DNA of 47,447 nucleotides from NCBI GenBank assembly GCA_032718475.1, contig JAUCBJ010006749.1, forward strand, positions 1 to 47,447, written 5' to 3'. The notes under the pieces are model-generated. The model worked only from the letters and a program-made list of their open reading frames with translations. It was not told the DNA's origin and did no database searches. Shown one piece after another: positions 1 to 47,447 of this stretch. The stretch comes from Nemertoderma westbladi. Lineage: Eukaryota; Animalia; Xenacoelomorpha. Positions within the stretch are counted from its first letter, which is position 1; the number at the start of each line of letters is the position of its first letter. The translations under genes and the position numbers were made by a program.

Positions 1-637
1 CGGCAATCCGTTCAGACCTAATAACAGCCAGACAACTATCCAGCCTACAAATTATCTAAATAAAATTATACGCTACCCGTACAGACTTACACAAACAAAG
101 TACAGACTAAACGATGGCAGACCACTCTCAAGCCTAAATAAACCACAGGACATGCAGACTCCGAAATGATTAGGGAGTATGCGCTCTAACCCAGTAGTGC
201 GACTTATTCTTTAGTTGGGGGATTACCTTACCGCATTGGCTGCCCCTACTTCCTAACCGTACTTAATCGGACAAGTGCTCTACACACACTGTAATCCGTT
301 CAGACTTAACAGCAATCAGACAACAGCTCAGCCTACAAATTGTCTGTACAATCTGATCAGGTTTACACGCCTTCTGTTCAATACTGGCCTACAAACAAAT
401 AAAACTTGACAGAAATAAGTAAAATCTCAATAAAAACCAGGGCTGCAGTCCCTGATTAATTATTAAGGCCTACTGGTATATAATAATCAAAATCGAATAA
501 TACTAGTGTACTTATACTGAAGTACCGGTTAGAACAGTTAGGCCTACTGACCTACAGAGTGTACCGGTTCAGGTTTACCGGTTGACCGGTACTTTCAACT
601 TTATTGCTTACTGCAACAAAGAAGCTATATCCTTTAA
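1..637 (-). mobile_element. 5' internal (leader) region of the LTR element whose 5' LTR is 638-1867; runs out of the window
   Basis: Directly follows the LTR end on the minus strand. Its TTGCAGTAAGCAATAAAGTTG resembles TTGCAGTAGGCAATAAGGTTG downstream of the LTR at 46061-47282. Contains a ~50-bp imperfect direct repeat (6-57 vs 293-346). Confidence 0.65.
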
Positions 638-1867
638 TGTTCTCGCTTTCAGACCTTTGGCAGTTTAACCCACCAAATCAAGATGTCTTCTAGATATTAA
701 ATCTGCTTTTAGTCTATGACAAATATTTGATTCACTACACTAGTCGAAACCAATCCGTGCGCGACCATTCACCCGCTGGATATTCCCGGGAGATTGGGTT
801 CGACGGTTTAATTTTATTGCTATGTAAGCCTAATGTATTATTCGACTGACAGTATTATATAATCTCTGACAATATTATTCACCTTCGGTAATATTAACAG
901 TTCCTTTAGGACGTGGCGCTTTATCTATATAAACAGAGTTATGACTTAAACTACTCACAACGATATGGCTTAATTATAATTCACATATATGGCGCATTCT
1001 TTAGGAATTGCTTCTTTAACAGACTCACTCATACACAATGCTGCACAATACTGCACACTAATCTGCCAATCTTCACTGATTTTAGTCACATATAAAAGGA
1101 ACACAGGCTGACTCATGTAGGGTCTATCAAATAACATTAGATTCACTTCAAACCACTTTAACATAAGTCACAATCGTTATTGGTAACCTTTCTCTCTTAC
1201 CTTCGGTATATCAAGAATATTGGGTTGCGGGGTTATTTATCGTTATTCCAAATATAATAATTCATCAACCATATTATGAAGAACTGACAGTAAATAGCAG
1301 TATAAACAACAACTGAACAGTTAGGTATATCGGTACATCAGTACCGGTATGTCAGCATTGAGATATTTACAGAGATATTCAAGTAGTCCGTTAAAGGATA
1401 TATGCCCTTTATAATTAAACCTACTAGTGTAAGACTAAAAGCAGTACAGCACAAAATACTTCCAAGCCGTTCTTTCTTTGGCTCAAGTCTGAATGTAAAC
1501 ACTGCACATAGGCATTGCGTCATTTCTCGGAAATTTTCTGTACAAGGAGCCACAAAAACGCTCTCATTGGCTGACTGAACTGAGAGACGCCGTAGAACAA
1601 AGGAAATCAACACGTATGAATGTCAGCTGTTAACCGTAGTCATAGTAACTACTGTTCAAGAGTAGCTATCACCCCTTTGCGTCACGAATTGCCATAGAAT
1701 CATAAAATATGCCTTTCACAGTACACATACGGAGGAAATAGGTCTTAGATCCTCTAAAAACACCGATACAGCAATAATACGGTCTCTTACACTTATTAAA
1801 TCAACTACAGAGTATTTTAATGTAAAAGATAATAAAATAACGGGGCAATTCAGCAAAGGCTTTTACA
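638..1867 (-). mobile_element. LTR copy A (5' LTR, 1230 bp) of the TGTAAAAG...AACA family, inserted into the gag of the BEL element
   Basis: Minus strand starts TGTAAAAGCCTTTG and ends GAAAGCGAGAACA. Has CCAATGAGAGCG and CAGCTG motifs and the 30-nt block GCGCCACGTCCTAAAGGAACTGTTAATATT (890-919) shared with copies B, C and D. No TSD; abuts the BEL reading frame at 1868. Confidence 0.85.
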
Positions 1868-4800
1868 CCCGAAGAAAAAACAAGTGTACACAATGTTACT
1901 CAGAGTAAGGTGAGTAACATCAAACCGAAATGTGCGCTATGTGATGGGACCCATCGCTTAAATATGTGTGATGAATTTCTAAAGAAATCATTAACTGAGA
2001 GACGTGAAGTCATGTGGGATAAGCGGTTGTGTTATAATTGCCTCAGACATGGACACCAACGGCGAACCTGTTACTCTGACACAAGATGTGCCAAGTGCGG
2101 TGCGAAACATCATATCTTGTTGCACACTGAATTCGAGCGAAATAGTCCGAGTCAGGTAAGTGATTCCGAACTACATGTCCAATTCAGTGATGTGAACGAC
2201 ACTGATCAATCTGAGATGGAAGGATTCTATACGGACGAGTTCTCCGACGAAAACGAATCCTGTTACACGATAAATACCACAGTGTATCGAGCACTCACGT
2301 ATGAAAGAGATACGGACAGCGACCTTACCCTAACTACTTCTGATCAACAACCATTTTGGAAAGCGCCAACTTCCAATGTAGGGATTAGAGAATTTCCTGT
2401 GGTACAGGTAAGGGTCCACGGACCAAAAAGGAGTTATGTAGTGAACGCCCTCCTTGACTCCGGTAGTACAGGAACATTCATCGACAAAGAGCTAGCCGAA
2501 GACATATTCGATGGACAACCCAAGTTCCGAACTAAGCTAAACATGTCAGGAATTATGCAAGTTTGGAAATCCACAGTAACAGCGGATTATTATGTAGGTG
2601 TGTTGTCCACCCCCCAGGACGAACTAGGAGAACGTAGCATAAGGTCAGTGAAAATGGTGGCTATAAAGAATTTCACTACTACTCAAGCAGACCTTTATAA
2701 TTGGGACGAGGATGAGAGCATCCAACATCTTAAGATACCTCGATTCCAGACAGATTATCCTGGAGTGCAAATACTCATCGGTCAAAATGCGCATGAAGCG
2801 CTCGAGACATTGGAGAAACGACCTGCTCAACCGCAACCTCTACAAGTTTATGCGGGAAGAACTAGAGTAGGTTGGTACTTTACTGGCCCTTCCCGTAGAA
2901 CTCTCATGGAAAGATTACCGAAAGATCAGGTATATCAAGCGCGAGAATGGGAAGTTGAGAACAGTGAGTTCGACGATCCAACTGAGGGAACTCCATACTC
3001 CTCAGACAACGACGATATACATCAACTTTTTGATGAGGAGAATGCCATCGATCTCCTTAAGGAAAGCGAGACTTGGCAAAATCAAGTGAACTTATGTCAA
3101 CTTCTTCTCCCATCCGAGCGAGACGACTATAACGACGAGCTTAATGACGTCATTGAACGTTATAATGCCAAGACTCGGGATGAACACGCCGTAAGATTCT
3201 TTACTCAAGAGGTTGTAGAGCCCAACTCCTACGATAAGGCCCTATCGGTGGAGGAAGAAAGAGCCAAGCAGATCCAAGCGACAACTACTCGTTTTCTTAA
3301 AGATCAAGGTAGGTATGAGATCGGACTTCCTTTCCGAAAGCGAGAACCGAAGTTCATTAACAACAGACCTTTGGCGGAGAAAAGAATTGCGCAACTACAT
3401 CGACGCCTTACGGCAAATTCTTCAGCTAAAGAAATGTATCAAACACAGTTGAAGAAGTTTATTAGCAAGGGATATGCGGAGCTAGTACCAGAAGAAACAC
3501 CCATAACTGAGAGAACGTATTATTTAACTCACCATTACGTTCCCAAACCCGGTAAACCCCATGAAGTACGAGTGGTGTTCGACGGCTCCGCCCTCTATAT
3601 GGGCCAATCCCTTAATTCTGAAATGTTACCCGGACCCAACTTACTCCAATCCTTGTTGGGAATATTATTAAGGTTAAGACAATACTCCATTGCTTTCGCC
3701 TCAGATATAGAAGGCATGTTCTTACAAGTCAAAGCGCTGGATAGGGATCGAGATAGTCTACGATTTTTGTGGTGGCCTGAAGGAGACCTCAATAAGAAAC
3801 CTGTGGAGTACTGGATGACCATCCAAGCTTTTGGGATAATCTCGAGCCCTTCAAACGCCTGTTCCGTGGTGCGCACCACTGCGGATGACAACCGAGACGC
3901 CTTCTCTAAAGAAGTGATTGACAATATCAAACGAGACATCTACATGGACGATAATCTGAAGTCCCTTCCATCAGTCGAAGAAGCCATTGAGGTCGCTAAA
4001 GGAACGGTAGAATGCTTAAAAAAGGGTGGATTTCGATTAACTAAATTCACTAGCAACTCCCGTGAGTTTCTGGAGTCGATCCCGGTAGAAGATCGGGGAG
4101 CAAAAGACCTAGATCTAATAAAAGATGATCTCCCAGAAACTAAGACCCTTGGTTTGAAATGGGACACAGAAAGAGATATCCTGTTTTTCCAATTAAAACA
4201 GCGAGATAATCCAGTTCGGACTAAACGGATTTGTTTAAGTATCCTGAGCACTTATTTCGATCCATTGGGATTTATTAGCCCAGTTATATTGATTGCTCGG
4301 AGTTTAGTACAACAAATGTGGCTTGAAAACCACTCATGGGACGATCCACTTAAGGGAGAATTATTAAAGAAGTGGATGAAATGGGAAGATTCTCTACCAG
4401 CCATCGAAAACTTCATAATTTCCCGTTCATATTTTGGTCATGTTCTCCCTACGTATTCATATCAACTCCATGTGTTTGGAGACGCCAGCGATATGGGAAT
4501 CGGTATAGTAGCCTACCTAAGGGTGGAAACTCCGGACGGAATTAAAGTCGCCTTGGTTACCTCTAAGGCATTAATAAACAACAAGTTGAAAGTTCCTCGA
4601 GCGGAGTTAAAAGCGGCTCTATACGCTACAGCCATCGGCCGGAATGTAACAGAACAGATCGACTATCCCCTGGAGAAAACTGTCTACTGGACCGACGCTT
4701 TACTCGTGTTGGAGTATATAACCAATGAAGTCTGTCAGTTCAGCGTCTTCGTTACCAACAGAGTAGCTATTATACTCAGTCGCACGACGATGGATCAATG

Positions 4801-6826
4801 GAGACATTGCCCCGGAACGATTAATCCAGCAGACATCGCTTCCAGGGGAGCAACTCCACAAGAACTGGTAGATACTCCAGACTGGTTAGGTGGACCCGAC
4901 TTCCTCTACCAAGAAGAAGAAGAATGGCCTCCTCATCTTACTACAGCAGAAATTAGACAGGCCAAGGGAGCGGAGAAAGTCAAACCTAAAACTCAGGCGA
5001 GTAAATCGAAGTTATTCAAACCCACAGTAGATCTGTCTGTACTACATACTTCCGGAGACGACGCTTTGGATCAGAAACCCACAGCCACAAATAAACCCAT
5101 TGTGGAAATCCGTGATAAGGATTGGAAATCTGGCATACCAGACGTCTCGCAAGGACTCTCACCTCTTCTGCAGAGAGCGATACATCACTACAGTTCCTGG
5201 AATCGGCTTTGTAAGGCCGTTACATATTTAAAGAGATGTTTTCACCATCACTACTCTGGGATGAAAACAAAGGGTGATACCGCTCCAATCACATCAGTGC
5301 AGGTCCATGTTATTAAAGACATCCCTAAATATAAGGTACCCGACAAGTTTCTGAAGGAGAAGATCAGTTATCAGGAGCATGAAGAAACCAACAAACAGAT
5401 GCTGAGACTCTTACAATGCTATGAAGATTCCGATAAGTATTTCCTGTTGTTGAGAAATCCACAGATGCGCTTAAGGGATCGTTTCTCTAGCACAATGATA
5501 GATGGGTTGATACGTGTTGGAGGAAGGTTAACGAATGCCCCATTATCCTTTGATACTAAGTTCCCCATACTCATTAGAAATCTTGAAATACAAGTCAAGA
5601 TGATTGTAGATGTTCACAGCAAACTTTATCATGCTGGTAGAGAACGAGTTCTTAGCGAAATTCGAACTCGCTATTATTTTTATAAACCCCGTAGAGCTCT
5701 GAACCAAGTTCTTAGGAACTGTATACCCTGTAGGAAAGCATTCAGTAGGCCTTTAACACAGAGAGAGGCAGAATTACCTAGGGAACGAGTAAGCTTTTAT
5801 GAACCACCCTTTACTAATACCGGTGTGGATTTATTTGGCCCTATTGAAGTATATCGTGCTAGGACTATAGTCAAGATATGGTGTGTAATCTTTGTTTGTA
5901 TGACTTGTAGAGCCATCCATCTCGATATGGTGAACGATTTATCTACCAACAGCTTTCTATTAAGCTTACGACGACAGATCGCTCGCTTTGGCACTAGTAA
6001 CACGATGAGATCTGATAAGGGAACAAACTTCATTGGTGCCAACAATGAAATCAAAGCTTACTTCAAAGATTGGAACCAAAGACAGGTGGACGACCAACTA
6101 CGAGTAACAGCGTCTAGTTGGACCTTCAACGCCGCCGACGCCCCTTGGTGGGGAGGAAGTTGGGAGAGATTAATAAGAAGCGTGAAGACAGCATTTCATT
6201 TTATAGTGCCTTGCCGCGCTTATCTCACCGACGAACTTTTGCGGACGTTAATGGAAGAAATCGCCGCCTATCTCAACGAGAGACCGCTTATGCCAGTCTC
6301 ATCGAGTCCCGATTCCCTGGAAGCGCTAACACCCGCGCACTTCCTACTGAAGAAACCTGTAGCCATGCTCCCACAATCGGAAATCACAGACGGAGACGAA
6401 TACTGCCGACAAACTTGGCAACTCATGCAGTTGTTATCCCGTCGTTTCGCCGACCATTTCGAAAAACATTATCTGCCCACGCTACAACTTCGAACTAAGT
6501 GGTTTGCGCAGCAAGAAAACGTCAGCGCTGGAGACATGGTGCTTATTGTGGATGTGGATCTTCCACGTAAGCGGTGGCAGACAGGTCGTATAATCGAGAC
6601 GCACGTCTCAGATGACGGTTTGGTGCGATCGGTAGAACTCGTCGTCATGCGACGTAACTTCAAGAAACCGGGAATTGTCTTCGAGACGCAGCAGCTCAAT
6701 CGCCCGGTGGGACGTTTATGTTTACTGGAAAGAGACAGAGAACTCTCCGGAAACTATGGGAGACAAGATACTCTTCCCACGACCACCTCCCTAATCCAAC
6801 AAACATCTAGGGACTCCCCAACTTAA
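1868..6826 (+). CDS. BEL/Pao LTR retrotransposon polyprotein (Gag zinc knuckles, protease, RT, RNase H, integrase), 5'-truncated by LTR A
   Basis: Three Cys/His knuckles (CALCDGTHRLNMC, CYNCLRHGHQRRTC, CAKCGAKHHILLH), protease LLDSGS, RT SDIEGMFLQV...LRFLWW...YMDDNLKS, RNase H LHVFGDAS...PRAELKAA...YWTD...NPADIASRG, and integrase H-H-C-C, GVDLFGP, SDKGTNF, WERLIRSVK with the BEL-type C-terminus (GDMVL...DGLVRSV...RPVGRLCLL). The frame is open from 1868; the GTG at 1910 is not a real start. Confidence 0.96.
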   Translation, partial: PEEKTSVHNVTQSKVSNIKPKCALCDGTHRLNMCDEFLKKSLTERREVMWDKRLCYNCLRHGHQRRTCYSDTRCAKCGAKHHILLHTEFERNSPSQVSDSELHVQFSDVNDTDQSEMEGFYTDEFSDENESCYTINTTVYRALTYERDTDSDLTLTTSDQQPFWKAPTSNVGIREFPVVQVRVHGPKRSYVVNALLDSGSTGTFIDKELAEDIFDGQPKFRTKLNMSGIMQVWKSTVTADYYVGVLSTPQDELGERSIRSVKMVAIKNFTTTQADLYNWDEDESIQHLKIPRFQTDYPGVQILIGQNAHEALETLEKRPAQPQPLQVYAGRTRVGWYFTGPSRRTLMERLPKDQVYQAREWEVENSEFDDPTEGTPYSSDNDDIHQLFDEENAIDLLKESETWQNQVNLCQLLLPSERDDYNDELNDVIERYNAKTRDEHAVRFFTQEVVEPNSYDKALSVEEERAKQIQATTTRFLKDQGRYEIGLPFRKREPKFINNRPLAEKRIAQLHRRLTANSSAKEMYQTQLKKFISKGYAELVPEETPITERTYYLTHHYVPKPGKPHEVRVVFDGSALYMGQSLNSEMLPGPNLLQSLLGILLRLRQYSIAFASDIEGMFLQVKALDRDRDSLRFLWWPEGDLNKKPVEYWMTIQAFGIISSPSNACSVVRTTADDNRDAFSKEVIDNIKRDIYMDDNLKSLPSVEEAIEVAKGTVECLKKGGFRLTKFTSNSREFLESIPVEDRGAKDLDLIKDDLPETKTLGLKWDTERDILFFQLKQRDNPVRTKRICLSILSTYFDPLGFISPVILIARSLVQQMWLENHSWDDPLKGELLKKWMKWEDSLPAIENFIISRSYFGHVLPTYSYQLHVFGDASDMGIGIVAYLRVETPDGIKVALVTSKALINNKLKVPRAELKAALYATAIGRNVTEQIDYPLEKTVYWTDALLVLEYITNEVCQFSVFVTNRVAIILSRTTMDQWRHCPGTINPADIASRGATPQELVDTPDWLGGPDFLYQEEEEWPPHLTTAEIRQAKGAEKVKPKTQASKSKLFKPTVDLSVLHTSGDDALDQKPTATNKPIVEIRDKDWKSGIPDVSQGLSPLLQRAIHHYSSWNRLCKAVTYLKRCFHHHYSGMKTKGDTAPITSVQVHVIKDIPKYKVPDKFLKEKISYQEHEETNKQMLRLLQCYEDSDKYFLLLRNPQMRLRDRFSSTMIDGLIRVGGRLTNAPLSFDTKFPILIRNLEIQVKMIVDVHSKLYHAGRERVLSEIRTRYYFYKPRRALNQVLRNCIPCRKAFSRPLTQREAELPRERVSFYEPPFTNTGVDLFGPIEVYRARTIVKIWCVIFVCMTCRAIHLDMVNDLSTNSFLLSLRRQIARFGTSNTMRSDKGTNFIGANNEIKAYFKDWNQRQVDDQLRVTASSWTFNAADAPWWGGSWERLIRSVKTAFHFIVPCRAYLTDELLRTLMEEIAAYLNERPLMPVSSSPDSLEALTPAHFLLKKPVAMLPQSEITDGDEYCRQTWQLMQLLSRRFADHFEKHYLPTLQLRTKWFAQQENVSAGDMVLIVDVDLPRKRWQTGRIIETHVSDDGLVRSVELVVMRRNFKKPGIVFETQQLNRPVGRLCLLERDRELSGNYGRQDTLPTTTSLIQQTSRDSPT

Positions 6827-6844
6827 AAATGGCTGGAGTGGGTG
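6827..6844 (+). promoter_or_regulatory. Polypurine-tract-like sequence after the BEL pol stop
   Basis: AAATGGCTGGAGTGGGTG lies between the stop codon and TGT, the usual BEL PPT position. Confidence 0.65.
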
Positions 6845-7256
6845 TGTGACCATATTATTTTATATTTGTATTTGTTTTATTTTTATATTTATGTATGTAT
6901 TATTATGTAATTTTATTTTAATCGTTTTATTTTATTTTATTTAGTAACATGTTATTTTAGTGATCATTTAGTAGATTAGTGCAATATATATTCGCGTTTA
7001 TAATTTAATTACGTATATTATATATTTAGTGCGACGGCGAGAAATAATTCTTTTTCTCTTTCCTTACTGCCCGTATTACATTATCAATACGTGACTACAG
7101 TAAGATGAAATCTTCGTACTTATTAAAGTACAATAAAGCCACTACTATATTCAAGTATTATTGGTAGGCAGAGTATTAGGAATGCAAAGTTCAGATCCTC
7201 GTGTCTCGGCTAAACCAAGCTCTGGGTAGACCTTGGAAACGACTTGCCTCTTCACA
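6845..7256 (+). mobile_element. Probable 3' LTR (412 bp) of the BEL element
   Basis: TGTGA...TCACA 5-bp inverted termini, preceded by a PPT-like tract, with AATAAA at 7132-7137. No second copy in the window confirms the right end. Confidence 0.55.
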
Positions 7257-7352
7257 CTGACATTGCTTCATGCGATATTGCTCTCATACCGTATATTAAA
7301 TAATACATATAGTAGCGTGATGTCCCTTTAACAGTAGCGTATAATGCAAAAT

Positions 7353-7683
7353 AAATCTGTTAAACCCTTTGACCATATGTAATTCTAGTCGATTAAGATA
7401 TCGCGGCACCCACCGATATACTTGAAAGACAAATTTCTAGAATCAATGGTTAACGTCTCCAGACAAGTTCTGGAATAAACTGGTGCCCATCCTAAATATT
7501 AATTATTAATATTTACAAAAATCTGTCAAATATCAGATCCTTTAAAATTCTAGTCGATTAAGATATCGTAGCACTTACCGATACTCTTAAAAGGACAAAA
7601 TTCCTAGAATCAAGGATCCCAGTCCCCAGACACGTTCTGGAATAAAATTGTGTCCATTTTAATATTAAATAATAAAATTTACG
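7353..7683 (+). repeat. Two ~165-bp tandem units, each a long hairpin
   Basis: AATTCTAGTCGATTAAGATATCG occurs at 7381 and 7546. Both units also share CTAGAATCAA and CCAGAC..GTTCTGGAATAAA. Confidence 0.85.
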
Positions 7684-8469
7684 GGAATAAATTTAAGTTC
7701 ATATATTTCAATGAATTTAATAAATTGTCATTTTATACAATTTATAACATTCCCAAAATTCCATTAATTAATAGATCATGGGAGCGGAGATTCACTCTAT
7801 TAAGTGTATTTGTGTGCGAGAATCTCCAATGTATAGTCAATAGCCGATAAAATTCATAGAATCATGTATAAAGGGGATATTGACCATTAAAGAATTACTA
7901 TTAAATAGCATCCCAGATCTGTATGCATGAGAATTACCCTAATTCTACCGCTAGCTTTCCATAATGTCACCATGGCAACAACCACGCTAGAATTAGAAGT
8001 GAGTTAAAAGAACAATAGAAAGCATGCCCCATTGAATAGCATAGGGAATAAATAGCGCACTGCTAGTATCCAAGGATACATAATAAATACAGTGACATTC
8101 TGGAAGGTACTGACTAACGGACAAATGGCCCGAATGTGTACAGTTTGTTGCAGTTGTGTTGAATTTGTGCGTTTGTAGGTGAATGTTACTACTAAGGTGT
8201 GTTTACAGTAGCGAGTCGCAATTGTGAAAGTAACCCTAACTCTCCAAGAAGAACCTGCAGTACATCTAAGCCTTTGGGACGGACAGTGAAGTGACTTGTG
8301 CCGGTTATCGTTGTCGTTGTGTAGCTACATCGTTGGCGAAAGCACAGCGACGACGGTACATCGGCGCTGAGGATCTTACACTGTCCGGGGGCAAAAGAGG
8401 GATAGGCAGCGACGCCCGCTAGCCTAATATATATAGACTCATTATAATATTGATAAACTCATAGCAGAT

Positions 8470-11400
8470 ATGACTGAGTTGATAGAAGATGATCTTGGCA
8501 TCAGGGAGCGATATACTCTACCTTTACAAGCGTTTGTCGATAGCTTGATACGCGGCGACGCTGGTCCAACTACTACGGAGGATGATGGTCGTTATATCGA
8601 ACCGCCGATGTCCCCGGAGCAACTTACGCGTGAATTGGACTATAGAAAGTTCACCGCTCGCTATACGCATCGTAATGGTACGTATATGGACTTCTTAACT
8701 ACCGGCCACCCTATCGATTTACACGATACGGACGATGTGGATACCGAAAGGGAAATGGTTTTATTTAAATATCATACCCAACGGAATCGGAACGATAAGC
8801 CAAGAATAGAACACGAGAACTCTATTCGAAACCGACTCGAAAGAGAAGACGTTGCAGAACCGGATAAACGCAACGACTTCAACGATTATCTGGAATTCTT
8901 GAGAGAAACATACCTCAATATTGCCAGTCAACAAAATCTCGAAACTCGATATCCTCAAGGTATACATCATGATCCTATGATAGAACTCAAACGACTCTAT
9001 TTCACTATGATGTATCTTACCGCCGATCGACCGCTACCTGTTGTCCCAGATAGCTTCGAACAGATGGAGGAATATTGTAAAACTGGAGAACGATCACCCG
9101 CGTTTCCTCTGCAAGACATGCGTCTTTGGTATTACTGTGACGAATGCCCTAGACCCAATCAGCAAACGGAAAGACATAAACATCCGCAGAGACGTTGCGC
9201 TAAACACAGTTTTACACGATATACTTACGGGAGTTTCGAGCAAAACCTGTTCGACGTGTCCCCGGCGGTCGCTCGACTCAAGCGATCCTTGAACAAACCG
9301 ATGATCAGAGTTCCGGAATACTCGGTCAGACCTCCGCATTCCTCAGTTAGACCTCAAACTCTTGACCCTAATAGTATCACGGATCCTCCCGAACTGTACT
9401 CACTGTTCAAAGATCTAGTGTTACCCGAACAGTTGATCGGTGGCACTCCGGTAGTAGGCTCACGAGACATTCGCCAACCCTACCTAGCTGGATTGGGACG
9501 TGGTCATCTAATATCGCCGTTTAACCCATACAACCGTCCCGGCTTCACCTCTATCCAACCCGTTACGGAAGTCGAAGAGAGCGTCGTACGAAACGCATTA
9601 GACGCTATTCGGCAGAAAATCGGAAAGGGAACGTACGATTGTTTGGAGAAGCGTAAATTGCAGCAACAAGTCCAAGCGGTGAAGGAATTAGCTTTACCCC
9701 AGTTCGATAGAGAAATACAAAATCTCGAGGAGGACATCGAACGTGGACGAACCTACTCTTTACAAGAGTTTCTAGATGAGCGTCTACAACAACAACCGGA
9801 GGAGAATCAGCTCGAGGAGAGACATATAGAACTGGATGAGAGAGAAGAAGCGGCTTTAGCTCAACCCGAAGCGCAAATCCTTATGACGGATCTCTACTCT
9901 AAAACCATTCTTCATCCCTCGATGGTTCCCCATTTCGGAGACAAACTTTTTGCGACGGCACAACCCCAACCGGTTGATATCAACCTAAGATCTCGCGATC
10001 TTATCGCAGACGCTCCTCTGTTGCAGCGTCCGCCCATCGAACCCGCTCGTGTCGATGGTATACTCGTTGAACCTCCGGACAATAGAGCAGATCTTGTCTG
10101 TCGCATGGTACACGATGTAAACATACGCGCTAGACCTTTACCGGACTCGTTTTATGGGATCAAAGATCACCCTTATTACGTCAATCTAAAACAATATTAC
10201 ATGGTAAAACCGGAAGATCCTACACATAGTCTGAAGTTTCTACCGTTAATAAATCCTCTCGATCTTGTCGAACTCGAACAACTGCAGAAACATCTGGATC
10301 AGTTAGTTAAAGTAAACTCGTTTCGAAAACCATATAATGTTTCCAGAATAGAGAAAGAAACAATACCTCCGTATAATCTTGATGGATTCATCAAAACTCG
10401 TTTAGTGCACTGGAATCTTGATGTGTTATTCGAGGAGGAAAGAATACAACGATATGGAGATGTGGAAACATATACCACACAATATTTAAAGTATAAAGAC
10501 CTGCCTAATGCTAGCGAATGTGCTACCTTGTGGCATCCTGTGGGAATGACACTCGAAAACGCCACTAAAGAGTGGAACGAAACTCTTAACGTTATCGAGA
10601 TGTATGGAGTTGTCACTTACGATAACGAAGGTAGCGTTCCGGTTGGAGAACTTGGAACTACGCGGATGATACATATACGAGGACTCGCTGGTTCTACCCA
10701 CGTATTTACTCGAGCGTGTTCCGACGTTATTGATTATTCTTTTGAAACTCTTACTGAGACACAAAAGAAACTCCGACATGGACAATTTGAACTCGCGCAG
10801 CGTTACGTCACCGACACCGAGCGCAAGCCGGCCATGGGTATCGATGGATCGATGTTACCCCAACCCGTGCTCGAGATGCTGTTTAACGAAGGAATCCTTA
10901 AAATCGGCTCAGCTGTTTATGGAGACCTACAGAACGACTTTCGGAATATGGAGAACATTCCATACCCCTTCGTTGATACTCAGCTGATTGCTCCTTGGGC
11001 AGAAGGCCGAGGTTTCTTCCGCACTATGTATGCCAATACACCCAGCGGAATTACCAAAGTACAACGAACCTCCATCGGACATCTTGCCTTTCAAGAATAC
11101 GGATGGAATTTCAAGGTTGGAAATCCTATAAATTACCAACAAGTATACGGAGATCACTATTCTCGTTTATACTTTGATGGACCATTGACCGCACCTGGCG
11201 CCGTGTATAGCTTTATGAGTGTTCCACTTCGTCCCTCCTTAGCTATATACACGATCTTTGAAAACGCAGCACTTGCCGGTTGGCTAGCCGATGTGTGCAG
11301 TCGTACTATACGCGCCCATCCCTTAATACTTGGAACCAAACTCGCCAAGTTAGATGAACACAATAAATTCATCCGCTTTGAATGTTTCAGGCGCTTTCTG

Positions 11401-12723
11401 ACTCCGTTCCGTAACGTTGATAGTCAGTTCAAGGACCGCGCTCTGACCAAACTCAGCCTGAGAGACTCAGCGGCGGAGAAGCTAAACAGCGCGGGATTTG
11501 CCCTTTTTCAGGACGTTTGTATACAGAACTTGCACTCATCTGTTATACAAAGACCCCGAATACCCACGGGTTATTCTGTCGTCGAAGTTCAGACAGTGGG
11601 TCCGCTTGCGGAGACAGCCGCACCTACCTCAGCTATGCAATTGGAAGACGAACCAATATGCTTAGAAGCTGAAGCGATTCAGCCTACAGCGCCCCGGAGC
11701 AGCGATAACGACTACGTCTTAGAGTGGTATCAAGGTCCACAATGTCTCACCGCATACGATTATCGACACGCTAACTATGTTTCTCGAAAACGTTGTCGAT
11801 TATGCGCATCGAGAGACCATTTCACTCCTATGGACTCAGACGTACCCTGTTCCTATTTCCACGAACAACCAATGATGGAGATATATTGTGCGTATTGCAG
11901 ACTTAATAACTCTCATATTTTTGCAGTCTGCCCCCAATTTATGACTCAATGCCACCACTGTCAACTTAAAGGACATGCCAGTTATAATTGCCCCTTTAAT
12001 CACGATATAGAGAGCGTAGATGAAATGATTACCCTGCGCTACATCCGAGCTTGGGAAGCTAACGCGGATTTACACTGTGAGTCCCGTCATCGATACTACC
12101 CTGGACGCTCTTACGAGGGAGTTTACGCGTTCCATCCTTATTTATTAGCGTCTGTGGAACAAAAAACACGCATACCGAGTTACGAGCTAATGAAGCGTGT
12201 TGGTGAGTGTATTTCCACTAAATTTGTTAGAAGATACCTTAGGAACGTCAATCCTAACGATATTACTTCATACCATTTGATCAATTATATCCGTCAAGAC
12301 CCTGAGTATGGCGATTTATTTATCAACTCGCACCCTGAGTTACAGGAAGTATCTCGACGGCCCTACGAATATCGAGCCCGAGAACGCGAGCTGGAAAGAA
12401 CTATTAAACCAAGGAAGTTTCTCACCACCCCCGGTCCGCCTACCGCCATTACCCAGACAACCCGTCAAGGACCCGTAGGAGCTGCTGTCCTGAGGCGCGC
12501 CCTAAAGGCTGTTAGACCTCGCTCCACGGAAGTTGATATCGATCAACCAGGTACCTCGACCGGCGGATACACCGATCGCAATCCGAAACCTTCTGATGCA
12601 ATTGTATTGCACCCTTCACCCAGGAGTTACAGCCCTCCTAGTAAAGTGGCTCGCCCCAAAGAGAAAAGGACTCTTGCTAGCCTCAAAAAACTGCGTAAAC
12701 GCCGTCCGCGTAAGAAAGACTAA
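8470..12723 (+). CDS. 1417-aa retroelement accessory protein: DEDDy (WRN/RNase D-like) 3'-5' exonuclease domain, CCHC zinc knuckles, basic tail
   Basis: Intact ATG-initiated ORF. ExoI-like VVTYDNEG (D at 10621), ExoII-like LPQPVLEMLFNEGILKIGSAVYGD (D at 10924), FVDTQLIA, SIGHLAFQEYGWNFK, and ExoIII-like PLRPSLAIYTIFE. Knuckles CRLCASRDH, CAYCRLNNSHIFAVC and CHHCQLKGHASYNC at 11794-11991. C-terminal KKLRKRRPRKKD. Domain call is by motif recognition only. Confidence 0.8.
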   Translation: MTELIEDDLGIRERYTLPLQAFVDSLIRGDAGPTTTEDDGRYIEPPMSPEQLTRELDYRKFTARYTHRNGTYMDFLTTGHPIDLHDTDDVDTEREMVLFKYHTQRNRNDKPRIEHENSIRNRLEREDVAEPDKRNDFNDYLEFLRETYLNIASQQNLETRYPQGIHHDPMIELKRLYFTMMYLTADRPLPVVPDSFEQMEEYCKTGERSPAFPLQDMRLWYYCDECPRPNQQTERHKHPQRRCAKHSFTRYTYGSFEQNLFDVSPAVARLKRSLNKPMIRVPEYSVRPPHSSVRPQTLDPNSITDPPELYSLFKDLVLPEQLIGGTPVVGSRDIRQPYLAGLGRGHLISPFNPYNRPGFTSIQPVTEVEESVVRNALDAIRQKIGKGTYDCLEKRKLQQQVQAVKELALPQFDREIQNLEEDIERGRTYSLQEFLDERLQQQPEENQLEERHIELDEREEAALAQPEAQILMTDLYSKTILHPSMVPHFGDKLFATAQPQPVDINLRSRDLIADAPLLQRPPIEPARVDGILVEPPDNRADLVCRMVHDVNIRARPLPDSFYGIKDHPYYVNLKQYYMVKPEDPTHSLKFLPLINPLDLVELEQLQKHLDQLVKVNSFRKPYNVSRIEKETIPPYNLDGFIKTRLVHWNLDVLFEEERIQRYGDVETYTTQYLKYKDLPNASECATLWHPVGMTLENATKEWNETLNVIEMYGVVTYDNEGSVPVGELGTTRMIHIRGLAGSTHVFTRACSDVIDYSFETLTETQKKLRHGQFELAQRYVTDTERKPAMGIDGSMLPQPVLEMLFNEGILKIGSAVYGDLQNDFRNMENIPYPFVDTQLIAPWAEGRGFFRTMYANTPSGITKVQRTSIGHLAFQEYGWNFKVGNPINYQQVYGDHYSRLYFDGPLTAPGAVYSFMSVPLRPSLAIYTIFENAALAGWLADVCSRTIRAHPLILGTKLAKLDEHNKFIRFECFRRFLTPFRNVDSQFKDRALTKLSLRDSAAEKLNSAGFALFQDVCIQNLHSSVIQRPRIPTGYSVVEVQTVGPLAETAAPTSAMQLEDEPICLEAEAIQPTAPRSSDNDYVLEWYQGPQCLTAYDYRHANYVSRKRCRLCASRDHFTPMDSDVPCSYFHEQPMMEIYCAYCRLNNSHIFAVCPQFMTQCHHCQLKGHASYNCPFNHDIESVDEMITLRYIRAWEANADLHCESRHRYYPGRSYEGVYAFHPYLLASVEQKTRIPSYELMKRVGECISTKFVRRYLRNVNPNDITSYHLINYIRQDPEYGDLFINSHPELQEVSRRPYEYRARERELERTIKPRKFLTTPGPPTAITQTTRQGPVGAAVLRRALKAVRPRSTEVDIDQPGTSTGGYTDRNPKPSDAIVLHPSPRSYSPPSKVARPKEKRTLASLKKLRKRRPRKKD

Positions 12724-12801
12724 CTGTTTAGAGTATTTTTATATTTTAGAAACTGTGATTTGTTATATTTTATAGACTTAAATCCCATTTTCTGGGAGCG
12801 G

Positions 12802-13946
12802 TGTAAAAGCTTTTGCGTAATTAACCGGTTATTTTCCCTTAAAGTACGCTGTAGTTGGTTTGCCAGGCATAAAAAGGCCGTGTCCTTGCTGTACTGGTGT
12901 TTTAGAGGACATAAAAGTCATTTCTTCTGTATTTGTACTTTAGAGGACATAATCCGCAATCTCGTGACGCGATAAGCTAGATACTCTTGAAAACAGTGTC
13001 GCTACCATGACGACGGCTAACAGCTGATATTGCCACGTCGACATTTCTTTGTTTCTTTGTTCTCTCGTTGTTCGGTTGACCAATCAGAGCGTTTTTTGAC
13101 TCTGTGTTGGATTTGGATACAGAAACTCAGTAGTTCAGTGTTATGTTTTGCCCAGAGCCTAAGAACACCGGCTTTTGGCACCTCCGTATATCAGCATTAT
13201 TTAGCTTTACATTAGTAGGCTTAATTATAGAACGTATATCTGTTATCAAACCATAACTAAACATATCATACATATCTTACTTAACATTACTGCTTTTACT
13301 GTCGGTTATTCATTATATTTGTTGATGAAATATTATATCGGAACACTGATCAATAGTCAGACACCCCACCTTCTTGATATACTAAAGGTTAGAGAGACCG
13401 GTTACAGATAAACGATTGCGACCTATGTTAAGTGGTTTGAAGTGAATCTAATGCTATTTCATATGCCCGACATAAATTGTATGTTGCTCTCTTTATACGT
13501 GACCAAATTTAGTGAAGGTCGGCAGATTAGTGTGCAGTATTGTGCAGCATTGTGTATGATTGTAACTGATAACAAAGCATCTCCTAAAGAATGCGCCATA
13601 TACGTGAATCTATAGCCTTTTCGTTGTGTCTGGTTTAAGTCATAACTCTGTTTACATATTTAGAGCGCCACGTCCTAAAGGAACTGTTAATATTTCCCGA
13701 AAGTGAATAATATTTGTCAGAGATTATATATTACGATCAGTCGAATAATACAGTAGGCTTACACCATTAATCATTAAGCTCCGAACTCAGTCTCCCGGGT
13801 ATATCCAGCGGGTGAATGATTGCGCATAGACTGGCTTCGGCTAATGTAGTGTATCAAATACTCGTCATAAGCTAAAGAATATATATCATCCAAAAGACAT
13901 CCTAATTTAGCAGGTTAAACTGTCAAAGGTCTTAAAAGCGCAAACA
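12802..13946 (+). mobile_element. LTR copy B (3' LTR, 1145 bp), preceded by PPT-like TGGGAGCGG
   Basis: TGTAAAAGCTTTTG...AAAAGCGCAAACA, with CCAATCAGAGCG and the invariant 30-mer at 13665-13694. Starts 78 bp after the 1417-aa ORF stop. Flanks AGCGG/GTAAT are not a TSD, so it is not a solo LTR. Confidence 0.85.
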
Positions 13947-14041
13947 GTAATCCACACCTATCGTTAGCCAGCTCCGTTACAAACTTGGGCCAGACATCCA
14001 GTGATCCTGTATGCCTACCAGTACCAGTTCTAGGAGTAGCC

Positions 14042-14476
14042 TTATTCTCGGCGCGCGTATTGAGCATCGTTATCAACACGAAGAGCTACGTTAGAAATGG
14101 AAGTTGAGTTCTTAGCACAAGCACTCCGTACCTCTTCAGTAAAGTTTGCGGGGTCGAAGGAAGACAAAAAATCCTTTGTCATCTCTTCAAATTTCCTTTG
14201 CAGAAAGTTCGATAATTCCCGACCGAATTTATCCAGGCTAGCTTCGATGATACTAGATATATCAGAGGTACCGGTATTACCCGGATTAAAGGTAGGAACA
14301 CCGTCCTCCGGCCCCTGTGTACTGTGAAACACGTCCTCCAAGTCAGGTGGATTGACCATCTCAGTTGGAGCCAAGTGCGCGGGGCTGGCACCAAAGCGTT
14401 TTGGGGCTGGTGAGTGAACGGAGGAAGACGAAGTTGATGCCTTAGATACCTCGCTAAGGTTTCTCTTATTATCCAT
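14042..14476 (-). pseudogene. Non-LTR retrotransposon ORF1 N-terminal fragment (CR1/L2/L1-type)
   Basis: MDNKRNLSEVS...SPAPKR, then a helical segment ending RVDNDAQYARRE, like the LEQYSRR(E/N) motif of LINE ORF1 proteins. Truncated at that point. Confidence 0.55.
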
Positions 14477-14754
14477 ACAAAAAAGACCAAATGAAGGTGA
14501 GAAGGTTGTTGAAAAAAATGGGGATTGTAATATCTTCATCTAATTACCGTAGTTTACAGGTTTAGGCACAACTTTAGCCATTCCCTATGGTAAGTCATAT
14601 ACCAGATTTCAAAACGCAGTAAATCGTAAATGTCATGTCCAGATGTCCAAGATTCCCCAGTATGCCGGTAACTGTCACATGACAGGCCTACCTAACCAAC
14701 TGTCAGATTTCAGGATTAGCCTACCACAGGAGTAGTCATCCTGCACAGGGGATT

Positions 14755-16600
14755 AAATGAACGAAAGAAATGAGTGAGCGCAAAGAGCGGGACGTGAGGG
14801 AGGCAGCGAGGGTTGAGAGAGAAGAGAATGAGCGCAAAGAGTGAGAAGCGAGGAAAGCTGAGAGGATTGAGAGAGAGGTAAATGAGCGCAAAGAACGAGA
14901 GACGAGGGAGGCAGAGTTAGCCGATCAGAGCGTTAGAGAGGACAGAGAGAGAGAGAGAGGGGGTGGGTAAAAGAATGAGGGATGATATGCACGCCCGGTT
15001 GAGGGGGTTGATGCAGTTAGAACTGGCGAAACTGGGTTTATCAGAGAGCGAAGCTGGTTCGGGAAGTATTTATGAGGAACCATGGGTGATGGAAACTTTT
15101 GTGAATACCTCACTTACAGGTACCGGACGAAAAACACAAAATAAAATAAAATACACAAAATAAAATGGGCACCCCACCGCAACCAGTTAGAGACGAGAGA
15201 GATGGGCAATAAGTGGCCCACAGACGTCGGTTGGAAATACACACATGGAGTTAAGTGAACCGAGGCTTCCAACGACAGGGGAAAGGGGGGGCAACAGATG
15301 CCCCACAGACTTTGGTGGAAAATGCGCGCGCATGGTGAGCTAATTGGACCGGGGCTCCCAACGATGGAGGAGAGAAGAAGGGCAATGAATATCTGCGAGG
15401 CCATACAACTGGGAAGGGGAAGGAGCGTTGGTGCCATAAGCAGCCAAATGAGAGAACATCGAGCCCGCTCAGAAGATGGAAGGAGAATGGAATGGTTCAT
15501 CTGGGAGGTCGATACGAGACATCATGAAGGTGGATATAACACCATAAGTGGAGGATGCGAGGGTGATGGTAGGGGTAAGCGAGGAAATGTTGCTACGAGC
15601 AACCAGAGATGTCGAGATAGGATGGACAGCGAACCATCAATAGTTGAAGTAGAGAGAGAGGGCTGGTGGGGTTGTACTTTGGGAGATTGCCGTCGCCCCG
15701 GAGAAACACAGCCTGGTGATATATATTACACACCGGGAGAGGGGTATAGAGTGTACCAGGATGATGAGTATGAGAGAAGAATAGATCAAAGGGAAACTTC
15801 CCGTCTGAACATAGCTGCCAATCAACAATATGGTAGTAGCGGGGAGGAGTTCTTGGAATATTCGAGAAGACTAAACTTTGGTCCGGAGGACCACATTCAG
15901 ACTGCAGAACATACTGTAGGTCTTACTGCACATACCATAGGCCATGCTGGGAGAGATAGTGTAGGTGTTTGGGTAACGCGAATGCCGGGATTGGAACTGG
16001 AGGTCGAGGCTTACATACCGGTGAGTAGGCAGGAACCTGCTAGGCCTATACCGGTACCTGCACACCAGTATGACTATAATATGGAGGGATATAACATATA
16101 CCCAGGGGAAGGGGGGGGGGGGGGGGTATTACAGATAAGTGTATGTGTCCCAATATAATTACATCTACCCCAGTACAGAATATAACAGGGTGGGGGGGGG
16201 GGTGTAATATACTGTATCTACAATACACTCAGCCAAATAAAATAACATTTGCAACACCCTCAGATCCAAATAACTCATGTGATACCGAGATATGGAGGGG
16301 ACCATTACCCCAGATGATATATCCTACACAGGGAAAGTCAATGACCAGAGATGTGAAGCACAATCAACACCACGGGAGCCTGCATCCGTACCGTCGAGCG
16401 CGCTGGAAATTCAAGCGATAGAAATGGCAACACTCATCGACGCGCTAAAAACTAGAATTGAGGTGCCACCCATGGAGCCTTTTAAGATTGATGGTAGCAA
16501 GCCAGAAGAATATCTACAATTCCAGAGGATGTATAGTAACAAGATTCTCACGAAGAATCTCACACAGGCGGAGTGCTTTAATTACCTACAAGTCTATAGA
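14755..16600 (+). pseudogene. Decayed BEL/Pao gag fragment (E/R-rich repeats, then DUF1759-like start)
   Basis: From 16424, IEVPPMEPFKIDGSKPEEYLQFQRMY...NLTQAECFNYLQVY matches the BEL gag pattern (LPK..F.G....W..F.......LS..EK.NYL..Y). Upstream purine-rich ~55-bp GAGCGCAAAGA repeats and ORF 15298-16158 are on the same strand, broken by stops and poly-G runs. The 5' extent is uncertain. Confidence 0.6.
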
Positions 16601-17100
16601 GGGGGGCCAGCCAAAATATCGTATTATCCAACCAAATTCGCTTTTTGCAATTTGAAATGTTTGCTACTTATAATTTTCGTCCTACCAGACAAGCACCAAA
16701 ATTGACAGTTGCGTTACCACGAATGATTTGTAACGTGTTGTATCGTGATCAGCGACCTTGAAAACCAGTATAGCTTCAGAATTACCAAACCAAAGGCATA
16801 ATTTGACAGTTTATAAGTTTGTGCTACTTGTAATTTTCGTTCTGGGGCTCTAGAATAGCACCAAAATTGGGTTTGCATTACCAGAAATATTTACAACTAG
16901 TTTCATCGTAATCAGCGACCTCGTAAACACGTACGTTCAGAATTATCAAACCAAACTCAGTTTGAAAATCAGTTTGAATTTCGCTCTAATAAAACCCAAT
17001 AACGACCAATAAACCAATGAAAACAGTCGATTTTAAGAGCCAAACTTTAAACGCGTTTTTCTAAGAATGAACATTTTTTTCCCCAGGTCCCTTTTCTCGC
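16600..17100. mobile_element. DNA transposon-like fragment truncating the gag
   Basis: Abrupt change of sequence character and an internal ~170-bp duplication containing ATCAGCGACCT..AAAC. A related motif is on the minus strand near 30800. Superfamily not assignable. Confidence 0.35.
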
Positions 17101-17818
17101 AACCAGCCACAAATATCAAAGCTTAGAAGTGTCTGTCAATCAACCTCCCGGGATAGCTGAAAGTAGTAAAGAGAGAAAACCAAATAACTTTGTCTAGTGG
17201 TTGAATTGTATTTCCCTTCCCCTGACTTATCTTACAACAACAACAATACTCCCCTCCCTATAGGCTAACATTAGCTTATATGCGAAGAACCCACTGGCTT
17301 TAACTCAACATCTGGACATATTAACTACCATACGGATACGGTAAAGGTATCGCCGCTTGTGTAAAATAGAGGCCCTGCCTTATGAAACTATAGTAGCACC
17401 CGCCATCAGCAACACATGTTATTTCGGTATTCAATTTGGACTTATATTATCCTCAGGTAAATTAAATCCTGATAAAAGTTAAGGAACGTTTCCTCAAGTG
17501 GCCTGGGCTAACAGCTAAATAAGTATGCCTTTAAAATTTAACACAGTCACTTCTAATTCCAGGGTATTTATTGATATAGGTATGGTATAAATTATTATTA
17601 GGTGCTGGTACAGCATAAGCAACGTTGGTTTTGGTCACTATTAATTATATAAATTAAATATTATTATTAATAATAATATTGGGACTCTCCAGCCTTCTCT
17701 TCTAGAAAATGAACGCAGTCTAATAACCAATGCCACCATGTTAACAACTAGGTTTTCAGTGCACGGATTTCACCATAAAATTTTCTCGAACAAACAATTT
17801 CACCAACCCCACAGAACT

Positions 17819-19215
17819 GGATCTAGGACACTTCCCCCCCGGACACTTCCCCCCCGGACACTTCCCCCCCGGACACTTGCCCCCCGGACACTTCCCCCCC
17901 GGACACTTGCCCCCCGGACACTTCCCCCCAGTTAAAGTGTTAAAATTAATCTGGGTGCATCAAAGCAATAAACAAAAGTTAAAGATGGTTACAGGACAAG
18001 TTGTATCTAGACAAGTTTTTCAAAATTATAAAAGAAACATTTTTATAGTCAAATTTTGTTTGTTTTTCTTTTAATTCCTTTAATTCTTTTAATTTCTTTT
18101 AATTGGGAGCTGCCGCCCCCAAACCCCCGCTTCTTTTGTTGGGGGCTACCGCCCCCAAACCTCCGCTTCTTTTCTTGGGGGCTGCCGCCCCCAAACCCCC
18201 GTTTCTTATCTTGGGGGTTATCGCCCCCAGACCCCGGCATTTCCCTGAGTGCCCGTGGTGAAAGACTTAAGACCACTTTGAAATAATTAATTCATGTTTG
18301 TGTCATCAGATAATAAATTGACTAAGCCTAAAGTAGGAGCTGTATTGAATGTTAACCAATTTAATATATAAATTACTACAATATTATATAATTCAACAAA
18401 ATCCTATTAAAAATATTGCAAGTAACCAGGAAATTTAATGTAGTGTGTATAATATCTATATAGTATGTATAGTAGTAATATATATATCAATATGTAATGC
18501 TGAACACAGAATACAGGTCGACGCATGTCGATTTTACCCTGGAGAGGTATAATTTTGATTGCAACAATAATATTCATCCCCATCTGCTACAATTTGAAGA
18601 AGACTATTACATAATAATACCTATAATTAAAACAATTAATTATTATAATTTATAATTATTATTTTATTTTAATCCATATTCGTTTGTACAACATTTATGT
18701 TCAATAAAATTTTGCCTAATTTTTTTATTGTGTTTTTTATTGTTTTATTTATTATTTAAAGTGATCCGCATAATATATTTTTATAGACTTTTTATTGATA
18801 TTAACAAGATAATGTTGAATCTTAATTCTATAGTTAATAAAAACAGTATATCATTCCGGGGATGGAATTTATAGGTCATCTAATATAATTAATTGTTTAA
18901 AGATTAGCAAACAATACGATGTAATTGCATTGATAAAACCCATAAATAAAACTTGGATATAAAATGTAAAATCGGGATGCAAAAGATCACTTTCTGAGCT
19001 ACGAAAGGAAAATTGGATACAACTTATCTGGATACAAGCGGTCCGTTAACCTTACAAAATGAAAAATACGAATGTGCGAAGTTAAGAACAGTCGGGGGGG
19101 AAGTGTCCGCGGGGGGGAAGTGTCTGGGGGGGAAGTGTCCGGGGGGGAAGTGTCCTACTTGAGCGGGGGGGAACTGTCCGGGGGGAAGTGTCCGGGGGGG
19201 AAGTGTCCGAACACC
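17819..19215. mobile_element. Non-autonomous foldback/Mutator-like element with modular TIRs
   Basis: 9-bp TSD CACAGAACT at 17810-17818 and 19216-19224. GG...CC termini; 15-bp unit GGACACTTCCCCCCC x7 on the left and inverted copies on the right. Confidence 0.85.
18100..18237. repeat. 33-bp minisatellite x4 with GC hairpin
   Basis: TTGGGGGCTGCCGCCCCCAAACCCCCGCTTCTT-like units in tandem. Confidence 0.85.
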
Positions 19216-19719
19216 CACAGAACTTCTTGTGTCTGCGTGGGAATTGCTTCAAGGTATCACCTACTGCACTGCCCGCCAACACGTTGAATGAGCCTCAACA
19301 AGTAGTGGGCTGCTAAGGCGTATTCTGATTTTATTCGGACGTCAAACTTTTAATAATTATATTTAATTTATTTAATGTGCGAACTTTTTAGATCTTGCAA
19401 TTTTACCATTTCCATGGTATAATAAATATAACTATAATTAATATCAATAACGCCAAGAGGTTAAGTTTGTTAGACCACTAAACTCATACGGGTCTGTTAA
19501 TTCATGTAGTAGTGAATCAGTCACTTGGTACCTAATAGGATCCAGTAGTAAGGAAAGCTTGAAAAGTAGATAATTATATTATATTTTATTTATATTTAAA
19601 CGTCAAGCTACTAATAGTAAAAAACCGTACCGGTAGGTATGTACAACAAGTAAATAAAAATCGACTGGAGACCCAGACATGCATGTAATAGTGATCAGCT
19701 GACTGCAGACAGCTGATCG

Positions 19720-19760
19720 GTAGGTTTCGCCCCAATACAGCGGGCTTTCTCAGGATGCTC
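19720..19760 (-). ncRNA. Hammerhead-like motif in the Penelope 3' region (atypical core)
   Basis: Minus strand reads CTGAGAAA-GCCC-GCTGTATTG-GGGC-GAAAC: stem II and GAAA are present, but the core is CUGAGAA instead of CUGANGA. Confidence 0.45.
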
Positions 19761-19838
19761 AAGCTAGCAGGACGACAGTAGAGTGAAGTTCCCAAAGGAG
19801 GAGAACAGGCAAAGTGTGATGGGGCTGATACATACTAA

Positions 19839-20700
19839 CTAACCACTGGGAAGCAGCACCACAAACTTACGCCAATCACGTTTCTGCTTGTTGATAACTG
19901 GCTGGCGCGTGCGAATATAGTACATTTCAAGCTTTTGCAGAACAGGCCGCAATGGGTGCCTAGCAATAACTTTGAAATGTTTAAAAAGCTCGCGCCAGTC
20001 AGTCAGCCAACGTGTATTGGGCTCGCCGCGGTGCGTCATGATGTGGTTGTACACAGTCTTGCCCTGCTCACTCCCGTTATTGGCTGTACCGTCCTGGTGT
20101 TGTCTAACGCGTTCAAACAGGTGTTGGATAGTGTGTCCAACATATTCCCCCTTACAAGAGGGACAGGAGAAAGAATAAACGACGTTAGAAACAAGGATAT
20201 CAGGGACAGGATGTTTTAATGATGGGAGCGACTGGCGCAGTTTGGAGGTTGTAAAAACAAACCTAACTGGCCGTGTGCAAGACGTGGGTATGAGACCACG
20301 CAACCTTCGAACAAAGAGGTCGGTTGCCCGGCCACGGTACTCAAACTTACAGATAATGGGCCTGGAACTGTCAGCCGGCACGTTCTCATCAAGGTCAATG
20401 ACCTCAGAGGGAACCACCGCTGGCACTTCAGTCCCTGTGTCACTGCCTGTGCGCCCTCTAGCAGCTTGTACCACAGTGAGCTCATGTAGGACCATCGCAT
20501 CCGTATATTGGTTATTGTGAAGAATAGACTTCGCTTCCCCAATAGCAGTATTGAGTTGGGAACCATCCCCACCCTTACTGACGTTAAATATACGATGGAA
20601 CATTCCACGAACCACACCGCGTTTGTATGACTCAGGGGCGCACGCAGTAGCATTCAGGACGAGCCCAGTATCTGTAGGCTTGCGGTACCACGCAGTTGAA
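19839..20700 (-). CDS. Penelope RT thumb/linker and GIY-YIG endonuclease (C-terminal fragment)
   Basis: SNVVYSFSCPSCKGEYVGHTIQHLFERVRQH...HI..H...LEMYYIRTRQPVINKQ. The upstream frame includes a WY.KPTDTG.. thumb-like motif. Confidence 0.88.
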
Positions 20701-20863
20701 AGTGCGCGACTCGTACGTATACCTACCGGTACGGTTTTTTACTATTAGTAGCTTGACGTTTAAATATAAATAAAATATAATATAATAGGATCCAATTAGG
20801 ATCCAATGCGACGTTATTTGAAAGCGGTACTGTAGATTGTAGTACCGCTTTCTCGGCTATCTA

Positions 20864-21143
20864 GGTTCCACCTTGGGGTAGTGGTTGCATTGAATTCACA
20901 TCTCCTGTAGGTCGTGGGTTCGATCCTCACATGGGCCAGGGCAGTTTTCGTTTCGGCACGAATGCTTTAAAGGGACCAGCCAGGGCGCATCTCTGCCTTG
21001 CATCATTAAATGGTAGCTAAATGAGTACTGGAGTTTCCTCTGGGGAGTAAAGTTCTGGGAGGACCGCACTGGAAATAAGTCGTCAGACTTTGTGCGTAAT
21101 CCCTGGCCTAGCGGCCGAAGAAAATTTACTTTACTTTACTTTT
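20864..21143 (+). mobile_element. tRNA-derived SINE
   Basis: A-box-like TGGGGTAGTGG, B box GGTTCGATCC, and a ~280-bp body ending in a (TTTAC)n tail. Confidence 0.75.
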
Positions 21144-21177
21144 ATTGTATCAATTTTGAAACTGAATTAGTTTCATA

Positions 21178-21209
<32 letters not shown>

Positions 21210-21977
21210 TTAGTGGGTCAGTAAAATTTTAAAAATTTTTTTTTCATTCTTTAGCTACAAGCGTTTAAAAAAGAATTGCACCAGTCGTACTGCAGTTATT
21301 CTTCAACCTTCAACCTATTATAGCTGTGAAATAGCTGAGTTATCGGACTTCGAATGTTTTATGTATTTGCTTCCACTGCAGGCCACTTGCGAATGCGAAT
21401 GAATGAAAGCAAAAATAAAAATTCTGGCTCACCCACACAAGAGGAGGGAGGAGAAACAAAATATGTATCAAATGTGATGCAATCTCATTAAGATTTTTGA
21501 AGACAATTTTTTTTTGCGGGGGGGGGGGGGGGGGGGGGGGGTCCGGTGTCCATGTCACTGAATTACCACACTATATTCCAGGATATGGTGTATTATGACA
21601 AACCTTATTACGCTCCTTCAAAGTACGGCGAATTTCTTGACAAGATCTTGCCAAATACTATTAGTTATTTAGTTTTTATGTAAGTTTTTATGTTTTTATT
21701 AAATTTCTTTAATTTCCTAACATGGGGGTAGTTTGTTACTCGAGCGAATGTAGTGAGTAAGTGTATTAATGAATCAAAAAGTGCTTATAATGTACTTTTC
21801 AACAATTGTGCACGGCTTGAAATAGTTTTAGTAAACTAAATTAAAGAAAAGTATTAAATTATATAATTATTTTACTGTATAATTAATAATTATTTTTGTA
21901 TAATATTATGAAAAACCATCTATGAATCTTATTCTGGAATAAAGTATTTAATTTTACGTAATCCATAATATCATATA

Positions 21978-22883
21978 CACCATGACCCGTAATATAGTGT
22001 CATTTTCTGATGACACGGACCCCCCCCAAAAAAATTTTTCTACAAATCTTTATCATATTGCTTGAAATTGGAAACACAACTAGTCCCACTCACCGTGGTT
22101 GTTACCATGAAGCCGGAATTTTCGATTTCGCCTTTAAATTTTATTTGTAAGCGTTTTAAAAAAGTATGTTTTGCGAAATCGCACCCTCTGTATCATTGCC
22201 ATTCTTCACTTTAGTCGTAATTTTTTCACATCAATAGAAAGCTTGCGTTGCAAGGATTCCAAATATGTAACAATGTCTGAATTTCATTGAGAAACAGCTG
22301 AGAAATAGGCATTCAAAGATTGCAAGAATTATTGTTCACTACAAGCCATTTATTATATTAAATAAATACACAAAATTCTAGAACGTGTTATTTATTTTAT
22401 GAGTTGGTAGGCAACAGCGGTATGCCTATACAATATCTATATTGCCTAGCTAATCATACATAAAAAAAAATTGTTCCAGAATATTGTGTATTTATTAAAT
22501 AGAATAAATGGCTTGCAGCGAACAATAATTCTTGCAATCTTTAAACGCCTATTTCTCAGCTGTTTCTCAATGAAATTCAGATATTGCTACATATTTGGAA
22601 TCCTTTCAACGCAAGCTTTCTATTGATATGAAAAAATTACGACTAAAGTGAAGAATGGCCACGATACGGAGGGTGCGATTTCGAAAAAGACACTTTTTTA
22701 AAACGCATATGAATAAAATTTAAAAGGCGAAATCGAAAATTCCGGCTTCATGGTAACAACCACGGTGAGTGGAACTAGTTGTGTTTCAAATTTCAAGCAA
22801 TATGATAAAGATTTGTAGAAAAATTTGGGGGGGGGGGGGGGTCCGTATCATGAGAAAATGACACTATATTACGGGTCATGGTG
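21978..22883. mobile_element. Palindromic non-autonomous DNA transposon (TA target; Tc1/mariner-like)
   Basis: TA|CACCATGACCCGTAATATAGTGTCATTTTC...GAAAATGACACTATATTACGGGTCATGGTG|TA. ~410-bp inverted arms and an ~85-bp spacer. A related terminus lies at ~21565-21592. Confidence 0.85.
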
Positions 22884-23639
22884 TATAAAAGATAATAAAG
22901 TTGAAAAATTTTAGACTTATAATTAAAATGTTTAATCGATGAATTCTGAGATTATAGCAAATTTTAGCGTTATTACAGTTAGCTGATCGTGTCTGTAAGG
23001 GGGCGGTAGATAATATAATTTAAAATTATATAAATAACTCGATTTGTTTGCTGAGGTGGCAACGTCATCGCCCAACAGTTTTTTGCAATGTTCTGATTGC
23101 CCTATTTAAATAAATTAATTATTAATTAATTATTATTTAAATACAACATTCTATACTTCATGCGACTTGGCAAACAGAGATAGTACAGGTATACAGATAG
23201 GATTTATGATAAATTAAAAAAGTCTCACAATTAATTAGAGTTAACACTGTTTCTTCAATGTTAAAATGTTAAATGTTAGATACATTTGCTTATGTAACAA
23301 GCTTTAAGATTCATTGCATTATTGATTTAAACAATGAGACTTGTAATAGAGGAGAGTGCTGGAAAGAAGGAGCTCAGTGTCACCCATAATTAACCACCTA
23401 TTGAGAATAATATCAATAACGTTGTTTGTTATAATAGGCCTACAGTGTTATTATCTGCATTACAATTGCTGTGTGCTATACATACTTTATGACGTCATGT
23501 ACGATAAGTATACAGTAGTATGCAGTAGTGTAGTAAGTAGGCAGTAGAATCAGTGTGTAGCAACCGAGCCTGAAGCATTAAATCCATCTCACCTTAATTA
23601 ATATTCCATGTATCCCTCCGCCTGCATGCCCTACACATA

Positions 23640-24995
23640 TATGTCCCACCTCTATGGCAGATTTACTGTATATTAAATCAGGGATCTTTTTGAGAGATAC
23701 TTGATACAGTTACTTGTGAACCAAAATGGGTTCCGCAAAGGTCGTGGGACCATGGAGCCTATTCTGGCACTTAGTAGGATAATTGAGGAGTTATAAAAAA
23801 AGAAAGACAGGCATCTGGCTGTTATCTTTGATGACTTCTTCAAGGTCTTGGATTCAGTCTTTCGTTCAAGTATGTTCAGCATACTTTCATTATATGGGAA
23901 TCTTAATGAAATTATTGCAGCAGTATAGGATGGTTCGTCGACATTTGTGTCTACTGTTGACAGTGACACATAACCATTCGAAGTGTTATGGGGAGTCCTC
24001 CAGGGAAACACACTTGCGTTATTCTTATTCATAATTGTGTTTGACTCTGTTCTCCGCATGGCCTTAGATCATCATAATGATGATGGGGTGATGGTAACTC
24101 CACCTACTGGCACCAGAAGTCGAGGAAATCCTGCCAAGTACCTAACTGATCTAGACTTTGCTGATGACTTAGGAGTACTCTAAGAATCACTAGAAAGAGC
24201 CCAACGGATCCTCAGCTTATTAGAACATGCTGCTTCTAGAGTTGGTCTTTTTATTATCTCAAAAAAGACCCAAATGTTGACAGTTAACTTTGATAGTCAT
24301 CAGCAAGTCTCTGATCGGATGAGCATAAGCTCAAAGGATGGTATGATTTAGCATATGGTCGACTTCTGTTACCTGGGATCATGGATCCGGAAGTCATGTG
24401 AGGACCTTAGAATACATAAGGGAAGGGCATGGGCAGCCTTGAATAGGCTTTCCAGGATTTGGAAGTCACATAGAACTCATCGGAAACTTAAGGATCGATC
24501 ATTTAGAGCAGCAGTACTTCCAGTACTCTTCTATGGGAGTTCATGCTGGGCACTAAATGGTAAGGACACCAAATCTCTGGATGGCACATTCACAAGAATT
24601 CTACGCCGGTTTCAATGTGTCGAGTACAATGCACACATCTCCAACCAGACACTATATAACATTGGAGGTCTCTCTTCGGTTACTCCAAGCTTTACACTAT
24701 TTCAAAACCGCCGCTTTGCAGGACATTGCTTTCGCCGTGAGTAACAGCCTGTGCATTATCGTGTGCTTTGGCGGCCTCATGGAGTGAATAAGCATGGCGA
24801 ACAGCTCATAACTTTCTTGAGACGCATCTGAAAGGACACTGGCCTTGAAGATGCGGATGATCTAGCAAATGTCATAGGTGATAGGGGGTTGTGGCGACGC
24901 GATTTTGTCGACAAGCTGGCACAGCATTCTTAATATATATGTAATATATATATATAATGCAGCTGCAATACAGCATGCCAATCGTAGTAGTAGTA
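23640..24995 (+). pseudogene. Decayed RTE-like non-LTR retrotransposon (RT and 3' end)
   Basis: QNGFRKGRGT, GVLQGNTLALFLFIIVFD, LTDLDFADDL, DFCYLGS, LFYGSSCW, FAGHCFR. Multiple stops and frameshifts; (TAG)n tail. Confidence 0.9.
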
Positions 24996-25029
24996 CACAT
25001 GTACTATAGCCCTACCTGCATGGTCTATA

Positions 25030-25330
25030 TGTGGGGCGAGCGACGAAAGTAAGCGAGCTTAGCATACAGGTACCACTAACTCAATCGGTGTGTTTGTTGT
25101 TCTGTCGATGTGTCGTTCTGTCGATCTGTTGTTCTGTCGTTCTGTTGTTCTGTCGTTCTGTCATGTCCAATTTTAAACGTTAATAACTCAGCCAAATGTT
25201 AATGAAATTTAACCAAACTTGGTACACATGTAGTCTGGCCAAAGTTTAGAAATTTTCTAAGTTGAATTTGCGTGGGGTCTTCGTGCAGCATCTGTGTAAC
25301 TGTCTTACAGTTATAATAAATTAATCTACC
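25030..25330 (+). repeat. Dispersed repeat resembling a Helentron/DINE-type non-autonomous element
   Basis: GGGGCGAGCGACGAAAGTAAGCGAGC, a (TCTGTYGT)n microsatellite and ACCAAACTTGGTACACA. Inverted copies at ~34310-34490 and ~36345-36722. Confidence 0.5.
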
Positions 25331-28254
25331 CAAAAATTATTAGGATTGGCATCAGCTGGTTGCTAGGAGACTAAAGGATTACAGTACGGTACCGGTAGGC
25401 ATACTGTTAATTGTTACAGTGGTACAGAGTTACCGGTACCGTCTTCAGGTCGTTGGTTAAAACCATCGGAAATATCCGCAAATGCCGCTCCTTTACTGTT
25501 TGAAACGCTTCCGACAGTCCGATGTATCTGGACCCGAGCAGCCGAGTGGCATCTAGATGCTAATCGCATGAGGAATAAATACTACGGAATTGCTTGCTTG
25601 TCAGTAAGATTCTATTTACTACACTGGGAATACGGTGGTTGGTCGGATCGTAATGCGGGCCACTGCCAAGTTCCTCATGCCTCACTCAGGCCACCCACCT
25701 TGGAGTGCGGTGGGAAGAGTCTGACTTACGTCGACGACTGGACGAATCGACGAGGATTGCGATTTGGGTTTAGGGGCGGCCCAGACAGCCGGATCCTGGG
25801 ATCGCCTGAGGGAAATTGTTGAAAGTCGGGCAGACGTGTATCTCACCAGATTACGTTCTCTGCCACACGAAAGTGTGAGGCGAAATCGTTGTCAAATTGG
25901 GTCGGAAGCTGCGGGAATTCTACTGTTCTACAGGAATAAACCGCAGCTGTCCGGTGACTACGGACGGATAATGGTGTTACGATATTTGGCGCTGTGTCCT
26001 GAAGCAGCCTATTATACAGTATAAAGTAGTTAGATAATTCATAATAATGTATGGCCGTGATTAGATAGGGACTATAAAATATCCAAATTTATATATTTCA
26101 TGCGTTTTTGTACAGTATGTAGTTTGCGTATGTAATTTTATAATAAAATCTTAGTAAATAACATTTATGGAAGCAAACTCTTATGAAACTTTAATATGGA
26201 TTTGCCGTTTATCAATATTGACTGAATTAATTGTGTATTTGTGTTAATTTCCATTAATATTTCTTTCTAAATTGGCTTTATATCGAATTTATGCTTAATG
26301 TGCTTTAATAATCGCGAAATTAATATTACGGCCAGCAACCTATAAGCCCATCGGGACAGAATACATTACCATATATGGTAATAATTTGTGAAACGGGGGG
26401 AAAGGGATCACAACCCGGCTTCCCCATTGGCCCAGCTGTTCTAGGTTATTCTAACGGTGGCATGGTTTGCTGGACCAATGAGACGATTATTGTATCATAC
26501 CTATTTCATCAGCTATAAATTGGCCGTGTTCCGGAATATGTGCACCTCATGCTGCTTATGTTATGTTATATGACCAGACGATTATTCTGCTTCAGTATAC
26601 CTGTTAGTCTTTCTGTACCTGTTTCTGTATGATTTGAATTCTTTGCTTTTTCTTTTCTTCCAATTATGTAAATTGTTGATAATGATTCTGCTGATTACTT
26701 CTTAATTACAATCTCGAACTATGATTTCTACATTTGCCTCTTGATTTCTAGGTAATTGAGATGCGATAATCCTTACGGGGATTTCTTTTAGACTTTCAGA
26801 CTGTTTGCGAACGCATGCGCCGATATGGTAGCTATTTGATTTAGCATGGAGGGCTAAGGTACCGGTACGCGTGGCGGGTGCACCCGGGAAGCGACAGAGG
26901 GAATTACGGAGGATCCAATGTGGGGCAATGCTGGCGGGGGGCCACTGTTGCGGTCGGGCTAATCAGTTAAGGACCGGGTACCGGTCGTCATTACAGTAAT
27001 TGGGGGCTGACGATCCGGATTTCGTCTCAAACTTGTAGCATTAGGGAGCAAATTGGGTTTAGTTAGGAGGCCTAGGTGTGGCTTTGGGTGGCTTTTGTGT
27101 CTTACACTGACATACTGGTATGCTGATATACTAACGTGCAGGTGTTTTAGTGCACTAGCTGACTGGTAGTTAGCTCTATCTGCCGTACTACTAGCTCATT
27201 GCTACGCTAATTTATGGTGTGTTGCTAAAGAGTGCCTGATTCTTAAATGTGAATGCTTAGATAGGCGCTGTTTCCTCGATTGCTTTCCATTTCTTAGTTT
27301 ATGCTTATTAATTGCTGATTAGGTCAAAATAATACAGTATTTAGGCTGTTGCTAGTATAACCCCGTACGTAATAAATTAGAAGTACGTATTCTGGAATAT
27401 CTGGTAATTAGTATGCAAATTCGTATTTATGACTGTAATTAATTTAGCGATATTAAAATAAAATAAGGAATTTGTACGCAGCATAGCGGAGAGTAGTTTA
27501 AGTGATTGTTTAGAATACCGTAGACTATTAACGCTAGGCGGTTATTTGAAAATAGCAGGCAACGAGCTGACAACAGTATCCAGTATACAGTAGTAAATTT
27601 GCTGGTCTAAAACCAGCCAAAGGCCAAGTTTTGTCATTAAGAAAATAAATAGATTTATTCCATTATTAAACATTAAAATATTCTCACATTCGACTCATTC
27701 CGCCCTGTAAATTCCAGTGTTTTGTGATAAGTGATAACACTGAGTGCTAGACCACCTGCACTCATTTTAAGTAGCTTAGGGAGCCGATTCGGGTATATTG
27801 TTTTGGTTATTCCTGCGTGGCTCATAGATTCGAACAGTTAGCTCTCTGTTGAGCAATCAATAGAGAAAGGAGCAAGCAATTTATCGGAGCCGAATAGTAA
27901 ATAATGGTAAAATCTTTTTAGCGGACGGCCCAGCTTGCGCCGCTTAACAGTAAGAAGCAGTTGCTGTTTGCGGTATCATTCAACAGTAAGACAATACTGA
28001 CAGCTGTGCTCGCGCTTGCTTAACAGTAAGACACATGATATTTGCTGCTGCCTTGCAACAGTAAAGTGTGTTTTTGTTCACTGATCACAGAATACATAAA
28101 TTTATTGGGCCGTTAGGGTAAATTGCAAATTAGTAAGTTCTTAAAATTTTAGCTAGGTTAGTGAGAATTCAGTTTCGGCTAAAATTATTTATAAAATAAA
28201 AATTTTAGAGTTTTGTACCGGTATGTGAGTTAACCGCTTAATTATTTTATACCA

Positions 28255-29490
28255 TCTGGAGATACATGGCGAGACAGAGCTTCTGAGTTTGGGGTTTGTC
28301 TGGGCCTGGGTCTTTGTCTCGGTTTGCAATCAGCGACGAGACTGAAACCTAGGACGCGGACGTGGAATCTCACAGCAAACAAGGTTAGTTGTTCTGTTGG
28401 CACCGATGTATTTGTGGAAGCAGTAAAAAATTACCAGTTGTTTATAACTGCGAAACTGAACTCAGTTTATTAGTTAGGATAGTTAGGTTTAGCCGGCCAT
28501 GGTGTTTTGGATCGCTCAGTTGGAGAGAGAGAGAGTGTGTCACAACCTGAAGGTGTAGCCACGCACTAGCAGATACATATATAATATTTTGAAAAATAAA
28601 ATTACGCTAATTTGAGCTATATATAAAGTTAGAAATATTTTGGGTGACAAATTCAATTTTTTTGAATTTTTTGAATTAGATTCAGAAAATATTTTCGTGT
28701 CATACCGGTATTTAAATGCTGTATAGTAGCTATAGAGCCACATTTTCGTTTAATTAGGTATTATATATAATTCCGGTATTTACTATAACTATATATATTT
28801 AAATTCACAATATTATATTGCGAATTTATTTTCGTATTTTGACATTTTGAGACCAAATAAATTATTTGACAAATAATTTAATCAAATTTTTGATTAAATT
28901 AATATATATCTCGAAATTTTGCGAGACTTTAGCCGGAAGGCAAATAACAATATACTTGAACAATGAGTGTCTCAGAGAAGGAGGCACTAGAGGACAGTTA
29001 TAAGACGGCGGCCGGACTGCCGACTGATAACAGTGTAGACATAACTGTTGATGACAATGCCGACTATGACGACGCAGCGAGTGGCGCTGACGTAAGTGAA
29101 CAAGAGGACGAGACAGTGACTAGTGAGGAAGACCAAGGTGAGATAATATTATTAGGGTCCCCTACCGCTACTGTAAGGAAGGATTGCACAGCAGCCCGGC
29201 CAGAAGGTGAGTGATAGGGAAGGTAGTCTAGCAGGAGCAAGAGCCCAGAGCCCGGTTTCCAGACCTGTGGGTATGGTAAGTGCCGTGGCCCCAGTGGCAA
29301 TAAGGAGTACCCAAAGGTTCCCACAATAATCCCTCAAGTCCACCGAGTGTGAGTCAGGTAAGCGAGAGAGAACTGGACATTGCGATAAAAAAGAAACTTC
29401 ACGTGCATGCCGGACATATAACCCGGACAACAGATAAGGTAAGGAAGATGCTAGCCTAGATGTTTCTGATGTTTAGGTCAAAGTCTGAAA
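28255..29490 (+). mobile_element. Possible LTR end, PBS, leader and acidic gag-like start (28963-29214), truncated by LTR E
   Basis: ...GATACA|TGGCGAGACAG partly resembles a tRNA-Arg PBS (TGGCGAGCCAG). A decayed acidic ORF follows. No diagnostic domain; upstream LTR start not found. Confidence 0.25.
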
Positions 29491-29494
29491 CTTC

Positions 29495-29853
29495 CACAGA
29501 AGTACAGAAGAATCCTAAGCCGGTGTTCTGGGCTTAGAAAGATACACACTGACTGAATTGCGTGAGTTTCTGTAGGCACTGTCCAACACAAAGTGAAAAT
29601 CGCTCTGATTGGTCGAGCGAGCCGAACAAAGAACAAAGAAAAGCTCCACGCTGGCATTAAATCAGCTGACAGATTTCGTCATCTGAGTTACAGTCTTTAG
29701 AGTATTAAGCGAATTGCGGCAAAATGGCTAGTTATGTCCGCTAAAGCACGCATACAGACATAACGGGTAAAAATGGCTTGTTATGTCCGCTAAAAGCACC
29801 TACACGGTACATTGCGGAGAAAATGACTGGTTATATCCACAAAAGCTTTTACA
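29495..29853 (-). mobile_element. LTR copy E (U3-side fragment)
   Basis: Minus strand TGTAAAAGCTTTTGTGGAT, TTTAGCGGACATAA x2, CAGCTG, CCAATCAGAGCG, AGAACACCGGCTT. Similarity is lost before the structured region. Confidence 0.8.
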
Positions 29854-29857
29854 ACCC

Positions 29858-30030
29858 AACTGCGTGGTTTATTAATGTTGTGCTAACTGCAAACAAACCC
29901 GAACAGTATTATTATACACATAACTGCGTGGTCTATTAATGTTATGCTAACTGCAAACAAACCCGAACAGTATTATTATACACCTAACTGCGTGGTTTAT
30001 TAATGTTGTGCTAACTGCAAACAAAACTGT
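29858..30030. repeat. ~64-bp tandem repeat x2.7
   Basis: AACTGCGTGGTTTATTAATGTTGTGCTAACTGCAAACAAA units. Confidence 0.9.
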
Positions 30031-31654
30031 ATTAAGTACAATGGAGAAATATTTATCCCAACTAGCTTGATATGAATGTGATATTGTACTAACAATATCA
30101 ACTTGATATTGTTAATACAATATCACATTCATATAAATCCGTTCAAGTCACTGTAATAATAAGCATTACGGGAACGGTCGCGGTCTACTTAGTGGCTCTC
30201 TCCCAAGGGATGAGTAAACCTAGTTTAAGTCACTGGATAGCTTAAATCCATATTTATATTATTCATTAATGGTTTAATACCACCAACCCTTTAATCACGA
30301 CATTGAATATGACAATAGTATAAACACCGATACTAAACAGACAAACACCACATCCAAGTAAATATATCAAATAATACAACCAACAAAGACGTAATAATAT
30401 CACAGTGGACCCAGATCTGTGTGAATGAGCAATAGCCTATTCTACCGCTATATTTACCGAATGTTGCTCCTTGATAATTAATAGACAGAAAACAAAACAT
30501 AAATGAGAAAAACAAAAAAATTTTTTTGTAAATTTTCATTAAACAAAAGGGGAAATATTATTAAATTAAGAAAAGTGCGTGAAATTCATTGAAGCCTATT
30601 AAATTATCTTTCATATAAAGCAAAAATTGCAAAAGACGATTAAGAAATGGCGGAGGAGTAGTATTTTTCGTGCGAAAATTTCATTCTGAGATAATCGCAT
30701 TCAAATTTCAAACCTTGCCACGCAAAACTACCTGTACAGGGTCTGGTTGGTAATATTGTCTGAGATGAAGGAAGCACACCACCGAGCTAAAATTATATTT
30801 ATGGGGGTTTTCGGGGTCGCTCATTTCATTTCCGATGTCAGTTTTAATATTTGGTGGAATGTAGTATGTCCGCCTGTCAGTTGTCTGTCTGTCTATATAT
30901 TATGACAGACCGGTTGCAACCCCCCCCCCCCCCCCCCCCCCCCCGCTGCGGTCCCTGGGGGATGGACTGCAGCCTTGATGAACACGCTAATGACTTTGAT
31001 TCTTGCATTGTCTAATAAACAGCCCCGGATCAGGATCACTTATTTTCATTTGACCTGAAAGGGTCCCACCATGGATTCGAGTAGGTCCACTAATACCTCG
31101 CGGCCTTCATCATGTCGCTTTACGACATGCCCCCCCCTGGCCTATTTACAGCACAGCGCATGTGATGTAGAGAATTTATCCCCACAACCCTTATGGCATT
31201 GGCACCATTGGGGGGTGGGTGTATTGGAAGGCCATATTTTGCTAGGTTGTTAGGTTTATAGGGGCCTCGGGGATATTTTTACAGAATAAATTTTATTTCC
31301 TATTAAATCACTTATATGTCCGTTTATTTAGACTTTTGGTCCATTTTTTTAGTTTTATTTTACCGATTTAAGTTCTCTGGTACTACTGAGCTGTTCTCTT
31401 AGGCCATCATTACCAGTATCAATATAAGGAAAGAGTGGTGTAAAAGTAATGCCTAAACCCTAGAAAGAATAATATTGCGGAACTGCAATGCTTAGGCCTA
31501 CTGATACTGTGAAATTTACTATCACTATTATTTATATTTACTAAAAAATGAATTTACTAATTATTTCAGAATTTTAGTACTGTAGTTAATTTTAAATAAC
31601 CTTTGCAGGCCCGGCGCTCAGCCAACTGCGCTACCCCGCCTTTGGGAAAAGTTT

Positions 31655-31830
31655 AGTGTTTTGGTTAGAAAAGTCCGCCTCCGTAACCTGCTCCTTTCCC
31701 TGTATTGCTAAAGAAAACGTTTATTGTTTTGGTTAGAAGAGCCTGCCTTTGTAATCTGCTCATTTCCCTGTATAGCTAAAGAAAGGGTTTATTGTTATGG
31801 TTAGAAACGCTCGCCTTTGTAACCTGCTCC
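31655..31830. repeat. ~69-bp tandem repeat x2.5
   Basis: TTTTGGTTAGAA...GCCT..GTAACCTGCTC units. Confidence 0.75.
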
Positions 31831-32604
31831 CAACTATTTGTAACCTAGTTGTAACCTGATTCCAACTAGGCTACCATAATTCAGCAGTTAGTACAGACTG
31901 ACAGAGTGTCTGAGTGTCATACTACTGCAGTACCGGTAAACTGTACTCTATAGCTCTACCACTTCTGCACTATGCAGCTACGGCCTACCTACCACAGTCA
32001 CAGTACTGCAGTAGGCCTACCCATCCCACCAAAAATTAAAATGTACTGTAATATAAGATATTGACACGATATCATCATTATTATTGTTTTGGTTAGATTA
32101 TGTCACTTTAATATGTCACTTTAACCTGCTCATTTCCCAATGACACTATAGTACCAAATGCCACAGGCAGTGACAGGACCTAAGATGCTTTACGAATCTG
32201 TGATGCATAATGTTCAAATTATGTTCTTTTGGGTTCTTTTGAGTATTTTTGGGTTCTTTTGGGTTCTATTGGTTTCTATTGGGTGGTTCTTTTGGGTTTT
32301 CTTGGGTTCTTTTGGGACCCCATTAATTCCTTTATTATCATAATTAATCACTAAAATCTAAAATCTATCTTTTTATCACTAAAATTAATTATTTTTTCAA
32401 CTAAATCTCTTTATTCCACTAAAATAAATCATTCTTCCACTATTTTTATTGCTTTATTTTACTAAATTTAATCATTCTCCACTAAAATTACCATTAATGT
32501 AATTAAATTAATCATTCATAACTATTTTTTATTGTCATTGGGATTCGAATTACCGGTAAATATTATGTTGGTTATAAAAGTTCACCTCTGTAAACTGCAC
32601 TACT

Positions 32605-33330
32605 AGGCCTACTACTACTAGGTCGCGCGAACTCGGACAGTGGTAATGAGATCCTCCCAGGCTTCCCGATTCTCCATAGTTGTCGCAATTTCGTTTCTCC
32701 CAAGTTCAGTATCCTTTTCAAGTTGATCTATATATGTTATGGCTGGTCGTCCACGACTACGCTTTCCATGAGTTGGTTGCCAGAAAAGTAGATCTGGTAT
32801 GACCTCGTCTTTATTCACCAGCAGTGCCCACTGAATCTTAATCTGCGTTCACGGAGGGTGGTTGATACAGGTGGTATTGTCAGCGTTTGTCATGTGTTGT
32901 CTCCAGCTGATGTTTAGGGCTGCCCTTAGTACAGTAGTCTTGTGTATCTACCATAAATTCATTGTTCAAGTGATTTAGTCAGTGTCCAGGTCTCACCCCC
33001 ATATAAAAATTACAAAAAAAAAAAAAAAACTTTCCACTGTGGCTCGAAAGAACTTAGTCTACAGGTGCCTGGACAGATCTGATTTCCAGATGGTATCCAT
33101 TTTTGATAGAGCTACCCAACCAAGCCTTTGCTTTCCTAACTTCTATGTCCTTTTTGCTACTCTCTATCCATGATCCTAGGAGTCGTCCACGTTCCGTAGT
33201 TGATTATTATCAATGGTTGTCAAGTTTCCATCAACATTAAAAGTCAGGAATTCGGTCTTGGTAGCATTTAGATGCAATGCAACCTCCTTAGCAGCCCTCT
33301 CCACTTTATTTAGTAGAAGCTGTGCTCTAC
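32605..33330 (-). pseudogene. Decayed RTE-like non-LTR retrotransposon 3' part (second family)
   Basis: LHLNATKTEF, LFWQPTHGKRSRGRPAITYIDQLEKDT...MENREAW. (TAG)n tail; frameshifts. Confidence 0.85.
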
Positions 33331-34739
33331 ACTTGTGTAGAGCACAGTTGTTGTGCATGATGCATCCATAGTAGACTAACCCACTCCACGAAAGCACCAA
33401 TCAACTATCAACTTTTATTATAATTAAATTAATATTTATTATTTTATACAGTACAGGCCACCAGAAAACGCAGATTTGTACAATTGTGAACACATTTTAT
33501 CAAATGTGTACCAGTGTAATGTAATGTTGTTGAACGGGACAATTGAACATAATTGAACCTAATTGAATTGGCAACAACCAAAATTTTTTCGCCAAAGGAT
33601 ACAATTGAATACTTTTGAAATGCTTAGTAATCTGGAAACTCTCTGTAGTTTGCCGCTAACTGTCACTCACTGCAGCTGGAAATGCGATAAGGATATTGTT
33701 TACCTTTATAGTGTGCGGTTAATAGTGTCTAGTAGGCATCAGGCCTATAGTTAGTGATGTTAAGGCATCTTCTTGTGATTCTCTGTGCCCTCTCGGTGTC
33801 AGACTAATGGCGCGACATCTCCCTGCACTAAATTAATTATTCAATGGTCTAGGCTCCTCCATCCTTATACCCATCCACTCCCATACACTCCATGAACATT
33901 AACAGTGTGGTAGCACAATTCAATGGCTCAATTATTGATGTAATACTATGAAGGATTTATTAGTAATTTATAAAAAAAAATGCTTTATGCAGTATAGCCC
34001 TGGTAAGGCTACACAAACATCTCCCAGCCAGCTAACAGCTCTACACCGCCGCAGAGACTATATTGACCAATAATGGGCAGGATTAAATTTGTACTCAATA
34101 AGTGTGCCGCTTTAATTACGTTTAGATCAATTAAAGACACATTTATTAAAGCAAATCACTTGAACTAATTAAAAACTATAATAGAATGGGGTATGTGGAT
34201 TACATCTGTATAATTTTTAAGTATAATTATTTAAATCTTATACTGTAAAATAATTAATTTCCTTTAACAGGCAGGTTGAAAATGCAGTTTTTACCGTAAT
34301 CAACTGAATTAACTAATTAATTGCTACTATCTTAGCTTCTCGAAGGCCACACAGAAATTCAACTTGGAAAATTTCTAAACTTTTGTCAGACTACATGTGT
34401 ACCAAGTTTGGTTAAATTTCATTAACATTTGGCTGAGTTATTAACGTTTAAAATAGGACACAACAGATCGACAGAACAACAGAACACGTACGTGGGGCCT
34501 TCGCGCAGCACGAGGCCCAGTTATGGGATACAAATTAAAATTGAGCGACTGTATTACAAAATCAGTATTTGAGAAATTCACCCACACTGCCAATCAATCA
34601 AAGAAAGGGGGACAGTAAGTGTTCAGTCCTTTTAATCTACACCCCCCCCCCCCCCCCCCCCCCTTCCCACCCACCAATACATAACCGCGACATCTACCAC
34701 CCATGGGGCGGAAGGGTAGCACGAACTTATTTCCAATCG

Positions 34740-35255
34740 CACGTTCAATATGCAAAGCCAGGTGGTTTATAGGAATATAATAAACACAGTACTCGTCTTC
34801 ATTATAAGCCTCGTTGCGTTCGTCCTGTTTTGTATTTATATATATTTCTTATATGCAGGCTGACGATCTTTATAATAATAATAACTAGGGATGCGTTCAA
34901 TATGTGAAGCCAGGTGGTTTATATAATAATAATAGTCAACGCAGTACTCGTCTTCATTATAAGTTTCGTTGTGCTCATCCTGTTTTGTATTTAAATATAT
35001 TTCTTAAACGCAGGCTGACGATCTTTATAATAATAATAACTAGGGATGCGTTCAATATGTGAAGCCAGGTGGTTTATATAATAATAATAGTCAACGCAGT
35101 ACTCGCCGTCAATATAAGCGTCGTTGTGCTCGTCCTGTTTTGTATTTAAATATATTTCTTAAACGAAGACTGACAATCTTTATAATGCGTTCATTAGGCG
35201 AAGCCAGGTATGGGTTTGGTTTATATAAATATAGTCTACGCAGCACTCATCCTCA
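34740..35255. repeat. ~155-bp tandem repeat x3.3
   Basis: CGTTCAATATGTGAAGCCAGGTGGTTTAT...CGCAGTACTCGTC...CCTGTTTTGTATTTA units. Confidence 0.9.
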
Positions 35256-36344
35256 TGAGCCCGAGTTATAGTGTGGCAACGTAGATGCAGTAGTTGCACC
35301 TGACCAGCCGGAAACTCGGAGCAATAGGCCTACTGCTTGCACAATGCGTGTCAATTTCAACACCGCCGGGCACTGGTTGATGGCAGAGTGAGATTAAAAA
35401 ACCGGATTTCATCCTCGGTTACGGTTAGTCCAGTTTGCCCGTAGTGGCAGCGATACTGAAAGTCGAGGTCAACAGACAGAGGCGGCCTTGGTGGTGAGTT
35501 GTTTGATTTCAATTCCAACACTTTTCTGGGCAGCTGGGTAGACTCTGGTAGTGGGTACCTGAATTTAGAATGCCGGTCAGCTGGTTAGTCTGCATAACTT
35601 CCATTGTTGCAGTTGCCGAGTCGATGGATGGTTGGTAGGGGTAAGCCTATTGCTATTGTTGTATTGGCAGATTGATATGTCTGTATGTACATCTACATCT
35701 GATTATACCAGTTGCCGGCGCCGTCGGTCGTACCAATACATAGTCTTTAATTAACATATTTAACCGTTAACAAGAGCAGAAACCGTAAACGAAGAAATTC
35801 ATTTTCTTTTGTCGCTGACACGTGACAGGAGCGTAGAAATGCGGTATAGTGCTGTCGTAGTTCAGTACCGTACCGGTAGTTCTGTAGTTGGCAGTTCAGC
35901 AGTTGCTACCAGTCTGGTTATACTTCTACAGTCTGACAGTAGTCAGGTAGTAGGGCGGTACGGCGGACGGCGCCAACGGACCCTCTAATCTAATTCAGGA
36001 CCGCAGTCCAACAGTCCGGAGTCCGCACTGCATGGCTAATTAGGGCCTACAGAATTAGGCCTGTCCTTCTGTAGTACAAGTATACGTGATCTATAATGAC
36101 TGAACCGGTACCGCGGTACCAGTCAGCCAGTACCGTAAAACACCGAATACAGTATGGCTGTATGGTATTGCAGTATTGATGTATTGTCTGATTATAGGAT
36201 TCCTGATTCAGGGATTGACATTGAGTATAGTACCGGTTAAGGCAGACAGGCAGACAGGCCACAAATGGCATTACTGTAATTTGCCAGAAACCCAGCTGAT
36301 TTAGTCTCCTAGCAACCTGTTGATGTCAAGCGTAATAATTTTTG

Positions 36345-36722
36345 ATAAATAAATTTATTATAACTGTAAGACAGTTACACTGGTGCTGCACGAAGGCCCC
36401 AACTTGGAAAATTTCTAAACTTTTGACAGACTATTTGTGTACCAAGTTTGGTTACATTTCATCGAGGATTGATCGAGTTATTAACGTTCAAAATTTAACA
36501 CTGCAAAAAAAGCGACAGAACGACAGGTTGATTAATGGTACCCCTATGCTAAGGCTCACTCACTTCATGGCTCGCCCCACAACAGACACACCGATTGAGT
36601 TAGTGGTACGGGTACCTGTATGCTAAGCTTGCTTACTTTCGTCGCTCGCCCCACAACAGACACACCGATTGAGTTAGTGGTACCTGTATGCTAAGCTCGC
36701 TTACGTTCGTCGCTCGCCCCAC
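36345..36722 (-). repeat. Inverted copy of the 25030-25330 repeat with tandemly repeated end module
   Basis: TGTACCAAGTTTGGTT, and GCTCGCCCCACAACAGACACACCGATTGAGTTAGTGGTAC repeated. Confidence 0.65.
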
Positions 36723-37261
36723 ATTAATTTAATATATAGGCCACAAGTGCACTCGGCAAACTCTGGGACAATAAAGAAATACATAAATTATTATCCTGTC
36801 TGTATAATTAGATATGTATTGTAGATTGTATCCTAAAATGTTTTTCGATCAAAATATCAATTTGTTGATGTACCTACCCTATCTGATGCCGAATTTTATT
36901 CTGAATTTAAATCTGCAAATTGGTTTCCCATCCATCTTGTATTTATTTCGAGATATGTCTAGTAGTAAATACCATATCCGGGGTCAAGTGGAATCGGATG
37001 AAGAGTATGGTGTTTTCTTGAAGTTTCCAGTAGTTGTACAAATTGTGTCATATTATAAATAAAAACTTATACAAGTATGAGAAAAAATTCATGAGTGATT
37101 TTATAGTGTGCACTATAATATTAAATGACTTAAAAGAAATATTGCTATTTATTTATATATTCTTTGCATTGACTCTGTCTATAATAATACTTATATTACA
37201 ATGTTTTACCAGAAATACATAATAAATAGTCCTGTAGTTTTTAGTTCTAGAATATGTTGAG

Positions 37262-38184
37262 TTAATTTTTAATACATGTGCCAACAATAAGTAACAATAC
37301 AAAGGCTAACAGTAAAAATAGCAATAATATATCATTTATTAAGCTATTATCTTGATGGATAAGACCTGATTCAGCCCTTTCTGTCGTTTCCGTAGCAGCT
37401 GTGGTTGTAGTTATTTTCGATGTAGTAGTTCCCTTGGTAACTGACAATGTAGGCATAGCAGTAGAAGTATCGACTGTCTCTGACGTATCGACTCTGTCTG
37501 TAATAGCATTAGTTGAGGATTCCGGCATGGCTGAAGTTAGTTCCCCATGTTCCATCTGATACAACTGAACAGCGAGATGTTTGTCAGCAAACGTTACCAC
37601 TAAACCACTTCTCAGTTCTGCTTTGAATCCCTGATCTAAACCTCTCCTTAGCAGCTCCAACTTATTCTCGTAGACGTAAATGGTAACAAATCGCCGACCA
37701 TATTGTTTATCTCTTCCAAAACATTCTTCTTCAGCATCAATGTTTATCTTCATACTTCCAACTGTATCCTTAAACACTGATCGGATTGCATCTTCAATAG
37801 CTCTAATTGAAACAGTTAGACACGGAGTGTAGGTAACACTGTAATTCAATGCTACTTGAGAGGTAGTGCCCCCGAAGTCATATAGAACATCATTCAATGA
37901 AATGGGTGGCAGATATTTAAAAGAATCTTCTATCATTGTGGTGAATTCTGATTGACTTAAATTGGCGTTTGTTATTGAGAATTCTACTTCTAAAAGTAAA
38001 GATCCACATGTGATCGTCAATATTTCAATATTAACAACATTTTCGTACCGTTCTGGTAAATTGGATCTTAAGAACTCTTCAATGAGATCTATGTTATCTT
38101 GGAAATCTTCTCTGTTGACAATACATAGGCTGCCTGGGACATTGTATGTTAGTATCAATCGTGTACTTATTACCCCGTTGTCAT
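37262..38184 (-). CDS. Probable terminal exon of a host single-pass membrane protein (SEA-like domain, Thr/Ser stalk, C-terminal TM helix)
   Basis: ~306 open codons behind a TTTATTTTCGCAG acceptor (phase 1). NIEILTITCGSLLLEVEF resembles the SEA GSxxV motif; then TTTSKITTTTAATETT and ILLLFLLLAFVLLLIVG just before the stop. Confidence 0.7.
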
Positions 38185-38626
38185 CTGCGAAAATAAATTA
38201 ATTTAGATGAAACTTCATATTTACTAACTAAACCTCAAATGACACAAATGATTAATTAATTTGATAATTATCAAATTAAAAAAACTTAAAAAAATAGACA
38301 TATTTATAATTATAATTATAAATATGTCTATTTTTTTAAGTTTTTTTATGATTAAAATCATAATGTATTTCATGTAGAGCCTAAAATAAACACAACTAAA
38401 TGCACTAAATTGCATTAATTGTGGTGTTTAGTCATTTATATGTTGATATAAATTTATTTCATTTACTTTTACATCAACCATGGCCTACTTAAATAGGCTA
38501 TTTAAGAGGCCATGCATCAACCCTATTTGTCACAGCATATTTGGCCCCCTGACGATTATTCCCCCCTGGATAAAATCCGTTACTACTACTACTAGGATCG
38601 ACATGCTGCATTGCAGCTATTGTATA

Positions 38627-40820
38627 TGATGAATTATTTCACTATAGAATAGCATTTGTAGTATAACGTAAAAACTTTCGAAAATCCGACGCATTTTGAT
38701 TAAGTTACAGTAATGTAATATGCCTATTCATATTTGTATACATAAAACCCCTGGTTACTCTCGTGGCGTAGTGGTCAGATGGTTAAGGCGTTGGTTGCAT
38801 TACATAGGTTACGAGTTCGAATCTTGGTCGGGAAATTTGTATTTTGGGGCCATTTATTTTCATTTGGTACAAATTGGTAAGCCAATGAGGTGCGTATAAC
38901 GTTTCGAACGATGAGTTAGGCCAATCATAAGGCATGGAATATCTTATTTCTCCAATGTGAGGCCATCGAATACTCTCGAAGGTTCTAGTAAATTCTATGT
39001 CCCAGATTTAGTATATAAAGGCTGGTTTGCCTTCGGTTATCACTTGTAAAACTACCATTCAGTCGTAAACTGTAAATATATTTGTAAACTCCAGAACATG
39101 TTTTTCTTTGGTCCAACTTTGGGACAGCCAAACATCGGGAAGATGACCGCCTAGACCGTTAGGCCGTCAGCAACGCAGGGAAAAGATGTCCACAACACGC
39201 TAGCGCCCACATTAACTTGAACCGCACACCTCTTTGCCCTTCGAAACGCTCCACTTGCCATGCAGCGCCCACTTTATGAGGAAGGTAAGACTTTGTTTGA
39301 CGCCCTTGCCCGCCGTAAGACCTATAGATCAGGGTAAGCGTGACGTCGTCCTGGGACGCCGCAAATTTAGGATCAAATAACTATATTTTAGGCAGAAACC
39401 CCCCCCCCCCCCCTTTTTTCAGTCCTGCGAACCCCTGGGTTACCTGTATACCTCACAGGTAGGTAGAAGCGAATTATTGCCGTCCGTCAGTACGCGAGTA
39501 CATATTAGGTACAGACAGCATATGTTCCATAATTTAGTGATTCGCAGTACTGACCGTTTGGTACCGGTTCGCTTTGTAGAGCATACATTAGTACCCCCCC
39601 CCCCCCCCCCCCCCCCTGCCTGAAGTTGGTTATTTGATCAGGCAAGGAGCATTTCTGCTACCGGCACACCGCTTGGCCTAGGGAGGTTTTTATTAATATC
39701 CTACCGCGCCTTGCCACGTACTGATAGGTATTGCTGCTAACTACTGCGGCAACAAAGTTCTAAAATCAAATTAGTATACCAGATCAGCTAATGTACGGTA
39801 GCAATTAATCCCTATTTCTTATCTTACAACCAGAATCTGGTATTTGTGCCGATCACGGGTGTAGTTACTAACACCGTGGTTGCCCATTTGAGTTGTGGAT
39901 AGGAAGGAGAGAGCTTTGACGTCATTTGTGAGTATAAAGTTCTACAAAACGCGACTAGTTTATTTTAGTAGCTAGCGCACAGTATTGTTTCGGTCAGAGA
40001 ATTACTAAAACCTAGTGAAAAGATATACACCAAAATTGTTTTATTTGTAACACACCCACACACACACGCCCTAAAACATATTTACCCTTAGAGTTTCTAC
40101 TAGTTATAGCACACTTTAGATTACTTTAGGCAGAAATTATCTGTATTTGTAAATTAGGATCAGACATTTAGTTACGGCAAGAAAGGGAGTATTTCATTTT
40201 CGTTATTAAGCTGTTGTTTTCTGCGCAGCAGTTATTGTTACATTTAGGCCTGACCTTTTAGACTGATTTCGTACAGGGGGATCAGTTATCGTTACATTTA
40301 GGCACGACCCTCTTTAGACTGATTAAGGACTGAGATCAGTATTGTAACGCTAGGTCTGTAACCCACTTAGCTCGTATATAAACCATATAAATCACACCGC
40401 GGCAAGTTACTGTATTTAGGACTGTCAGCGATAGTTAGGATTCGCTGCGCGGGGATTGTTTTCCCGTGAGTTTGGTCTGTTACTGTAACTGTACATCTGC
40501 CATACCGGTTAGAGGACAGGTATCCTTTTGTCTAGTTCGTAGGCATTAGACCCGCCCACGTACATAGAATAGACACCAGGCTCTGCTCCTCGCCAGTAGT
40601 AGTTTGTGTATTGTATCTGTTTGTTTAGATATCCTGGACTGGGATTTGTTGTCAGATACTGTACGAGCCCGTTTCATTACTAGAGTCTCATATTAAGATA
40701 CATCGTTACTAGGATCTGGTAAGCGGTATACTACTGGACTTTACGGATAGAGATATTCTATAGCTTCGTATTGGTAGATTTGTAGCCTGTAGGGTAGTTC
40801 CTACCGTAGAGGACACAACA
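38627..40820 (+). mobile_element. Solo LTR, 2194 bp (different family)
   Basis: TGATG...CAACA termini with 5-bp TSD GTATA (38622-38626, 40821-40825). CCAAT boxes near 38882 and 38921, and TATATAAA at ~39013. Confidence 0.75.
38752..38835 (+). repeat. tRNA-like (SINE head) fragment
   Basis: TGGCGTAGTGG A box and GAGTTCGAATC B box; no complete cloverleaf. Confidence 0.45.
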
Positions 40821-41030
40821 GTATATATTACATATATATAAAAAATGCTGTGCCGGCTTGTCGACAAAATTTGCGCCGCCACAACTCCCTATCACCCATA
40901 ACATTTGCTAGATCATCCGCATCTTCAAGGCCGGTGTACTTTAAGATGCGTCTCAAGAAAGCCATGGGCTGTCCACCATGCATATACTCCATGAGGCCCC
41001 CAAAGCACAAGATTATGCACTGGCCGGTCC

Positions 41031-42492
41031 GGTTATATTAAAAAATATCGAGACATGAAAAATATCGAGAGTAAAAATATCGAGTGTTGAAAAATAACTA
41101 CTACTAGGATCGGCATGCTGCATTGCAGCTGCATTTTTAAGAATGCTGTGCCGGCTTGTCAACAAAATTGCACCGCCACAACTCCCTATCACCCATGACA
41201 TTTGCTAGATCATCCGCATCTTTAAGGCCAGTGTCCTTTAAGATGCGTCTCAAGAAAGTCATGGGCTGTCCACCATGCTTATTCACTCCATGAGGTTGCC
41301 AAAGTACAAGATTATGCACTGGCTGGTCCTCACGGCGAAAGCAATGTCCTGCAAAATAACGATAATATTGAGAGTTCAAAAAATATCGAGAGTAAAAATA
41401 TCGAGAGTAAAAATATCGAGAGTAAAAATATCGAGAGTAAAAATATCGAGAGTAAAAATATCGAGACTAAAAATATCGAGAGTAAAAATATCGAGTGTTG
41501 AAAAATATCGAGAGTAAAAATATAGAGTGTTGAAAAATATCGAGAGTAAAAATATCGAGTGTTGAAAAATATCGAGAGTAAAACTATCGATAGTAATATT
41601 AAATAAGGGTTGTATGATAATTGTTGTCCTAAAAATGTTCTAGAACCAAAAAATGTGTTCTAGAACAAAAAATATTTATAAACATTGGTAGCTTCCACGT
41701 CAACATTGGTAGCTTCCACGTGTTCTATAACTTTATAAAAATAAGTAGAAAATACTAGAATGTGTTCTAGAACAAAAATATTTATCAAAATTGATAGCTA
41801 GCACTTATTCTATAATATTTATAAAAAAAGTAGCAAAAACTAGCTAGTATAATAAATCGGGTACCCAAGGTGTATTAATGCCATTTACTTGCACTTGCAC
41901 TGTTGTAACCCATGCACTGAAATATTGTCCCATAATTCTAAATAAAATGCTCAAGCAAAATGCAATCTTTTTACTCTCGATATTTTTCAACACTCGATAT
42001 TTTTACTCTCGATATTTTTCAACACTCGATATTTTTCAACACTCGATACTTTTCAACACTCGATATTTTTACTGTCGATATTTTTCAACACTCGATATTT
42101 TTCAACACTCGATATTTTTACTCTCGATATTTTACTCTCGATATTTTTCAACACTCGATATTTTTCAACACTCGATATTTTTCAACACTAGATATTTTTC
42201 AACACTCGACATTTTTACTCTCGATATTTTTCAACACTCGATAATTTTCAACACTCGATATTTTTACTCTCGATATTTTTCAACACTCGATACTTTTCAA
42301 CACTCGATATTTTTACTCTCGATATTTTTCAACACTCGTTATTTTCGATATTTTTCATCTCGCGTTATTTTTGCTCTCGATATTTTTTAAACACGTTAAT
42401 TTTCAACACTCGTTATTTTTACTCACGATATTTTTACTCTCGTTATTTTTACTCTCAATATTTTTGAAGTCTCGATATTTTTCACCATTACC
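41031..42492. mobile_element. Foldback element with 15/17-bp modular inverted arrays
   Basis: AAAATATCGAGAGT/AAAATATCGAGTGTTG arrays on the left, inverted on the right. GGT...ACC termini; flanks GCCGGTCC/GCTGGTCC (8-bp TSD, one mismatch). Confidence 0.75.
41099..41352 (-). mobile_element. Short 5'-truncated RTE copy inside the foldback element
   Basis: FAGHCFRREDQPVHNLVLWQPHG...; (TAG)n tail; flanked by AAAATAAC on both sides. Confidence 0.75.
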
Positions 42493-43250
42493 GCTGGTCC
42501 TCAAGTCGAAAGCAATGACCTGCAAAGCGGAGGCGGCTTTGTTCTAGTGTCAATCTTGTGGGAACCAATAAGACACCTCCAATTTCTGGTTGGAGATGTG
42601 TGCATTGTACTTGACACAGTGAACCCGGCGTAGCATTCTAGTGAATGTCCATCCATAGATTTGGTGTTCAAGGTTGCCCATGCCATTCCCTTACGTATTC
42701 GAATGGTCCTCATCTGACTTCCGGATCCATGATCCCAGGTGTTGCGGTAACCGGCTAAATCTAGAGACAAATGCGTGGCCGGTTAGGGTTGAGTTTGGTT
42801 TGTTTTCACTGGTTGCGTAAGGGACGGATGATACAACTCAGGGTCTTGGGAAAACTAGTTCTTTGTTATTCCTTCCATGTATAATAGAAATGTCATAGGT
42901 AATAAACAGTGACCAGTAATAGCACAAGTCTGAATCTGATATCTGTACTGAGATACTAACCTTCCATCATATATAATACGTCTTACATATAAGCCGTCTC
43001 TCAGGTTTGAGGGACGCATGTGACTGAAGTATAAATTGGTATTACAACAGTACAAGCTACTATAGTTTGATAAGGGTTTGGCTTATTGCTGCCCTGACCA
43101 ATGAAATGTCGGAGCTACCAGTTAATATTGGCTAATGCCATAATGATTAATCACTTACTTTCCTGATTAATCCTTCTCTCACTATGTGTTGGCAACGGCT
43201 TGTGGTTAGTAAGCCGATGCCTATAGTAAGTTGTTATATACGACCTGCCT

Positions 43251-44455
43251 TGTAAAAGCTTTTGTGGGATAACTGATTCGTTTGCCTTGCTGGCCAGTTC
43301 CCCCCCGGTCGCTAGAATACTCTAAAAGGGATCTATAGCTAAAATAGTGCAAGCTACCAGCTTATTGGTTGATGTGCTGTACGAAGGTATCTGGGCTCCG
43401 TTTACTCGGCCAACCAGCTTAGGGAGGTTGCCTCAGCCTTGCTGTCCGTATCGGCCAATAGAATTTGAGTGGGCGTTGATTTTGACCTATCCCAGAGCTA
43501 CTGAACTGAATTTCCTATCTCTATGCTCATCCTCTGTGTTGGACGGGAGCTTCGGGGAATAAGGGTAGTTGGTATCCTCGTATAGTCAGGTAGTCATATG
43601 ATTCTTCATATGATTCTGTTGTTGTGTTCCCATTTTCGCCAGACCACCGGCTTTTGGGAAGAACTCTAGTAAAACTGCTTAAATTATCGAAAGTATAACT
43701 GTTATCTAATCAGCTAATCAACCAACCAACTAGTCTCACTCACTTAATTTAACTGCACTAATCATATTGTTTGTACTGTTATTTACCGTCAGTTATTAAT
43801 TGTATCTATTTGTTGATGAATTATTGCCCTTTGGAGAATACGGATAAATCACCCAAAATTCCCAATTTTCTTGATACACTACAGGTTAGAGAGACAGGCT
43901 ATACATAACAATTGCGATTTATATTAATGTGGTGTGTATTGAATCTAATGTTATTTAACAGACCCTACATGAGTCAATTGCTGCTCTCTTTATGTGTGAT
44001 CAAATTTACTGACGGTCGGCAGAATAGTGTGCATGATTGTGATTGGTAACAAAGCATTTCCTAAAGAATGCGCCTTATACTTTAATCATAAGCAGTATCG
44101 TTGCGTTTAGTATAAGTCCTAGCTCTGTTTAAATAGATAGAGCGCCACGTCCTAAAGGAACTGTTAATATTTCCCGAAAGCCAATAATATCTGTCAGAAA
44201 TTAATTATTAACGATCTATCGAATAATACAGTAGTTTTACACTGCAACCTTACACTGCAATAATACAATTTAAGCATCCGAATTCAGCCTCCCGGGTGTA
44301 GATCCATCGGGTGAATGATCGCGCATGGGCTGGCTTCGGCTAATGTTTTGTTTATTAGCATAAAATATTGTCGTATGCTAAAGGTGTTTTAATTAACTAA
44401 AAGACATATAAATTTTGGCAGGTTAAACTGCTAAAGGTCTTCAAAAGCGCGAACA
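43251..44455 (+). mobile_element. LTR copy C: solo LTR (1205 bp) defining the family boundaries
   Basis: TGCCT|TGTAAAAGCTTTTG...AAAAGCGCGAACA|TGCCT: exact 5-bp TSD and TG...CA termini. Invariant 30-mer at 44142-44171. Confidence 0.92.
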
Positions 44456-44820
44456 TGCCTGGTTCGTATTTCTTTCTAGGGTTAAGGCAACTTTGAGTGC
44501 TTTGGGTACTCCCACAGTGAAGGTGGCAAAATCACTGATGGGTAACGCGAGGTGTGTAAATTTAATTTTACTATCACATTACCACGCAATTGTATTACAT
44601 CCTTCACACTTCGCACGATTTTATGATTTGTTGTTTCATTGCCTCTTTTATTGGTACTCTCACACTAATACTTCTCTATTATACCGTTTTTCTATTTTTC
44701 TATATCTCTAGTATACCGAAAATACCAGTGCTAGTTTACAGTCTTCCAATAGTTAATAATACATCTACATCTACATCACGATAGTATACTGCTGTACTGC
44801 AGCAGTACCGCTAGGCCAAC

Positions 44821-45429
44821 ATGGCTGAATCTGGCAGCTTTACTGCAATCCAGAACAACATTATGTCTATTATTAGAACAATCCGCCAAAAGAAAAGCAC
44901 ATCAAACGATGACGAGAAACAGTCATTATGCTGTTAGGTTCATTGTACACAGTCTCATTAGGCGATCTGGCCGAAATGAGGAAGGATGTTGCCAATGCTC
45001 GCAAGGAAAGAGCCCTGCTTCCTCGAGCTCGCTCGGGGAAGTAGGGTGGATGGCCCTCTCCGCGCTGCAGCGCCAGTGGAACCCGCAAATGGTGGACAAG
45101 CCCACGTTCACATCGGACGCTTACACAATGAAACAACGAAGGAAGATATTGCCGGTTTCCTCAGGGGCGAAAATATTGCTTTTGAGGATGACACCGAGCT
45201 ACCACTGAAGGATGGAACCTCGATGTTCAAGAGCTTTCATATCATATGTAACCAGAAAAACCGCGAGGAAGTCATGAACCCGACGTTGTGGATTACCGGA
45301 AACCCTATCCGCAACTATCGACTCAGTGAACAAGACCGACAGGAGTTGCGTCTTCAACAACGCGAGAGTTCCGTTAACACGGATGGAGGAAATACACAGA
45401 GGAATACAGAGATTAGCAACAGGGACTAG
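44821..45429 (+). pseudogene. Non-LTR retrotransposon ORF1 (CR1/L2/Jockey-type RRM-like C-terminus), frameshifted
   Basis: VHIGRLHNETTKEDI..FL...FKSFHI...MNPTLW..G..IRNY, directly upstream of an APE ORF. Confidence 0.7.
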
Positions 45430-45439
45430 GATCGGAGCA

Positions 45440-45969
45440 CAAAGGTATGAGTTCGATTATGGAATGTGGAGGGACTTCAATATTTAGCAGACACTCTGAC
45501 CGACTCTGAACTTTATGGCAACGCAGATGTAGTGCTCCTGACTGAAACTCTATACACTGATGTCTCACATTACACCACCAATTACTACTGCTTCTCGGAG
45601 ACAGCTGTCAAACCAACTAGGGGACGTCCATCGGGGGGGGGTCTTATGGTTTTATGCAAACCGCATTTAAATCATTCCAGCATCAAGCAGGCTGCTACAT
45701 ACATCATTATCAAAACATTAATCGCATATTTTATCATTCTCTATTTACCGCCTGACACCCCTCTGGAGGAAATTATTCTAACAATATATGACACCCTCTC
45801 TCGCACAGACCCCAGCCTGTCAATTATTATCTCAGGGGATTTTAACTGCCAGTTGGACTCCGGCACTCGCGGTACAGAGCTATCCGACGAACTGTACAAT
45901 GTCGGTTTCCTTTGTTTAAACAATCCGGATGTACTATTGACCTTATTTTTATTAAATACCCAGGCATAG
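45440..45969 (+). pseudogene. Non-LTR ORF2 apurinic-like endonuclease, truncated
   Basis: WNVEGL...DVVLLTET...GRPSGGGL...LYLPP...IISGDFN. Confidence 0.9.
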
Positions 45970-46060
45970 TCCCACAGATACTTCCCGAAGCAACTGTTGT
46001 AAATAATCCAGTACGAAATCACCAGGCTGTCTCTGCAGTTTTAGAACTCTCTAATATACA

Positions 46061-47282
46061 TGTAAAAGCTTTTGTGGGATAACTGATACGTTTGCCTTTG
46101 CTGGCCAGTTCCCCCCCAGGCGCTGGAATACTCTAAAAAAGGTTTTCTAACTGTATATATATTCCCCTCGCCCGCAAGGTACCTTTACAGGGGTTTTAAC
46201 GGACATAAAAGTAATTCTGCTATATACGTGTTTTAGCGGACATGGTAAGACAAAAAACTTGTAATGCACCAACCACCTTTCACAGCTTAGCCGTGATGAT
46301 TCATATTACGACATCTAGCAGCTGGTTGCTGACATGGAAACAGCCATTGGCCGCGTGGTTCTTTGTTTGGCTTGGGCCAATCAGGGCGGTTTTTCCTGTC
46401 GACGTGTAGCTTTTTAGTCGATCATAAGGAGAGTGTTCAGTCTTACTGTTTTTTCTTGATACTTTGTTGTTATTGCTGTCTAAGCCAGAAACACCGGCAT
46501 TTTTGGATAGATACTGCTGTACCGTAAACTGCTTGAATTATCGAAAGTATAAACTGTTACCGAATCGAATATCACCTAACTCATTAATCATATTGTTTGT
46601 ACTGTTATTTTACCGTCAGTTATTAATTGTAAATATTTGTTGATGGAAATATCGCTATTTGGATAATACGGATAAATCACCCAATTCCCAATTTTCTTGA
46701 TAACACTACAGGTTAGAGAGACCGGCTATACATAACAATTGCGATTTATATTAATGTGGTGTGTATTGAATCCAATGTTATTTAGCAGACCCTACGTGAG
46801 TCAATTACTGCTCTCTTTATGTGTGATCAAATGTACTGACTGTCGGCAGAATAGTGTGTATGATTGTGATTGGTAACAAAGTATTTCCTAAAGAATACGT
46901 TTTATACTTTAATCATAAGCAGTATCGTTGCGTTTAGTATAAGTCTTAGTTCTGTTTAAATAGATAAAGCGCCACGTCCTAAAGGAACTGTTAATATTTC
47001 CCGAAAGCCAATAATATCTGTCAGAGATTAATTATTAACGATCTATCGAATAATACATTAGGTATACACTGCAACCTTACACTGTAATAATACAATTCAA
47101 GCATCCGAATTCAGTCTCCCGGGTGTAGATCCATCGGGTGAATGATCGCGCATGGGCTGACTTCGGCTAATGTTTTGCGTATTAGCATAAATTATTGTCG
47201 TATGCTAAAGTGGTTTTAATTAACGAAAAGACATATAAATTTTGGCAGGTTAAACTGCTAAAGGTCTTCGAAAGCGCGAACA
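46061..47282 (+). mobile_element. LTR copy D (5' LTR, 1222 bp)
   Basis: TGTAAAAGCTTTTG...GAAAGCGCGAACA; closest to copy C; invariant 30-mer at 46969-46998. No TSD; followed by a leader similar to that after copy A. Confidence 0.9.
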
Positions 47283-47447
47283 GTAACAGTTTATCTTGTA
47301 TTGCAGTGTAAGTATTAAATACAGTTTAATACTGTTCTGTCGAACAGTAACAGTTTATAAATCTTATTGCAGTAGGCAATAAGGTTGCAAGTGTAGGCAT
47401 TAAATACAGTTTAATACTGTTCTGACGAACAGTAACAGTTTAAAATC
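47283..47447 (+). mobile_element. Start of the internal leader after LTR D, with repeated U5-end/primer-site units
   Basis: CGAACAGTAACAGTTTA at 47277, 47341 and 47426; TAAATACAGTTTAATACTGTTCTG twice. Confidence 0.75.

What the first reader, a model, noticed from the sequence alone, without database searches (positions are those of the whole stretch)
626..1402. Second 5' LTR shows the same 12-bp pairing with a different sequence
Seen: on the minus strand LTR A ends ...GAGAACA (638) and is followed by TTAAAGGATATA (637-626). Its perfect complement TATATCCTTTAA is at 1402-1391, LTR position 466-477, homologous to position 489-500 in copy D and shortly after a conserved AATTAT. The A and D 12-mers differ at about half of their positions, yet each pairs 12/12 with its own leader, and both are followed by CG. 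The 3' LTR B (TATATCTGTTAT, 13235-13246) and solo LTR C (TATAACTGTTAT, 43694-43705) carry the homologous segment but their flanks do not pair with it, as expected. Inference: the pairing, not the sequence, is under selection. Prediction: elements with LTR B have a leader starting approximately ATAACAGATATA.
Basis: partly seen in the sequence, partly recalled or inferred. Interest (0 to 1): 0.88.

Follow-up and report, generated by a model that had tools for sequence, protein, structure and literature searches.

The report
Self-priming retrotransposon with an internal decoy
A family of jumping genes has no standard tRNA landing site: the 12 bases after its terminal repeat match a stretch inside the repeat, and that stretch also matches a look-alike site within the repeat, so the element likely starts copying itself with its own RNA and likely uses the look-alike to mask this primer when it is not at the RNA's front end.

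Summary
LTRs A and D each carry a 12-mer that pairs 12/12 with the bases right after their own LTR; the two 12-mers differ at 7 of 12 positions. The prediction partly holds: in two independent studies a contig joins a C-type LTR end to a leader pairing 11/12 with C's 12-mer. The B-type leader was not seen. This is the signature of Tf1-type self-priming.

New here: in all four LTRs the same 12-mer also pairs with a PBS look-alike 330-420 nt downstream, split by a small hairpin. Over 16 pairs, 63 of 64 cells pair and 6 pairs change on both sides. Folding predicts that this helix masks the primer when U3 lies upstream (16 of 17 tests). For RNA starting at the 12-mer, the PBS wins 11 of 17, so that side is not robust.

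Element B carries a 1.4-kaa ORF resembling a 3'-5' exonuclease with zinc knuckles. Transcription start, cleavage and superfamily are not shown. The scan noted self-priming before in other BEL/Pao, Gypsy and Copia genomes, but not this decoy helix. Verdict: new variant of a known kind.

The parts
638..1867 (-). LTR A, 5' LTR (TG...CA, 1230 nt), inserted in a BEL/Pao pol ORF
1391..1402 (-). A: candidate self-primer 12-mer
626..637 (-). A: PBS position, 12/12 complement of the 12-mer, not TGG-starting
983..1021 (-). A: PBS look-alike (decoy), two arms split by a 23-nt loop (1013-991)
962..982 (-). A: partner of the U3-side arm (about 1409-1421) that extends the masking helix (H3)
656..677 (-). 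Hairpin near the LTR 3' end, predicted in all four LTRs
1..625 (-). A leader, non-coding as far as seen; a 29-nt stretch is 86% identical to D's leader
8470..12723 (+). Intact ORF before LTR B (1428 codons stop to stop from 8437): likely DEDD-type 3'-5' exonuclease region plus three Cys/His knuckles
12790..12801 (+). G-rich tract before LTR B, likely the polypurine tract (7 of 12 purines)
12802..13946 (+). LTR B, 3' LTR (1145 nt); long contigs of three runs (two studies) match the flank from 13947 on
13235..13246 (+). B: homologous 12-mer
13567..13605 (+). B: decoy
43251..44455 (+). LTR C, solo LTR with 5-bp target duplication (43246-43250 and 44456-44460)
43694..43705 (+). C: homologous 12-mer
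44044..44082 (+). C: decoy
46061..47282 (+). LTR D, 5' LTR (1222 nt)
46549..46560 (+). D: candidate self-primer 12-mer
46871..46909 (+). D: decoy
47283..47294 (+). D: PBS, 12/12 complement
47342..47443 (+). D leader: two further copies of the LTR-end plus PBS junction (PBS copies at 47347 and 47432)

Best explanation
This LTR retrotransposon family likely primes its own reverse transcription with a 12-base stretch of its LTR that is complementary to the bases right after the 5' LTR, and it likely uses a second complementary site inside the LTR to mask that primer when upstream LTR sequence is present.

Shown: two mutually exclusive pairings of one 12-mer, both kept through sequence change, and no TGG-type tRNA site.

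Inferred: transcription starts at or within a few bases of the 12-mer. At the RNA's 5' end the masking helix then lacks its U3-side arm, the two folds are near balance, and the 12-mer can reach the PBS, probably with help from Gag. RNase H would cut after it to give the 3'-OH, as in Tf1. In the 3' LTR copy of the RNA, and in transcripts that start further upstream, U3 is present, so the full helix would form and that primer copy could not occupy the PBS. This needs R to extend at least about 445 nt.
For: Primer-PBS pairing: 12/12 in A and D with 7 of 12 differences, and 11/12 for a C-type junction seen in two studies.

Internal helix: 63 of 64 cells paired over 16 pairs in 4 LTRs, 6 pairs changed on both sides, and one extra base in D that gains a partner. 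Sliding the partner by 1-3 nt gives 16-34 of 64 cells and 0-2 double changes. Duplex energy is matched or beaten by 0, 17, 0 and 3 of 500 shuffles for A, B, C, D. The loop hairpin is predicted in all four, with a two-sided change in D. The decoy reads like the PBS with the central G replaced by the 23-nt loop.

The helix includes bases upstream of the 12-mer: three pairs in all four LTRs, two with double changes, plus H3 in A, C and D at 1, 0 and 5 of 300 shuffles. So an RNA holding U3 is likely under selection.

Folding: with 25 nt of U3 the internal helix wins in 11 of 11 (A) and 5 of 6 (D) 3' cut-offs. Constrained energies flip from 1.8 and 2.4 kcal/mol in favour of the PBS to 6.5 and 5.2 in favour of the internal helix. 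Conservation is low 5' of the 12-mer and high further 3', as expected of U3 against R-U5 (PMC3601003, passages).
Against: No RNA data: the runs listed are contigs and none is on record as RNA, so start site, poly(A) site and cleavage are not shown.

There is no TATA box 25-30 nt upstream of the 12-mer, and no poly(A) hexamer is conserved in register. An initiator-like TCAGTT lies 65-115 nt downstream of the 12-mer in A, C and D; a start there would exclude the primer from the 5' end.

The 5'-end side of the switch is not robust. Starting at the 12-mer, the PBS wins in only 6 of 11 cut-offs for A (none of the 5 with the longest leader) and 5 of 6 for D (also at 15, 25 and 37 C). The margin is within model error.

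B's helix is the weakest: another window of its own LTR scores better, 16 of 500 background windows match it, and its H3 is matched by 43 of 300 shuffles. Only four LTRs were compared, C and D are 94% alike in this part, and the structure was derived from these same sequences, which inflates the paired count. The B-type leader was not seen. Tf1's flanking duplexes are not above shuffles.
Confidence: 0.6

Rival explanations
1. Hold and release at the 5' end. Transcription starts at least 20-25 nt upstream of the 12-mer, the full internal helix forms as the RNA is made and keeps the primer off during export and translation, and Gag refolds it onto the PBS in the particle, where it is cut. Still self-priming, but the decoy is a timer, not a mask for the 3' copy.
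For: The U3-side pairs covary. The decoy is transcribed 340-410 nt before the PBS. The internal helix also wins for A with long leaders.
Against: With upstream sequence the PBS fold is 5-6.5 kcal/mol uphill. Primer-PBS pairing stops at the T-A-T-A start of the 12-mer in A and D and one base short of it in the C-type junction, as a fixed RNA 5' end would give.
Confidence: 0.2
2. The primer comes from the 3' end of the RNA. The element's exonuclease-like ORF trims the 3' LTR copy back until the 12-mer, paired to the PBS, blocks it, leaving a 3'-OH; transcription starts downstream of the 12-mer.
For: Element B carries an intact ORF with exonuclease-like motifs and knuckles. An initiator-like hexamer lies downstream of the 12-mer in 3 of 4 LTRs. 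The 3' copy necessarily holds U3.
Against: Trimming would destroy the 3' R needed for strand transfer in that molecule. The model does not explain the fixed 5' limit of the pairing. The nuclease assignment is only moderate: Atlas score 0.90, no Pfam exonuclease hit on the ORF itself. A distant BEL relative (L049) has an 11-nt self-pair and no hit to this ORF, though only about 2 kb downstream of its pol was fetched.
Confidence: 0.08
3. The pairings are structural only (packaging, dimerisation or translation control), and priming uses a host RNA such as a tRNA fragment or small RNA.
For: Priming was not observed. Half-tRNA priming exists in other lineages (PMC6317226, passages). No host tRNA set was available to test.
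Against: Three different leader sequences sit exactly at the PBS position and follow the element's own 12-mer, which one host RNA could not do.
Confidence: 0.08
4. Chance, or a DNA-level copying accident with no function.
For: The sequence is AT-rich, and the empirical window null reaches 1.3% for a match of 12 or more anywhere upstream.
Against: The same register in diverged copies, cognate specificity, a third case from outside the window, and covariation with a second partner.
Confidence: 0.03

Closest known systems
Tf1/Tf2 (Schizosaccharomyces pombe), Tj1 and the Tf1/sushi chromoviruses
   Same: PBS directly after the 5' LTR, complementary to a short segment of the element's own LTR, with no tRNA site (PMC4600332, PMC10085805, PMC5341516; passages). 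In Tf2 the choice of start site decides whether the RNA can prime (PMC5341516).
   Different: The primer-to-PBS distance is about 720-750 nt in a 1.2-kb LTR. The two flanking 'pretzel' duplexes are not found above shuffles. Instead a competing, covarying helix sequesters the primer. No chromodomain or Tf1-type RT is linked.
Plant Tcn1 (Gypsy) and TAR (Copia) lineages
   Same: Self-priming predicted from PBS-LTR complementarity (PMC6317226, passages).
   Different: Different host group; no masking helix is mentioned in the passages read.
BEL/Pao (Belpaoviridae)
   Same: LTR length at the top of the 0.2-1.2 kb range. The G-rich tract before LTR B resembles by eye those of BEL loci. 0 of 9 BEL loci with a clear CA-ended 5' LTR have a TGG-starting leader, and 2 of the 9 self-pair over 11 and 9 nt.
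   Different: The ICTV profile (PMC8742986, whole text) gives an 18-nt PBS for tRNA-Arg or tRNA-Gly, which is absent here. The window's BEL pol is not shown to belong to this family.
Bdelloid rotifer Juno and Vesta elements with a DEDDy ORF3
   Same: An exonuclease-like extra ORF directly before the 3' LTR (PMC5408684, parts 1-3 of 5).
   Different: Those LTRs are 159-551 bp. The ORF here is about 1400 aa with three knuckles and a long unassigned N-terminal part. No direct sequence comparison was made, and their priming is not described in the text read.

Membership tests
Tf1/sushi group | PBS complementary to the element's own LTR instead of a tRNA 3' end | tested here: met
Tf1/sushi group | [quoted passage not shown] | not testable with these tools
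   only contigs were available; folding gives indirect, non-robust support
Tf1/sushi group | Three-duplex 'pretzel': two further duplexes flanking primer and PBS | tested here: not met
   27, 15, 44 and 130 of 300 shuffles match or beat the four candidates; best partners of the post-PBS sequence differ between A and D
Tf1/sushi group | Chromovirus RT and integrase with chromodomain | not testable with these tools
   no pol is linked to LTRs A-D; the only RT found in the window's long ORFs is BEL/Pao
Tf1/sushi group | RNase H-dependent cleavage releases the primer | not testable with these tools
   needs experiment
BEL/Pao (Belpaoviridae) | BEL-type pol between the family's LTRs | tested here: inconclusive
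   BEL pol 1841-6826 lies upstream of B in the same orientation, but a G-rich tract plus TG at 6835-6843 sits 113 nt after the end of pol homology, against 116-264 nt to the 3' LTR in 13 BEL loci; so it likely has its own LTR
BEL/Pao (Belpaoviridae) | 18-nt PBS for tRNA-Arg or tRNA-Gly | tested here: not met
   leaders do not start with TGG; definition from PMC8742986
BEL/Pao (Belpaoviridae) | LTRs of 0.2-1.2 kb and a polypurine tract of about 10 nt | tested here: met
   LTRs 1145-1230 nt; tract 7 of 12 purines; not specific to this family
LTR elements with a DEDDy ORF3 (Juno/Vesta type) | Extra ORF directly upstream of the 3' LTR | tested here: met
   ORF ends 78 nt before LTR B
LTR elements with a DEDDy ORF3 (Juno/Vesta type) | DEDDy exonuclease domain with intact acidic residues | tested here: inconclusive
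   Atlas first hit 0.90, 171 of 256 features, PF01612 plus zf-CCHC; 30% identity to P0003 over 150 aa; acidic motifs matched by eye at residues about 729, 830 and 942; no Pfam exonuclease hit; models failed (pLDDT 30 and 33.5)
LTR elements with a DEDDy ORF3 (Juno/Vesta type) | Juno/Vesta RT clade and dUTPase | not testable with these tools
   no linked pol

The most novel reading that the evidence does not exclude
A self-priming animal LTR retrotransposon, possibly BEL/Pao, has evolved an RNA switch: one 12-mer covaries with two partners, and the presence of upstream U3 sequence alone decides whether it is masked by an internal PBS decoy or free to prime. This would tell the 5' copy from the 3' copy and make start-site choice an on/off control of replication, in an element that also carries its own exonuclease-like gene.
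Probability: 0.4. Interest if true: 0.8.

Novelty: new variant of a known kind. Interest (0 to 1): 0.66.

Why it matters
Any self-priming element whose R region includes the primer carries it twice, once at each end of its RNA. How the 3' copy is kept off the PBS is not addressed in the papers I read. This family offers a concrete answer with natural covariation to test it.

It also extends self-priming to a likely high-copy family in a likely animal host. Such elements would escape control by tRNA fragments and be missed by annotation that requires a tRNA PBS. The three-way rule (leader = decoy = complement of the 12-mer) can be checked on any assembly of this species.

Tried and rejected
No genome is held for the window, so other copies could not be read whole. 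No RNA holder was listed, which is no evidence on expression; run X5 (RNA by guess, another organism label, share 0.10) gave 6 contigs and no start information. Laying contigs on LTR B showed no loose end at 13946 among the 24 of 546 rows displayed.

Searches that found nothing: the conserved LTR motif in metagenome contigs; ORF3 region in the word-index protein search; relatives of P0003; P0004 in genome contigs; BEL profile in viral contigs; ORF3 or LTR homology in 0 of 79 BEL loci. Rfam gave one chance-level hit over 1-14100; no tRNA gene in the window. Both structure models of ORF3 were unusable, so no fold search was run. The Atlas search of the ORF's N-terminal part did not complete.

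Ideas rejected: the 12-mer as a TATA box (three of four copies have C at position 6 of TATA); a ribozyme in the LTR (no Rfam hit); a conserved ORF in the LTR (longest open frames differ among copies). GC3 of pol and ORF3 is alike (0.44 and 0.43) and does not decide linkage. One search counted D's pairs in a wrong register (58 of 64); one search corrects it after allowing D's one-base insertion, a choice made by me.

Literature: searches (mostly seen as listings) showed no paper on a primer-masking helix or on self-priming in BEL/Pao. The library lacks most subscription papers. I did not read the original Tf1 papers or any supplement.

Full report
What is in the window. Four related LTRs of 1145-1230 nt with TG...CA ends: A (1867..638, minus strand), B (12802..13946), C (43251..44455) and D (46061..47282). 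A and D are followed by homologous leader sequence (a 29-nt stretch at 86%), so they are 5' LTRs. B follows a long ORF and a G-rich tract and is a 3' LTR. C is solo, with a 5-bp target duplication. A interrupts a BEL/Pao ORF. BEL/Pao elements are described from metazoans (PMC8742986, whole text) and nearly all named homologues are from animals, so the host is likely an animal. Summed contig depth over the LTR is hundreds to thousands of times that of the flank, which suggests a high-copy family, though the tool warns that this is not a copy number.

The observation. It is exact. The complement starts at the first base after the LTR and is 12 nt in both A and D. The 12-mers differ at 7 of 12 positions and do not cross-pair. 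Chance from composition is about 2e-7 at a fixed place and 2-3.5e-4 anywhere in the LTR. An unmasked empirical null on this repeat-rich window gives 265 of 20000, or 69 of 20000 in register.

The prediction. I laid contigs of four runs on 585-690. Of 24 loose-end rows, 14 were shown. Two of them, single contigs in X3 and X1 (different studies), give a leader starting ATAACAGTTATT; in X3 it follows an LTR end matching C at 17 of 18 bases. It pairs 11 of 12 with C's 12-mer, and the mismatch is with the primer's first base. For B, only one of three expected leader changes was seen at 1% depth or more (position 633), and it cannot be linked to an LTR type. So C is supported and B is open.

The second partner. 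Folding showed that primer-PBS pairing vanishes when 20 or more upstream bases are added. The cause is a long-range helix inside the LTR, found at the homologous place in all four copies. The two halves of the 12-mer pair on either side of a bulged, invariant C with a site about 330-420 nt downstream. That site reads like the PBS with its central G replaced by a 23-nt loop. Over 16 pairs and 4 LTRs, 63 of 64 cells pair and 6 pairs show changes on both sides. Slid registers give 16-34 of 64 and 0-2. Crossing arms between copies lowers the count from 15-16 to 10-14, except between the near-identical C and D. Shuffle tests are strong for A, C and D and weak for B (0, 0, 3 and 17 of 500). The helix extends into bases upstream of the 12-mer, and a further arm (H3) is clear in A, C and D but not B. 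Caveats: four related sequences, a structure read from those sequences, and one register choice for D's extra base (one search had it wrong).

How it likely works. The PBS position and covariation point to Tf1-type self-priming, as summarised in PMC4600332, PMC10085805 and PMC5341516 (passages only; the original Tf1 papers were not read). With U3 upstream, the internal helix wins in 16 of 17 folding tests. Starting at the 12-mer, the PBS wins in 11 of 17, failing for A whenever a long leader is included. Constrained energies flip from about 2 kcal/mol for the PBS to 5-6.5 for the internal helix. The simplest reading is a start at the 12-mer, near balance at the 5' end, and firm masking of the 3' copy and of upstream-start transcripts. 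Start site, poly(A) site, chaperoning and cleavage are all inferred. No TATA box at -30 and no conserved poly(A) hexamer were found, and an initiator-like hexamer lies downstream of the 12-mer in three copies. Hold-and-release with an upstream start is the main rival; a 3'-derived primer trimmed by the element's exonuclease-like protein is a minor one.

The extra ORF. 8470-12723 had no Pfam hit at E 0.001. A search of 1.84 billion representatives gave 2 hits, both with acidic motifs and Cys/His knuckles. The knuckles match nucleocapsid and Lin28 chains. The Atlas first hit is an exonuclease plus CCHC cluster at 0.90. Acidic motifs were matched to P0003 by eye. This is moderate evidence. Rotifer LTR elements carry DEDDy ORF3s (PMC5408684, parts 1-3 of 5).

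Superfamily. Not shown. The BEL pol upstream of B likely has its own 3' LTR at 6843: 113 nt after the end of homology, against 116-264 nt in 13 BEL loci. I fetched 79 BEL loci; 32 had terminal repeats and I inspected 22. Nine had a clear CA-ended 5' LTR: none starts with TGG and two self-pair (11 and 9 nt). With the look of B's purine tract, this makes BEL/Pao plausible (my estimate about 55%) but unproven. Membership of Tf1/sushi is not claimed: the pretzel test failed and no chromovirus pol is linked.

Novelty. Self-priming is known, and is predicted in plant lineages (PMC6317226, passages). This scan noted it before in BEL/Pao, Gypsy and Copia elements of other genomes (unchecked AI notes, used as leads only). 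It found no note on this sequence or on a masking helix. Paper searches showed none either, within an open-access library and mostly from listings. PMC5443660 and PMC6934838 were seen as passages; a term search in PMC3118150 returned nothing; no supplements were read. Verdict: new variant of a known kind, interest 0.66.

Noticed in passing
window 47278-47447 (+): D's leader holds three tandem copies of the last LTR bases plus the PBS, 64 and 85 nt apart; in folding, the primer can pair with any of them.
   Followed up: partly
window 1841-6826 (+) and 6835-7270: Uninterrupted BEL/Pao ORF from the gag knuckles to the integrase end, cut at its 5' side by element A and followed by an AT-rich, LTR-like stretch whose end I did not define.
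   Followed up: partly
window 8150-8215 (+): Two splice-acceptor-like sites upstream of the exonuclease-like ORF, seen by eye, consistent with expression from a spliced RNA.
   Followed up: no
window 29500-29853 (-): Fifth, truncated copy of the LTR's 5' part; similarity ends before the 12-mer.
   Followed up: partly
L049:145-340 and L041:1-120: Distant BEL/Pao loci whose leaders pair 11 and 9 nt with their own LTR from the first base after it. Seven other clear CA-ended 5' LTRs have neither TGG nor a contiguous match of more than 7 nt; spliced primers were not tested.
   Followed up: partly
window 21974-22887: A 914-bp near-perfect palindrome (89% identity), probably a foldback element.
   Followed up: no
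window 41028-42504: Arrays of a 15/17-bp unit in opposite orientations, with related pieces near 24566-24994.
   Followed up: no
window 45451-45969 (+): Endonuclease/phosphatase domain fragment, likely from a non-LTR element, ending just before LTR D.
   Followed up: no
window 13947-14050: Long contigs in X1, X2 and X3 match this flank from 13947 and continue into other sequence, suggesting the B insertion is absent or polymorphic there.
   Followed up: no

Follow-up and report, generated by a model that had tools for sequence, protein, structure and literature searches.

Described exonuclease ORFs and self-primed elements

DEDDy-type exonuclease ORF3s have been published for the gypsy-like LTR retrotransposons Juno and Vesta of bdelloid rotifers, and for the Athena/Terminon elements (PMC5408684). 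Mut-7, EXD1, and Maelstrom were named in the context of these genes, and their variation was reported as mostly neutral (PMC5408684). This is the sole published set found, and it left open whether the gene benefits the element, as its variation looked neutral. A sequence-only reading of the present locus had cited both rotifer and nematode retroelements as precedents. The rotifer precedent holds; no nematode case was found in the literature, and the word "nematode" is absent from PMC5408684. No published case of a DEDDy ORF3 in other BEL/Pao elements was found.

The Belpaoviridae include elements with an env-like third gene, such as Tas and Cer7 (PMC8742986, PMC554778). Their stated length is 4.2-10 kb, and they are described as tRNA-primed (PMC8742986), with an 18-nt tRNA primer-binding site (PBS). 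Self-priming is known from Tf1/Sushi, Tcn1, and TAR, which belong to Ty3/gypsy or Ty1/copia. In these elements, an 11-12-nt PBS directly follows the LTR and is complementary to an LTR-internal site (PMC7175516, PMC6317226); the Tf1 self-primer is freed by RNase H (PMC7175516).

The host element and its third gene

The window analysed is a 47,447-nt contig of Nemertoderma westbladi (JAUCBJ010006749.1). ORF3 occupies 8470-12723 (+) and encodes 1417 aa from ATG to TAA, in the env position between pol and the polypurine tract (PPT) and LTR. The frame is intact, with zero internal stops over 1417 codons, and has no introns. The stop lies 69 nt from the PPT and 78 nt from a downstream LTR of the form TGT...ACA, which agrees with the earlier description of an intact ~4.25-kb ORF ending 78 bp before the LTR. 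The feature end at 12801 is the end of the PPT-like tract (12793..12801, +), not of the gene. This tract directly precedes the LTR and fits the ~10 nt expected for BEL/Pao. The highest 19-residue Kyte-Doolittle mean in ORF3 is 1.19, so the protein has no membrane segment, as had been stated; its N-terminus is acidic. An env function was ruled out for want of a hydrophobic segment.

The 3' end of gag (last knuckle) and pol form an open frame at 1868..6826 (+); the 5' part of gag is absent. The pol lies 1.64 kb upstream of ORF3 on the same strand. Its domain order is protease, RT (YMDD), RNase H/Peptidase_A17, integrase, and DUF5641, with Pfam matches to Peptidase_A17 (E=4e-36) and DUF5641 (E=2e-19), and its RNase H-like acidic motifs are retained. 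By these Pfam domains the host element is assigned to BEL/Pao (Belpaoviridae). Tas and Cer7 share with it the Gag knuckle-PR-RT-RH-IN order, Peptidase_A17 and DUF5641, a third gene between pol and PPT, an LTR of ~1.2 kb, and a PPT of ~10 nt. However, the third gene here is not an envelope gene, and more than 12 kb separate the cut gag from the end of the LTR, so that the element would surpass the stated length range. An AT-rich spacer (6827..8469, +) separates pol from ORF3; within it, the PPT 9-mer recurs at 7779-7787, and 8192-8208 (+) holds a putative branch point and a putative splice acceptor.

Predicted exonuclease domain

The predicted DEDDy-type 3'-5' exonuclease domain (aa ~700-945; 10567..11304, +) carries ExoI D718/E720, ExoII D819, and ExoIII Y927/E931. 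Every motif quoted in the sequence-only reading was found as stated and in DEDDy order: TYDNEG at 716, EMLFNEGILKIG at 802, VDTQ at 835, SIGHLA at 868, and YTIFE at 927. The cellular DEDDy exonucleases (PF01612), including RNase D, WRN-exo/EXD2, Mut-7/Nibbler, EXD1, and Egalitarian, share the ExoI D-x-E, the ExoII D, and the DTQ motif; E. coli RNase D (Y151/D155) has the same P-L-x6-Y-x3-acid ExoIII spacing as ORF3. ORF3 differs from them in scoring below curated cut-offs, in its fused knuckles, in being encoded by a mobile element, and in having Glu (E931) in place of Asp in ExoIII. With this Glu, nuclease activity may be lost.

Compared by published description, the rotifer genes (PMC5408684) are likewise RNase D-like ORFs after pol, in the env position, without a transmembrane segment and with one Asp changed to Glu; the function is predicted in both cases. 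The rotifer order is DEED, whereas the Glu stands at the fourth acidic position (DEDE) here. The hosts also differ (gypsy-like against BEL/Pao), and the present protein is 1417 aa long, of which ~700 residues are unrecognised, and carries three knuckles towards its C-terminus.

One distant homologue, P0001, was identified in a search among 1.8 billion entries (E=1.6e-4); it comes from a contig of 9.4 kb. Pairwise comparison with ORF3 gave 3e-13, plus 4e-5 for the knuckles. P0001 carries D-x-E, D, Y-x3-E, three knuckles, and a basic tail, and its ExoIII has Glu as in ORF3. The two proteins are only ~30% identical, yet both have the Tyr and all four acidic residues. Compared with P0001, ORF3 has an insertion of ~30 residues behind the third strand. 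P0001 itself scored E=0.2 against PF01612, and its knuckles match retroviral nucleocapsid (E=1e-4).

Profile searches gave little. Pfam returned no exonuclease match for ORF3 at E<=1, PF01612 included, and by themselves the motifs do not reach significance there; support for them comes from the other comparisons. RNase D HMMs matched aa 798-843 at E=0.015 and 0.036, far below the curated cut-off. No significant match for the domain was obtained in Pfam, NCBIfam, PHROGs, or PDB. The single ORF sequence retrieved nothing for it from PDB; a two-sequence profile (ORF and P0001) retrieved RNase D at E=1.1, ranked under a chance ankyrin match. In the ESM Atlas, 25 of the 30 matches were PF01612 clusters, the best of them at 0.92, on a scale where 0.9 is reached by 4-10% of shuffled proteins; the top match (0.93) was an unnamed cluster. 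Shared features numbered 163, against 170 typical for true family matches. Local alignment scores of ORF3 and P0001 against E. coli RNase D each exceeded all 300 shuffles. In a three-way alignment the ExoI of RNase D falls on aa ~748, not D718, so the assignment of D718/E720 as ExoI rests on P0001. Two AlphaFold models had pLDDT of 30.3 and 28.8, too low for a fold search. The language-model look-alikes, the weak HMMs, and P0001 suggest that residues ~700-945 very probably adopt a DEDDy fold (PF01612-like). The domain is also somewhat more likely than not to be an active nuclease.

Word-index protein searches with aa 640-1250 gave no match at E<=1e-3 in 7987 candidates, and a set of 1256 shorter proteins gave none at E<=1; when relatives of P0001 were sought, 1350 proteins yielded only P0001 itself. 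Metagenome contigs contained no ORF relatives, and viral contigs no loci related to pol, P0001, or the ORF-P0001 alignment. Searches of plasmids and phages with tblastn gave only noise at E>=4.

N-terminal region, knuckles, and tail

The N-terminal ~700 aa are unrecognised in Pfam/NCBIfam and Atlas searches, in line with the earlier description; the ESM Atlas gave no usable match for aa 40-330. Weak matches to Rad4 BHD1 (E=0.08-0.11) and DUF6076 (E=0.08) in Pfam/NCBIfam were dismissed. The region has a Cys/His cluster at aa 223-246 and a charged, probably coiled region at ~380-480. Three CCHC-type knuckles had been claimed. Three Cys/His knuckles are indeed present (11794..11991, +), at 11794-11850 (CX2CX4HX9C, non-canonical), 11887-11931 (CX2CX5HX4C), and 11950-11991 (CX2CX4HX4C), and only the third has the canonical CCHC spacing. 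The best Pfam knuckle match was E=0.004, below the cut-off. A basic, NLS-like C-terminal tail (12682..12720, +) is seen in the sequence, and P0001 is also basic at its end.

LTR family and putative self-primer

The window contains four full LTR copies. The 3' LTR of the element (copy 2; 12802..13946, +) has 1145 nt and has no direct-repeat partner 5' of the element; the present copy thus lacks a pair of direct LTRs around its coding region, retaining the 3' LTR alone, and its own PBS is missing. The nearest copy (copy 1; 638..1867, -) is inverted, interrupts gag, and is 71% alike to copy 2; it probably represents the 5' LTR of a further family member that extends beyond the left edge of the window. 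Copy 3 lies at 46061-47282 (+), and copy 4 (43251..44455, +) is a solo LTR with a 5-bp target-site duplication.

A 12-nt PBS directly follows copy 1 (626..637, -) and is the exact complement of the LTR site 1391-1402. Copy 3 is likewise followed by a 12-nt PBS (47283-47294, +), exactly complementary to 46549-46560. The two PBSs differ at 7 of 12 letters with complementarity kept, and this covariation bears out the proposed 12-bp self-primer. The duplexes of copies 1 and 3 have -11.6 and -12.6 kcal/mol, respectively, with a chance probability of ~7e-5 each. Two of the four full copies thus have a self-complementary PBS; none would be expected next to the remaining pair, a 3' LTR and a solo LTR. 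Its 12 nt contrast with the 18-nt tRNA PBS of Belpaoviridae. Within the LTR, the site falls where the variable 5' part meets the conserved 3' part. In copy 3 it overlaps a TATA-like word.

Contigs (ends 12812-12816) join the PPT side of ORF3 to LTR starts of the copy-1 type and the copy-3/4 type, which ties the gene to this LTR family, across several subfamilies. When the entire left flank was compared, homology between the leaders of copies 1 and 3 was not significant (score of 52 against a shuffle maximum of 53). Under stricter scoring and with a shortened query, 25/29 positions were identical, above all 500 shuffles, in a chosen window. The LTR-like repeat was ruled out as a DNA transposon: it has no terminal inverted repeat beyond TGT/ACA, one copy is preceded by a PPT, and two are followed by PBS-like sites.

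Repetition and selection

Summed contig depth, which is not copy number, was 123,000-1,210,000 over 1-14016 in run X1, against 125 in the next bin; depth thus falls just past the 3' LTR. The contrast at 14016 was repeated in X3, X4, and X5, and depth was high across 6425-8760 in all four runs. X5 is only presumed to be an RNA run and does not count as evidence of expression. The ~thousandfold repetition over adjacent DNA supports a multi-copy ORF3. Among copies of the exonuclease region (10580-11290), 40 of 162 differences were listed; 36 of these were synonymous (expected 23-30%, p<1e-14), and no indel reached a 5% share. Among the differences listed, the ExoII Asp codon showed silent variation only. 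In pol, 12 of 16 listed differences were synonymous. ORF3 is under strong purifying selection, as strong as that on pol, whereas rotifer ORF3s showed mostly neutral variation. The intact 1417-codon frame and the synonymous excess are not due to chance. Since selection equals that on pol in a very abundant family, the gene matters to the element, and it is very likely an accessory gene of this LTR family. These results extend exonuclease ORF3s to BEL/Pao, and tie one to LTRs that look self-primed in a group where tRNA priming is the stated rule.

Possible functions and origin

Under the favoured reading, held tentatively at slightly less than even probability, ORF3 serves a highly repeated BEL/Pao element as its third gene. 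Its predicted product is an RNase D/WRN-like 3'-5' exonuclease that binds RNA and would work in trans at RNA 3' ends. Small-RNA pathways include the DEDDy proteins Mut-7, Nibbler, and EXD1. ORF3 would be expressed from a spliced subgenomic RNA, its knuckles would bind single-stranded RNA, and its basic tail would take the protein into the nucleus. The exonuclease might trim or degrade the ends of small RNAs or their precursors, and the protein, acting in trans, would shield the element from RNA surveillance or from silencing by the host's small RNAs. Action in trans is supported by a derivative without 8839-11642, which has greater depth than the exonuclease region in run X4 (2918 vs about 450-1400). 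The basic tail present in both ORF3 and P0001 fits a nuclear role; pol has its own RNase H motifs. An anti-silencing role rather than a replication step is similarly tentative. ORF3 offers a concrete protein for testing RNA trimming or anti-silencing. A broader proposal is somewhat doubtful: a self-primed BEL/Pao lineage would have swapped tRNA priming for a 12-nt RNA self-primer and kept, under strong selection, a dedicated giant exonuclease-knuckle protein of a new DEDE subfamily, either making the primer 3' end or disarming piRNAs, as the transposon counterpart of Nibbler/Mut-7.

ORF3 might instead help replication, which is rather unlikely. Once the RNA loop had been cut, it would trim the 3' overhang to the 12-bp self-primer duplex, or clear other ends of primers or cDNA, and the knuckles would serve as nucleocapsid-like annealing chaperones. 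Exonucleases that halt at duplexes are common in the DnaQ-like/DEDDy fold. The exact complements directly after copies 1 and 3, the position of the site at the variable/conserved LTR border, the junctions of the PPT side with both types of LTR start, and the nucleocapsid-like knuckles of P0001 are consistent with such a role. However, trimming by ORF3 is possible but unneeded, because pol keeps its RNase H-like motifs, and in Tf1 it is RNase H that cleaves the self-primer (PMC7175516). No exonuclease gene is mentioned for self-primed Tf1/Sushi, Tcn1, or TAR in the excerpted text (PMC6317226: 0 occurrences). The overlap of the copy 3 site with a TATA-like word also speaks against it, and a basic nuclear-type tail suits work in cytoplasmic particles less well.

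A dead or weak pseudo-nuclease like EXD1/Egalitarian is less probable still. It would bind element RNA as an adaptor for transport or packaging, or as a decoy of silencing factors. The ExoIII Glu in ORF3 and P0001, the ~30-residue insertion, and the long N-terminal region with its probable coiled segment point this way, and inactive DEDD derivatives that retain RNA binding are noted in PMC5408684. Nevertheless, at ~30% identity both proteins keep the Tyr and all four acidic residues, and the rotifer ORF3s also exchange one Asp for Glu with their invariant residues called intact (PMC5408684).

It is improbable that ORF3, PPT, and LTR form a separate element, self-primed and possibly non-autonomous or gypsy-like, with the BEL/Pao pol a mere neighbour or joined by recombination in this lineage. 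The pol-ORF3 linkage is seen in the present copy only, and none of the listed contigs covers the two together. Just past the pol stop (about 6832-6846), a purine-rich stretch leading into TGT resembles a BEL PPT-LTR start, Belpaoviridae are described as tRNA-primed (PMC8742986), the 5' LTR of this copy is absent from the window, and none of nine metagenome BEL pol loci had an ORF relative, most ending near pol. Yet the spacer contains no LTR-family sequence and its start has no second copy in the window. Depth stays high over 6425-8760 in four runs and collapses only after 14016. Gag-side contigs stop at 1867, so the inverted LTR, not the spacer, is the foreign junction; the 5-bp duplication of the solo LTR also argues against a separate element.

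A captured or domesticated host gene without a role for the element, as the cellular eukaryotic exonuclease clusters among the ESM Atlas neighbours might suggest, is largely refuted and very improbable, given the lack of introns, the ~thousandfold repetition, the internal deletion derivatives, the PPT-LTR junction, and selection equal to that on pol.

A selected multi-copy gene in a BEL/Pao element

The 1417-aa frame at 8470-12723 (+), here called ORF3, is an accessory gene that a BEL/Pao family carries in many copies and keeps under selection. Its start and length agree with an earlier sequence-only reading of the window. Upstream on the same strand lies an open frame (1841-6826, +) with Pfam matches to Peptidase_A17 (E=4e-36), DUF5641 (E=2e-19) and an integrase zinc-finger; by sequence, it is a BEL/Pao pol with the last gag knuckle ahead of it. 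The ORF3 stop was confirmed 78 nt ahead of the 3' LTR (copy 2, 12802-13946, +), which starts with TGT and ends with ACA; a 9-mer resembling a polypurine tract (PPT; 12793-12801, +) follows 69 nt after the stop. Four further copies of this LTR, with 67-78% likeness, occur in the window. A 5-bp duplication flanks the solo LTR, copy 4 (43251-44455, +), and is absent at the three other full LTR copies of the window. The inverted copy 1 (638-1867, -) cuts gag, so the 5' LTR of the ORF3-bearing element is missing from the window. Run contigs covering place 1903 reach their end within 33-36 letters at most, which points to 1867 as the boundary, and 19 letters misfit at the LTR start in one X5 contig of the copy-1 LTR. 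We infer that the gag/LTR junction is particular to this locus.

Contig depth was examined along the window in four (X1, X3, X4, X5) of the five sequencing runs, out of seven, that contain this stretch. In X1, the summed contig depth, which is not copy number, was 123,000-1,210,000 across all 24 bins of 1-14016 and 125 in the next bin. The other three runs gave the same contrast at 14016, which shows high repetition throughout ORF3, pol, the spacer and the LTR. Among 24 loose ends listed of 4293, contigs fitting up to 12812-12816 continue into copy-1-type LTR starts (six in X1, four in X3) or copy-3/4-type starts (two in X4). Because only 11-15 LTR letters lie ahead of these points, the contigs must hold the PPT side, and we infer that several LTR subfamilies connect to the 3' end of ORF3. 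The depth and these contigs bear out the claim that ORF3 is multi-copy and tied to this LTR family. None of the contigs listed for the four runs spans both pol and ORF3, so that link rests on the window copy and the unbroken depth. Internal deletion forms (8838>11643, 9831>12589 and 4980>6697) were found among 15 joints listed of 204. The 8838>11643 derivative, the deepest form of the ORF3 region in X4, suggests an amplified non-autonomous subfamily.

At 10580-11290, 36 of the 40 listed differences are synonymous (expected 23-30%, p<1e-14; rough omega 0.03-0.05); these are the best supported of 162, a non-random sample, each scored singly against the window copy's codon, with two falling in one codon. 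No indel reached a share of at least 5% there. In the whole-region listing (40 rows of 3798), synonymous differences make up 7/12 in ORF3 and 12/16 in pol, excluding row 1903 (ahead of the pol ATG) and 11 non-coding rows. The N-terminal 700 aa of ORF3 are constrained too, since six of eight listed differences are synonymous; protein, Pfam/NCBIfam and ESM Atlas (aa 40-330) searches recognised no domain there.

Two further observations concern the pol-ORF3 spacer. Just past the pol stop, a purine-rich run followed by TGT (6832-6846) resembles a leftover PPT-LTR start; it might mark the site at which the element acquired ORF3 and its LTR. The PPT 9-mer recurs without mismatch at 7779-7787 (0.008 expected by composition), and this second occurrence may be a central PPT; it lies at the end of a tandem duplication (7353-7615 / 7519-7781, spacing 166 nt).

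The predicted exonuclease domain

The exonuclease motifs quoted in the sequence-only reading all occur in ORF3 in the order given, with acidic residues D718, E720, D819 and E931, and Y927. The exonuclease is very likely of DEDDy type, judging from ESM Atlas, a distant homologue (P0001) and RNase D scores, although curated matches were absent: Pfam gave no exonuclease match to ORF3, and PDB sequence searches returned nothing for the domain. RNase D HMMs matched aa 798-843 weakly (E=0.015 and 0.036), a phage exonuclease family gave E=0.28, and two structure predictions gave no usable fold. For aa 660-1030, PF01612 clusters were 25 of 30 ESM Atlas neighbours (best 0.92); the top match was an unnamed cluster at 0.93, and shuffles attain 0.9 in 4-10%. 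P0001 (648 aa; a singleton, encoded on an ENA contig of 9449 bp) was the one relative found among 1.84 billion representatives (E=1.6e-4, ORF3 aa 778-944). The query was aa 1-1090, with the knuckles outside it; P0001 nevertheless has three knuckles matching those of ORF3 (pairwise E=4e-5), and a basic C-terminal tail. It also carries D-x-E, the ExoII Asp, the DTQ word and P-L-x6-Y-x3-E, whose spacing equals Y151/D155 of E. coli RNase D. Against RNase D, ORF3 and P0001 each score over all 300 shuffles. One alignment sets the ExoI of RNase D on ORF3 aa ~748; placing the ORF3 ExoI at D718/E720 depends on the P0001 match around the first three predicted strands. Three CCHC knuckles had been claimed, and three are present, but only the third has canonical spacing. 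The claimed lack of a membrane segment holds, since the highest 19-residue hydropathy mean is only 1.19.

Putatively self-primed LTRs

The proposed 12-bp self-primer was recovered in two copies. Directly after LTR copies 1 and 3 (46061-47282), a 12-nt putative primer-binding site (PBS) is the exact complement of an internal LTR site: 626-637 pairs with 1391-1402 (-), and 47283-47294 with 46549-46560 (+). The internal sites are homologous (LTR positions 466 and 489), and the letters differ at 7 of 12 places, covarying. The chance of such a complement is ~7e-5 per copy. The site lies at the border between a variable 5' LTR part (48-64% alike) and a conserved 3' part (67-90%). Neither the 3' LTR (copy 2) nor the solo copy 4 has such a flank. 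The geometry is the same as that described for Tf1 in the accessible text of PMC7175516. An LTR family with a covarying self-complementary PBS appears tied to a BEL/Pao pol. The leader after copy 3 (47283-47447) repeats the LTR end and PBS in tandem, and is identical to that after copy 1 at 25 of 29 nt.

Possible function

The ORF3 protein would work in trans as an accessory factor. Its mRNA is probably spliced (candidate acceptor at 8208), which available sections of PMC5408684 describe as typical of ORF3s. Its knuckles may bind RNA, and the protein may act on RNA 3' ends. The tentatively favoured role is to counter small-RNA silencing or RNA surveillance, because ORF3 and P0001 both end in an NLS-like tail, domain-less derivatives are abundant in X4, and pol keeps RNase H motifs, in principle able to free the primer. 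Those RNase H motifs also count against primer trimming by the exonuclease, which seems rather doubtful. The Glu that ORF3 and P0001 share in ExoIII may belong to an active variant; alternatively the domain may be a pseudo-nuclease, in line with a dead RNA adaptor, a rather unlikely reading.

Comparison with known elements

New aspects are the BEL/Pao host superfamily, the size, the knuckle fusion, the DEDE motif, the strong selection and the apparently self-primed LTRs. Neither an exonuclease gene nor self-priming was found for BEL/Pao in the literature searched, chiefly open-access main texts. An RNase D-like domain may have been reported earlier in nematode Cer elements. The kind of gene is known already from rotifers, as the sequence-only reading had stated: the accessible part of PMC5408684 describes DEDDy ORF3s in Juno, Vesta and Athena, with DEED motifs, predicted activity and mostly neutral variation, whereas the window ORF3 has DEDE and is under strong selection. 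Excerpts of PMC6431247, PMC5718144 and PMC6338049 give the same precedent and nothing beyond. Belpaoviridae are tRNA-primed, 4.2-10 kb long and optionally carry an env-like gene (PMC8742986), in contrast to the 12-nt self-complementary PBS here. The available portions of PMC3118150 and PMC554778 mention env and not an exonuclease, and those of PMC6317226 and PMC3601003 describe self-priming for lineages of gypsy and copia.

Other elements in the window

A decayed BEL-like gag region of a less abundant family, with charged repeats, lies at 14760-16705 (weak DUF1759 match at 16292-16702, E=0.12). The sequence at 14042-14539 (-) resembles part of another retroelement ORF1, and an ORF with a GIY-YIG-like motif at 19839-20603 (-) we take to resemble Penelope-like elements. 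MITE- or foldback-like inverted-repeat elements at 41028-42504, 17811-17944 / 19093-19209 and 22020-22838 have internal 15-17-nt tandem arrays or long palindromic arms.

Follow-up and report, generated by a model that had tools for sequence, protein, structure and literature searches.

At a rough probability of 0.55, the long terminal repeats (LTRs) in the window, which is the whole 47,447-nt stretch of Nemertoderma westbladi DNA analyzed here, belong to a self-primed, probably BEL/Pao element that works in the manner of Tf1, with a structured LTR end beside the start site of reverse transcription and a primer cut by RNase H. Under this reading, the genomic RNA would fold so that a primer tract within the LTR pairs with the primer binding site (PBS) across a loop of ~720 to 750 nt, and a bulged stem and a terminal stem-loop would arrange the end of the LTR next to the PBS. 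As in Tf1, the cut by RNase H would fall at the primer 3′ end, and reverse transcriptase (RT) would copy ~720 to 750 nt, followed by strand transfer. The separate claim that it is RNase H that makes the 3′-OH is held at even odds.

Four TG..CA LTRs of 1.15 to 1.23 kb each (copies A to D) were found in the window, along with a fragment of a fifth copy.
638..1867, minus strand: LTR copy A, 1230 nt, a 5′ LTR with internal sequence after it
12794..12801, plus strand: PPT candidate, a purine-rich tract in the sequence immediately 5′ of LTR B
12802..13946, plus strand: LTR copy B, 1145 nt, TG..CA, a 3′ LTR after the extra ORF
29552..29853, minus strand: copy E, the fifth, a U3 fragment only
43251..44455, plus strand: LTR copy C, a solo LTR with the 5-bp TSD TGCCT
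46061..47282, plus strand: LTR copy D, 1222 nt, a 5′ LTR with internal sequence after it

Over the 3′ ~700 nt, the pairwise identity of the four LTRs is 73 to 94% (A-B, 80%; B-C and B-D, 73 to 74%; C-D, 94%). Copies C and D resemble each other closely at both ends (the first 76 nt, 93% identity; the last 709 nt, 94%), but between these ends (43327-43750 versus 46137-46575) the identity is ~38 to 41%. To judge by the sequences, the unrelated U3 middles of C and D probably reflect promoter-module exchange between families. The earlier note had described U3 as strongly divergent; U3 is diverged, but part of this is replacement, as seen in C and D, where the ends are alike and the middles are unrelated. 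The strings quoted in that note for the long stem, the CCCG/CGGG helix, and two hairpins are present in the alignment, which consists of four LTR copies from three lineages only and thus has low power in both directions.

LTR A adjoins the start of the BEL/Pao frame in the opposite orientation, and its element is read as a nested insertion beside that frame start. The LTR/extra-ORF family appears to have a high copy number, because very many contigs cover 7900-13946 (38206 contigs of organism A in run X1). Joints within contigs that skip 2.7 to 2.8 kb of the extra ORF (8838-11643 and 9831-12588) suggest that internally deleted copies of this family exist. An exact search for the invariant motif of the LTR gave 0 matches in viral, metagenome, and prokaryote genome contigs.

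The evidence for self-priming comes from LTRs A and D, in which the 12 nt directly 3′ of the LTR pair 12/12 with a tract inside the same LTR.
1391..1402, minus strand: self-primer of A, 12/12 complementary to the A PBS
626..637, minus strand: PBS of A, without a tRNA-type TGG start
46549..46560, plus strand: self-primer of D, 12/12 complementary to the D PBS
47283..47294, plus strand: PBS of D, without a tRNA-type TGG start
13236..13247, plus strand: self-primer homologue in B by alignment position, with a presumed role based on A and D

Both of the copies that keep a PBS (2/2) have a perfect self-complement; B's own PBS lies outside the window. The distance from the primer tract to the LTR end is 753 nt in A and 722 nt in D, and the chance expectation of a 12/12 match per LTR is 3.6e-4 (A) and 2.0e-4 (D). 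The sequences of the primer/PBS pair differ between A and D, a covariation to be expected if the PBS is a copy of the primer. Pairing of a self-primer at the boundary of the conserved domain had been proposed previously, and we find it at full length in two sequence variants. It is very probably used for priming reverse transcription. In both A and D, the duplex is predicted to continue past the primer core on its 5′ side for a few pairs. A tRNA-type PBS, as judged by a TGG start only, is absent at both sites, and a tRNA gene search of the window found none. In run X3, at least five contigs, among the 24 of 76 loose ends listed, pass the LTR end into a common tract, which has the sequence expected of a PBS whose primer would differ by no more than one indel from those of C and D and which is followed by an A-like leader.

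Downstream of LTR D (47283-47447), the LTR-end-plus-PBS motif recurs at about 47342-47356 and 47426-47440 in a tandem unit of ~84 nt, and there are three near-copies of the primer site in total. Spliceosomal formation of the primer was considered and rejected, as the primer is contiguous in the DNA of A and D and GT follows the primer end in 0/4 copies. CCAAT and TCAGT, which we take to be promoter-type motifs in these LTRs, lie 47 to 60 nt apart in B, D, and E, and their spacing suggests that the transcript may start ~100 to 120 nt upstream of the primer end. One contig of run X4 begins at 13871 with adapter-like letters, presumably those of a cDNA template-switch adapter, and this single contig is a hint of transcription from the sense strand and of a cDNA origin for run X4.

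Among Ty3/gypsy elements, self-priming has been shown in Tf1 and is described for the Tf1/sushi and Tcn1 groups, and in Ty1/copia there is a prediction of it for the TAR lineage (available text of PMC6317226 and PMC4600332). In Tf1, the RNA's initial 11 bases are paired to the PBS, and the cut by RNase H falls between bases 11 and 12 (available text of PMC7175516). The PBS of the element in the window lies just after the 5′ LTR, as it does in Tf1/Tf2 of S. pombe, Tj1, Tf1/sushi, and Tcn1 and in the predicted cases TAR, Houba, and Osr-1 of Ty1/copia. Tf1-type elements also have an 11- to 12-nt PBS complement in the LTR in place of a tRNA site (available portions of PMC7175516, PMC4600332, and PMC6317226), and they have RNA structure near the LTR end, which is predicted here. 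However, the loop between primer and PBS is 722 to 753 nt here, unlike that of Tf1, and whereas the Tf1 primer occupies nt 1 to 11 of its RNA, the primer here may lie ~100 nt inside the transcript. The element also departs from the Tf1 type in that the only pol is BEL/Pao and in that there is an extra exonuclease-like ORF. A Ty3/gypsy chromovirus pol was rejected as a candidate, since the only upstream pol is BEL/Pao; the element would thus work like Tf1 yet fall outside the Tf1/sushi group.

Two long open reading frames precede LTR B on the same strand.
1841..6826, plus strand: BEL/Pao gag-end/pol open frame (P0001), 1661 aa, with what we take to be the acidic motifs of RT, RNase H, and integrase
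8470..12723, plus strand: extra ORF (P0002), 1417 aa from the first Met, with a DEDD 3′-5′ exonuclease-like region and CCHC-like zinc knuckles

The pol frame has Pfam matches above the cut-off to Peptidase_A17 (E = 4.5e-36), DUF5641 (E = 1.6e-19), and Integrase_H2C2 (E = 6.8e-7). These domains, the TG..CA LTRs, and the 5-bp TSD are all as in BEL/Pao elements (Semotivirus), a group confined to metazoans (available text of PMC3601003). The absence of a TGG-type tRNA PBS and the LTR length of 1.15 to 1.23 kb are unlike BEL/Pao, and the link between LTR and pol is here only likely.

The order on this strand is pol, a 1.6-kb spacer, the knuckle ORF, the PPT, and LTR B, and we infer that the LTR likely belongs to the upstream BEL/Pao pol, because a metagenome contig (L002) has the same layout, with a spacer of 1.7 kb between BEL pol and a knuckle ORF related to this one. 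The 5′ LTR for the pol frame lies outside the window. After pol, at about 6846-7160, the sequence is AT rich, with a purine-rich tract before it and AATAAA within it; this could be a separate BEL LTR, which would make the BEL element a nested insertion. A protein-led search for relatives returned none in viral contigs or genome contigs and, in metagenome contigs, 4 loci out of 141 candidate stretches, none of which has LTR homology by blastn or profile search. At locus L001, a related ORF occurs with a TGG-type PBS and no self-complement of at least 7 nt. The arrangement there (L001:2023-2980) is a related knuckle ORF followed by ~940 nt of noncoding sequence, the TGG-type PBS, and an open frame.

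The DEDD-like region of the extra ORF lies at about aa 725 to 945 of P0002, with acidic residues at aa 728-731, 830, 847, and 938-942 that are presumably the DEDD exonuclease motifs. Residues 690 to 1000 match, with an Atlas score of 0.92, a cluster with PF01612 in 50%, although the 164 shared features fall just short of what true members of a family usually show. The same exonuclease-like region is 30% identical over 150 aa to P0003, which itself has a weak PF01612 match (E = 0.2). The extra ORF has no Pfam domain at an E value of 0.01, and its single-sequence structure model has a pLDDT of 29 and leaves the exonuclease fold unconfirmed; for these reasons, the exonuclease label is likely but not firmer. 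Searches for homologues of the extra ORF gave two in one search and none in the others, the P0003 search returned only itself, no solved structural relative of the extra ORF was found, and every lead from an Atlas search with the knuckle region scored below 0.9. Just before the extra ORF, 8200-8470 is GC richer and noncoding, is covered with the family in four runs, and has no credible Rfam match; it could be an internal promoter, a splice acceptor, or a translation signal.

Juno and Vesta, LTR retrotransposons of bdelloid rotifers, likewise carry an additional ORF on the 3′ side, their DEDDy ORF3, and the Y-x3-E third motif seen here may match the rotifer DEED variant; Juno and Vesta differ in their LTRs of 159 to 551 bp and in having a dUTPase (available text of PMC5408684). 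The words “PBS,” “priming,” and “ribozyme” do not occur in the main text of that paper.

A putative exonuclease in the element would bear on how the primer end might be made. The primer could be the 3′ end of the genomic RNA, in which case the tract of the 3′ LTR would pair with the PBS and a 3′-5′ exonuclease, possibly the element's own DEDD-like protein, would trim the tail to the duplex with no internal cut. This would give a role to the exonuclease-like extra ORF with its Atlas match, acidic motifs, and P0003 relative, and it fits the absence of AATAAA and ATTAAA from LTRs B, C, and D; a transcript start ~100 nt upstream would also leave an R overlap for strand transfer. However, we found no precedent for such trimming, the fold of the putative exonuclease is unconfirmed, and L001 has a related ORF beside a TGG-type PBS. 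In addition, the variant signal AATACA lies at the same place in 4/4 copies, and the rotifer DEDDy ORF3s are described as auxiliary (available text of PMC5408684). Overall, trimming from the 3′ end is a quite unlikely source of the primer.

The second part of the self-priming reading, a structured LTR end, concerns the conserved 3′ ~700 nt of the LTR. These features are given in the coordinates of copy B.
13288..13775, plus strand: 5′ and middle stretches of the domain, conserved in sequence
13781..13840, plus strand: long stem of 5 + 7 + 4 bp with a 15-nt 3′ bulge (13813-13827) and 3 two-sided pairs
13820..13825, plus strand: bulge tract with the LTR end (13938-13943) as predicted partner, one two-sided change, and one break in A
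13894..13933, plus strand: terminal stem-loop, with a 5-bp base, an 8-bp hairpin, and a GUUAAA loop, 13 nt from the LTR end

The whole ~700 nt had been proposed as one large folded RNA. Against our main null, which keeps the per-column pattern of change and conservation, the gaps, and the dinucleotides, this holds for the last ~170 nt (consensus-fold z, −4.79; 0/100 nulls as good; antisense z, −1.23), but the 5′ ~500 nt and the domain as a whole fold no better than the null. The z value is +2.25 for the 5′ part, where 99/100 nulls fold as well, +0.39 for the middle part (65/100 nulls as good), and −0.20 for the whole domain (10/30). The regions, module boundaries, and pairs were picked after inspection of the data.

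A model of this 3′ module has 35 pairs, with 98.6% of cells paired and 4 two-sided changes, and 13 to 18 of 500 shuffles are as good. Compensatory changes in the long stem, as reported in the earlier note, are borne out at three pairs and exceed the conservation-keeping null: the helix 13787-13793/13828-13834, with its 3 two-sided changes, is matched in 0/100 regional and 0/30 whole-domain nulls. The terminal hairpin reads as that note had quoted it, but all four of its changes are one-sided, none being two-sided, and one of its pairs is disrupted in B. For the pairing of the bulge tract with the LTR end, the read data have C at 13821 in about 90% of the depth, and the partner position, 13942, is unreadable; this pairing may therefore be broken in many copies. 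Among the 18 variable positions in 13800-13930, 3 fall at the 43 predicted paired positions and 15 at the 88 unpaired ones (p = 0.09). Two of these three variable paired positions give wobble or compensated pairs, and at the third, 13840, the pair is kept only with the partner change of copy A.

Folds of the module in single copies reach z values of only −1.0 to −2.6, and A, B, and C favor another register. This alternative, the best single-sequence fold in those three copies, combines 13787-13789/13817-13819 with pairing of 13820-13825 to the LTR end, and one of its pairs shows a two-sided change. The two registers could be the states of a switch.

Retroviral R-U5 leaders likewise have stem-loops at the LTR end by the PBS, as predicted here, and conservation of long retroviral R regions has been tied to stem-loops (available text of PMC3601003). 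Such leaders differ in using tRNA primers, and no Rfam leader family matches here. By analogy with the U5-IR stem of retroviruses and Tf1, it is somewhat more probable than not that the 3′ module holds the start site. The U5-IR comparison reportedly goes back to a study cited in PMC7175516. A nuclease-recognition fold, one of the functions suggested previously for the domain, has the best precedent of those suggested, because Tf1 needs RNA structure for primer release by RNase H. The AATACA at the same place in all copies lies just before this module, which could therefore be U5, with the rest of the domain forming a long R.

Upstream of the module, the folding results are different. Single-sequence folding of the whole domain (20 shuffles each) gave z values of +0.71 (B), +0.59 (D), and −2.98 (A), and among 75 sliding sense windows of 120 nt, 4 had a z value of −2 or lower, two of them in the last ~220 nt. 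Conserved helices number 134 on the sense strand versus 75 on the antisense strand. Plain column shuffles give 50 ± 12 helices, but this null was replaced because shuffling destroys the clustering of conservation; the conservation-keeping null gives 112 ± 20 sense helices, and 4/30 nulls reach 134. The excess of sense over antisense helices is thus not distinctive. Four candidate helices (13299-13313/13512-13525, 13419-13428/13470-13479, 13391-13396/13487-13492, and 13577-13582/13589-13594) are not above the null. On measures of pairing, two-sided changes, and score, a nested 58-pair model of the 5′ part (89.7% paired, with 5 two-sided changes) is equaled in 61 to 129 of 500 shuffles and a model of the middle part (34 pairs, 95.6% paired, 2 two-sided) in 68 of 500. 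The GCATTT/GAATGC hairpin, quoted previously as varying to GTATTT/GAATAC, reads as quoted. No coding constraint was found in the domain: across all frames and copies, no stretch without a stop exceeds 67 codons. The 5′ ~500 nt most likely represent a long R region kept by mixed RNA and DNA signals, such as those for 3′-end formation, packaging, and factor binding, rather than one catalytic fold.

Conservation within this region is strongest in one block.
13664..13694, plus strand: invariant 31-nt string, containing GCCACGTC, exact in 4/4 copies

It had been described as an invariant 30-mer; the string is in fact 31 nt long. Of the 701 alignment columns, 420 are invariant, and the run of 29 invariant columns is reached in 0/5000 column shuffles. 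The motif GCCACGTC has five matches in the window, four of which are the invariant block, and the fifth lies in the U3 of B at 13032-13039. Because of this recurrence, and because GCCACGTC resembles a bZIP site, part of the block may act as DNA. A second motif, TCCTAAAG(G)AA, is invariant twice in the domain. The 31-mer also overlaps in sequence with primers and a PBS: 8 nt recur in the primers of C and D (sense), and 7 nt recur in the PBS of A. Other 31-mers of the domain reach that overlap in 0/22 (A), 0/21 (D), and 1/23 (C) cases, although this was seen after the fact. In both variants, the 31-mer could be a competitor of the duplex that primer and PBS form.

These data raise the possibility that conservation of the domain is ordinary, with slowly changing R and U5, U3 swapped between families, an invariant block made of DNA sites for factor binding, and, as RNA, only the terminal stems of importance. 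The two LTR ends common to C and D with unrelated U3 middles between them, the occurrence of GCCACGTC in the U3 of B, the two invariant TCCTAAAG(G)AA sites, and the 500 nt without an excess of structure all point this way. Two observations would be left unexplained, namely that a single C-G pair of the 13577-13594 hairpin changes to U-A and that, in 4/4 copies, 13298-13313 takes part in a shifted long-range pairing. We regard ordinary conservation, taken jointly with the DNA sites, as possible at clearly worse than even odds. It is compatible with self-priming and departs from the preferred reading on the 5′ 500 nt only.

At the other extreme, the ~700 nt could be a new large ribozyme, whose core would be the invariant 31-nt block, cutting at the primer 3′ end and leaving a 3′-OH, as in release of the 5′ exon by group I and group II introns, so that the element would make its RT primer by RNA catalysis. 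The geometry of primer, long domain, and PBS would fit, and the 31-mer and other invariant blocks exceed chance. A 10-mer resembling the R element of group I introns is at the same place in 4/4 copies. AU-rich ribozymes can score weakly in folding, and four sequences give little power. However, the part with the invariant block has no excess of structure (z, +0.39), the group I P4 and P7 pairings fail across the copies, and domain V is not conserved. The bases after the primer differ in 4/4 copies (CGGA, AAAC, UAAU, and CGAA), and no U-G pair is found at the cut site. The earlier note could not match the domain to a known RNA class, and neither could we: Rfam gave no match over the window at the gathering score, and at E values up to 10, for copies A, B, and D, it gave none in A and only weak, unrelated matches below the cut-off in B and D. 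The Rfam scans, core-pattern scans, and cut-site bases thus yield nothing positive for a ribozyme, which we consider very improbable.

Known ribozyme classes were each sought and set aside. A pattern scan for the hammerhead core with stem II gave 0 matches on the eight strands of the four copies, loose twister patterns matched at nonhomologous places, and no HDV-like fold was found via Rfam, the sole means used for that class. Small self-cleaving ribozymes leave a cyclic phosphate, an end that RT cannot extend. For group II, one loose pattern match to domain V, the hairpin with an AGC/CGC triad, occurs in C only and runs out of the LTR, with no Rfam match, and the GUGYG expected after the 5′ exon is absent from the bases that follow the primer. 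For group I, inspection by eye found the P4 pairing in C and D only and a P7-like pairing mismatched in A, B, and D; in place of the U-G pair at the cut site, the pair at the end of the primer is A-U in A and C-G in D.

If a cut at the primer 3′ end is made, it would leave the genome uncapped, and the domain might then serve mainly as an internal ribosome entry site (IRES) or packaging signal for the capless RNA, as was also suggested previously. The leader of more than 700 nt, with further noncoding sequence before gag (in A, the 637 nt after the LTR contain no long ORF), and the lack of coding constraint would suit this putative function. However, the Tf1 cut depends on the element's own RT, and translation therefore need not use the cut RNA. 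An IRES or packaging signal as the main role of the domain is rather unlikely.

A self-primed BEL/Pao element, if real, would place self-priming in all three big LTR groups (Ty3/gypsy, Ty1/copia, and BEL/Pao) and would bear on whether tRNA priming came late, as proposed in the available text of PMC3601003. Within the available text of the literature searched, which includes few subscription papers and so shows absence weakly, no report of self-priming in BEL/Pao or of a primer-releasing LTR ribozyme was found. A loop of 720 to 750 nt with a possibly internal primer would mean that primer release can do without a short 5′ hairpin. The intact primer-loop-PBS units of A and D are ready substrates for work on the source of the 3′-OH, be it RNase H, exonuclease, or RNA.

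Other repeats were also seen in the window. The sequence between LTRs C and D (44456-46060) is a decayed fragment of a non-LTR element with an AP-endonuclease domain at 45451-45969. Long imperfect inverted repeats at 22020-22838, with 261-nt arms that are 90% identical, are MITE- or foldback-like, and arrays of 15/17-nt units in two opposite orientations occupy 41028-42504.

What the first reader, a model, noticed from the sequence alone, without database searches (positions are those of the whole stretch)
46549..47294. Candidate self-priming LTR retrotransposon: the primer site is complementary to a 12-mer inside its own LTR (copy D)
Seen: LTR D ends ...GCGCGAACA at 47282 (end fixed by the TSD of solo copy C) and is followed by GTAACAGTTTAT, not by a TGG-initiated tRNA PBS. 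Its exact reverse complement, ATAAACTGTTAC, lies at 46549-46560 in the same LTR; the pairing extends by AAG/CTT across one bulged base. The 3' end of this 12-mer would sit flush against the terminal CA, which is the geometry of a minus-strand primer. Established: fission-yeast Tf1 self-primes with the first 11 nt of its transcript after cleavage. Inference: this animal family primes reverse transcription from its own RNA, which needs a cut leaving a 3'-OH at about 46560. The looped-out region here is ~720 nt. I know of no description of this configuration but cannot check the literature.
Basis: partly seen in the sequence, partly recalled or inferred. Interest (0 to 1): 0.92.

Follow-up and report, generated by a model that had tools for sequence, protein, structure and literature searches.

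The report
Self-priming BEL/Pao retrotransposon family
Two copies of an animal LTR retrotransposon, likely of the BEL/Pao kind, lack the usual tRNA landing site and carry there 12 letters that match a site inside their own terminal repeat, with different letters in each copy, so the family likely starts copying itself with a piece cut from its own RNA.

Summary
Observation confirmed. LTR D ends at 47282 (fixed by solo copy C's 5-bp TSD); the next 12 nt are the exact reverse complement of 46549-46560. Chance is unlikely: 0 of 5000 shuffles. Copy A has a different leader 12-mer (7 of 12 letters differ) that again matches its own LTR, in the same alignment columns and flush with the terminal CA. 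The LTR family is tied, by inference through copy B, to a BEL/Pao Gag-Pol. In distant BEL relatives (~40% Pol identity), 7 of 10 loci with an independently fixed LTR end show 10-15 nt of such pairing, 2 have a TGG-type tRNA site, 1 is unresolved; swapped leaders never reach 10 (0 of 130). In most relatives the primer is complete only across a GT..AG intron in the LTR; here it is contiguous. Best reading: Tf1-like self-priming in a BEL/Pao clade (0.78). Not shown: transcription start, the cut, any RNA. Whole-RNA folding favours the helix only when the RNA starts close to it. Nine paper searches found no BEL/Pao self-priming. This scan noted the same idea, including the splice-built primer, in other genomes.

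The parts
46061..47282 (+). LTR copy D, 1222 nt, TG...CA; 5' LTR of an element that runs off the window
   Evidence: end fixed by copy C
46549..46560 (+). predicted self-primer site of D (LTR 489-500); its 3' base pairs with the first base after the LTR
47283..47294 (+). primer-binding site of D, exact reverse complement of 46549-46560, no TGG
46545..46548 (+). AAG plus one bulged T; AAG pairs with CTT at 47295-47297
   Evidence: LTR-side bulge, then 3 Watson-Crick pairs
47277..47447 (+). tandem units of LTR end plus leader start (begin 47277, 47341, 47426), giving further primer-binding-site copies at 47347-47358 and 47432-47443; the second pairs over 13 nt
   Evidence: joints that skip the repeat exist in other copies
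46377..46441 (+). CCAAT box (46377) and initiator-like TCAGT (46436): candidate promoter upstream of the primer site; CCAAT lies 166-183 nt upstream of the primer 3' end in A, B and D
   Evidence: motif positions; function inferred, untested
638..1867 (-). LTR copy A, 1230 nt, 5' LTR of a related element inserted in reverse into the gag region of ORF1
1391..1402 (-). predicted self-primer site of A (LTR 466-477), same alignment columns as D's
626..637 (-). primer-binding site of A, TTAAAGGATATA, exact reverse complement of A's site; 7 of 12 letters differ from D's
12802..13946 (+). LTR copy B, read as a 3' LTR: purine-rich tract on its left (12792-12801), no TSD, right flank not complementary (longest run 5); homologous primer site at 13235-13246
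43251..44455 (+). solo LTR copy C with 5-bp TSD TGCCT; homologous primer site at 43694-43705; flank not complementary (longest run 4)
1841..6826 (+). ORF1, BEL/Pao Gag(end)-Pol, open for 1661 codons stop to stop (the first nine lie in LTR A): zinc knuckles, protease, RT, RNase H, integrase
   Evidence: Pfam Peptidase_A17 4.5e-36, DUF5641, Integrase_H2C2; motif order; homologues
8437..12723 (+). ORF2, 1428 codons, ends 78 nt before LTR B; no family or homologue found; Cys/His-rich C-terminal part

Best explanation
These repeats are LTRs of a likely BEL/Pao retrotransposon family that likely primes reverse transcription with its own RNA instead of a tRNA. Shown: the 12 nt after the 5' LTR match a 12-mer inside the same LTR, flush with the terminal CA, in two diverged copies with different letters. 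Inferred: the RNA starts upstream of the 12-mer (probably about 110-125 nt upstream of its 3' end), folds back across about 720-750 nt, and is cut at the 3' end of the 12-mer, by analogy with Tf1 by the element's RNase H. The 5' piece would then prime minus-strand DNA through the rest of the LTR up to the cut; the primer site and everything upstream would be inherited from the RNA's 3' LTR. Copying the primer during plus-strand synthesis would rewrite the binding site from the primer and keep the two matched. In many relatives the same primer would be finished by splicing an LTR intron; this family holds it in one piece.
For: Exact flush 12-mers in D and A, 0 and 1 of 5000 shuffles; same alignment columns; 7 of 12 letters differ and all stay paired; A's leader does not match D's LTR or the reverse (best 2 and 3 mismatches, at other places). 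Copies B and C, which are not 5' LTRs, show only 5 and 4. No TGG in either leader. Relatives with an LTR end fixed by 5'/3' LTR divergence: 7 of 10 score 10-15 nt (6 families, as L060/L061 are near-identical), 6 of the 7 only across a GT..AG intron; swapped leader/LTR pairs reach at most 9 (0 of 130 at 10 or more); shuffled leaders reach 10 in 3 of 1620 trials. Second set of 51 loci: L082, L084, L089 score 11, L119 14. L005 equals L006's LTR with the intron precisely absent and its primer contiguous. The window's Pol sits in a 31-row clade (SH-aLRT 96) that holds all 20 loci labelled self-type; 6 of 8 tRNA-type loci lie outside it. RT and RNase H acidic motifs are present in ORF1.
Against: No RNA evidence: start, cut and primer are untested. 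Folding predictions are lukewarm: A forms all 12 pairs only if the RNA starts 0-12 nt upstream of the site (mean pair probability 0.85) and loses them at 30 nt or more; D forms them in 1 of 6 tested boundaries, forcing them costs about 7 kcal/mol and the 911-nt fold is no better than shuffles (z -0.1). TATAAA hexamers lie 11 nt upstream of A's site and across D's; if these are the TATA box, the RNA starts downstream of the 12-mer. No canonical poly(A) signal is conserved across the four LTRs, so R and U5 are undefined. Only two 5' LTR-leader junctions of this family are in hand. The link from LTRs A and D to the BEL Pol runs through copy B, ORF2 and a 1.6-kb gap and is inferred. The window's Pol is on a long branch (0.94), and two tRNA-type loci (L018, L026) lie in the same clade. 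The loop (722-753 nt) is far longer than in relatives (44-360 nt). The one-base bulge plus 2 or more further pairs recurs in only 4 of 20 relatives.
Confidence: 0.78

Rival explanations
1. The pairing partner is the copy of the 12-mer near the 3' end of the RNA (from the 3' LTR), not the 5' copy: either the RNA's own 3' end primes, or the pairing circularises the RNA for strand transfer.
For: TATAAA hexamers at or just before the site in A and D could put the start downstream of it; no conserved poly(A) signal is found in these LTRs; G/T-rich sequence follows the site.
Against: In 18 of 20 relatives an AATAAA/ATTAAA lies downstream of the primer's 3' end (1-255 nt), so the site is not the RNA's natural end there; a CCAAT box sits 166-183 nt upstream in A, B and D.
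Confidence: 0.09
2. The helix is real but structural or regulatory (packaging, dimerisation, translation, U5-leader stem), and priming uses some other RNA.
For: U5-leader pairings are known in LTR elements (recalled; PMC7175516 cites a U5-IR-like structure for Tf1); covariation shows pairing, not priming.
Against: The helix occupies exactly the primer-binding position, flush with the LTR end (offset 0 in A and D, 0-4 in relatives), its length is 10-15 nt, and loci with a TGG site lack it (scores 4-7 in L018, L026, L097, L103, L112, L118).
Confidence: 0.07
3. A host tRNA half, tRNA fragment or other small RNA primes at these 12 nt; the LTR-internal copy is a relic of captured primer.
For: Half-tRNA priming without TGG exists in Copia lineages (PMC6317226, passages); the host tRNA set could not be scanned (no genome).
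Against: The site differs at 7 of 12 letters between A and D and is different again in most relatives, each time matching its own LTR; a host primer would hold the site nearly constant, as seen in the four near-identical TGG sites of L097, L103, L112, L118.
Confidence: 0.04
4. Chance or a local inverted duplication in an AT-rich repeat.
For: The window is rich in inverted repeats (1.4% unfiltered background); one unrelated repeat pair in L097 scored 10.
Against: Two copies, different letters, same columns, both flush; 7 of about 5570 CA positions outside the repeat clusters reach 12; relatives repeat the pattern.
Confidence: 0.02

Closest known systems
Tf1/Tf2 of Schizosaccharomyces pombe, Tj1, and the Tf1/sushi chromoviruses (Ty3/gypsy), self-primed
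   Same: No tRNA site; the bases after the 5' LTR are complementary to an 11-12-nt stretch inside the LTR, with the primer's 3' end at the LTR boundary. Tf1: first 11 bases pair with the site and RNase H cuts between bases 11 and 12 (PMC7175516, passage; PMC4600332, passages).
   Different: Pol here is BEL/Pao (Peptidase_A17, DUF5641), no chromodomain hit. The primer is probably internal, not the first 11 nt; the loop is 722-753 nt; relatives complete the primer across an intron; D repeats the binding site three times.
Belpaoviridae / Semotivirus (BEL/Pao LTR retrotransposons)
   Same: TG...CA LTRs of about 1.2 kb, single Gag-Pol frame in the order protease, RT, RNase H, integrase, purine tract before the 3' LTR, an extra 3' ORF (ICTV profile PMC8742986, whole text).
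   Different: The ICTV profile gives an 18-nt site for host tRNA-Arg or tRNA-Gly; neither 5' LTR here has one. ORF2 has no detected likeness to env or any family.
Plant TAR (Houba, Osr-1) Copia and Tcn1 lineages, predicted self-priming
   Same: Self-priming inferred from LTR-to-site complementarity (PMC6317226, passages).
   Different: Other superfamilies and hosts; no intron-built primer in the passages seen.
Cer7 of Caenorhabditis elegans (BEL-type element said to encode its own tRNA-like primer; recalled, not from any call)
   Same: A BEL element that supplies its own primer.
   Different: As recalled, a tRNA-like sequence elsewhere in the element serves a tRNA-type site; here ARAGORN finds no tRNA in the window and the partner is an LTR 12-mer.

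Membership tests
Belpaoviridae (BEL/Pao) | BEL-type Pol, order PR-RT-RH-IN | tested here: met
   ORF1: Peptidase_A17, DUF5641, Integrase_H2C2; motif order; the 120 homologues listed of 372 all carry PF05380
Belpaoviridae (BEL/Pao) | LTRs A-D belong to the element that encodes this Pol | tested here: inconclusive
   B is a 3' LTR downstream of ORF1 and ORF2 on one strand, its purine tract resembles those of relatives; no 5' LTR of that element is in the window
Belpaoviridae (BEL/Pao) | LTRs 0.2-1.2 kb with TG...CA ends and a short TSD | tested here: met
   1145-1230 nt, TG...CA, 5-bp TSD at C
Belpaoviridae (BEL/Pao) | 18-nt primer-binding site for host tRNA-Arg or tRNA-Gly | tested here: not met
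   no TGG in 165 nt (D) and 130 nt (A) of leader; departs from the ICTV description
Belpaoviridae (BEL/Pao) | polypurine tract before the 3' LTR | tested here: met
   purine-rich 10 nt before B; by eye, no score
Tf1/sushi self-priming group | Ty3/gypsy chromovirus Pol | tested here: not met
   Pfam hits are BEL-type, no chromodomain
Tf1/sushi self-priming group | primer-binding site complementary to an LTR-internal 11-mer, flush with the LTR end | tested here: met
   12 nt in A and D
Tf1/sushi self-priming group | the complementary stretch is the very 5' end of the transcript | not testable with these tools
   no raw RNA reads; contigs cannot show a start; promoter-like motifs conflict
Tf1/sushi self-priming group | RNase H cut at the primer's 3' end | not testable with these tools
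   RNase H motifs present; activity untested
Tf1/sushi self-priming group | supporting U5 stem next to the primer helix | tested here: inconclusive
   A: 6-pair helix LTR 478-483 with 1213-1218 stacks on the primer helix; not seen among D's helices of 6 or more pairs
Half-tRNA or tRNA-fragment priming | site constant across families and complementary to a host tRNA part | tested here: inconclusive
   site is not constant; host tRNA set not available

The most novel reading that the evidence does not exclude
A whole clade of animal BEL/Pao retrotransposons, from this family to marine-invertebrate-associated relatives at 40% Pol identity, has replaced tRNA priming by a long self-primer cut from inside its own RNA. 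In most members host splicing of an LTR intron builds the primer, so only spliced RNA can be copied, while the intron survives through the unspliced 3' LTR. This family is an intron-free branch that pairs across a 720-nt conserved LTR segment and has multiplied its binding site in tandem.
Probability: 0.6. Interest if true: 0.85.

Novelty: new variant of a known kind. Interest (0 to 1): 0.74.

Why it matters
BEL/Pao replication is described as tRNA-primed and 'poorly understood' (PMC8742986). Self-priming here would be a further origin of tRNA-free priming, in a third LTR superfamily, and bears on whether hairpin or tRNA priming came first (PMC3601003, passages). It explains why LTR finders see no primer site in such elements and gives a simple detection rule. 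A splice-built primer in relatives would couple host splicing to reverse transcription, and self-primed elements would escape silencing by 3' tRNA fragments aimed at the primer site (inference). The family is very abundant in its host's DNA runs, so RNA-end mapping is feasible.

Tried and rejected
No whole genome is held, so genome-wide junction collection and a host tRNA scan were impossible. ARAGORN: no tRNA in the window. Rfam on 43200-47447: one chance-level hit outside the LTRs (E 0.83), so no known ribozyme or RNA family in C or D. Exact LTR motif searches found nothing in viral or metagenome contigs; Pol searches in viral contigs found nothing. No RNA holder listed; X6 is only guessed to be RNA and is another organism; no evidence on expression either way. 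Contigs of 4 runs laid on D: none of the 40 shown substitution rows falls in either 12-mer, but 119 rows were hidden and no piece links the two sites, so this is weak; per-site variant shares for the two sites remain unknown. ORF2: no Pfam hit, no homologues in two searches, Atlas lead under 0.9 only. RNAalifold on the four LTR 3' parts: 11 of 132 predicted pairs with a double change, four sequences only, not convincing. The first contiguous-only scan of relatives missed the pattern because the primer is split by an intron. In the wider scan 14 of 80 loci had no 5' region; 20 of the other 66 had a best score of 10 or more, 16 at plausible LTR ends and 4 (L014, L038, L050, L071) apparently chance. 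The 15-locus swap matrix uses ends picked by that score and is biased; 15 of its 210 off-diagonal cells reach 10, 14 of them among close kin. In the second set (51 loci) most had no usable LTR pair; L092, L131, L117, L121, L123, L081, L102 stayed unresolved. A conserved bulge-plus-three extension was considered and holds in only a minority of relatives.

Full report
Observation. The finding is in the sequence as written. LTR D spans 46061-47282; the 12 nt after it are the exact reverse complement of 46549-46560, 722 nt upstream of the LTR end. Solo copy C carries TGCCT on both sides, which fixes the end. After one bulged base three more pairs follow. A flush match of 12 was reached by 0 of 5000 dinucleotide shuffles of LTR D. 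In the window itself 65 of 5624 CA positions reach 12; 55 lie in two inverted-repeat clusters, 3 are the LTR sites, 7 are elsewhere. The leader of D is tandemly repeated together with the last six LTR bases, so the site occurs three times.

The family. Four related LTRs lie in the window: A (638-1867, minus), B (12802-13946), C and D. They are 54-66% identical upstream of the primer site and 71-90% downstream. A is a 5' LTR whose leader resembles D's beyond the 12-mer (86% over 29 nt). B has a purine tract on its left, no TSD, and follows two long frames on the same strand. ORF1 (1841-6826) is a BEL/Pao Gag-Pol (Peptidase_A17, DUF5641, Integrase_H2C2; protease, RT, RNase H, integrase motifs in order); A is inserted in reverse into its gag part. 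ORF2 (8437-12723) has no family or homologue. That ORF1, ORF2 and B form one element is inferred from order, strand and B's purine tract, which resembles those of relatives; it is not shown. Contigs of public DNA runs cover D at very high summed depth, so the family is abundant; the depth is no copy number.

Covariation in the window. A's leader starts TTAAAGGATATA, 7 of 12 letters different from D's, and its exact reverse complement lies at LTR 466-477, in the same alignment columns as D's site, again flush with the terminal CA (1 of 5000 shuffles). Crossed combinations fail. B and C, which are not followed by a leader, give runs of 5 and 4. Neither leader holds a TGG.

Relatives. An alignment of 24 of the 120 listed homologues plus the window's RT-RNase H region fetched 80 loci from metagenomes and 51 from genome bins that contain host DNA. 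For ten loci of the first set the 5' LTR end was fixed by where the two LTRs diverge. Seven score 10-15 nt of flush pairing (offset 0-3), two have TGG-type sites, one is unresolved. In six of the seven the pairing is complete only when the end of an upstream exon is counted with the start of a downstream one, across a GT..AG intron of 67-186 nt inside the LTR. Controls with the same scoring: swapped leaders and LTRs reach at most 9 (0 of 130 at 10), shuffled leaders reach 10 in 3 of 1620 trials. L005 matches L006's LTR with the intron precisely absent, and L072's 3' LTR holds a contiguous 11-mer where its 5' piece shows an acceptor. A wider scan added further loci, with the selection bias noted under Tried and rejected. 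In the second set L082, L084 and L089 scored 11 and L119 14; L097, L103, L112 and L118 have near-identical TGG sites and score 5-7; L106 and L116 look TGG-type by eye; one unrelated repeat pair scored 10; the rest gave no usable ends. On a 48-row tree (47 of 131 loci, chosen by label and spread; quick IQ-TREE, SH-aLRT only, midpoint root) the window's Pol lies on a long branch within a clade of support 96 that holds all 20 self-type loci, L119, seven unlabelled loci and two tRNA-type loci; six tRNA-type loci lie outside. No order of events is claimed.

Mechanism. Shown: position, complementarity, compensation, absence of a tRNA site. Inferred: the RNA starts upstream of the site, folds back, is cut at the site's 3' end and primes minus-strand DNA, as in Tf1, where the first 11 bases pair with the site and RNase H cuts after base 11 (PMC7175516, passage). 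The intron in relatives places the primer site inside the transcript there, and poly(A)-signal hexamers lie downstream of it in 18 of 20, so it falls in R. L072 has a TATA-like box about 130 nt upstream of the primer's 3' end (by eye), and A, B and D have a CCAAT box 166-183 nt upstream, which suggests a primer of roughly 100 nt rather than 11.

Against. No RNA data. Folding predictions give the helix in A only for starts within 12 nt of the site and in D for 1 of 6 boundaries; this conflicts with a long primer unless protein chaperones or co-transcriptional folding decide, and 800-900-nt predictions are unreliable. TATAAA hexamers at the site in A and D could mark a start downstream of it. 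The loop is two to sixteen times longer than in relatives. Only two junctions of this family were seen, and variant shares at the two sites across the host's copies remain unknown.

Literature. Nine searches of open-licence papers and preprints listed no paper on self-priming in BEL/Pao or on a splice-built primer. Read: PMC8742986, whole text (tRNA-Arg/Gly site); passages only of PMC3601003, PMC6317226, PMC4600332, PMC3118150 (no mention of primer or tRNA), PMC554778 (no mention of PBS or tRNA), PMC8220671, PMC7175516. No supplements were opened; those of PMC6317226 list primer types for plant elements. Subscription papers and Repbase entries are not searched and may hold the idea. The Cer7 comparison is recalled. 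The label 'Sinbad-like' for the clade was not tested and is not used.

Earlier scan notes. Looked up after my reading was formed: eight notes on other genomes report BEL/Pao self-priming, two of them the splice-built primer, one a primer at the poly(A) site, which I then checked. They are not counted as evidence. Nothing was noted on this genome.

Verdict. Real feature; works most likely like Tf1 self-priming; not a member of the Tf1/sushi group; a BEL/Pao element that fails that family's tRNA-site criterion. New variant of a known kind, confidence 0.78, interest 0.74.

Noticed in passing
window 8437-12723: ORF2, 1428 codons, between pol and the 3' LTR; no Pfam hit or homologue; three Cys/His clusters near the C-terminus, Atlas lead zf-CCHC at 0.85. 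A GC-richer, promoter-like stretch precedes it (about 8230-8440).
   Followed up: partly
window 46969-46996 and homologous places in A, B, C: 28 nt invariant in all four LTRs, in the most deeply covered part of the LTR; role unexplained; no Rfam match.
   Followed up: partly
window 46712 (LTR D 652; A 668, B 587, C 635): One splice-donor-like motif per LTR at homologous places, downstream of the primer site; an intron here would shorten the loop or make a subgenomic RNA. No joint supports it.
   Followed up: no
window 47364-47382 and leader A (about 595-613, minus): A short hairpin is conserved in both leaders just after the primer-binding site.
   Followed up: no
window 47277-47447: LTR end plus leader start repeated with periods 64 and 85; contigs that skip the repeat exist but at low depth.
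   Followed up: partly
window 43330-43640: Copy C has a different upstream part (no CCAAT motif match) between a 94%-identical first 78 nt and a 94%-identical 3' 700 nt relative to D: a likely recombinant LTR.
   Followed up: no
window 45451-45969: Endonuclease fragment of a non-LTR element (Exo_endo_phos) just upstream of where D is inserted.
   Followed up: no
window 22020-22863; 41028-42504; 24715-24994: A long inverted repeat (about 400-nt arms), a 15/17-nt tandem array in two orientations, and an inverted partner of the 40.8-41.4 kb repeat.
   Followed up: no
L081-L131: BEL/Pao elements, several with both LTRs, sit in prokaryotic genome bins: likely host DNA in the bins.
   Followed up: partly
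L119 4044-4748: LTR pair without TG...CA ends at the divergence points, yet with a 14-nt spliced self-match.
   Followed up: partly
L018, L026: TGG-type primer sites inside the otherwise self-type clade: reversion, recombination or tree error.
   Followed up: no
L051, L052: Head-to-tail copies of one BEL element with period 6138 in one contig.
   Followed up: no
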